Assembly (NCBI RefSeq): GCF_031177825.1
Contig: NZ_JAPSKE010000016.1
Span: 7,774 to 39,773, forward strand
Reading direction: 5' to 3'
DNA: 32,000 nt
Source: Paenibacillus sp.
GTDB lineage: Bacteria > Bacillota > Bacilli > Paenibacillales > YIM-B00363
The notes below the pieces were generated by a model that saw only the letters and a program-made list of their open reading frames with translations, was not told the origin of the DNA and ran no database searches. Made by a program: the position numbers and the translations under genes. Position 1 is the stretch's first letter. Every line of letters starts with the position of its first letter. Shown here one piece after another: positions 1 through 32,000 of the stretch.

Positions 1-3000
1 ACGTTCGTCAAAGCCCTTCAACCCCGCGTGCAACAGGACAAGGGGTACTTCATATTCGGTAAATCGGAAGCGGGTCAGGAATCTACACCTTACGCCCCGT
101 TCATCGCGGCTTTCGCGGAGTTGGTCCGGCAGGTCGTGGCGGGCGGAGAAGAACAGTCGGCGCGATGGAAAGCCAGGCTGACTAAAGCATTGGGGCGAAG
201 CGGGAGCGTGCTCGCGCAAGTGGTCCCCGAATTGACCTGGTTGATCGGGGAGCAGCCGGCGGTCGAGGCGTTGTCCCCCGTGGAAGCGACGAATCGTTTT
301 CGAACGCTATTCGGCAACTTGATTCAGGCGTTCGCAGACGAGGAGCACCCTTTGGTCGTGGGACTTGACGATCTGCAATGGGCGGATTCGGCCTCTCTTC
401 AACTGCTTCGCGAGCTATGGAACCGCGCATCGCTCAAGCATGTCTTGATCATCGGAACGTATCGGGATCATGAGGGGAACGAGAAGCAGGGTCTCGAGGA
501 ACTGTTTCCGGACATGCCCGATTCCGATGTTGGAGGGATCGGCTATATGAACATACATGCCCTCAGCTATCCGGAAGTCAAACGGTACATGGGGGACGCG
601 CTGGATGCCGATTCGGAGCGAATCCGGCCGTTGGCGGATGTCCTCTATCGACAAACGGCGGGCAACCCGCTGTATCTCAAGCAGTTGCTGCAGACGTGCC
701 ATGATCGCAAATGGCTTTATTTCGATAGGGCGCGAATGCGGTGGGATTGGGACATGCAGGCCATCCAAGGGCTGGAGGGCTTTCAGCATGTCGAGGCTTT
801 AATCAGGAGCAGAATCGGGACGCTCCCGGAAGGAACCCGCATCGCGATGCGATGGGCCGGTGTCTTGGGCGCCTCCTTCGACATTGACAAGCTCTCGCTG
901 GTTACCGGGAAAGACATCGAGCAACTGATCCATGCGGTATCGCCGGCGGTGAGCGAAGGGTGGATCATGGTCGAAGAACGGCGTCTGACGTTCCTTCATG
1001 ATCAAGTTCGGAAGGTTGCTTACGATCTCATTCCGGAACAAGAGAAAGACCGAGTGCATCTGGAAGTCGGGCGATCCCTGCTCCGTTCGAAGAACTGTGC
1101 GGAAGTCGCCGAGGAACAATTGTTCGAGGTTGTGCATCATCTCAATACGGGCAGTGCGTACATCACGGACCGCTCGGAAGCCGAGCGTCTGGCCCGCCTG
1201 AACCTTCGAGCCGGAAGGAAGGCGAAGGCTTCCGCCGCTTATGGGCAAGCATCGGAGCTCCTAAAGATGGGGGCTCGATTCGTGGAGTCCGATGGCTGGT
1301 CCCGACCCGATGCGCTATATTTCAAGCTTGTGCTGGAACGTACGGAATGCCTTTATTTCTGCGGCGATATTCGTCAAGCCGAGGCGGACCTGCGGCAGCT
1401 GCTTGAGCATGCCGACCAAATCAATGATCGATCGCGAATTTACTCGATCATGATCATGATGTATTCGTTTCACAAGAGAATGGACGATGCCGTCAAGATT
1501 GCGCTTCAAGCCATGGCCGAGTTCGGATTTTCGATACCATCCTCATCGTCGCGTCCTGTCATTCTCGCCGAGATAGCGCGTACGCAGCTGGCCCTTGCCA
1601 AACCGCGAATGCGGCTAACCCATCTGTCTACGAATCAGGATCCCGAACATCAAGCCTTGGCTCAGATCGTGACGGTCTCCTCATCGGTTATATTTATTGT
1701 CGATCCGGCGATGGCTGTCGTCCTATTTGCGAAGTATGTACGAATGTCGTTGAGCCAAGGCCTCGGGAACGCGTTCTCCATCGCGTTGGGCTCCTATGCC
1801 ATCACCATGGCTTTCGGATTCGGAAAATATCGAACGGCTCAGCGACTGGCCGAGACGGCGTGGCAGTACGCCGAGCATTCGGACAGCCTTCTGCTCAAAG
1901 GGAAAGCCCAGCTCATACTGGCTTTGGTGAAACAATATCTCCATCCGCAAGAAGTCGTCCCCATGTTCGAGAAAGCGGGACAGCTCAGCATGGAATGCGG
2001 AGATATGGTCAGCGCCGGGAACGCCATAGCTTGCCACATGATCGCGGCCGACAATGATTTGGAGCGCTTGGAAGAAGTCTGTAATGCCTATGAAGAGAAG
2101 AATGCTTCGACGCTCGATGAGATCACGCTGCGGGTGCTGCATATTTCCAAACGATACGTCGAGTTGTTGCGACAGGAGACCGAGGACCACACGCTGTCGT
2201 TCAACATCCCGGGTCTCTCGGAGGAAATCATGCCGGTAGAGGGAGGATTGACGAACGAGGAGGAAGGGAACTGGTATTACTTCTATACGTGCAAGCTTGA
2301 GGTCGCGTTCGTCTATTCCCGATATTCGGAAACGATCGCCTTGGCCGAGCAGTCCGAACAGTTTGAGAGAGAGATGTTGTTGTCCGTCAAACAAAAGCAT
2401 TGTTTCTATCATGCCCTGGCTATCATGAGGTTGTATGCAGAGGCTTCCGAGCTTGGGCGAGGCAAGCATCGGAAAGCGTTGCGGAAGGCGATGCAACGTA
2501 TGCGGAAGTGGGCGAAGATCGCAACGGCGACGACATTGTCCAAATACCGGACGGTGCAGGCGGAATACGCCCGATTGCATCGTGAATACGATCGGGCGGC
2601 GAGGCTGTACGATCAGGCGATTCACGAGGCGCGGCAGGCAGGCGAATATCGGGACGAAGCGATTGCGGCGGAAACCGCCGCGAACTTCTATATGCAACGC
2701 AACGATCGCCGTCTGTCGGAAGCCTACCTCCGGAAAGCCTGCGAGGCTTATTACAGATGGGGGGCGACCCGGAAGTCGAAGAGCTTGCGGGGGCGCATCC
2801 CTGAGTTCCCCGAACTACCGTTCGAGGAAATCGAAGATGAGCTCAAGTCGGACCCGAAGCCGAATACGGACGCGCCTTCCTCGGAAGCGCCACTCCAGGA
2901 CATAGGTCTGAGGAAGGGCCTGGATTACGAGATGTTTCAGCAAATCGCCAACATCCAAACGGACCATCGGTCGGAGCTCTCGTTGGCGGAGAATTTCTTG

Positions 3001-3651
3001 CAGTCGGCGCTTCGCGCCACCGGTGCCGAAAGAGGTTTGGTCCTGTTCGGGGAGTCGAGCGACTTCATTATAGAGGCGGAACAAGAGATCAATCGGAATG
3101 GCGCGGTTTCTCCGGCTCAAGCGGGACAGTATTCAACCGCGGTCGTTCAATTCGTCCATCGGACGAAGGAGTCTGTCGTACTGGGGGATGCCTTGCAGAG
3201 CCATTTCGCATACGATGCGTACATGATTCATAGGAGTCCGCGATCGCTCTTGTGCTTGCCGATTCGCGATTCGGATCGGCGAGACGGCGTTCTGTATTTG
3301 GAAAACAATCAGATGTCCGATGCGTTCAAGATGGATCGTCTGGATCTGCTAGAAATGATATTTTCTCGCATGATGTATCTAAAGCTCTGGCAATCGGAAG
3401 ATCGAATGGACACAAATCGGACAGAGGATCGCACGAAGCGGAAGCCCTCGCTTATCGAATCTTTGACGAACCGCGAGATGGAGATCGTTCATCTCATGGC
3501 CGACGGGCTGTCCAATAAACAAATCGCCCTTCGTTTAGCGATTACGGAAGGGACGGTAAAAATTCATGCGAACAATATTTATGGAAAACTACAGGTGAAC
3601 AAACGGGTGCAAGCCATCAAGAAAGCCAGGGAGCTTCAGTTAATACATTAG
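1..3651 (+). CDS. Large STAND/AAA-ATPase, helical-repeat, GAF and LuxR-type HTH transcriptional regulator; 5' end lies outside the window
   Basis: Frame 1 is open from base 1, with no stop before the listed GTG at 28, so the gene is N-terminally truncated. It has an AAA_16-style Walker-B region (VVGLDDLQWADSASLQLL) and a long helical middle part. A GAF-like segment reads ...AERGLVLFGE...LLCLPIRDSDRRDGVLYLENN. The C-terminal GerE/LuxR HTH reads LTNREMEIVHLMADGLSNKQIALRLAITEGTVKIHANNIYGKLQV. Stop is at 3649-3651. Confidence 0.85.
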   Translation, partial: TFVKALQPRVQQDKGYFIFGKSEAGQESTPYAPFIAAFAELVRQVVAGGEEQSARWKARLTKALGRSGSVLAQVVPELTWLIGEQPAVEALSPVEATNRFRTLFGNLIQAFADEEHPLVVGLDDLQWADSASLQLLRELWNRASLKHVLIIGTYRDHEGNEKQGLEELFPDMPDSDVGGIGYMNIHALSYPEVKRYMGDALDADSERIRPLADVLYRQTAGNPLYLKQLLQTCHDRKWLYFDRARMRWDWDMQAIQGLEGFQHVEALIRSRIGTLPEGTRIAMRWAGVLGASFDIDKLSLVTGKDIEQLIHAVSPAVSEGWIMVEERRLTFLHDQVRKVAYDLIPEQEKDRVHLEVGRSLLRSKNCAEVAEEQLFEVVHHLNTGSAYITDRSEAERLARLNLRAGRKAKASAAYGQASELLKMGARFVESDGWSRPDALYFKLVLERTECLYFCGDIRQAEADLRQLLEHADQINDRSRIYSIMIMMYSFHKRMDDAVKIALQAMAEFGFSIPSSSSRPVILAEIARTQLALAKPRMRLTHLSTNQDPEHQALAQIVTVSSSVIFIVDPAMAVVLFAKYVRMSLSQGLGNAFSIALGSYAITMAFGFGKYRTAQRLAETAWQYAEHSDSLLLKGKAQLILALVKQYLHPQEVVPMFEKAGQLSMECGDMVSAGNAIACHMIAADNDLERLEEVCNAYEEKNASTLDEITLRVLHISKRYVELLRQETEDHTLSFNIPGLSEEIMPVEGGLTNEEEGNWYYFYTCKLEVAFVYSRYSETIALAEQSEQFEREMLLSVKQKHCFYHALAIMRLYAEASELGRGKHRKALRKAMQRMRKWAKIATATTLSKYRTVQAEYARLHREYDRAARLYDQAIHEARQAGEYRDEAIAAETAANFYMQRNDRRLSEAYLRKACEAYYRWGATRKSKSLRGRIPEFPELPFEEIEDELKSDPKPNTDAPSSEAPLQDIGLRKGLDYEMFQQIANIQTDHRSELSLAENFLQSALRATGAERGLVLFGESSDFIIEAEQEINRNGAVSPAQAGQYSTAVVQFVHRTKESVVLGDALQSHFAYDAYMIHRSPRSLLCLPIRDSDRRDGVLYLENNQMSDAFKMDRLDLLEMIFSRMMYLKLWQSEDRMDTNRTEDRTKRKPSLIESLTNREMEIVHLMADGLSNKQIALRLAITEGTVKIHANNIYGKLQVNKRVQAIKKARELQLIH

Positions 3652-3681
3652 GTTTCGTCGAATCGCTTCGCATAGGCTGTT

Positions 3682-3718
3682 GCCGATTTCATTCCGACAT
3701 CGGCGTCAGTCTTTTTTG
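3682..3718 (+). terminator. Weak candidate terminator after the regulator gene
   Basis: Short stem GCCGAT (3682-3687) / ATCGGC (3699-3704) with an 11-nt loop. The T-run (3712-3717) is displaced about 7 nt from the stem, which is not a textbook geometry. Confidence 0.3.
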
Positions 3719-3866
3719 TGCTACCCGTTAATCGACATAATACGACAAACAAACAAGAGAAATGTCGAATCTATAACTTTCGTTAGATGTCAATATACCT
3801 ATTATTCATGTAGAGTTTGTACAAGAATGCAAGACAACTATCTAACAGATAAGAGAGGAACAGAGA

Positions 3867-6512
3867 ATGAGCGGAAGAAAGAAATATATTTCGGTTTCAT
3901 GGAAAAGGTTCCTTGTGATGCTATTGTGCGTTATGATGTTTCCCCAGGATCAGCCGGGCGTACATGCCGCACCGGGCGATTCGGATACCATTACAACAAT
4001 AGCGGGGACGGGAAACAACGGCTATTACGGAGACGGCGGAGCAGCCGATGCCGCATGGTTGTACTACCCATCCGGCGTGACTGTGGATGATGCAGGCAAT
4101 CTATACATAGCCGATACAACGAACCATGTGGTTCGAAAGGTGGCGCCGAATGGAACCATCAGCACGGTAGCGGGAACGGGGGCGCAAGGATTTACGGGAG
4201 ACGGAGGTCAGGCTAACCAAGCTGAGCTTAATCACCCTACCGGCGTAGCGGTGGATAGCGGCGGAAATCTGTATATCGCCGATGCCTGGAATTACCGGGT
4301 GAGGAAGGTAGTCCCGAATGGAACGATCAGTACGGTAGCAGGCTCCGGCGATACTCCGGGAGACGGAAGTTCGGCCACTTCCACGTACCTGGCCAATCCT
4401 GAAGGCGTAGCGGTAGACGCTAACGGGAATCTTTATATCGCAGATAGCGAGGGCCACCGAATCTGGAAGGTGGGAGCAGATGGAACGATCCAGGCGATCG
4501 CAGGGACGGGCTCGGCAGGATTTTCGGGCGACGGGGGCCAGGCCGACCAGGCGGAGGTGAGCGCTCCCGTCGGCGTGGCTGTAGACGGCGACGGAATTGT
4601 GTATATCGCCGATACCGGCAACAATCGAATTCGGAAGATTGCGACAGACGGTACGATCAGTACGGTAACCGATCAGGTAGTCGGTGCCAAAGGAGTCGCG
4701 GTGGACGGCAGCGGGAATGTGTTCGTCGCCGATACCTCGAACTATCGAATCAAGAAGGTATCCGCGGGCGGAGCGGTTAGTACGGTGGCGGGTACCGGAG
4801 GCATAGGGTATACCGGAGACGGCGGGGCAGCCGACGCAGCCACATTTAACTCCCCTACAGGGGTAGCGGTTGACCTGGCGGGCAATGTGTATATCGCCGA
4901 TATGTCGAATCATGTGATCCGGATGGTAGGGGCTAACCCTTACCTGGTCGGTTTGACGTTGTCCAGCGGAACTTTGAGTCCGTCTTTCTCGTCCGCAGTA
5001 ACGGCCTACACAGCAACTGTAGGGAATAACGTGAACAGTCTCACGATGACGCCGACGTTATATGGCTCCGGCGGAACTGTAACGGTTGCCGTATACGACG
5101 GGAATGGAACGCTGGCAGGAGGTCCGTTCAGTGTAACGAGCGGTGCGGCATCTTCGGCGCTGCCTTTGAGCACGGGCAACAATACGATCTCCATCGAAGC
5201 GCCGTCGCTAGGCGGGACGACAAAGACGTATACCGTGACCGTAACGAAATCGGCAGCGGGCGTCGATGCCGATTTATTCGATTTATGGTTGAGCGAAGGA
5301 ATATTGAACCCGACTTTTGACCAGGCTATCACGAACTATGCGGTCGATGTAAGCAACGATGTGACCCGTCTCGCGGTTACGCCATGGTTGTCGGACGGTC
5401 AGGCAACCGTTACCGTGAATGGCGTTTCGGTCGCAGCTTACACGGAGAGCGATCCGATCGAATTAAGCGAAGGCAGCAATACGATCGCCGTTGCGGTTAC
5501 CGCGCAGGATGGCATCACGACGAAGACGTACACGATCACGGTCACAAGAGCGGTATCGGTCAGCAACAACGCGGATTTGAGCGGGCTGACGCTCAGCCAT
5601 GGCACGTTGGATCCGATGTTCGCCTCTGGAACGACAAGCTATACGGCAGATGTGGGGAATGCCGTCGCTAGCTTAACCGTGACGCCGACGGTGTCGGAGA
5701 GCCATGCGACCGTTACGGTGAACGGAGCGGTAGTAGCCAGCGGCTCGGCGAGCGAAGCGATCGACCTGAACGTAGGCAGCAATACGATCACAGTCGCGGT
5801 TACCGCGCAGGATGGCATCGCGACGAAAACGTACTCGATCACGATTCATGTCGACCTGGCGAACCCGGCGTTCGAGCCGGATATCGTGGACCCCACCAAT
5901 CAAGACGTGACGCTTACCGTCGTCTTCCCGGCGTATGCGGCGACCAAGCAAGTCAGCACCGATGCGCTCGCGTGGACCCCGTATACGGCGCCGATCGTCG
6001 CGACGGCGAATCAGGCGGTCTATGCGAGGTACGAGCACGAGAACGGCGGATGGAGCAATATAGTGCGCTACGATATCGGGAATATCGATAAGGAAGCGCC
6101 AACGACGGGGAGCGAGGTCGCCGTTGAGGCAACGTCGAAATACGTGACCGTAGCCTTCCAACCGGTGGACGGCGGATCCGGCATCGCCGGTACGTACTAC
6201 AAGGTCGACGGCGGCGCCGAGCAGACGGGGAATAGCGTACAACTGCGTTCGCAAGGAGCGCATACGATCGTCTATTGGAGCGTGGACCATGCGGGCAATC
6301 TCGAGCTTGAACGGCAGCTCTCGCTCGAAGTCCAGCGGCTTCCGATCCCGACGGAGGGCCGATTCCATATCGGACTGCTTCTGTCGTGGATGCGGCTAGC
6401 TACGCCTGAGCAGCTCGATATGAACGACGACGGCGCCTTCGATAAGCAGGATGTGGACGTCATGCTGCGCGCGATCGATCCGGTCGGATGGAGTTCTAAT
6501 CTTACGAACTAG
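3867..6512 (+). CDS. Secreted multidomain protein: signal peptide, six NHL-type beta-propeller repeats, three cadherin-like (CHU_C/Cadherin-like beta-sandwich) modules, an OmpL47/Ig-like segment and one dockerin-like Ca-loop
   Basis: RBS AGAGAGGA lies 7 nt upstream of the ATG. The N-terminus (KKYISVSWKRFLVMLLCVMMF...VHAAPG) looks like a signal peptide. Six repeats follow the pattern GDGG.A..A.L..P.GVAVD..GNLYIAD..N..IRKV..NGTISTVAG. Three ~100-aa modules follow L.GL.LS.G.L.P.F...T.Y...V.......V.PT.......TV.....TKTYT.TV. The segment GSGIAGTYYKVDGG...HTIVYWSVDHAGN is also present. The C-terminus reads DMNDDGAFDKQDVDVMLRAI. Confidence 0.85.
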   Translation: MSGRKKYISVSWKRFLVMLLCVMMFPQDQPGVHAAPGDSDTITTIAGTGNNGYYGDGGAADAAWLYYPSGVTVDDAGNLYIADTTNHVVRKVAPNGTISTVAGTGAQGFTGDGGQANQAELNHPTGVAVDSGGNLYIADAWNYRVRKVVPNGTISTVAGSGDTPGDGSSATSTYLANPEGVAVDANGNLYIADSEGHRIWKVGADGTIQAIAGTGSAGFSGDGGQADQAEVSAPVGVAVDGDGIVYIADTGNNRIRKIATDGTISTVTDQVVGAKGVAVDGSGNVFVADTSNYRIKKVSAGGAVSTVAGTGGIGYTGDGGAADAATFNSPTGVAVDLAGNVYIADMSNHVIRMVGANPYLVGLTLSSGTLSPSFSSAVTAYTATVGNNVNSLTMTPTLYGSGGTVTVAVYDGNGTLAGGPFSVTSGAASSALPLSTGNNTISIEAPSLGGTTKTYTVTVTKSAAGVDADLFDLWLSEGILNPTFDQAITNYAVDVSNDVTRLAVTPWLSDGQATVTVNGVSVAAYTESDPIELSEGSNTIAVAVTAQDGITTKTYTITVTRAVSVSNNADLSGLTLSHGTLDPMFASGTTSYTADVGNAVASLTVTPTVSESHATVTVNGAVVASGSASEAIDLNVGSNTITVAVTAQDGIATKTYSITIHVDLANPAFEPDIVDPTNQDVTLTVVFPAYAATKQVSTDALAWTPYTAPIVATANQAVYARYEHENGGWSNIVRYDIGNIDKEAPTTGSEVAVEATSKYVTVAFQPVDGGSGIAGTYYKVDGGAEQTGNSVQLRSQGAHTIVYWSVDHAGNLELERQLSLEVQRLPIPTEGRFHIGLLLSWMRLATPEQLDMNDDGAFDKQDVDVMLRAIDPVGWSSNLTN
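4944..5850 (+). repeat. Three tandem ~300-nt intragenic modules encoding the cadherin-like domains
   Basis: Modules 2 and 3 keep near-identical DNA stretches offset by 303 nt. Compare GGCAGCAATACGATC...GCGGTTACCGCGCAGGATGGCATC.CGACGAA.ACGTAC.CGATCACG at about 5472-5540 and about 5775-5843. Confidence 0.8.
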
Positions 6513-6569
6513 CGGTCGGGGTTTGTTGTTTATAGTGGGAATTCCACGGTATGACATCCCTGCTTGACT

Positions 6570-6600
6570 CCGCCCGGAGAATTCTCTGGGCGGTTTATTA
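6570..6600 (+). terminator. Rho-independent terminator of the NHL-protein gene
   Basis: Stem CCGCCCGGAGA / TCTCTGGGCGG around a GAATTC centre (6570-6593), followed by TTTATTA. Confidence 0.7.
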
Positions 6601-6837
6601 TAAGGAGATTGAACGCTAAGCCCGAGTAACAGCGACAACGATTTTGCTATTTCCGAAGGAAGCAAGCAACCGATGAAGCGCGAGACGAACCCTGTCGAGC
6701 GAAGAGTCTAGGCGCATGCCCCTGCTTTCCCCCGAAATCGCAATAAGTCGAAAACGCCCGATCTAGGCGAACCGGCACCCTGCCCGATGAATAAACCATA
6801 GAAGAACAGTGGGAATTAAGGGCAGGGTGATTTCGAC

Positions 6838-7716
6838 ATGAGAAGGTTGGTCTTATTCAGTCTCGTCGGGTTTTTCGCGCAGCTGGTCGACGGTTCGCTC
6901 GGGATGGGTTTCGGGGCGACGTCGGGGTCGCTGCTGCTGATGTTCGGCGTCGCTCCTGCGGTCGTATCGGCGTCGATTCATCTGGCGGAGGTCGGGACGA
7001 CGGCGGCGTCCGGGGCATCGCATCTCTACTTTAAGAACGTAGACCGGCGGCTCGCCTGGCGGCTGCTTATCCCCGGAGCGATTGCCGCGTTCTTGGGCGC
7101 AGCGTTCCTAAGCTCCTTACCGGGGCATCTGCTGAAGCCGTTCATTGCGGCGTTCTTGACGGCGCTCGGGGTGTATATTTTAATTCGATTCTTGCTTCAA
7201 GCGAGACGGCGTCAAGACGAGCCGGAACAGCAGCCCGCGTATTCGAAAACGTTCGTCATCCCGCTCGCGATCGTCGGCGGTTTCTTCGACGCCGTCGGCG
7301 GCGGCGGATGGGGCCCGATCACGACGCCCGCGCTGCTCGCGAAGAACGGCGCGACGCCGCGCAAGGTCGTCGGCACGGTCGCGACGAGCGAGTTCGCGGT
7401 CGCGGTCTCGGCGACGCTCGGGTTCGTTCTCTTCCTTGGCTGGGAGGCGTTCAATTTGTTCTGGGTGCTTGCGTTCGTCCTCGGCGGCGTGTTCGCGGCG
7501 CCGCTAGCGGCTTACCTCGTGAAGGTCATTCCGACGCAATATATGGGCGTGACCGTTGGCGGCTTCATTATTCTGACGAACCTCAACACGCTGCTCCAGT
7601 CGGCGGATTTCGTGCCGAGCGAGTGGACGGTTCCGATCTATATCGTCGTATTCGTCCTGTGGATCTCCGCGGTCGTCTACCAATGGTCGTCGCGCCGGCG
7701 CGTCGCTAACGCGTAA
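6838..7716 (+). CDS. TauE/SafE (DUF81) family sulfite/anion exporter-type membrane permease
   Basis: A 292-aa polytopic membrane protein. The N-terminus (FFAQLVDGSLGMGFGATSGSLLLMFGVAP...ASIHLAEVGTT) and the internal duplicated half (GGFFDAVGGGGWGPITTPALL) are typical of this family. Confidence 0.8.
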   Translation: MRRLVLFSLVGFFAQLVDGSLGMGFGATSGSLLLMFGVAPAVVSASIHLAEVGTTAASGASHLYFKNVDRRLAWRLLIPGAIAAFLGAAFLSSLPGHLLKPFIAAFLTALGVYILIRFLLQARRRQDEPEQQPAYSKTFVIPLAIVGGFFDAVGGGGWGPITTPALLAKNGATPRKVVGTVATSEFAVAVSATLGFVLFLGWEAFNLFWVLAFVLGGVFAAPLAAYLVKVIPTQYMGVTVGGFIILTNLNTLLQSADFVPSEWTVPIYIVVFVLWISAVVYQWSSRRRVANA

Positions 7717-7734
7717 CTGCATCCTTCCGGCATG

Positions 7735-7760
7735 CGCCGCCCCTGAGGGCGGCGTTTTCC
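7735..7760 (+). terminator. Rho-independent terminator of the TauE-like gene
   Basis: Perfect 8-bp GC stem CGCCGCCC (7735-7742) / GGGCGGCG (7747-7754) with loop CTGA, followed by TTTTCCTTTTCC. Confidence 0.8.
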
Positions 7761-7770
7761 TTTTCCATAG

Positions 7771-7920
7771 ACGCCGATTGTGGGGGACTCGTCGGGAACG
7801 ACCGTCTGCAGGCGGGCGGATACCCGCGCGAAACGGCGGGAAGAAATGAAGGACATCCCGAAGTTAGGCTTGCGGGGCAAGACGTACATCATGATGGGCG
7901 ACGTAGGCAAGAAGGCGTTG
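7771..7920 (+). promoter_or_regulatory. Candidate yybP-ykoY (Mn2+) riboswitch aptamer in the leader of the TerC-family gene
   Basis: The region has no plausible gene and sits between two terminators, upstream of a TerC/YkoY-type gene. The 5' element GGGGGACU-CGUCGGGAA resembles the conserved GGGGAGUAGCGUCGGGAA. The 3' element GACGUACAUCAUGAUG...GUAGGCAAGAAGGCG resembles UUGACAUAC..hairpin..UAGCAAGACC. The flanking CGCC/GGCG could close P1. The match was made by eye and is imperfect in the L1 loop. Confidence 0.5.
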
Positions 7921-7930
7921 TAGCGCAAAG

Positions 7931-7964
7931 AGCGTCGTTCCTTTACGGAACGATGCTTTTTTTG
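7931..7964 (+). terminator. Intrinsic terminator acting as the putative expression platform of the leader
   Basis: Stem AGCGTCGTTCC (7931-7941) / GGAACGATGCT (7947-7957) with one G-U pair and loop TTTAC, followed by a 7-T run. No ORF ends just upstream, which is the behaviour expected of an attenuator. Confidence 0.7.
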
Positions 7965-8097
7965 AAACGCTTCGGCTTGCCGGACGTAAAAAAAACTAGG
8001 TCCCGACGTGCCTGTCCGCGATGAATTAGGTATACTAATGGTTGGGCAAGTTAACGTTAATTACATATAGAATTGTTGACTGCTGACACTTACAGGG

Positions 8098-8892
8098 ATG
8101 AAGAGAGGAGCAATCGAGTTGGAGTCACTTTGGCTGGAGTACGCATGGGCATTACTGATCCTGATCGGGTTGGAGGGGTTGCTGTCCGCCGACAATGCGC
8201 TCGTGTTGGCGGTCATCGCGAAGCATCTTCCGGACGATCAGAAGAAGAAGGCGATCAATTACGGCATTATTATGGCCTTCGTTTTCCGGTTCGCCGCGCT
8301 GTTCGCCATTTCCTTCATCGCGAACGTTTGGCAGGTACAGGCGATCGGCGCAGCCTATCTGCTATATCTTGGGATAAAGCACATCGTTCAAGCGAAGTTC
8401 GGGAAGAAACCCGAGGCTCATCAGAAGGAATTAAAGCAAGAATCCTCGGGGAAAGGGTTTTGGCCTACGGTCGGCAAGATCGCTCTGGCCGATCTCGCGT
8501 TCGCGATCGATTCCATTCTCGCCGCGGTAGCGCTCGCCCTCGGACTTCCGGATTCCCCGCTGGGCGAATTCGGCGGCATGGACGGAGGTCAGTTTATCGT
8601 CGTCGTGCTTGGGGGCATCGCCGGTCTGGTCTTGATCAAGTATGCGGCCACTTGGTTCGTGAAGCTGCTTGGACAACGTCCGGCGCTGGAAACGACGGCT
8701 TACGCGATCGTGGCTTGGGTCGGGGTGAAGCTGGCCGTCATCACGCTCGCCCACGAGGATATCGGCGTGTTGGATCATCATTTCCCGCATAGCACGGGAT
8801 GGACGACAGTGTTCTACATCGTCTTGGTCGCGATCGCCCTCCTCGGTTGGTTCGCGCCTAGCAACAAGCAGGCAAAGGCGACCCAATCGTAA
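8098..8892 (+). CDS. TerC-family integral membrane protein (YkoY/MeeY-like, putative Mn2+ exporter)
   Basis: Carries the signature WALLILIGLEGLLSADNALVLAVI plus a second half-repeat ADLAFAIDSILAAVAL. The listed ATG is at 8098. A TTG at 8119 sits 8 nt after GAGAGGAG (8103-8110) and is at least as good a start. Confidence 0.85.
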   Translation: MKRGAIELESLWLEYAWALLILIGLEGLLSADNALVLAVIAKHLPDDQKKKAINYGIIMAFVFRFAALFAISFIANVWQVQAIGAAYLLYLGIKHIVQAKFGKKPEAHQKELKQESSGKGFWPTVGKIALADLAFAIDSILAAVALALGLPDSPLGEFGGMDGGQFIVVVLGGIAGLVLIKYAATWFVKLLGQRPALETTAYAIVAWVGVKLAVITLAHEDIGVLDHHFPHSTGWTTVFYIVLVAIALLGWFAPSNKQAKATQS

Positions 8893-8913
8893 CGTATCCG
8901 TGAGTGGAAAGGT

Positions 8914-8952
8914 AAGAGCTAAGCCGGTTGAAAACCGCTTAGCTCTTTTTTC
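8914..8952 (+). terminator. Rho-independent terminator of the TerC-family gene
   Basis: An 11-bp stem AAGAGCTAAGC (8914-8924) / GCTTAGCTCTT (8937-8947), followed by TTTTT. Confidence 0.8.
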
Positions 8953-8979
8953 CGTATTTTCGAGGGGGCTCATACGACC

Positions 8980-9927
8980 ATGAACGAAATCGAGCGATAT
9001 CGCGAAGAACTCGCGCGGATCTTCGCCGAAGCGGAGAAGGACATCGCCGCTTTCCCGGACGGGCTGCGGAACCGAGCGCTGCGGCTTCTGGAGCGGAGCG
9101 ATCCGCTGCGGAGCGGCGGACGCGCGAACGCGATCAGCTACTTGCTGCCGTATTGGGCGCAGGAGCGAACGAACGGTCCGCTGGAGCTGTGCCGCGATCT
9201 GGCGATCGGAAATATCCATGCGATGCTCCGGTTTTTCCTGTTGGACGACGCGATGGACGGCGCCGCGGCGAGCCTGGAGCCGTTGCGAGAGTCGCTGGCG
9301 CTCGTTCCGCTCTTGGACGATCGGTTTCTGGAGCGGTACCGGAGACACTTCCCCGAAGATTCGATGCTGTGGAGCAGGTACCGCGTCTACCTTGAGGAAT
9401 GGGCGTCGGCCGTCTATACGGAAGGACGGAATGGTCCGATGGATCCGCGCGACGGCGGCGCGTTGGCGAGGAAGGCGGCGCCCGCGAAGATCGGCGTCTG
9501 CGGCATGCTGCTGCGCGCGGGGCAAGCGGAGCGCCTTCCCGCGACGGAGGAAGCCGTCGAGCTGGCGTTAGCGGCGCTTCAGCTGTCCGACGATCGAGCG
9601 GATTGGCGGGAAGACTTGCGCGTCGCGAACGGCAGCGGCAACGCCTTCCTGACGATCGTTCGAGAGCGTCTGCCCGTTTGGCCGGTCGACGAGTCCGAAG
9701 TCCGGAAAGCGATGTACAACCATGGCGTCTTCGATCGCCTCGCGGACATCGCAGACGGCTACGTCGAACGGTTGGGACGGATGGCCGACGCGCCGGGCGG
9801 GCTCGTCCGATTCGCTCAGGATATCGCCCGAAGCCTGCGGGGAGAGGCCGAAGACGCGGCGGCCTCGAGACGGCGGCTGGCCCTTGAGGGCGGATTCGCT
9901 TACTTCTTGTCGAAAATGGAAGAATAA
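8980..9927 (+). CDS. Class-I isoprenoid-synthase-fold protein (ComQ / polyprenyl- or squalene-phytoene-synthase-like); candidate peptide prenyltransferase
   Basis: A 315-aa, predominantly helical-looking protein with two Asp-rich motifs at the spacing expected for class-I isoprenoid enzymes. The first is LRFFLLDDAMDG (DDxxD, around residue 88). The second is AALQLSDDRADWREDL (DDxxD, resembling the LQL.N..RD..ED motif of SQS/PSY enzymes, around residue 203). It lies immediately upstream of a small peptide gene. The assignment rests on motifs only. Confidence 0.55.
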   Translation: MNEIERYREELARIFAEAEKDIAAFPDGLRNRALRLLERSDPLRSGGRANAISYLLPYWAQERTNGPLELCRDLAIGNIHAMLRFFLLDDAMDGAAASLEPLRESLALVPLLDDRFLERYRRHFPEDSMLWSRYRVYLEEWASAVYTEGRNGPMDPRDGGALARKAAPAKIGVCGMLLRAGQAERLPATEEAVELALAALQLSDDRADWREDLRVANGSGNAFLTIVRERLPVWPVDESEVRKAMYNHGVFDRLADIADGYVERLGRMADAPGGLVRFAQDIARSLRGEAEDAAASRRRLALEGGFAYFLSKMEE

Positions 9928-9928
9928 T

Positions 9929-9957
9929 AGGACAATATTACCAATTCGGTGTATGAT
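9929..9957 (+). promoter_or_regulatory. Candidate sigma-A promoter dedicated to the precursor-peptide gene
   Basis: AGGACA (9929-9934), a 17-nt spacer, then TATGAT (9952-9957). It lies in the AT-rich 70-bp gap between the enzyme stop and the peptide RBS (AAAGGGGAAA). Confidence 0.35.
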
Positions 9958-9997
9958 AGTAGGGCTAGTTTATTTTCCGAAAAGGGGAAACAGCCTT

Positions 9998-10243
9998 ATG
10001 TCTATGGACTCATTGAAAGTGAAAATTATCCAGAAAGCCTGGGAAGACCCGCAATTTAAGACGCAGCTGCTGTCCGATCCGAAGAGCGCGCTGGAAGCTA
10101 CGTTCGGCGTCAAGCTCCCGGAGGGCATCGAGCTCAAAGCGGTGGAGGAGACGCCGACGCAATTTTATTTAGTCCTGCCGCCCAACCCGGCCGATTTGAA
10201 GAGCGACGGCGGGTCGGACGAAGTGCAGTACGTATGGAGCTAG
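9998..10243 (+). CDS. NHLP (nitrile-hydratase-leader-peptide) family RiPP precursor, 81 aa, with Gly-Gly site and 9-residue Trp-containing C-terminal core
   Basis: Translation: MSMDSLKVKIIQKAWEDPQFKTQLLSDPKSALEATFGVKLPEGIELKAVEETPTQFYLVLPPNPADLKSDGG-SDEVQYVWS. The stretch KIIQKAWEDP.FK..LLSDPK.ALE..FGV.LPEGIELK.VEET...FYLVLP is the canonical NHLP leader. The ATG at 9998 follows an RBS, and the longer listed ORF (9722) only overlaps the upstream gene. Codon usage is visibly more AT-rich than the neighbours. Confidence 0.8.
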   Translation: MSMDSLKVKIIQKAWEDPQFKTQLLSDPKSALEATFGVKLPEGIELKAVEETPTQFYLVLPPNPADLKSDGGSDEVQYVWS

Positions 10244-12129
10244 TCCTGCCCGATCCGAGGGAACCGAACGATCGCTTCGGTTCCTTCGCCTTTCTCGCTG
10301 CGAAACTCGAGGGTGCCATTCATCACTTCGATGATTCGGAATGTGACCATGAGCCCGAGTCCGGTCCCCTTGGTTTTCGTAGAAAAATACGGCTCGCCGA
10401 GCTTAGCGATCTGTTCCGTATCCATGCCCGACCCGTTATCCGCGATCCGAATGACGATCTCGGCCCCTTCCGCGTAAGCCTGCACCTCTATCTTCCCCTG
10501 CGCTTGGAACGACTCGATGCTGTTCTTCATCATATTGATCATCGCTTGCTTAAACTTGGAGACGTTGCCTAGCATGAGGAGACGATCGGATGCATGGACG
10601 TGAAGCGTTCCCCCGTGCAGGGTCACCATCGGCACCATAATCGTCTCGATATTGCGCAATTCTTGCTTGACGTCCATCGGCGCGACCGTGTCCTGCTCGG
10701 GCCTCGCGAACGTCAGGAAATCCGAAATGATGACGGACGCCCGATCCAACTCGCTAATGGCCAACGTGTAATGCCCTTTGGTATCTTCGCCGGCCTTGCG
10801 TAATAACAGCTGTAAGAAGCCCCTCGTCACCTGCAGCGGATTGCGGATTTCATGCGCGATCGACGCGGCCAAATCGCTAATGATCCGCATTCGCTCCGTC
10901 TTCTGCAGCTGGCGGCCGTGCAGCTCCAGCTCCCTCGAGTAGGCGAGCAGCGTGGAATAATCGGCGGCGATTCTGCGAACTAATGCGAGGACGAGGCTAA
11001 GGATCAGAAACATTAGGCCGAATTTCCACAAGAAAAACACATGCGGCCGATGAAGGACGGATAGCAAGACCAGATCGGCAATGCCGGACAAAGCGAATCC
11101 GAGAATGCCGCCCGAGAGAATAAGAGAATCCCGGTTCCCCCGGAACGCATTCCGAAACGCGAGCCCGATCGTAACGAGCAGTTGCAGCGCAATGAGCGGA
11201 GCCAGGATGTAAAACGTAAACAGCTTGTAGAAAAAGTAAAACGATTCGCCGACCCAAAGATGCGCGATCAAAACCAGGAAGCAGAATAGGTAGTAGCCGG
11301 CGAGCCATCGGACGGGCTTCTGAAAGAAGGCTGCCGATTTTTCGTTAAGATGGGTCGCGAAATAAAAGAGCGACGGAAACAAGATCAGCATGGATGCGTC
11401 GAATACGAAAAGCAGCAGCCGCCCGAGCTCCGGATAATAATAGAAGGGCAAGGACGAATAAGAAGCGATCAGCGTGCCCGTGGATAGGACGAACAGGCTG
11501 AGCGCCGCCGCATGTTTCCGATGCTTCCACAGCGAAAGTCCGGCAACCGCAAGCATGACGATGCCGAGGAACGAGATCGCGGCTCCGAACAATAGGTTCG
11601 GCATCTCCCTGCGTACGTTGTCCGACGACAAGGCTTCGAAAGCCCCGACGCGAACGGGGCTGGCGATTCCGGCGCGTTCCTTCGATTCGATTCGGATCAG
11701 GATCTCGCTCGCCTCGGAATTCGCCGTAAGCGGAACGAGCGCAATGTTACGTTCGAAATCGTAGCCGCGCGAAGCGCGAAAGATCGCTTCCCCGTTCTCG
11801 TATACGGCGTAGTCGAGTCCGTATAATCGCTGAATATACAGCCCCGGGCTTCGCCATTCGGAAGACGCCGGCACGGTCAGCCGGATCCATGCTCCGACGG
11901 CGCCGTCCGGAATCGTAGTGAGGGGACGGGTCACGGTCGCGGAATGCCAAGAACCGTTCGTAACGGGCGGTTCGCCGCGCGGCTCCGATGCGTCGATCCA
12001 ACGGACGTCCCATTCCGTAACGGTCGTCTCGGAGACGATCGGCCGCTCCGCCTTCGGCAGGCCGAACCAAACGGCAAGTACGGCGCCGCATAACAGGAGT
12101 AAAACGATAGGAATTCGAAACGTTTGCAT
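10240..12129 (-). CDS. Membrane receptor histidine kinase: extracytoplasmic 7TMR-DISMED2-like domain, about 7 TM helices, and a HisKA + HATPase_c core; no cognate response regulator adjacent
   Basis: N-terminal signal/TM, then a ~170-aa extracellular domain, then multiple hydrophobic helices. H-box: ISDLAASIAHEIRNPLQVTRGFLQLL. N-box: INMMKNSIESF. G1: IRIADNGSGM. G2: TKGTGLGLMV. RBS AGAGGTG precedes the ATG at 12129. Confidence 0.85.
   Translation of the reverse strand: MQTFRIPIVLLLLCGAVLAVWFGLPKAERPIVSETTVTEWDVRWIDASEPRGEPPVTNGSWHSATVTRPLTTIPDGAVGAWIRLTVPASSEWRSPGLYIQRLYGLDYAVYENGEAIFRASRGYDFERNIALVPLTANSEASEILIRIESKERAGIASPVRVGAFEALSSDNVRREMPNLLFGAAISFLGIVMLAVAGLSLWKHRKHAAALSLFVLSTGTLIASYSSLPFYYYPELGRLLLFVFDASMLILFPSLFYFATHLNEKSAAFFQKPVRWLAGYYLFCFLVLIAHLWVGESFYFFYKLFTFYILAPLIALQLLVTIGLAFRNAFRGNRDSLILSGGILGFALSGIADLVLLSVLHRPHVFFLWKFGLMFLILSLVLALVRRIAADYSTLLAYSRELELHGRQLQKTERMRIISDLAASIAHEIRNPLQVTRGFLQLLLRKAGEDTKGHYTLAISELDRASVIISDFLTFARPEQDTVAPMDVKQELRNIETIMVPMVTLHGGTLHVHASDRLLMLGNVSKFKQAMINMMKNSIESFQAQGKIEVQAYAEGAEIVIRIADNGSGMDTEQIAKLGEPYFSTKTKGTGLGLMVTFRIIEVMNGTLEFRSEKGEGTEAIVRFPRIGQD
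10260..10296 (+). terminator. Possible + strand terminator for the peptide transcript, embedded in the 3' end of the convergent kinase CDS
   Basis: A 9-bp stem GGAACCGAA (10260-10268) / TTCGGTTCC (10276-10284) with loop CGATCGC, followed by the T-rich TTCGCCTTTCTC. Confidence 0.3.
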
Positions 12130-12153
12130 GTTGCACCTCTAGAAGAAATACGA

Positions 12154-12181
12154 ACTATAAGGATACCTACCTTTTCGACAA
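12154..12181 (-). promoter_or_regulatory. Candidate sigma-A promoter of the kinase gene
   Basis: On the minus strand: TTGTCG (12181-12176), a 16-nt spacer, then TATAGT (12159-12154), about 25 nt upstream of the RBS. Confidence 0.4.
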
Positions 12182-12300
12182 GATTCGCGTCAATCCTGTT
12201 TCTTTCGACGAAAGATTGAGAAACTTTCCCAACTGCGAAGCTTCGACCGCGACTTCGGTTGCTTGCGGCGCCTCGATTCTGATACACTTTCGATAATATA

Positions 12301-12318
12301 TTATTGATTCATCACTAA
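12301..12318. promoter_or_regulatory. TetR operator copy 1 (upstream of the TetR gene)
   Basis: TTATTGATTCATCACTAA is an imperfect copy of the palindrome found twice downstream of the TetR gene. It sits 20 nt before the TetR start. Confidence 0.55.
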
Positions 12319-12338
12319 CAGGGGGGAGGCTGGACGCT

Positions 12339-12860
12339 ATGGCGAAGAGCGACACGGCTTCGGTAAACCGAAGGACGGACATTGTTTCGGCCGCGATCGA
12401 GGTATTTGCGGAGTCAGGGTATTACCGCACGACGACGATGCAGGTGGCCAAGCGGGCGGGGATATCGCAGCCGTATATTTTTCGGTTTTTCGCGACCAAG
12501 GAGGAGCTGCTGCTTGCCGCATTGGAAGCGTCTTGGCAGCGAATCGCCGACGCCTTCCGCCAAGTCGTCGCGACCGCGTCGCCCGATCGATTGGAGAGGG
12601 AGCTGATCGCCGCTTACGAAGAAATCATGACGGCGCGCCGCTCGGAGACGCTGCTCCAGATGCAGGCGCAGACGATGCGGGACGAGCCGATCCGTACGGC
12701 GATGCAGTCGGGCTTAAGAGACATCCGGGGGATCGTTCTGGAGGCGTTCAAAGACCGCGGGCTGCCGAATCCGGAGGAGCGCGCAAAGCTGTTCTTGGCG
12801 AAGGGGATGTTGTGCAACGTATCGATGGCCTTGGATCTGCCGGAGCTGATGGAGGGGTGA
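12339..12860 (+). CDS. TetR/AcrR-family transcriptional repressor
   Basis: N-terminal HTH: RRTDIVSAAIEVFAESGYYRTTTMQVAKRAGISQPYIFRFFATKEELL. RBS GGGGGGAGG lies upstream of the ATG. Confidence 0.9.
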   Translation: MAKSDTASVNRRTDIVSAAIEVFAESGYYRTTTMQVAKRAGISQPYIFRFFATKEELLLAALEASWQRIADAFRQVVATASPDRLERELIAAYEEIMTARRSETLLQMQAQTMRDEPIRTAMQSGLRDIRGIVLEAFKDRGLPNPEERAKLFLAKGMLCNVSMALDLPELMEG

Positions 12861-12887
12861 GAAGGAGGCCTCTCTTTTATCGAAAAA

Positions 12888-12952
12888 TAGTGATTGATCA
12901 ATCACTAACAATGCTGTATATTGATTTCGAGGAGTTAGTGATTGATCAATAA
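12888..12952 (+). promoter_or_regulatory. Promoter of the SDR gene flanked or overlapped by two TetR operator palindromes
   Basis: A perfect 20-bp palindrome TAGTGATTGATCAATCACTA spans 12888-12907. The -35 TTGATC (12894-12899) lies inside it, followed by a 17-nt spacer and -10 TATATT (12917-12922). A second copy, TTAGTGATTGATCAATAA, is at 12935-12952. Confidence 0.6.
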
Positions 12953-12974
12953 CAAATCAAGTGGAGGTCGAAGG

Positions 12975-13925
12975 ATGAAAAAGGCAATCGTACTTGGCGC
13001 GACCGGCGGAACCGGCGCCGCCATCGTGGAGGAGCTCGTGAATCGGGGCGTGAACGTCGTAGCGTTCGGGCGTTCCCGCGCCAAGCTGGAGTCGTTCGCG
13101 GCTAGGTTGGGTCATCCGAAGCATCTGACGCTGGCCGTCGGGGACGCGTTCCGGGCGGAGGACATCGAGGCGGCTTCGATTGGCGCGGACGTCCTGTTTC
13201 ATTGCGCGAACGTGCCGTACCATGAGATGGCGGCGCGCTTGCTGCCGCTCGGCGAAGCGGTGATGTTGGCCGCCGATCGGCTCGGGTTGAAGGCGGTCGT
13301 CGTAGATGGGATTTATCCGTACGGAAGAAGGCAGGCGGAGTGGATCGACGAAGATCACCCGAAGGAGCCTCATACGCGAAAAGGCCGAATCCGGCTGCAG
13401 TTCGCCCGAATGATATTCGACAGCCGCTGGCAGCGCGCCAGGCCTCTCATCGTCCGATTGCCGGACTATTACGGTCCTACGGCGAACCAAGCTTCGTATC
13501 TGGGGGGCACGCTCGAAGCGGTCGCGAAGGGAAAGATCGGGTTCTTCATCGGGAACATGCGGGTGCCGCGCGAATATGTGTATTTGCCGGATGCGGCTCG
13601 CATGACGGTGGACATCGCCCTTCGCGAAGACGCCTACGGCGAAGAATGGAACATCCCCGGGGCCGGCGTCATCTCGGGGAACGAGATCGTCCGGCTCGCG
13701 AGGAAGGCGGCGGGATCGACGAAATCCGTCATCCCGTTGGGAAAGATCGGCTTATCGATCTTGGGAGCGTTCGCTCCGGTCATGAAGGAAGTGGTGGAGA
13801 TGTTGTACCTTACGACGGAGCCGCTCCGCCTCAGCAGGGAAAAGTACGAGCGGCGCATCGGGCCGGTCCCGGCGACAGATTTCGAAGAGGGCATCGCCGA
13901 AACGGTTCGTCGGTTGAAGGTATAG
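12975..13925 (+). CDS. NAD(P)-dependent epimerase/dehydratase-type (atypical SDR) oxidoreductase
   Basis: Rossmann motif MKKAIVLGATGGTGAAIVEEL directly follows RBS GTGGAGG. The listed start at 12942 lies inside the operator and is unlikely. Confidence 0.8.
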   Translation: MKKAIVLGATGGTGAAIVEELVNRGVNVVAFGRSRAKLESFAARLGHPKHLTLAVGDAFRAEDIEAASIGADVLFHCANVPYHEMAARLLPLGEAVMLAADRLGLKAVVVDGIYPYGRRQAEWIDEDHPKEPHTRKGRIRLQFARMIFDSRWQRARPLIVRLPDYYGPTANQASYLGGTLEAVAKGKIGFFIGNMRVPREYVYLPDAARMTVDIALREDAYGEEWNIPGAGVISGNEIVRLARKAAGSTKSVIPLGKIGLSILGAFAPVMKEVVEMLYLTTEPLRLSREKYERRIGPVPATDFEEGIAETVRRLKV

Positions 13926-13932
13926 GAGGCGT

Positions 13933-14286
13933 CTAAGCGGCACGGATGTTGCGGACGACGTTCGCGAAGAACAGGATCGTGCCGAGTACGATCAGTACGC
14001 CTCCGATCGGAACGAACAAGAGGAGCCCGGTCGCGCCGAAGATTAGCGCGGTCAATCCGCCCATCATGAGCGGCACGCCGATGTTATGCATCCAGAAGTG
14101 AAGCTTCCCAAGCAACCCTGCCGCCTCAGGGAACCGGCAATAGACCAGCCCCCCGATCGCCATGGACACCCATCCGATCAAGTTCAGATGCACGTGGACC
14201 GGGCTTAGCTCATAATGATCGGTCATCGACATCCCCATGCCCATGACGACGCCGACGACAAAGTAAAACGATGCGATTTGCAGCAT
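13933..14286 (-). CDS. Small integral membrane protein (about 4 TM), function unknown
   Basis: From MLQIASFYFVVGVVMGMGM the product is almost entirely hydrophobic helices. RBS GGGAG lies 5 nt before the ATG at 14286. The listed upstream extension to 14343 would overlap the cupin gene. Confidence 0.6.
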   Translation of the reverse strand: MLQIASFYFVVGVVMGMGMSMTDHYELSPVHVHLNLIGWVSMAIGGLVYCRFPEAAGLLGKLHFWMHNIGVPLMMGGLTALIFGATGLLLFVPIGGVLIVLGTILFFANVVRNIRAA

Positions 14287-14333
14287 GCGAACTCCCAATT
14301 TCAAACAAATCATCCTTTCCTTTCGCCGATAAA

Positions 14334-14891
14334 TTACCTGCAATAGGTCCGCAGCAGACGTTCTTCCACGCCCAGCCGTTTCGCGATCGCGTAGAGCGAA
14401 CCGAATATCGCCTTCTGCAGCCAGATCGGGATGCCGCTTATAAACGACTCTCCGAGTACGAATAGGACGGCCATCTCGAGCGCGTTGCGGGGGATGCCGC
14501 TCTTCGGGTGCACTCTCCCGTCCCGGGCCAGCCCGTAAGCGATTCGCAGCATCGGTTCGAATCGCCTAGCCGGCTCGATCTTCGTATAAAATACGATCGG
14601 GTCCGGACCCGGATTGAAAAATCGGTGTTTCGTCCCCGGCGGCGCCGAGACGGTCTCCCCGGGACGCAAGCTGCGCAGCAAGCCGTCCACCTCCAGGTGG
14701 AGCTCGCCCTCGACCGCCTCGAAATGTTCCGAATACGTCTGATGATAATGAAGACCGTTGCCGCCCCCCGGGGCCAGTTCCACCTTCACATATTCATAGG
14801 AGCCTCCGGACTCCGCCGCCGTCGTCAGGAAGGTGACCCGGTCTCGAACGAGGGGATTCTCGATAGTCCTCGGCATTGCATGCTGGTTCAA
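14334..14891 (-). CDS. Cupin-domain protein
   Basis: Two cupin motifs: GGGNGLHYHQTYSEHFEAVEG and GETVSAPPGTKHRFFN. A TTG start at 14891 sits 9 nt after AAGGAGG. Confidence 0.75.
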   Translation of the reverse strand: MNQHAMPRTIENPLVRDRVTFLTTAAESGGSYEYVKVELAPGGGNGLHYHQTYSEHFEAVEGELHLEVDGLLRSLRPGETVSAPPGTKHRFFNPGPDPIVFYTKIEPARRFEPMLRIAYGLARDGRVHPKSGIPRNALEMAVLFVLGESFISGIPIWLQKAIFGSLYAIAKRLGVEERLLRTYCR

Positions 14892-15007
14892 GTTACTTCG
14901 CCTCCTTTCCCTATTACCTTAGCAAGGATTCGAACGTTCGCGTACTATACCCAGGTATAATTTGTGAGTATACTTGGGGTAATGATGGAATCGGGCGGGG
15001 GAAGACG

Positions 15008-17041
15008 ATGGGGATCGATGAGAGGGAGGACGCCTTCCTCGTCGGGAGGGAGAGGGAGAGGGCGCTGTTCGAGCGGTTTCTGAACGGAGATGGGGAATGC
15101 AAGCCGGTGTGGAGCCTGTACGGGACCGGGGGCGTCGGCAAGAGCACCTTGCTGGATGCGTTCCGTAGACAGGCGAGCAGGCGCGGGGCAGCGTTCTTCC
15201 TGCTGGACAGCCGGGAGGTCGGCCGGACCGGGGAAGCGTTCTGCGCGGCGTTGCTTGCCAGGATGGACCCTTCCTACGGAAAAGGCGAAACGAACGGCAC
15301 CGCGCTCGACCGCGTCCTGGAACGAGTGCACCGACTGGCGTCGCAAGGCAAGGTCGTGCTCGCGATCGACACCTTCGAGGAGATAAGCTTCATGGAAAGC
15401 TGGCTTCGCGACGACTTCCTGCGCAGGCTGCCCCCGGAAGCGTTAGTCCTGCTGTCGGGGCGGTATCCGCTGCGAGGGCAGTGGCTAACGTCTCCGGCAT
15501 GGCGGGAACGAACGCGCTGGCTCTCGATCGAACATCTGGCGAAAGAAGAGGTGTTGGATTACGCGGGGAAGTGCGGTCTGACCGGGCCTGGGCAGGGGGA
15601 GCGGCTGTGGGAACGGACGCAAGGCCACGGTCTCTCGCTTGCGCTGGCCGTCGCGGCGGAACAAATCGGCGGCGGAGGGCTGTTGGACTCCTCGGGCTGG
15701 TCTTCGGAGCTGGCCGCCCTATGGTTGAAGGAGGTGCCGGACGAGGAGCGACGCGATTTGATCGAGGCCGCTTCGATGCTGCGGTACTTCAATCAGGAGC
15801 TGTTGGAACATATTACGGAGCGCCGCGTCGGCGCGGCCGCCTTCTCCGACATCGCGGCGTTGAGCTTCGTCCGGAAAACCGGGAACGGTTGGCGATTGCA
15901 CGACTTGATGAGGGAATCGACGCGCGCGCAGCTCAGGGAACGGGCGCCGGAAAAGTATCGGAAGCTCGTCGAACGCTGCGTCCTCTATTACGCGACGCTC
16001 ATTCGGGAGTCTTACCGGAAGCGGGACGTCGCCGCCGAAGTGGGGGAACTGTTTTATTATATCGGCGATCAGAACATCCGGGCGTTCTTGAATGCCGCGG
16101 AAGAGCAGGAATATATGTGGGAGCCGCTGTCGACGGCCAACCTGAAGGAGGGGGTTCGGTACTTGCGGCGACGCCGGGACGATGCGAAGCCGGTCATCCG
16201 CAGGGGCGTCGATCCGGCCACGGGAGAGCTGCTGGAGCTAACGCTGAGCAAGGAGGAGATGCTGTATCCGATCGCCGGACTCGATTTGGCGGAATTGGCC
16301 GAGCTGGGGCCGCATACCGTTCAACTGATGAAACGAACCGACGGGGCCGTCTGCGGCTTGTCCGCGATGATTCCGATCGGGGCGCATACGATCGAATATT
16401 TGGAGAGGGATCCGTTCTCGGGTCCGTATTTCCGAAGCTTGACGCCCGCGGAACGCGTGGCGCTCGCCGTTCCGGGCCCGGAACCGGCCGGGTGGTTCAT
16501 CCGGAGCATCGACATTCTGGATTGGCACGATTCCTCAATGCTCCTGGAGGCCGGGTCGCAAATGTACAACTATATGTGCGCCGGCAAATTGTTCGTCACC
16601 GCTCCGCCCCCGTTGGAGATGTTTCGCGAGTCGCACCTGGGTCTCGGCTTTCAGCTGTTGCCGCACGTCACGCACTGCTCGTATGACGGGAAGACGCCTG
16701 CGCCCGCGTTCGTGCTCGACACTCGGGGGGAGAAGCTGGAGGCGTTCTTGAACGCGATGCTGCGCCGCATCGGCGTCGAACTGGAACCGACGCGGAACGA
16801 AGGCGCCGCCCCGGGGGAACCCGCGCGCGCTCCGGAGGAGCAGGAGCGTCGGCTCGTCGCGCTCGGGCTGACGGAGCGGGAACGGGAGGTGGCGCGGCTC
16901 GTCATCGACGGCAGCTCGAACGCCGACATCGCGGCGCGCCTGTTCGTCACCGAAATTACGGTAAAGAAGCACTTAAGCTCGGTGTATGCGAAGACGCAAG
17001 TCAAGAATCGCGGGCAATTGATTAAGGCCATCTTGCAATGA
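15008..17041 (+). CDS. P-loop NTPase (STAND-like) with C-terminal LuxR/GerE HTH transcriptional regulator
   Basis: Walker A: LYGTGGVGKSTLL. Walker B: VVLAIDTFEE. C-terminal HTH: LTEREREVARLVIDGSSNADIAARLFVTEITVKKHLSSVYAKTQV. The ATG at 15008 follows GGGGGAAG. The listed start at 14876 overlaps the divergent cupin gene and is rejected. Confidence 0.8.
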   Translation: MGIDEREDAFLVGRERERALFERFLNGDGECKPVWSLYGTGGVGKSTLLDAFRRQASRRGAAFFLLDSREVGRTGEAFCAALLARMDPSYGKGETNGTALDRVLERVHRLASQGKVVLAIDTFEEISFMESWLRDDFLRRLPPEALVLLSGRYPLRGQWLTSPAWRERTRWLSIEHLAKEEVLDYAGKCGLTGPGQGERLWERTQGHGLSLALAVAAEQIGGGGLLDSSGWSSELAALWLKEVPDEERRDLIEAASMLRYFNQELLEHITERRVGAAAFSDIAALSFVRKTGNGWRLHDLMRESTRAQLRERAPEKYRKLVERCVLYYATLIRESYRKRDVAAEVGELFYYIGDQNIRAFLNAAEEQEYMWEPLSTANLKEGVRYLRRRRDDAKPVIRRGVDPATGELLELTLSKEEMLYPIAGLDLAELAELGPHTVQLMKRTDGAVCGLSAMIPIGAHTIEYLERDPFSGPYFRSLTPAERVALAVPGPEPAGWFIRSIDILDWHDSSMLLEAGSQMYNYMCAGKLFVTAPPPLEMFRESHLGLGFQLLPHVTHCSYDGKTPAPAFVLDTRGEKLEAFLNAMLRRIGVELEPTRNEGAAPGEPARAPEEQERRLVALGLTEREREVARLVIDGSSNADIAARLFVTEITVKKHLSSVYAKTQVKNRGQLIKAILQ

Positions 17042-17054
17042 AGGAGGACTCGGA

Positions 17055-18326
17055 ATGCGGAACGATACAGTTTCTCCGGAAATGCAGGAACGGTTATACA
17101 AGCGGACATTGGCGATCGTCGTCGTCTCCCAGCTGTTCGGAGGCGCGGGGCTGGCGGCGGGCGTGACGGTCGGCGCGCTCCTGGCCCGGGATATGCTCGG
17201 CACGGACAGCGCGGCGGGCATCCCGTCCGCCTTGCTTACGCTCGGCTCCGCGGCGGCGGCGCTGCTCGTCGGCCGGCTCTCGCAGCGATCCGGCCGCCGC
17301 ATCGGGCTGGGGACGGGCTTCTTGGCCGGGGGCGTCGGCGCGATCGGGATCGTCGTCGCCGCCGTCATGCATAGCATTCCGTTGTTATTCGCTTGCTTGC
17401 TGATTTACGGCGTAGGCTCCGCGACGAACCTGCAAGCGAGGTATGCGGGGACCGACTTGGCGAAGCCCGGGCAACGGGCGAAGGCGGTCAGCGTCTCATT
17501 AGTGTCTACCACGTTCGGCGCCGTCGCGGGACCGAATCTGGTCGGACCGATGGGAGGCGTCGCGACGTCGATCGGCATCCCGGCGCTCGCGGGTCCGTTC
17601 CTCCTTGCCGCAGCGGCCTATGCGCTGGCCGGCTTCGTCTTCTTGGCGTTCCTGCGCCCGGACCCGTTCCTCGTCGCGAAGACGATCGAGGACGCTCGGG
17701 CGAAGGCGGATCGAAGCGGCGGCGTCCCGGGGGATTCGTCGCATTCCCCGATCGGGAACCGCAGAGGGATCGTCGTCGGCGCGTCCGTGATGATCCTGAC
17801 GCAGATCGTTATGGTCGCCATCATGACGATGACGCCGATCCATATGGAGCATCATGGGTTCGGCTTAAGCGATGTGGGACTCGTCATCGGGTTCCACATC
17901 GGCGCGATGTATCTTCCCTCCCTCGCGACCGGCGCGCTCGTCGATAAGCTCGGACGGACGACGATGTCGATCGCGGCCGGCGCCGTTCTGTTATCCGCCG
18001 GGATCGTAGCCGCTCTCGCGCCGGGACATTCGATCGGAAGTCTGATCGCCGCGCTTGTATTGCTTGGGCTCGGGTGGAATTTCGGACTGATCAGCGGCAC
18101 GACGCTGATCGTCGACGCGACCCATCCGTCCACCCGCGCGAAGACGCAAGGAACGATCGACGTCTCGATCGCTCTGGCCGGGGCGTCGGGCGGCGCCTTG
18201 TCCGGTCTGGTCGTGGAGCATGCCGGCTTCGCCGCGCTATCTCTTGCCGGGGGCCTGCTTGCCTTGCTGCTGCTGCCGGTCGTGATCTGGTCGGAGGCCG
18301 GGAGAAGAGCCGGAGCGCGCTCGTGA
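17055..18326 (+). CDS. MFS transporter
   Basis: A 423-aa polytopic protein with about 12 hydrophobic segments and MFS motif A (VGRLSQRSGRRIG). RBS AAGGAGG lies 7 nt upstream, and the start is 13 nt after the regulator's stop. Confidence 0.85.
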   Translation: MRNDTVSPEMQERLYKRTLAIVVVSQLFGGAGLAAGVTVGALLARDMLGTDSAAGIPSALLTLGSAAAALLVGRLSQRSGRRIGLGTGFLAGGVGAIGIVVAAVMHSIPLLFACLLIYGVGSATNLQARYAGTDLAKPGQRAKAVSVSLVSTTFGAVAGPNLVGPMGGVATSIGIPALAGPFLLAAAAYALAGFVFLAFLRPDPFLVAKTIEDARAKADRSGGVPGDSSHSPIGNRRGIVVGASVMILTQIVMVAIMTMTPIHMEHHGFGLSDVGLVIGFHIGAMYLPSLATGALVDKLGRTTMSIAAGAVLLSAGIVAALAPGHSIGSLIAALVLLGLGWNFGLISGTTLIVDATHPSTRAKTQGTIDVSIALAGASGGALSGLVVEHAGFAALSLAGGLLALLLLPVVIWSEAGRRAGARS

Positions 18327-18373
18327 CGAAGCGGGCGGCGCGCTCGAACGAGGTTGTCACGATTTTCGCCGGG

Positions 18374-18406
18374 AAGTCATGAATTGGAGTCATATTGTCA
18401 TGACTT
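18374..18406. repeat. Inverted repeat at the chromosome / tail-cluster boundary
   Basis: AAGTCATGA (18374-18382) and TCATGACTT (18398-18406), with a third partial AGTCAT copy in the 15-nt loop. No U-tract follows. Confidence 0.4.
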
Positions 18407-18661
18407 TCGGGCGGAGCCGACCGCGCGCCTGCGCAGAGGGGGACGCGAATTTCCCGGCAACGGCAAAGGGTTCCCGTCTCGCTTCGGGGAGGTTATAGCC
18501 GATTATACCTATGATAATCAAGGCGAACCGTGTCATTTTCCCCTATAGGTAGTGCTCCGAACGTCCCTTCACAATCGTAGGCTGTTTGGTAAAATAAGGT
18601 ATATTTGAATGGGGGTCAATTATAGACATAGGAAATATTACGGAGGATAGGTGAAAGAAAC

Positions 18662-18997
18662 ATGCCGTTAACCGCAGTCGTCTCGGAGGATGAAAGAATG
18701 CAAGTCAAGAGACTGCTGAAGGCCTACCCGTCGATGAAGGCAGCAGTGGACATTAGCGTATGGGATCAGGGAGCCGCGATGGCCGAGTATGCCGGGAAGT
18801 GCAAGGCGATCGAACGCGCGTTGGAGGCTTTGCCCTATGAAGGGAGGGAAATTATAACGAAATGTTTCTTGGAACAGAAGAAGGACAAGTACATCTACGA
18901 ATTCGTGTTGAAAATTCCTAAGAGCACATATGACTTATACAAGTCCAGAGCCATACATACCTTGTCCTCCATCCTGAAAGCGGCAAACATCGTATGA
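18662..18997 (+). CDS. ArpU/RinA-like (sigma-70 region-4-like) phage late-gene transcriptional activator
   Basis: A 111-aa protein whose C-terminal part (LPYEGREIITKCFLEQKKDKYIYEFVLKIPKSTYDLYKSRAIHTLSSIL) resembles region-4 HTH proteins of the ArpU family. RBS GGAGGATAGG lies upstream. GC content is visibly lower than in the flanking DNA. Confidence 0.6.
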   Translation: MPLTAVVSEDERMQVKRLLKAYPSMKAAVDISVWDQGAAMAEYAGKCKAIERALEALPYEGREIITKCFLEQKKDKYIYEFVLKIPKSTYDLYKSRAIHTLSSILKAANIV

Positions 18998-19015
18998 CAT
19001 ATAAGGCAAGAAACC

Positions 19016-19043
19016 GAGCTTCCGCCGAGGAAGCTTTTTTTTG
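19016..19043 (+). terminator. Rho-independent terminator directly after the activator gene
   Basis: Stem AGCTTCC (19017-19023) / GGAAGCT (19029-19035) with loop GCCGA, followed by an 8-T run. Confidence 0.75.
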
Positions 19044-19104
19044 CGCCTGTTTTGGGCTTTTTTTGGGCGAATTTTGGATGGAATTCGTATGAACGCGATA
19101 CCGA

Positions 19105-19134
19105 TTGTAGGCGGACGTCCGCTTACACTAAATA
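19105..19134 (+). promoter_or_regulatory. Candidate late promoter with a palindrome in its spacer
   Basis: TTGTAG (19105-19110), an 18-nt spacer, then TAAATA (19129-19134). The spacer begins with the perfect 12-bp palindrome GCGGACGTCCGC (19111-19122). Confidence 0.3.
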
Positions 19135-19148
19135 GGAACGAACGATCC

Positions 19149-19177
19149 AGCCATCCGGGAGAGCGGGTGGCTTTTCT
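19149..19177 (+). promoter_or_regulatory. Second terminator-like hairpin in the leader of the structural operon
   Basis: A 9-bp stem AGCCATCCG (19149-19157) / CGGGTGGCT (19164-19172) with one G-U pair and loop GGAGAG, followed by TTTCT. It lies just before the RBS GGAGGTGAAAGGAGAGGGG. Confidence 0.35.
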
Positions 19178-19202
19178 AATGGAGGTGAAAGGAGAGGGGC
19201 AT

Positions 19203-19664
19203 ATGTTCGCCGACTTGCATGCGATCGCGGCTTTCTGCGGGGAGCTCGTCGAAGCGCAAACGTATATCGGGGATATCCCGGAGACGAAGGCGATTCCGTC
19301 GCTATGCTTCCCGCCGCCGCGCATCGCGGACGGCCCCGGCTCGGTGTCTTCGTTCCGCAAGACGTATACGCTTGCGATCCGGGTGATCCAAGCGACCGAC
19401 AGCCAAGCGTTCTTGGCGGCGGAGCGCATCGCGGACGGCATTCGGTATGCGCGGTACCGGATTCCCGAGCTGGACGAAGTAGGGAACGCGACCGGCGGTT
19501 ATTTGCGGATCGATCGATTGGAGCTGCGGATGGCCGGCACCGGCGAAGCGGAGTTGGCGGCGGAATGGTCCCGCCAATCGAGCTATTCGAGAGAGAGTTA
19601 TGCACGCATAAATACATTGCATGTCGCTGGGAGGTTGAAGAACGATGGGGAAGCAGCGGAATAA
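19203..19664 (+). CDS. Phage tail-completion / sheath-terminator-like protein (occupies the position of PBSX XkdJ)
   Basis: A 153-aa ORF starting at the ATG after a strong RBS. The listed start at 19041 would run through the terminator. It overlaps the next gene by 20 nt. Function is inferred from position only. Confidence 0.5.
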   Translation: MFADLHAIAAFCGELVEAQTYIGDIPETKAIPSLCFPPPRIADGPGSVSSFRKTYTLAIRVIQATDSQAFLAAERIADGIRYARYRIPELDEVGNATGGYLRIDRLELRMAGTGEAELAAEWSRQSSYSRESYARINTLHVAGRLKNDGEAAE

Positions 19665-19905
19665 CGACGTCGACGCGCATCCGGCGGAAGCGTCGGAGTC
19701 GGCGGCGTCGGCGAACGAGGACCGGAAGCCGGCCGAGTCGGCGGAGAAACGGTTCACGGCCGTCAGCCTAAGAAGCCATGCCAGGCAGTTGTTCGGGGTA
19801 AATCCGGAAACCGTCGACGGCGCGCTGCACGGCAGCGCAGGGGAGTTCACCGTGAAGGAAGCGCAGGCGAAAATCAAAGCATTTTTGAAACGGGAGGTCA
19901 AGTGA
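19645..19905 (+). CDS. Small acidic phage protein preceding the sheath gene, function unknown
   Basis: An 86-aa ORF with RBS GGGAGG 10 nt upstream and translational coupling on both sides. The N-terminal half looks disordered (DAHPAEASESAASANEDRKPAESAEK) and is followed by a short helical C-terminus. Confidence 0.55.
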   Translation: MGKQRNNDVDAHPAEASESAASANEDRKPAESAEKRFTAVSLRSHARQLFGVNPETVDGALHGSAGEFTVKEAQAKIKAFLKREVK

Positions 19906-19906
19906 G

Positions 19907-21262
19907 ATGGCGGGAGGAACTTGGACGTTAGGCGTGGAGAAGGTGCGGCCGGGGTTGTATATGAATTTCAAGATCGCGGCGCTCGAGCGGATCAAATCCG
20001 GCGAGCGAGGGACGGTCACGATCCCGCTCGTCTTGAAATGGGGACAGCCGAAGACGTTCCTGCGCATCGAGAAGGACAGCGACGCGATGGAGCTGCTCGG
20101 CTACGACATCAACGACGAGGAGATGCTCCTCGTTCGCGAAGCGAAGAAGCGGGCGAAGACGCTGCTCGTCTATCGGTTGAACGACGGGAACAAGGCGACG
20201 GGGTCGTTCGGCACGGCGCCGAACGTGACGACGGCGACCGCGATCTACGCGGGCACGAGGGGCAACGACGTGCTCATCACCGCCGAGGACGACCCCTCGA
20301 GCGAGAGCGGCATGCTGGTGAAGACGCTCGTCGACGGCAGAGTCGTCGACCAGCAGGTCGTGAGCGCGGCGGCCGACTTGAAGGCCAACGCGTGGGTGAC
20401 GTTCTCGGGCGCGGGCACGGTGTCCAGCACGCCGGGCACGGCGCTGACGGGCGGCACGAACGCGGCCGCGATCGGCGCGGACCATACCGAATATTTGGAG
20501 CGGACGGAGACGCAGCACTTCGAGGTGATCGCGTACCCGTACGAAGACGACGAGCTGAAGGTATCGTTCATCTCGTACATTCGCCGGATGCGCGAAGAGG
20601 AAGGGAAGAAAATCCAGGGCGTCGTCGCCGGCAAAGTGTCCGAAGGCGTATTCCAGAACATCGCCGATTACGAAGGCATCGTCAGCGTGGGCAACGGCGT
20701 CGTGCTGCTTGACGGGACCGCCCTGAGCAAGGAGCAAGCCGTCGCGTGGGTCGCCGGGGCGACGGCGGGCGCATCGATCGTTCAGTCCAACACATACAGC
20801 GCCTACGAAGGCGCGGCGGACGCGAATCCGCGCCTGAAGAACAGCCAGGTGATCGACGCGCTGAAGAAGGGACAGTTCGTCTTCGTGCACGACGGGGTCA
20901 AGGTGAAGGTCGAGCAGGACATCAACTCGCTCGTCTCCTATTCGCAGACGCGCAACGGGCGGTTCTCCAAGAACCGGGTCGTTCGCGTGTTGGACGCGAT
21001 CGCGAACGACTTCGCCCGCGTCGCGAACGACAGCTATATCGGCAAGATCGACAACAACGCCGACGGTCACGCCCTGCTCAAGGCGGCGGCGAATCAATAC
21101 TTGCGCGATCTGCAGGATGCCGGCGCGATTCAGAACGTCGACTTCGACAACGACTTCGCGATCGACAAGACTCGCTCGGTCGGCGACGAGGTGTACGTCA
21201 ACCTGTCCGTGCAGCCGGTGGACAGCATGGAGAAATTTTTCTTTACCGTGGAGGTGCGATAA
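19907..21262 (+). CDS. Contractile tail sheath protein (XkdK-like)
   Basis: A 451-aa protein. Its N-terminus (MAGGTWTLGVEKVRPGLYMNFK) and overall size and position are typical of PBSX-type sheaths. RBS GGGAGG is upstream, and the ATG is 1 nt after the preceding stop. Confidence 0.85.
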   Translation: MAGGTWTLGVEKVRPGLYMNFKIAALERIKSGERGTVTIPLVLKWGQPKTFLRIEKDSDAMELLGYDINDEEMLLVREAKKRAKTLLVYRLNDGNKATGSFGTAPNVTTATAIYAGTRGNDVLITAEDDPSSESGMLVKTLVDGRVVDQQVVSAAADLKANAWVTFSGAGTVSSTPGTALTGGTNAAAIGADHTEYLERTETQHFEVIAYPYEDDELKVSFISYIRRMREEEGKKIQGVVAGKVSEGVFQNIADYEGIVSVGNGVVLLDGTALSKEQAVAWVAGATAGASIVQSNTYSAYEGAADANPRLKNSQVIDALKKGQFVFVHDGVKVKVEQDINSLVSYSQTRNGRFSKNRVVRVLDAIANDFARVANDSYIGKIDNNADGHALLKAAANQYLRDLQDAGAIQNVDFDNDFAIDKTRSVGDEVYVNLSVQPVDSMEKFFFTVEVR

Positions 21263-21265
21263 GCG

Positions 21266-21715
21266 ATGGCGAAGTTTCGCGCGGACAATACGATCAACGG
21301 CCGGGAAGCGAGATTGTTCCTCGACAGCGAGGAGATCGGCTACGCCAAGTCGTTCGAGGCGACGATCGAGAAGAACAAGGTGGACATTCCCGTGCTCGGG
21401 AATCGCTGGCTCGGCAAGAAGACGACCAGCCTGAGCGGCACGGGGACGTTGACGCTGTACAAGGTGACTTCGAAATTTTCGAAGATGCTGCTGGAATACG
21501 CGACGACGGGCAAGGACGTCTACTTCACGCTGCAGGGCGTGCTCGACGACCCGGGAGCGGGTCGCGGGACGGAGCGGATTACGTTGATCCACTGCAATAT
21601 CGACTCGGTGAAGATCGGTCAATTCAACGTCGAAGCGGAAGCGCTGGAGGAAGAAATTCCGTTCACGTTCGAAGGCGCCGAAATTCCGGAAGCGCTGAAG
21701 GATACGTTCGAATAA
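21266..21715 (+). CDS. Tail tube protein (XkdM-like)
   Basis: A 149-aa protein directly after the sheath gene. The motifs GREARLFLD..EIGYAKSFEATIEKNKVDIPVLG...TGTLTLYKVTS match the XkdM tube family pattern. Confidence 0.8.
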   Translation: MAKFRADNTINGREARLFLDSEEIGYAKSFEATIEKNKVDIPVLGNRWLGKKTTSLSGTGTLTLYKVTSKFSKMLLEYATTGKDVYFTLQGVLDDPGAGRGTERITLIHCNIDSVKIGQFNVEAEALEEEIPFTFEGAEIPEALKDTFE

Positions 21716-21746
21716 CGATTTCAATCCCTTGAAGGAGGCACGCGCG

Positions 21747-22187
21747 ATGGCAGCCACGGCAACGAAATCGATGGATCTGTTCATGAAGGGCAAGGCGAAG
21801 CAAGTCGTGTTGGAAGAGGTCGTCGTCTCGAAGCGGTACGTGGACGAAGAAGGCAATCCGATCCCGTTCACGCTGAAGGCGGTCGACACGAAGCGGATCG
21901 AGGAGCTGCAGGACGAATGCACCGTGCCCCAGTTCAAGAAGGGGAAGAAGGTCGGCGAGGAGATCGACTGGAAGCGATTCGCCTGCCGACTGGCCGTCGA
22001 GACGACGGTATACCCGAACTTCCGGGACCCAGAGCTGCTGAACAGCTACGGCATCGTCGACCCATGCGAGCTCGTGAAGGAGATCTTGAACGTAGGCGGC
22101 GAATACGCCGAGCTTATTCAGGCGGTCCAACGGGTCAACGGCTTCGATACGGACTTCGAAGAGCTGGTGGATGAAGCAAAAAACTGA
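21747..22187 (+). CDS. Tail assembly chaperone (XkdN-like), zero-frame product
   Basis: Sits between the tube and tape-measure genes. The ATG at 21747 is 8 nt after GAAGGAGG (the listed start is a TTG at 21729). The gene ends ...DEAKN* on the heptamer A-AAA-AAC. Confidence 0.75.
   Translation: MAATATKSMDLFMKGKAKQVVLEEVVVSKRYVDEEGNPIPFTLKAVDTKRIEELQDECTVPQFKKGKKVGEEIDWKRFACRLAVETTVYPNFRDPELLNSYGIVDPCELVKEILNVGGEYAELIQAVQRVNGFDTDFEELVDEAKN
22178..22184 (+). promoter_or_regulatory. Candidate -1 programmed ribosomal frameshift slippery heptamer
   Basis: A AAA AAC sits in the zero frame of the chaperone gene, immediately before its TGA (22185-22187). The -1 frame stays open for a further 58 codons. 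Confidence 0.6.
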
Positions 22188-22360
22188 TTCGCAGTGGCGA
22201 TTACCATGCGTTAGTATCCCACCGGGTGTGGCAGAAGCACCACCTTCTCCCGCAGGAGCTGTGGAGCATGGACGATTACCACCGCGCATTCATTTACGCT
22301 TCCGAGTTTCTCGAGATGGAGTCCGAACGGAAGGCGGAACGCGCGGCGAGACGCGGGTAG
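22184..22360 (+). CDS. Frameshift extension of the tail assembly chaperone (XkzB-like, the T part of a G/GT-type pair)
   Basis: The -1 frame reads LIRSGDYHALVSHRVWQKHHLLPQELWSMDDYHRAFIYASEFLEMESERKAERAARRG* and ends 42 nt before the tape-measure start. The sequence looks protein-like, not like the Arg/Gly-rich junk seen in the third frame. No independent RBS precedes its internal ATG (22268). Confidence 0.55.
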   Translation: MIRSGDYHALVSHRVWQKHHLLPQELWSMDDYHRAFIYASEFLEMESERKAERAARRG

Positions 22361-22402
22361 CGGGACGCGCCCGCCGCGTCGGAAGGAGGCGAAGCGGCAC
22401 CT

Positions 22403-25264
22403 ATGGCAGCGGCCAATGCGGTAGTCATGGCCGGAAGGGCGTACGCCGCGAAACAAGTAAGGCAAAAAGGGGCGGCGGCGATGGCCGGCGGCGCGAAGTC
22501 GAGGTTCGGTTCCTTGCGCAACGTACGGAACAAGACCGGCACCGGCGCGGCGGCGCTGTCCCCGTCGCTCATATCGGCGTTGGCTCCGGCCGCGTCGCAA
22601 GCGGCGCAGACCGCGGCCCCGACGGCGGCATCGCCGGCCGCGGCGCCGGCGACTGCTCCCGGATTGTGGAGCAAGGTCAAAGGCAAGTGGACGAAGACGC
22701 AAGAGCAATGGACGAAGCTGCAGGGGCATGCGAAGCAGATGGGGGACGCCATCGGCGCGCTGGGCGTCGGGGCGAAGCTGAAGAGCTTCGGCGACGCGAC
22801 GCTCGGCGCGGCGGCGGACTTGGAGTCGAGCCGCATCGGCTTCGACTTCCTGATGAGCAAGCTGAATGCCGGAGCCGGGAAAGGGAAGGGCAAAGGGCCG
22901 GCAAGCGCCAAGGAGCTCGAACAGTCGATCGCCGATTACTGGACGGCGCTGCGGGAGAACGCGCAGATGACGGCCTTCTCGGCGAACGACGTGCTCGCCG
23001 GCGGGATGAAGGCGATCAAGCTGACGAAGGGCGACGCGAAGCAAGCGATGCAGCTCGTGAAGCTGGCCGAGGACATGGCGGCGTTCAATCCCGGGAAGTC
23101 GGTCAAGGAAGCGATGGCCGCCCTCTCGGCGGCGAAGACGCACGATTACTCCAAGATGAAGGAGTTCGGGCTCGAGTTCAAGAAGGGCAGCTGGAATTCG
23201 TTCCTGAAGACCGCCGACGCGTGGTTCCAGGGCGGCGGAGAGAAGTTGAACGCTTCGGCGAACGGCATGTGGGAGATCGTCACCGAAGGGGTGAAGGCGT
23301 CACTGCACAACGCTGGCGTCGCCGCGCTCGAACAGGTGAAGCCCGTCATGCTGCGGCTCGTCAATTGGCTGAGCGGCGGCGGCTTCAAGAAGCTGGAGTC
23401 GATCGCCGCGAAGACGGTGGACGTGTTCGTTAAGGTGTTCCTGTGGATGGCGGACGTGCTTGGACCGGTGTTCGGGTGGCTCGAGCAGGCGCTGGATTGG
23501 ATCGGCGCGAACTTCGAGACGCTGCGGCCGATCCTGAACGGGCTGATCGCCGCGTTCGCGGCGTTCGCCGTCATCTCGACGGTCATGTCCGTCATCTCCG
23601 GCATCGGCACGGCCGTCGCGCTGCTGGCGAACCCTATTTTTTGGGTCGTCGCCGCCATCGGCCTGCTGACCGCGGCTTGGACCGGCAACTGGCTGGGCAT
23701 TCGGGATAAGACGGCGAGCGCGATCGACTGGATCGTCTCGTCGTATCGGTCGCTGAAGGCAGGCATCGAGCGTTTCGTCCAAGAGGCGAAGCAGCTGTTC
23801 AAGGACCTCGGCGCCTGGGCGAAGCAGCTCTGGCAGGACGCCGGCGCCGTTCTCGAGCGGATGGGCCAGGCATTGGGCAAGGCGTTCCAGTCGATTCGCG
23901 CGACCGTCGTCGGCGCGCTGACTTGGATATATAACTTCCACGCGATGGCGTGGGGAGGGATGTGGCGGATCGTCGCCGGCGCAGCTTCGTTCTTTATCGA
24001 TACGATCGGCTCCGCGTTCGGGACGATCCGAAGCATCGTATCCGACGCCTTCGGTACGCTCCTCGACATCGGCCGGGCCGGTATGGAGCTGCTGCGCGGC
24101 ATCTTCGCCGGCGTATGGCAGGGCGCGGCCGGCGACCATGCGGGCGCCGTGAAGACGATCTCGCAGGCGGTCCTCGGCGCGTTCGGCAAGGTCGGCGCGC
24201 TGCTGTCGGGCTTCGCCGATCGGGCGAAGAACCATGCCTCGAGCTTCGTCCTCGGTTATGTTTCGGGGCTGATGAATTTCGGTCAGACCGTGGAACGAGC
24301 CGTGACGCCGATGAGGGACGCGCTCATGTCCGTCCTGCGGAGCGTCGCCGACTTCGCCGTCGCGGCGGGGAAGCGCATCGAAGCCGGCTTCTTCGCCTTC
24401 GTCGACGCGGTCGGTCAAGGCTTAGCGTGGTTCGACCGGACGCTGACGCAAATCCAAACCGACGTGCTCCTCTTCGGCATCCGGCTCGCGCTCGCATTCG
24501 ATCGGGCGATGACGGCCGCCGGCGACTATTTGTCCAAGAAGCTGAAGGAGATCGAAGAAGGCTTCTGGGCGACCCTGCGCCGTATCGGGGAGGCGATCGA
24601 CCAAGGCTTCCAGTCGTTCGTCGCTTGGGCGACCTCCGGCATGGAGCGACTCTGGGCCGCGATCTCTCCGGCACTCCAAGCGATCGGCGAATTCGGCTAC
24701 CTCATGATGGGCATCGCCATCGGCGCGTTCCTGTGGGGACTGCGCATCGTCTACGACCTCCTGACCGGGTTCCTCGATACGGCCGTGTCGTTCGGGGAGC
24801 GGTTCATGACCGGCTTGGTCGAAGGGCTGCAGCAGATGTGGGCCCCGCTGTATCAGAAGGTCATGGCCATCCGGGATTCGATCGCGAGCCTGTTCGGCGG
24901 AACGACGGCGGAGATGACCGTGTCGGTTCAGACGGTGCACGGCAGCCACCGGACGGGGCTCGCCCGCGTGCCGTTCGACGGGTACATCGCGCAGCTGCAC
25001 CGCGGCGAAATGGTGTTGACCTCCGAGCAGGCGGATCGGTACCGAGGCGGTCAGCTGTCCGCGGAGCAGCGTTCCGCGATGCTGCAGCCGTACGGCGCGG
25101 CCGGCGCGGCGCCGACTCCGGCGACGAAGTCGGTGGCGATCTCGAATCTGATCGGCGAGATGCATGTCCACGACGAAGCGGACGAGAACCGGTTCATCGA
25201 GAAGCTGAAGCGGATGCTGGAAGAGGACTTGTTGACGGAAGGGGAGGGCGTCTATGCCGGTTGA
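22403..25264 (+). CDS. Tail tape-measure protein (XkdO-like)
   Basis: A 953-aa Ala/Gly-rich helical protein with a hydrophobic central block (LIAAFAAFAVISTVMSVISGIGTAVALLANPIFWVVAAIGLL). The conserved C-terminal end reads HRTGLARVPFDGYIAQLHRGEMVLTSEQA. Position follows the chaperone pair. Confidence 0.85.
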   Translation: MAAANAVVMAGRAYAAKQVRQKGAAAMAGGAKSRFGSLRNVRNKTGTGAAALSPSLISALAPAASQAAQTAAPTAASPAAAPATAPGLWSKVKGKWTKTQEQWTKLQGHAKQMGDAIGALGVGAKLKSFGDATLGAAADLESSRIGFDFLMSKLNAGAGKGKGKGPASAKELEQSIADYWTALRENAQMTAFSANDVLAGGMKAIKLTKGDAKQAMQLVKLAEDMAAFNPGKSVKEAMAALSAAKTHDYSKMKEFGLEFKKGSWNSFLKTADAWFQGGGEKLNASANGMWEIVTEGVKASLHNAGVAALEQVKPVMLRLVNWLSGGGFKKLESIAAKTVDVFVKVFLWMADVLGPVFGWLEQALDWIGANFETLRPILNGLIAAFAAFAVISTVMSVISGIGTAVALLANPIFWVVAAIGLLTAAWTGNWLGIRDKTASAIDWIVSSYRSLKAGIERFVQEAKQLFKDLGAWAKQLWQDAGAVLERMGQALGKAFQSIRATVVGALTWIYNFHAMAWGGMWRIVAGAASFFIDTIGSAFGTIRSIVSDAFGTLLDIGRAGMELLRGIFAGVWQGAAGDHAGAVKTISQAVLGAFGKVGALLSGFADRAKNHASSFVLGYVSGLMNFGQTVERAVTPMRDALMSVLRSVADFAVAAGKRIEAGFFAFVDAVGQGLAWFDRTLTQIQTDVLLFGIRLALAFDRAMTAAGDYLSKKLKEIEEGFWATLRRIGEAIDQGFQSFVAWATSGMERLWAAISPALQAIGEFGYLMMGIAIGAFLWGLRIVYDLLTGFLDTAVSFGERFMTGLVEGLQQMWAPLYQKVMAIRDSIASLFGGTTAEMTVSVQTVHGSHRTGLARVPFDGYIAQLHRGEMVLTSEQADRYRGGQLSAEQRSAMLQPYGAAGAAPTPATKSVAISNLIGEMHVHDEADENRFIEKLKRMLEEDLLTEGEGVYAG

Positions 25265-25907
25265 GTTTTGGTTCACTTACAACAACGGCGAAGAGACGCT
25301 CCGGCTCCCCGTGAATCCCTCCGAATGGAAGGTGTCCGCCGGCTCCGCGAACGAGACGGTATCCGTCCAGAAGCTGGGACAGGTGACCGTCATCCAGAAC
25401 CCCGTCCTGCGGACGTACGAATTGTCCTCCCATTTCCCCCGACATTACGGGCCTTATTGCGCTTATCGAGACATTCCGCCTCCCCGGAGAGGGATCGATC
25501 AGCTGGAGAAGTGGAAGAACAGCGGATTCCCGGTGCAGTTCGTCGTCATTACGTCGGAGCAGCATAAGGAAATCACCGTTCCGGTCACGATCGAATCGCT
25601 CTCGTACCGGGAGATCGCCGGAGACGTCGGCAGCATCTATTACGAGCTGACGCTGCGGGAGTTCAAATACACGAAGCCGCGCACCGTGGAGACGAAGCAG
25701 GAGAGCGGCGAGACGGTGGCCGAGATCAGCAACAAGGGACAGCGTCCCAAGGCGTCGGTGAAGCCGAAGACGTATACGGTGAAGGCGGGCGACACGTTGT
25801 GGGCGATCGATCGCCGCGTCGGCGTGCCGTACGAGAAGATCGCCGCCGCCAACGGGATCAAGCCGCCGTATACGATCCGGCCGAACCAGGTGTTGGTGAT
25901 CCCATGA
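25254..25907 (+). CDS. LysM-domain tail protein (XkdP-like)
   Basis: A 217-aa protein whose C-terminal LysM reads YTVKAGDTLWAIDRRVGVPYEKIAAANGIKPPYTIRPNQVLVIP. It overlaps the tape-measure stop by 11 nt. Confidence 0.85.
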   Translation: MPVEFWFTYNNGEETLRLPVNPSEWKVSAGSANETVSVQKLGQVTVIQNPVLRTYELSSHFPRHYGPYCAYRDIPPPRRGIDQLEKWKNSGFPVQFVVITSEQHKEITVPVTIESLSYREIAGDVGSIYYELTLREFKYTKPRTVETKQESGETVAEISNKGQRPKASVKPKTYTVKAGDTLWAIDRRVGVPYEKIAAANGIKPPYTIRPNQVLVIP

Positions 25908-26866
25908 TCCAACTGCTGCTCGCCTTGGAGAACGGAACGGTCGACATGACCGAATTGGTGGAGACCGTCGAATGGTCGGGGAACGCGCAGAAGGCGGTCC
26001 GCAAGCTGACGGTCGGCCTGCTGCATCTCTCGGAGAACGGAAGCGTCCCGCCTCCGGTTCCGAACGGAACCGGCGTGCTGTTCCGGTACGGGGAGGAGGA
26101 GCTGTTCCGGGGCAACGTCTTCAACGCCGATTACAAGCCCGGCAAGCTCGGCCTGACCTGCTACGACCAGATGATTTATTTGACGAACAACAAGGATTCC
26201 TATGTATTCAAAAGCATGAAGGCGTCGGCGGTGCTCGCGAAGCTGTGCGCGGACTTCTCGATTCCGATCGGTTCGATCAAGGATACCGAGTACGTCATCC
26301 CGTATATGGTGTGCGACGAAGAGACGCTCTTCGATATGGCGAAGAAGGCGCTCGGGATTACGTATCGCCACCAGGGGGTGCGGTACTCGCTCTTTTCCCG
26401 GGAGGGGAAGGTGCAGCTGGTGCCTTACAAGGAGAATACCCGAAAATGGGTCATCGAGTCCGGGCTGAATTTGGTCGATTACTCGTACGTCGAATCGATC
26501 GAGAATACCGTCACGAAAGTGAAGCTGCAGGGCGGGGAGGAGAAGCAAACCTTGGTCGCCACCGCCGAGAACAAGTCGCTTCAGAAGCAGTTCGGCGTGC
26601 TGCAGCACTACGAGAAAATCAAGGATAAACAAAACCGGGCGCAGCTGCAGGAGGCGGCGAACCGGATGCTGGCGGAGAAAGGAAAGGCGACGAAGACGCT
26701 GCGGCTGGACGAAGCGCTCGGCATCGCCGAGGTCGTCTCGGGCACGACGATCGTCGCGAAGGTGCCGGAGCTCGGCATCGAGCGGACGTACGCCGTCGAA
26801 GAGGACGCTCACCGGTTCAAGGGCAAATATCATTCGATGTCGCTGACGTTGACGGAGATGACGTAA
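25904..26866 (+). CDS. Baseplate hub / late-control-D-like protein (XkdQ-like)
   Basis: A 320-aa ORF starting at an ATGA overlap with the LysM gene (MIQLLLALENGTVDMTELVETVEWSGN...). Order and size match XkdQ/YqbQ. Confidence 0.75.
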   Translation: MIQLLLALENGTVDMTELVETVEWSGNAQKAVRKLTVGLLHLSENGSVPPPVPNGTGVLFRYGEEELFRGNVFNADYKPGKLGLTCYDQMIYLTNNKDSYVFKSMKASAVLAKLCADFSIPIGSIKDTEYVIPYMVCDEETLFDMAKKALGITYRHQGVRYSLFSREGKVQLVPYKENTRKWVIESGLNLVDYSYVESIENTVTKVKLQGGEEKQTLVATAENKSLQKQFGVLQHYEKIKDKQNRAQLQEAANRMLAEKGKATKTLRLDEALGIAEVVSGTTIVAKVPELGIERTYAVEEDAHRFKGKYHSMSLTLTEMT

Positions 26867-26891
26867 GGGGGAGTCGCGCATCGCGGAATCG

Positions 26892-27338
26892 TTGGGGCAA
26901 TTGATCAAGCGGCATAGCATTAAGAGCGTGCAATCGCTGCGGCTGCCGGAGCTGATGGAGGCCGAGGTCGTATCCGGCGCGCCGGATTTGAAGATCAAGC
27001 TCAAGGGCAGCGATAAGCTGATCATCCCGAAAGAGCTGATCGTCGTCGCGGAGCATCTATGCCGGGTGCATCGCAAGGCGAATCTTACGAACGTCGGGAA
27101 GACGTCGATTTCGAAGCAGACGTTCACGGCGGACACGGACCTGGTCATGCAGCATCAGCATTCCGTATCCGTGGACGTCGAGTTGAAGGAGCGCGATTTT
27201 ACCGCGGAGCAGAGCGAGATTCATTTTCTGAACGAGGACAGCGAAGACGATCTGCTGAAGAAGGGCGACAAGGTGATGGCGCTCTCGTTCGAAGGCGGCC
27301 AGAAGTTCTTCGTTCTGGATCGCATCGTGACGTATTAA
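26892..27338 (+). CDS. DUF2577/XkdR-like small baseplate (putative spike) protein, paralog 1
   Basis: A 148-aa protein, clearly homologous to the next ORF, with shared N- and C-terminal blocks. The start is uncertain: TTG 26892 is 18 nt after AAGGGGGAG, and the paralog alignment suggests a start 2-3 codons earlier where no canonical start codon exists. Confidence 0.7.
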   Translation: MGQLIKRHSIKSVQSLRLPELMEAEVVSGAPDLKIKLKGSDKLIIPKELIVVAEHLCRVHRKANLTNVGKTSISKQTFTADTDLVMQHQHSVSVDVELKERDFTAEQSEIHFLNEDSEDDLLKKGDKVMALSFEGGQKFFVLDRIVTY

Positions 27339-27356
27339 CGCGGGAGGAGGGAGCGC

Positions 27357-27839
27357 ATGTCGTTCGGGGAATTGGTGAAGCGGCACTGCCTCGCGAGCGT
27401 GCAGTCGCTGGGGCTGCTGGAGCCGATGGAAGCCGAGGTCGTCTCGGATGCGCCGGACCTGAAGATCAAGCTGAAGGGCAACGATAAGCTGATCATTCCG
27501 AAGGAGCTGCTCGTCGTCGCGGAACGGCTGTGCCGGGTCAGGCGCAAGGCGAACATTACGAACGCCGAGAAGGCGGCGATCTCGTCCCAGTCGTTCGAAG
27601 CGACCGTCGCGATCGGGGCCCCGGTGGGCAAGAACGATCCGATTCCGCCGGCCCACGATCATCAGTTTACCGTGTCCGTCGCTTTGAAGGACCGGAAGCT
27701 GGAGCTCCTCGAGGGCGAGATCCATTACATACGCGAGGACGACAAGGACGATACGCTGCGAACGGGCGACCGCGTGATGGCGTTCGCCTTCGAGGGCGGC
27801 CAGAAATATTTCGTGTACGATCGCATCGTGCATTATTAA
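27357..27839 (+). CDS. DUF2577/XkdR-like small baseplate (putative spike) protein, paralog 2
   Basis: A 160-aa protein with RBS GGGAGGAGGGAG. It shares with paralog 1 the blocks MEAEVVS.APDLKIKLKG.DKLIIPKEL.VVAE.LCRV.RKAN.TN and GD.VMA..FEGGQK.FV.DRIV.Y. The centre is divergent. Confidence 0.8.
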   Translation: MSFGELVKRHCLASVQSLGLLEPMEAEVVSDAPDLKIKLKGNDKLIIPKELLVVAERLCRVRRKANITNAEKAAISSQSFEATVAIGAPVGKNDPIPPAHDHQFTVSVALKDRKLELLEGEIHYIREDDKDDTLRTGDRVMAFAFEGGQKYFVYDRIVHY

Positions 27840-27862
27840 TCGTCGGAGGCAGGCGAGGAGGC

Positions 27863-28264
27863 ATGGGACTTACTCCCGAAATCGAATTTCCGACCGTCAT
27901 CCAGAAGAAGGCGCCCGCGCTGCGCACCTATAAGCTCGACTTCGAGACGGGCGAGATCGGCCGGCGGATCGACGGGGCGGAAGCCATTCAACAGCTGATT
28001 CATAAGGCCGTCCGGACGATACGGTTCAGCCACCCGATCTATTCGGACGACTACGGCTGCGAAATTCAACATATGCTCGGTAAACCGTTTTCCCAAGGCT
28101 TTATTCAAGTCGAGATGGTTCGGATGATTACCGAAGCGCTCGTATACGACGAACGCATTCACCGGGTGTACGATTTCACGATCGCTTCGGAAAACGACGA
28201 GGTGTACATCGCCTTCTTCGCCGACACGACGCAAGGGACGATTCGTTACGAAGGGGTGTTGTAG
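27863..28264 (+). CDS. DUF2634/XkdS-like (gp25/W-like) baseplate wedge protein
   Basis: A 133-aa protein starting at the ATG after GGCGAGGAGG. The sequence is MGLTPEIEFP...TYKLDFETGEIGRRIDGAEAIQQLIHKAVRTIRFSHPIYSDDYG. Position is just before the baseplate-J gene. Confidence 0.7.
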   Translation: MGLTPEIEFPTVIQKKAPALRTYKLDFETGEIGRRIDGAEAIQQLIHKAVRTIRFSHPIYSDDYGCEIQHMLGKPFSQGFIQVEMVRMITEALVYDERIHRVYDFTIASENDEVYIAFFADTTQGTIRYEGVL

Positions 28265-28265
28265 C

Positions 28266-29288
28266 ATGGAACAAACTTCGGCGCTCGGCTTCGAGGCGAA
28301 GCTGCAGCAGCTGCTCGCCCGCGTCGACGACGGACTCGACAAGAGCGAGGGCTCGGTCATCTACGACGCCTTGGCCCCGATCGCGATGCAGCTGTGGATC
28401 GAAGAGAGCAAGTTCCGGAGCATCTTGGAGCAAGCGTTCGCCGTGACGGCGGAGGGGCGATTTTTGGATTCGATCGCCAAGGATTACGGGCTCGAGCGGA
28501 CGCCGGCCGCGGCGGCAAGAGTCGAGTTGGAGTTTACCGGCGTCATGGGCGCCGCGATTCCGGACGGCACGACGGTCGGGATCGAGAACTCGGACCTGAC
28601 GTTCGCGACGATCGGGAACGCGACGATCGGCTCCGACGGGAAAGCGGCGGTGCCCGCCCGATGCAAGCAGCCGGGCCCGGCGGGCAACGTGAACGCGGAT
28701 ACGATCCGCCTGCTGTTCGACCCGGTCAAGGACATCTGGACCGTGAACAACAAGCGGCCCGCCGCCGGCGGCCTCGATCAAGAGGCGGACGTCGCGCTCC
28801 GGGAACGGATTCTATACCAGAAGCGCAACCCCGAGCACGGCGGGACCGAATCGGACTATAAGCGCTGGGCGCTGTCCGTCACCGGGGTGACGTACGCGGA
28901 CGCGATCAACTGCAAGCGGGGGCTCGGCACGGTCGACGTCGTCATCGACTGCGAGGGGGACGACGAGGCCCGGGAGGCGATCTTCGCGGAAGTCCGGGAG
29001 TTGATCGACCGGAAGAAGCCGCTCGGCGTCGACGTGATCGTCGCGCCGGTCGTTCCGCGAGAGCAGCGGGTCGTCGTTCGCGTATCGGGACTCGGCGAAG
29101 CCGCCGCGAAGCAGGCGGTGCACCAGTATCTACGCACGATCGAGATCGGCGGCACGATCTATCTCTCGAAGATCGTGGCGGCCGTCATCGTCGCCGGCGC
29201 CTCGGACGCCGTCGTGCTCGAGCCGGAGGAAAACCTTCCGCTGCCCGAATCGAGCAGCTTGAAGGCGGAGGTCGTGATTCTCTTATGA
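28266..29288 (+). CDS. Baseplate J-like protein (XkdT-like)
   Basis: A 340-aa protein. Its motifs (SEGSVIYDALAPIAMQL...FAVTAEGRFLDSIAKDYGLERTPA..A...L.F.G) are typical of the Baseplate_J family. The ATG is 1 nt after the previous stop. Confidence 0.8.
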   Translation: MEQTSALGFEAKLQQLLARVDDGLDKSEGSVIYDALAPIAMQLWIEESKFRSILEQAFAVTAEGRFLDSIAKDYGLERTPAAAARVELEFTGVMGAAIPDGTTVGIENSDLTFATIGNATIGSDGKAAVPARCKQPGPAGNVNADTIRLLFDPVKDIWTVNNKRPAAGGLDQEADVALRERILYQKRNPEHGGTESDYKRWALSVTGVTYADAINCKRGLGTVDVVIDCEGDDEAREAIFAEVRELIDRKKPLGVDVIVAPVVPREQRVVVRVSGLGEAAAKQAVHQYLRTIEIGGTIYLSKIVAAVIVAGASDAVVLEPEENLPLPESSSLKAEVVILL

Positions 29289-30010
29289 CGTCCTTGATCC
29301 GCTACCTGCCGGAATATTACCGGGAGAGCCGGCAGATGAACGCGATCCTGGACGCGGCGGCGCCGGACATTCCCGACGTGGAAGGGCGCCTTCTGCACGC
29401 GCTGTTCTTGTCCGAGGCGCCGGAGGAATGGCTCGAGCTGTGGAAGCGGGAGCTGCAGGCGCCGGACCGGGACGCGCTGCTCGCCAAGCTGCGTTCCTCG
29501 GGCACTTTGAATTTAGATACGATTCTGGCGCTCGGCCTAACGGCGACGGAAACGTACCGGCTCAGCCCGGAAGACGGCTACACGTTGTCCGGGGACGATG
29601 CGGTGTTTCCGGACGGAGCGTTCTACGGTCCGCTGATCTCGGCGATTCACGTCGAGCCGGAGCAGGTCGAGGTCGTCCGCAAGCTGATCCAGATCAGCGG
29701 ATTCGCGGGCTTCCGTTATTGGTTGGCCGTCCATGCGAAATCATCCGTTCGGACCCAACCGCCGAAGGCGGGCATGCTGCGGAGCGTCTATCCGGGGATC
29801 GACCGCGAGACGAAGCTGTCCTATGACGAGCTCAGCGGACGCAGCGTCGACACCGCAGGCAGCGTCGCCTTGGTTCGGAGCCACGCGGCCGACGCGGCGA
29901 GAGCGGCGTGGTGGTCCCCGAACCTCTTCTTCACCGACTCGCTTCGCTACACGGACGAGACGGTCCGCACGCAGCAAGCCGCCGCGACCGTCGTACGACA
30001 ACCGATGTAG
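29285..30010 (+). CDS. DUF2313/XkdU-like (gpI-like) baseplate protein
   Basis: A 241-aa protein starting at an ATGA overlap with the baseplate-J stop. The N-terminus (LIRYLPEYYRESRQMNAILDAAAPDI...) is typical of YmfQ/XkdU-type proteins. Confidence 0.7.
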   Translation: MTSLIRYLPEYYRESRQMNAILDAAAPDIPDVEGRLLHALFLSEAPEEWLELWKRELQAPDRDALLAKLRSSGTLNLDTILALGLTATETYRLSPEDGYTLSGDDAVFPDGAFYGPLISAIHVEPEQVEVVRKLIQISGFAGFRYWLAVHAKSSVRTQPPKAGMLRSVYPGIDRETKLSYDELSGRSVDTAGSVALVRSHAADAARAAWWSPNLFFTDSLRYTDETVRTQQAAATVVRQPM

Positions 30011-30092
<82 letters not shown>

Positions 30093-30100
30093 TAAAGCAC

Positions 30101-30616
30101 ATGGGAGTCAGCTATACGGCGTCGGTGGCCGGGATGCGCACGTTCCAAGCGCTGCATCTCGTGCGAACGACCGACGTCTGGATCGGCATCGGCAAGTCGA
30201 CGCCGTGGAACGAGGCGGACAGCGCGCCCGAGGTATCCGGTTCGTCGTCCTTGACGGAGCCGATCGGATATAAGAAGGCGGAGAAGGTCCGATTCGTCGT
30301 GCCCGACGCGGAAGGCGACATCGTTCAATTCGAGCAGCGGTGGAGGCTGGTCACCGAGGAAGAGGGACGGCAGAGCCTCGCCCGTTGGGTGTACGTCGCG
30401 GCGTGGATCGCCGGCGACGAGCTGCCCGCCGTCAGCTATCGGCAAAGCGCGATCGTGACGGGGCTGACGCTCGCGCCGGAGACGCCGCCCGGGAAGCTGG
30501 CGGTGCTGGCCGCGGAGGTCGGCGATCACGGGCTGCCCTTGGTCGTGAACTACCGCTCGCCGATTCATCGCGCGGCGGATCAACGGGAGTATCTCGAATT
30601 TATCGTGGAGTTCTGA
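30101..30616 (+). CDS. Tail-associated protein of unknown function (171 aa)
   Basis: A clean ORF with a strong RBS inside the tail operon and plausible protein composition (MGVSYTASVAGMRTFQALHLVRTTDVWIGIGKSTPWNEAD...). I recognise no family motif. Confidence 0.6.
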   Translation: MGVSYTASVAGMRTFQALHLVRTTDVWIGIGKSTPWNEADSAPEVSGSSSLTEPIGYKKAEKVRFVVPDAEGDIVQFEQRWRLVTEEEGRQSLARWVYVAAWIAGDELPAVSYRQSAIVTGLTLAPETPPGKLAVLAAEVGDHGLPLVVNYRSPIHRAADQREYLEFIVEF

Positions 30617-30647
30617 TGGGTTTGTCTAGGAGGAGGAGCGTCTCGCT

Positions 30648-32000
30648 ATGAGTGTGTACAATCGATTCGACCCGGCCGACCGCTGGGTATCGCTGCAGGC
30701 GAGGAGCGGCCGGCGGCTCCAATCGGCCGAGCTGAACGAAATCCAATCGCTCGCGCTGCACCGCGACAAGCGGATGGGCGACGTCATCTTCGGTTCGGGC
30801 CATATTATCGAAGGCGGTCAGGTGTTCGTGTCGCCTCCGCCCGGGAACGAGGCCATCATCTTTCCCGCCTCCGTCTATTTCGACGGCATGATTCACGACA
30901 TCGGGGAGAAGCGTATCCCGATTACCCGGCAAGGCGAAGAAATCATCGGACTGAAGATCGTCTACGAGACGGTGACGCACGAGACGGAGCCCAAGCTGCT
31001 CGATCCGGCGGTCGGCTACGCGAATTTCGGCTCGCCCGGGATGGATCGACGGAAGGCGTCGCCGGAGTGGGTGTTGAACGATCCCGCCGCGACGCCGATG
31101 TACCGGCTCGCGAACGGCGAAGTGGTCACGGCCAAGGTGCCGCCGGAGCTGGAGGGCTTTACGCCCGTACTGGCTCGGCGCACGCACGATACGAGCGGAA
31201 GCTTCCTCGTCTCGGGCATGGACGGCTTCATCGAGCCGGCCGAGGGAGAGTATGTGAATCTAGTCATCGAAGCGGGGAAGGCGTACGTCCTCGGCTACGA
31301 GATCAACCGGCTCGTCCCGACGCGCATACGGCTTCGGAAATCGCTCGACGCCAGAAGCGTATCGGACGAAGTGAAGGTGTATAAGGACGCGGGCTCGGGC
31401 GCCGAACCGGTCTATACGCTGAACAGCAAGCCCGTGAAGGCGATCCGCGAAATTACGGCTCGGGTACAGCTCCAGACCGACGTCACGCGCCAAACCGGGG
31501 CGGCGGATCCGCTCCCCGAAGAGGCCGTCGTCGATATCGTACGGGTGATGTACAAAGACAAAAATTATGTCAAAGGAACGCACTACCAGCTCGTCGACAA
31601 CAGCGTCGATTGGTCGATCGGGAACGACCGGCCCGCCGTCGGGGACACGTACTCGGTCGTCTATCAGTTTATGCGGCAGATGGTCCAAGACGAGGATTAT
31701 CGACTGGACGCCTCCGCGAACGGGGTCGCGTGGCTGAACAAGATGCGCCCGGTGCCCGACTCGCTCTTCAATGTCACCTATGACTACTATTTAGCCCGCA
31801 AGGACGCCTTCTACTTGACCCCCGACGGGCAAATTCGAATCGCGACGGGACAATCGGACGTACATCCGCCGCTGCCGCCCGTTCCGCCGGACATCCTCGA
31901 GCTCGGGGAGCTTCACTTCCCTCCGGCGAGCGCCGAGGTCGCCGTCGTGAACTACAAGCCCAAGCGGCTGACCATGCTGGAGCTGCGTTCGCTGCTCGAT
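30648..32000 (+). CDS. DUF4815-like distal tail / baseplate-periphery protein; 3' end outside the window (absent from the ORF track because no stop is reached)
   Basis: I translated frame 3 by hand from ATG 30648, which follows AGGAGGAGG. It reads MSVYNRFDPADRWVSLQARSGRRLQSAELNEIQSLALHRDKRMGDVIFGSGHIIEGG... and has no stop codon through base 32000 (451 codons). The N-terminal NRFDP....L....R.LQSAELNE.Q pattern is what I recall for DUF4815 proteins. Confidence 0.65.
   Translation, partial: MSVYNRFDPADRWVSLQARSGRRLQSAELNEIQSLALHRDKRMGDVIFGSGHIIEGGQVFVSPPPGNEAIIFPASVYFDGMIHDIGEKRIPITRQGEEIIGLKIVYETVTHETEPKLLDPAVGYANFGSPGMDRRKASPEWVLNDPAATPMYRLANGEVVTAKVPPELEGFTPVLARRTHDTSGSFLVSGMDGFIEPAEGEYVNLVIEAGKAYVLGYEINRLVPTRIRLRKSLDARSVSDEVKVYKDAGSGAEPVYTLNSKPVKAIREITARVQLQTDVTRQTGAADPLPEEAVVDIVRVMYKDKNYVKGTHYQLVDNSVDWSIGNDRPAVGDTYSVVYQFMRQMVQDEDYRLDASANGVAWLNKMRPVPDSLFNVTYDYYLARKDAFYLTPDGQIRIATGQSDVHPPLPPVPPDILELGELHFPPASAEVAVVNYKPKRLTMLELRSLLD

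What the first reader, a model, noticed from the sequence alone, without database searches (positions are those of the whole stretch)
8980..12129. Isoprenoid-synthase-fold enzyme paired with an NHLP-leader peptide ending in a ComX-like Trp core, facing a 7TM receptor kinase: candidate new prenylated RiPP or pheromone system
Seen in sequence:
- An 81-aa peptide has an unmistakable NHLP-type leader (KIIQKAWEDPQFKTQLLSDPKSALEATFGVKLPEGIELKAVEETPTQFYLVLP).
- The leader is followed by a Gly-Gly site and a 9-residue tail, SDEVQYVWS, which has no Cys.
- The only adjacent candidate tailoring gene, 70 bp upstream on the same strand, is a 315-aa protein with two Asp-rich DDxxD motifs (LLDDAMDG, LSDDRADWREDL).
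- The peptide gene has its own AT-rich promoter region.
- Its stop overlaps the stop of a convergent multi-TM sensor kinase.

Established knowledge:
- NHLP leaders normally accompany cyclodehydratase, LanM, radical-SAM or PCAT partners. None of these is present in the window.
- ComQ, a polyprenyl-synthase-like enzyme, prenylates a Trp near the C-terminus of the ComX pheromone, which is sensed by the polytopic kinase ComP.

Inference: this locus may combine an NHLP leader with ComQ-like Trp (or Ser/Tyr) prenylation. As far as I know that pairing has not been described. The kinase is a possible receptor, but it has a HisKA (not ComP-like HisKA_3) core and no adjacent regulator, so that link is weaker.
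Basis: partly seen in the sequence, partly recalled or inferred. Interest (0 to 1): 0.85.

Follow-up and report, generated by a model that had tools for sequence, protein, structure and literature searches.

The report
PalQ-PalX-PalP-type tryptophan-prenylated peptide locus
This Paenibacillus locus is an uncharacterised copy of the PalQ/PalX/PalP system published in 2023, in which an isoprenoid-synthase-like enzyme attaches a lipid to the tryptophan at the end of a small peptide; the one unusual point is an extra serine after that tryptophan.

Summary
The 81-aa peptide passes the NHLP model TIGR03793. The 315-aa protein has two invariant Asp-rich motifs and a confidently predicted polyprenyl-synthase fold. 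A polytopic HisKA kinase converges on the peptide gene, and their stop codons overlap.

The idea of Trp prenylation on an NHLP peptide is right, but it is not new. The pairing was published as PalQ/PalX/PalP of Paenibacillus alvei (Miyata et al., Adv Sci 2023, PMC10853753).
- The window enzyme is 34% identical to PalQ over its full length (E 3e-51) and keeps D89, D93, Q197 and the SARM Asp residues.
- The kinase is 38% identical to PalP over its full length (E 8e-149).
- The gene order is the same.
- Two relatives of the window enzyme are listed by accession in that paper's Table S1.

In 65 related genomes only these three genes travel together, and every complete precursor carries a Trp as its last or second-to-last residue.

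One point stays open. PalQ loses activity when alanine residues are added after the Trp. This peptide ends in ...YVWS, as do all peptides of its clade (Trp plus one small residue). The Gly-Gly cleavage site is not conserved.

Verdict: a new member of a known kind, of modest interest.

The parts
8914..8951 (+). Terminator-like hairpin plus T-run after the upstream TerC gene. It marks the upstream boundary of the module.
   Evidence: Read by eye (AAGAGCTAAGC...GCTTAGCTCTTTTTT). The consensus scan did not report it. The TerC gene is not conserved next to the module.
8980..9927 (+). palQ-like gene: 315-aa trans-isoprenyl-diphosphate-synthase-like peptide tryptophan prenyltransferase.
   Evidence: 34% identity to PalQ (P0306) over the full length, E 3e-51. 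AF2 model with pLDDT 92.2, all-alpha. Foldseek best matches are MoeN5, FPPS, GGPPS and OPPS. No Pfam or NCBIfam hit.
9244..9258 (+). First Asp-rich motif (FARM), DDAMD, residues 89-93.
   Evidence: D89, D90 and D93 are invariant in 36 homologues. They carry the same numbers as PalQ D89/D93.
9580..9615 (+). Q201 plus the second Asp-rich motif (SARM): QLSDDRADWRED, residues 201-212.
   Evidence: Q201, D204, D208, W209 and D212 are invariant. They align with PalQ Q197, D200 and D204 (LQMNDDWADWQT). The paper proposes that Q197 hydrogen-bonds the indole NH.
9929..9957 (+). Promoter-like site (AGGACA-17-TATGAT) in the 70-bp AT-rich gap before the peptide gene.
   Evidence: This is a consensus match only, and the number of such sites in the region is not above chance.
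9998..10243 (+). palX-like gene: 81-aa NHLP-leader precursor. The leader model matches residues 5-68. The tail is ...DGGSDEVQYVWS, with the presumed acceptor Trp80 at nt 10235-10237 and the extra Ser81 at 10238-10240.
   Evidence: TIGR03793 at 75.9 bits, cut-off 50.9. Homologous peptides follow the enzyme gene in essentially all of the 65 loci, and Trp is the last or second-to-last residue in 75 of 75 complete peptides.
10240..12129 (-). palP-like gene: 629-aa polytopic sensor histidine kinase with an N-terminal TM segment, an extracytoplasmic domain of about 150 aa, a multi-TM block, HisKA and HATPase_c. It converges on palX and the stop codons overlap.
   Evidence: Pfam domains. 38% identity to P. 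alvei PalP over 619 aligned residues, E 8e-149. Convergent and adjacent in 63 of 65 loci. Hydropathy scan.
12154..12181 (-). Promoter-like site (TTGTCG-16-TATAGT) upstream of the kinase gene.
   Evidence: a consensus match only.

Best explanation
The locus is an orthologue of the PalQ-PalX-PalP module of Paenibacillus alvei.

**Proposed mechanism**
1. The 81-aa precursor is made with an NHLP leader, which docks on the (probably homodimeric) 315-aa enzyme.
2. The enzyme binds a prenyl diphosphate through Mg2+ or Mn2+ at its Asp-rich motifs. The donor is most likely C10 or C15; PalQ accepts C5 to C15.
3. The enzyme transfers the prenyl group in the forward direction to indole C3 of Trp80. The backbone nitrogen then closes onto C2 to give a tricyclic pyrroloindoline.
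4. An unlinked protease removes the leader, and the short lipopeptide leaves the cell by an unlinked route.
5. The convergent polytopic kinase is the likely sensor of the mature lipopeptide. It would signal through an unlinked response regulator or phosphorelay, giving a ComQXPA-like pheromone circuit built from non-orthologous parts.

**Shown here**
- Homology of all three genes to PalQ, PalX and PalP.
- The fold of the enzyme and conservation of its catalytic residues.
- Exclusive co-occurrence of the three genes.
- An invariant Trp at the end of the peptide.

**Shown in the literature for P. alvei only**
- Prenyl transfer, its chemistry, metal dependence and Trp specificity.

**Inferred**
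- That this enzyme does the same on a Trp followed by one more residue.
- The prenyl chain length.
- Leader removal and export.
- The signalling role of the kinase.

My estimates: membership of the module about 0.9, Trp prenylation at this locus about 0.8, kinase as sensor of the peptide about 0.45.
For: **Enzyme**
- 34% identical to PalQ over its full length, E 3e-51, with PalQ's D89, D93, Q197, D200 and D204 all conserved.
- P0306 is identified as PalQ. It starts MHWYEP, ends SVTK and contains TALICLQMNDDWADWQT, all of which I decoded from the paper's cloning and mutagenesis primers. Its residue numbering matches the paper's. The adjacent gene in its locus encodes exactly the published PalX.
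- Relatives P0042 (A0A3T1DEA5, 48% identical to the window enzyme) and P0064 (A0A2N5NCE9, 44%) are listed by accession in the paper's Table S1 as members of the PalQ cluster.
- The AF2 model (pLDDT 92.2, pTM 0.90) matches trans-prenyltransferases in the PDB, with TM-scores up to 0.68.

**Peptide**
- Passes TIGR03793.
- All 75 complete homologous peptides from 63 loci have Trp as the last residue or the one before it, and none has Cys in the last 20 residues.

**Kinase and module**
- 38% identical to PalP over its full length, E 8e-149.
- Same gene order and orientation as the P. alvei locus.
- Only the enzyme and the kinase recur within 6 kb either side across the 65 loci.

**Biochemistry of PalQ** (PMC10853753)
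- Mass shifts of +68, +136 and +204 Da.
- C3 forward prenylation with pyrroloindoline formation, shown by NMR.
- Dependence on Mg or Mn.
- Trp-only specificity.
- The leader enhances the reaction.
Against: - PalQ lost activity when alanine residues were added after the C-terminal Trp, and this peptide ends in Trp-Ser. Direct transfer of PalQ's specificity to this enzyme is therefore not safe.
- Identity to PalQ is only 34%, and nothing in this clade has been tested.
- The PalQ D200A/D204A double mutant kept activity, so conservation of the SARM is weak evidence for catalysis.
- No protease, exporter or response regulator is linked in any locus.
- No experiment connects PalP or any homologue to the peptide. 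The papers I read give no function for PalP.
- The 7TMR-DISM_7TM match is below Pfam's threshold.
Confidence: 0.8

Rival explanations
1. Trim-first variant. The enzyme keeps PalQ's strict need for a terminal Trp. The extra residue (Ser81) is removed by a carboxypeptidase before prenylation, or the ...WS form is an inert pro-form until it is trimmed.
For: - Adding alanine residues after the Trp abolishes PalQ activity.
- The +1 residue is always small: S, N, G, T or A in 33 of 33 such peptides. That could be a trimming signal.
- Only two enzyme alignment columns separate the Trp+1 clade from the terminal-Trp loci, so there is little sign of a remodelled active site.
Against: - No peptidase is linked in any of the 65 loci.
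- The +1 residue is stably kept in two separate clades, 13 and 7 loci. That is odd for a residue that is only thrown away.
- ComQ, with the same fold, prenylates internal Trp residues.
- PalQ shows low activity on an internal Trp flanked by Gly.
Confidence: 0.2
2. The product is an antimicrobial lipopeptide rather than a pheromone. In that case the kinase either autoregulates production, as in lantibiotic systems, or senses something unrelated.
For: - Prenylation of membrane-active peptides by PalQ raises their antimicrobial activity (review PMC13290415).
- NHLP leaders usually belong to bioactive natural products (and general knowledge).
- No pheromone function has been shown for PalX.
Against: - No immunity or export genes are linked.
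- The cores are very short and mostly acidic or neutral (for example SDEVQYVWS), unlike cationic antimicrobial peptides.
- The only conserved partner besides the enzyme is a sensor kinase. That fits a signal-receptor pair as in ComQXPA.
Confidence: 0.2
3. The 315-aa protein is an ordinary terpene or polyprenyl synthase acting on small isoprenoid substrates, as some database names say. Its position next to the peptide gene would then be incidental or regulatory.
For: - Source names include 'polyprenyl synthetase', 'class 1 isoprenoid biosynthesis enzyme' and 'terpene synthase'.
- The best structural matches are chain-elongating prenyl synthases.
Against: - No match to any Pfam or NCBIfam polyprenyl- or terpene-synthase model at E up to 1.
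- The peptide gene follows the enzyme gene in essentially every locus, and its Trp is invariant.
- The characterised homologue PalQ is a peptide prenyltransferase.
Confidence: 0.03

Closest known systems
PalQ / PalX / PalP of Paenibacillus alvei (Miyata, Ito and Fujinami, Adv Sci 2023; PMC10853753)
   Same: - All three genes are full-length homologues: enzyme 34% identical, kinase 38% identical, and an NHLP precursor of 80 vs 81 aa.
- The order and orientation are the same: Q then X on one strand, separated by about 70 bp, with P convergent.
- FARM D89/D93, the Gln before the SARM, and the SARM Asp residues are conserved.
- The acceptor Trp sits at the end of the peptide.

   Different: - The precursor ends in Trp-Ser, not Trp, and PalQ did not accept peptides extended with alanine after the Trp.
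- The tail (DEVQYVWS) is acidic, whereas the PalX core (DNVRRFFW) is basic.
- The peptide and kinase genes overlap here by 4 nt, while P. alvei has an 82-bp gap.
- Enzyme position 40, next to the residue equivalent to PalQ K39, is Ser here and Phe in PalQ.
ComQ-ComX-ComP-ComA quorum-sensing system of Bacillus subtilis
   Same: - A trans-IDS-like enzyme prenylates indole C3 of a Trp near the C-terminus of a small ribosomal peptide and gives a pyrroloindoline.
- A polytopic histidine kinase is encoded alongside (and general knowledge).
- Like ComX, this peptide has residue(s) after the Trp.
   Different: - The enzyme has no detectable sequence match to polyprenyl-synthase profiles. By the authors' network analysis, PalQ-type enzymes form a cluster separate from ComQ.
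- ComQ lacks a true SARM, whereas this enzyme has one.
- The precursor has an NHLP leader.
- The kinase has a HisKA rather than a HisKA_3 core, is convergent rather than co-linear, and has no adjacent ComA-like regulator.
Other trans-IDS-like Trp prenyltransferases: Ord1 (acts on free Trp; crystal structure) and the P domain of ChrPC
   Same: All-alpha isoprenoid-synthase fold. The SARM region is repurposed for indole recognition, with a conserved Gln (Q216 in Ord1, Q197 in PalQ, Q201 here).
   Different: Ord1 acts on the free amino acid. ChrPC is a fusion with a cyclase domain and sits in a separate similarity cluster. I made no direct comparison with either protein.
Classical NHLP-leader RiPPs (TOMMs, proteusins, class II lanthipeptides exported by PCAT)
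   Same: The leader passes TIGR03793.
   Different: No YcaO, LanM, radical-SAM or PCAT gene is in the window or conserved near homologues. The core has no Cys and few Ser/Thr, and the Gly-Gly is not conserved.

Membership tests
PalQ-type peptide Trp prenyltransferase module (PalQ/PalX/PalP) | Full-length sequence homology of the enzyme to PalQ | tested here: met
   BLASTP against P0306 (PalQ) gives 34% identity over 315 aligned columns, E 3e-51. Relatives P0042 and P0064 carry the accessions listed in the paper's Table S1.
PalQ-type peptide Trp prenyltransferase module (PalQ/PalX/PalP) | FARM (D89, D93), the Gln before the SARM (Q197) and the SARM Asp residues (D200, D204) | tested here: met
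   The window has D89, D93, Q201, D204 and D208, aligned with the PalQ residues and invariant in 36 homologues.
PalQ-type peptide Trp prenyltransferase module (PalQ/PalX/PalP) | All-alpha trans-isoprenyl-diphosphate-synthase fold | tested here: met
   AF2 model with pLDDT 92.2 and pTM 0.90. Foldseek matches MoeN5, FPPS, GGPPS and OPPS at probability 1.00 and TM-scores of 0.5-0.68.
PalQ-type peptide Trp prenyltransferase module (PalQ/PalX/PalP) | NHLP-leader precursor gene immediately downstream on the same strand | tested here: met
   TIGR03793 at 75.9 bits vs a cut-off of 50.9. The gap is 70 bp here and 68 bp in P. alvei. Present in essentially all of the 65 loci.
PalQ-type peptide Trp prenyltransferase module (PalQ/PalX/PalP) | Acceptor Trp is the very last residue of the precursor. 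This is a property of the one characterised enzyme-substrate pair; PalQ rejects peptides extended with alanine after the Trp. | tested here: not met
   The peptide ends ...YVWS. In the family, 41 of 75 peptides end in W and 33 of 75 in W plus one small residue. The paper's own Fig. S5 shows cluster members ending in WGE and W.D. A terminal Trp therefore does not delimit the family as its authors drew it, but it is where this locus departs from the tested example.
PalQ-type peptide Trp prenyltransferase module (PalQ/PalX/PalP) | Adjacent convergent sensor histidine kinase homologous to PalP | tested here: met
   38% identity over 619 aligned residues, including the sensor part, E 8e-149. Same orientation. 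Present in 63 of 65 loci.
PalQ-type peptide Trp prenyltransferase module (PalQ/PalX/PalP) | Mg/Mn-dependent transfer of C5-C15 prenyl groups to indole C3 of the peptide's Trp | not testable with these tools
   This needs enzyme assays. It has been shown only for P. alvei PalQ.
ComQXPA quorum-sensing system | Enzyme belongs to the ComQ / polyprenyl_synt sequence family | tested here: not met
   No Pfam or NCBIfam match at E up to 1. The literature places PalQ-type enzymes in a similarity-network cluster separate from ComQ.
ComQXPA quorum-sensing system | ComP-type kinase (HisKA_3) with an adjacent ComA-type regulator, all co-linear with comQ and comX | tested here: not met
   The kinase core is HisKA (PF00512). 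It is convergent. No response regulator is in the window or conserved nearby.
Classical NHLP RiPP pathways (TOMM, proteusin, lanthipeptide with PCAT) | Cyclodehydratase, LanM, radical-SAM or PCAT partner, and a Gly-Gly leader cleavage site | tested here: not met
   None of these domains is found in the ORFs of the window. No such family recurs near homologues. A Gly-Gly occurs in only 16 of 75 tails.

The most novel reading that the evidence does not exclude
The window belongs to a clade of PalQ-type enzymes whose natural substrates all carry one small residue after the acceptor Trp. In this clade (13 loci) the tails read Y-x-W-[S/G/N/T/A]; a second clade of 7 loci has the same trait.

If these enzymes prenylate the second-to-last Trp directly, they are natural specificity variants. 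They would relax the strict 'terminal Trp only' rule reported for PalQ and bridge PalQ (terminal Trp) and ComQ (internal Trp).

The exclusive three-gene co-occurrence would also make this a second family of prenyl-peptide pheromone circuits in Paenibacillaceae, not orthologous to ComQXPA and with an orphan kinase.
Probability: 0.4. Interest if true: 0.5.

Novelty: new member of a known kind. Interest (0 to 1): 0.27.

Why it matters
The main value of this result is negative. A finding scored 0.85 as a possible new RiPP class is in fact a described system, so it should not be pursued as a discovery of a new enzyme-leader pairing.

Two things remain of value.
- **Specificity.** PalQ is being developed as a tool for lipidating peptides and proteins, and its strict need for a terminal Trp limits that use. 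This locus and its clade offer natural enzymes paired with Trp+1 substrates. They are obvious candidates for broader positional specificity.
- **Biology.** The biological role of the module is still unknown. The survey here gives the first systematic genomic argument that peptide and kinase work together: 65 loci, only Q, X and P co-occurring, full-length conservation of the kinase including its sensor part, and frequent tail-to-tail overlap of the X and P genes.

Tried and rejected
- **Family scans of the enzyme.** Pfam and NCBIfam gave nothing. A profile search of PDB sequences gave only chance-level matches with E at or above 0.13. The fold had to come from a predicted structure.
- **Look-up of the window protein.** An exact look-up of P0001 in the contig index was not on record.
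- **Finding PalQ.** The first two word-indexed protein searches did not reach P. alvei PalQ. I reached it through the exhaustive profile search and a third search seeded with P0118.
- **Basis of the Trp+1 trait.** A search for enzyme columns that explain it found only positions 40 and 153. This is too little to claim a mechanism.
- **Conserved accessory genes.** I looked for a conserved protease, exporter or response regulator near homologues and found none.
- **Rfam.** Scans of the window, and of 7650-10050 at E up to 1, found nothing. In particular there is no riboswitch before the TerC gene and no structured RNA in the Q-X gap.
- **Readings considered and rejected.**
  - Ser or Tyr prenylation: PalQ accepted only Trp at the acceptor position, and only Trp is invariant.
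  - Gly-Gly/PCAT processing: the site is not conserved and there is no PCAT.
  - True ComQXPA membership: the defining features are not met.

Full report
**What is in the sequence**

- ORF 8980-9927 (+) encodes 315 aa. DDAMD lies at residues 89-93 and QLSDDRADWRED at 201-212.
- After a 70-bp AT-rich gap, ORF 9998-10243 (+) encodes the 81-aa peptide MSMDSLKVKIIQKAWEDPQFKTQLLSDPKSALEATFGVKLPEGIELKAVEETPTQFYLVLPPNPADLKSDGGSDEVQYVWS.
  - The gap holds a promoter-like AGGACA-17-TATGAT and a purine-rich ribosome-binding site.
  - The peptide passes NCBIfam TIGR03793 (NHLP leader, 75.9 bits, cut-off 50.9) and Pfam NHase_alpha.
- ORF 10240-12129 (-) encodes a 629-aa kinase.
  - HisKA and HATPase_c are above threshold; the 7TMR-DISM_7TM match is below it.
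  - A crude hydropathy scan gives one N-terminal TM segment, about 150 extracytoplasmic residues, and then six or seven TM segments.
  - Its stop codon overlaps the peptide's stop within CTAG at 10240-10243.
- The rest of the window has no YcaO, LanM, radical-SAM, PCAT or response-regulator gene.

**The enzyme**

It matches no Pfam or NCBIfam model and no PDB sequence. Sequence annotation alone would therefore leave it 'hypothetical'.

An alignment of 36 homologues shows that both Asp-rich motifs are invariant: D89, D90, D93, Q201, D204, D208, W209 and D212.

AlphaFold2 run on that alignment gives a confident all-helical model (pLDDT 92.2, pTM 0.90). The closest solved structures are trans-prenyltransferases: MoeN5 and farnesyl, geranylgeranyl and octaprenyl diphosphate synthases, at probability 1.00 and TM-scores up to 0.68.

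**Genomic context**

A scan of one genome per species found 65 loci encoding relatives. All come from Paenibacillus, Cohnella, Thermobacillus, or metagenome-assembled genomes labelled Paenibacillaceae, Bacillales or Bacillota.
- In essentially every locus an NHLP peptide gene follows the enzyme gene directly. Some loci carry two to four tandem copies.
- In 63 of the 65 loci a homologue of the window kinase follows, convergent. The other two loci are cut short by contig ends.
- None of the window's other neighbours is conserved.
- An all-against-all clustering of ORFs within 6 kb either side found only the enzyme and the kinase as recurrent families. Their shadow ORFs also recur. The next real family is in 12 loci at most.

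The unit is therefore exactly three genes, with no linked protease, exporter or response regulator.

**The peptides**

All 75 complete peptides have Trp as the last residue (41) or the one before it: 33 end in Trp plus S, N, G, T or A, and one ends in WW. None has Cys in the last 20 residues. Only 16 have a Gly-Gly in the tail. The invariant Trp, not the Gly-Gly, is the feature under selection.

**It is already known**

A full-text search for ComQ together with NHLP returned one paper: Miyata, Ito and Fujinami, Adv Sci 2023 (PMC10853753).

The paper describes a three-gene cluster in Paenibacillus alvei: the histidine kinase PalP, the NHLP-type precursor PalX and the prenyltransferase PalQ. Its findings:
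- It transfers C5, C10 and C15 prenyl groups (+68, +136, +204 Da) in the forward direction to indole C3 of PalX's C-terminal Trp, forming a pyrroloindoline.
- It needs Mg or Mn.
- It accepted only Trp among the electron-rich residues tested at the acceptor position.
- The NHLP leader enhances the reaction.
- It is inactive when alanine residues are added after the Trp.

A 2026 review repeats these points and groups PalQ with ComQ, ChrPC and Ord1 as 'trans-IDS-like' prenyltransferases (PMC13290415).

**Membership was tested directly**

- Table S1 of the paper lists A0A3T1DEA5 (Cohnella abietis) and A0A2N5NCE9 (P. pasadenensis) as members of the PalQ cluster. These are my hits P0042 (48% identical to the window enzyme) and P0064 (44%); the accessions were confirmed.
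- I recovered PalQ itself as P0306.
  - It starts MHWYEP, ends SVTK and contains TALICLQMNDDWADWQT, as I decoded from the paper's cloning and mutagenesis primers.
  - Its K39, D89, D93, Q197, D200 and D204 fall at the paper's residue numbers.
- The window enzyme aligns with P0306 end to end at 34% identity, E 3e-51, with all those catalytic positions kept.
- The P. alvei locus (L067) has the same layout:
  - PalQ is 312 aa on the + strand.
  - PalX follows 68 bp later and is 80 aa; its translation is exactly the published sequence.
  - PalP is 643 aa and convergent.
- The window kinase is 38% identical to PalP over 619 aligned residues, E 8e-149.

By contrast, the ComQXPA features are not met. 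The enzyme matches no polyprenyl_synt or ComQ profile. The kinase has HisKA, not HisKA_3, and is convergent. There is no ComA.

**How it most likely works**

By homology:
1. The leader docks the precursor on the enzyme.
2. A prenyl diphosphate bound through Mg2+ at the Asp-rich motifs is transferred to C3 of Trp80, with ring closure.
3. Unlinked functions remove the leader and export the short lipopeptide.
4. The co-conserved polytopic kinase is the likely sensor and signals to an unlinked partner.

Only the homology, the fold, the conserved residues and the co-occurrence are shown here. The chemistry is shown for P. alvei only. Chain length, processing, export and signalling are inferred. The papers I read report no function for PalP.

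**The one real departure**

PalQ requires the Trp to be terminal, but this precursor ends ...YVWS.

This is not an annotation accident. On a similarity tree of the enzymes the Trp+1 trait is clade-specific and stable.
- All 13 loci of the window's clade have tails of the form Y-x-W-[S/G/N/T/A].
- A second clade of 7 Paenibacillus loci, several with multiple precursor copies, also has Trp+1 tails.
- Nearly all other loci end in Trp.

Only two enzyme columns separate the window's clade from the terminal-Trp loci. One is position 40: Ser in the window's clade, Cys in the second clade, and Phe, Ala, Cys or Leu elsewhere. It lies next to the residue equivalent to PalQ K39, which contacts the peptide's carboxylate in the authors' simulations. 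That is a lead, not an explanation.

Either these enzymes accept a second-to-last Trp, or the last residue is trimmed first. ComQ handles internal Trp residues, and PalQ shows trace activity on a Gly-flanked internal Trp. The paper's own Fig. S5 shows two homologous peptides ending in WGE and W.D, but they were not tested.

**Verdict**

- The mechanistic reading is essentially right.
- The novelty claim is wrong.
- The Gly-Gly reading should be dropped: the site is not conserved.

The locus is a new, uncharacterised member of a known kind. It carries a modestly interesting natural substrate variant that bears on the specificity of an enzyme now used as a lipidation tool.

Noticed in passing
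window 10240-10243; loci L001-L065: The peptide and kinase ORFs overlap tail to tail in 44 of 64 loci, by 4-35 nt (most often 24 nt, 18 loci). In many genomes the codons of the core peptide are therefore antisense to the last codons of the kinase. P. alvei PalX and PalP do not overlap (82-bp gap). This could couple the evolution or the expression of the two genes.
   Followed up: partly
L018, L019, L024, L027, L035, L036 (about 6900-8400 in each): One Paenibacillus clade carries two to four tandem precursor genes per locus, with different tails (for example QMASWS, QMATWT, VQYSWN), between one enzyme gene and one kinase gene.
   Followed up: partly
L041 1276-3444 and 6994-7263: Cohnella xylanilytica has a second precursor (ending WN) and the best kinase match about 5 kb upstream of the enzyme gene, besides a precursor (ending W) next to the enzyme. 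This is a possible duplicated or rearranged module.
   Followed up: no
L048 6910-8150; L065; L020 6923-7087: These copies look decayed. In L048 the precursor ORF reads through to 137 aa and the kinase match is truncated. L065 has a weak kinase match. The first precursor of L020 lacks its N-terminus.
   Followed up: no
window 19907-30616: A phage-tail-like module: tail sheath (19907-21262), Baseplate_J (28266-29288) and a baseplate wedge/tail-fibre network component (30101-30616). Several large ORFs between them have no Pfam match. This is probably a prophage or a tailocin.
   Followed up: no
window 28-3651 and 14876-17041: Two large STAND-type regulators (AAA_16 ATPase with a GerE/LuxR helix-turn-helix; the first also has a GAF domain) flank the region. 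Neither is conserved next to the module in other genomes.
   Followed up: partly
window 3867-6512: An 881-aa protein with NHL repeats and three cadherin-like beta-sandwich domains, apparently secreted (hydrophobic N-terminus). It appears unrelated to the module.
   Followed up: no
window 7717-8097: A 380-bp gap lies before the TerC-family gene (8098-8892). From general knowledge such genes often follow a yybP-ykoY manganese riboswitch, but no Rfam family matched here even at E up to 1.
   Followed up: yes
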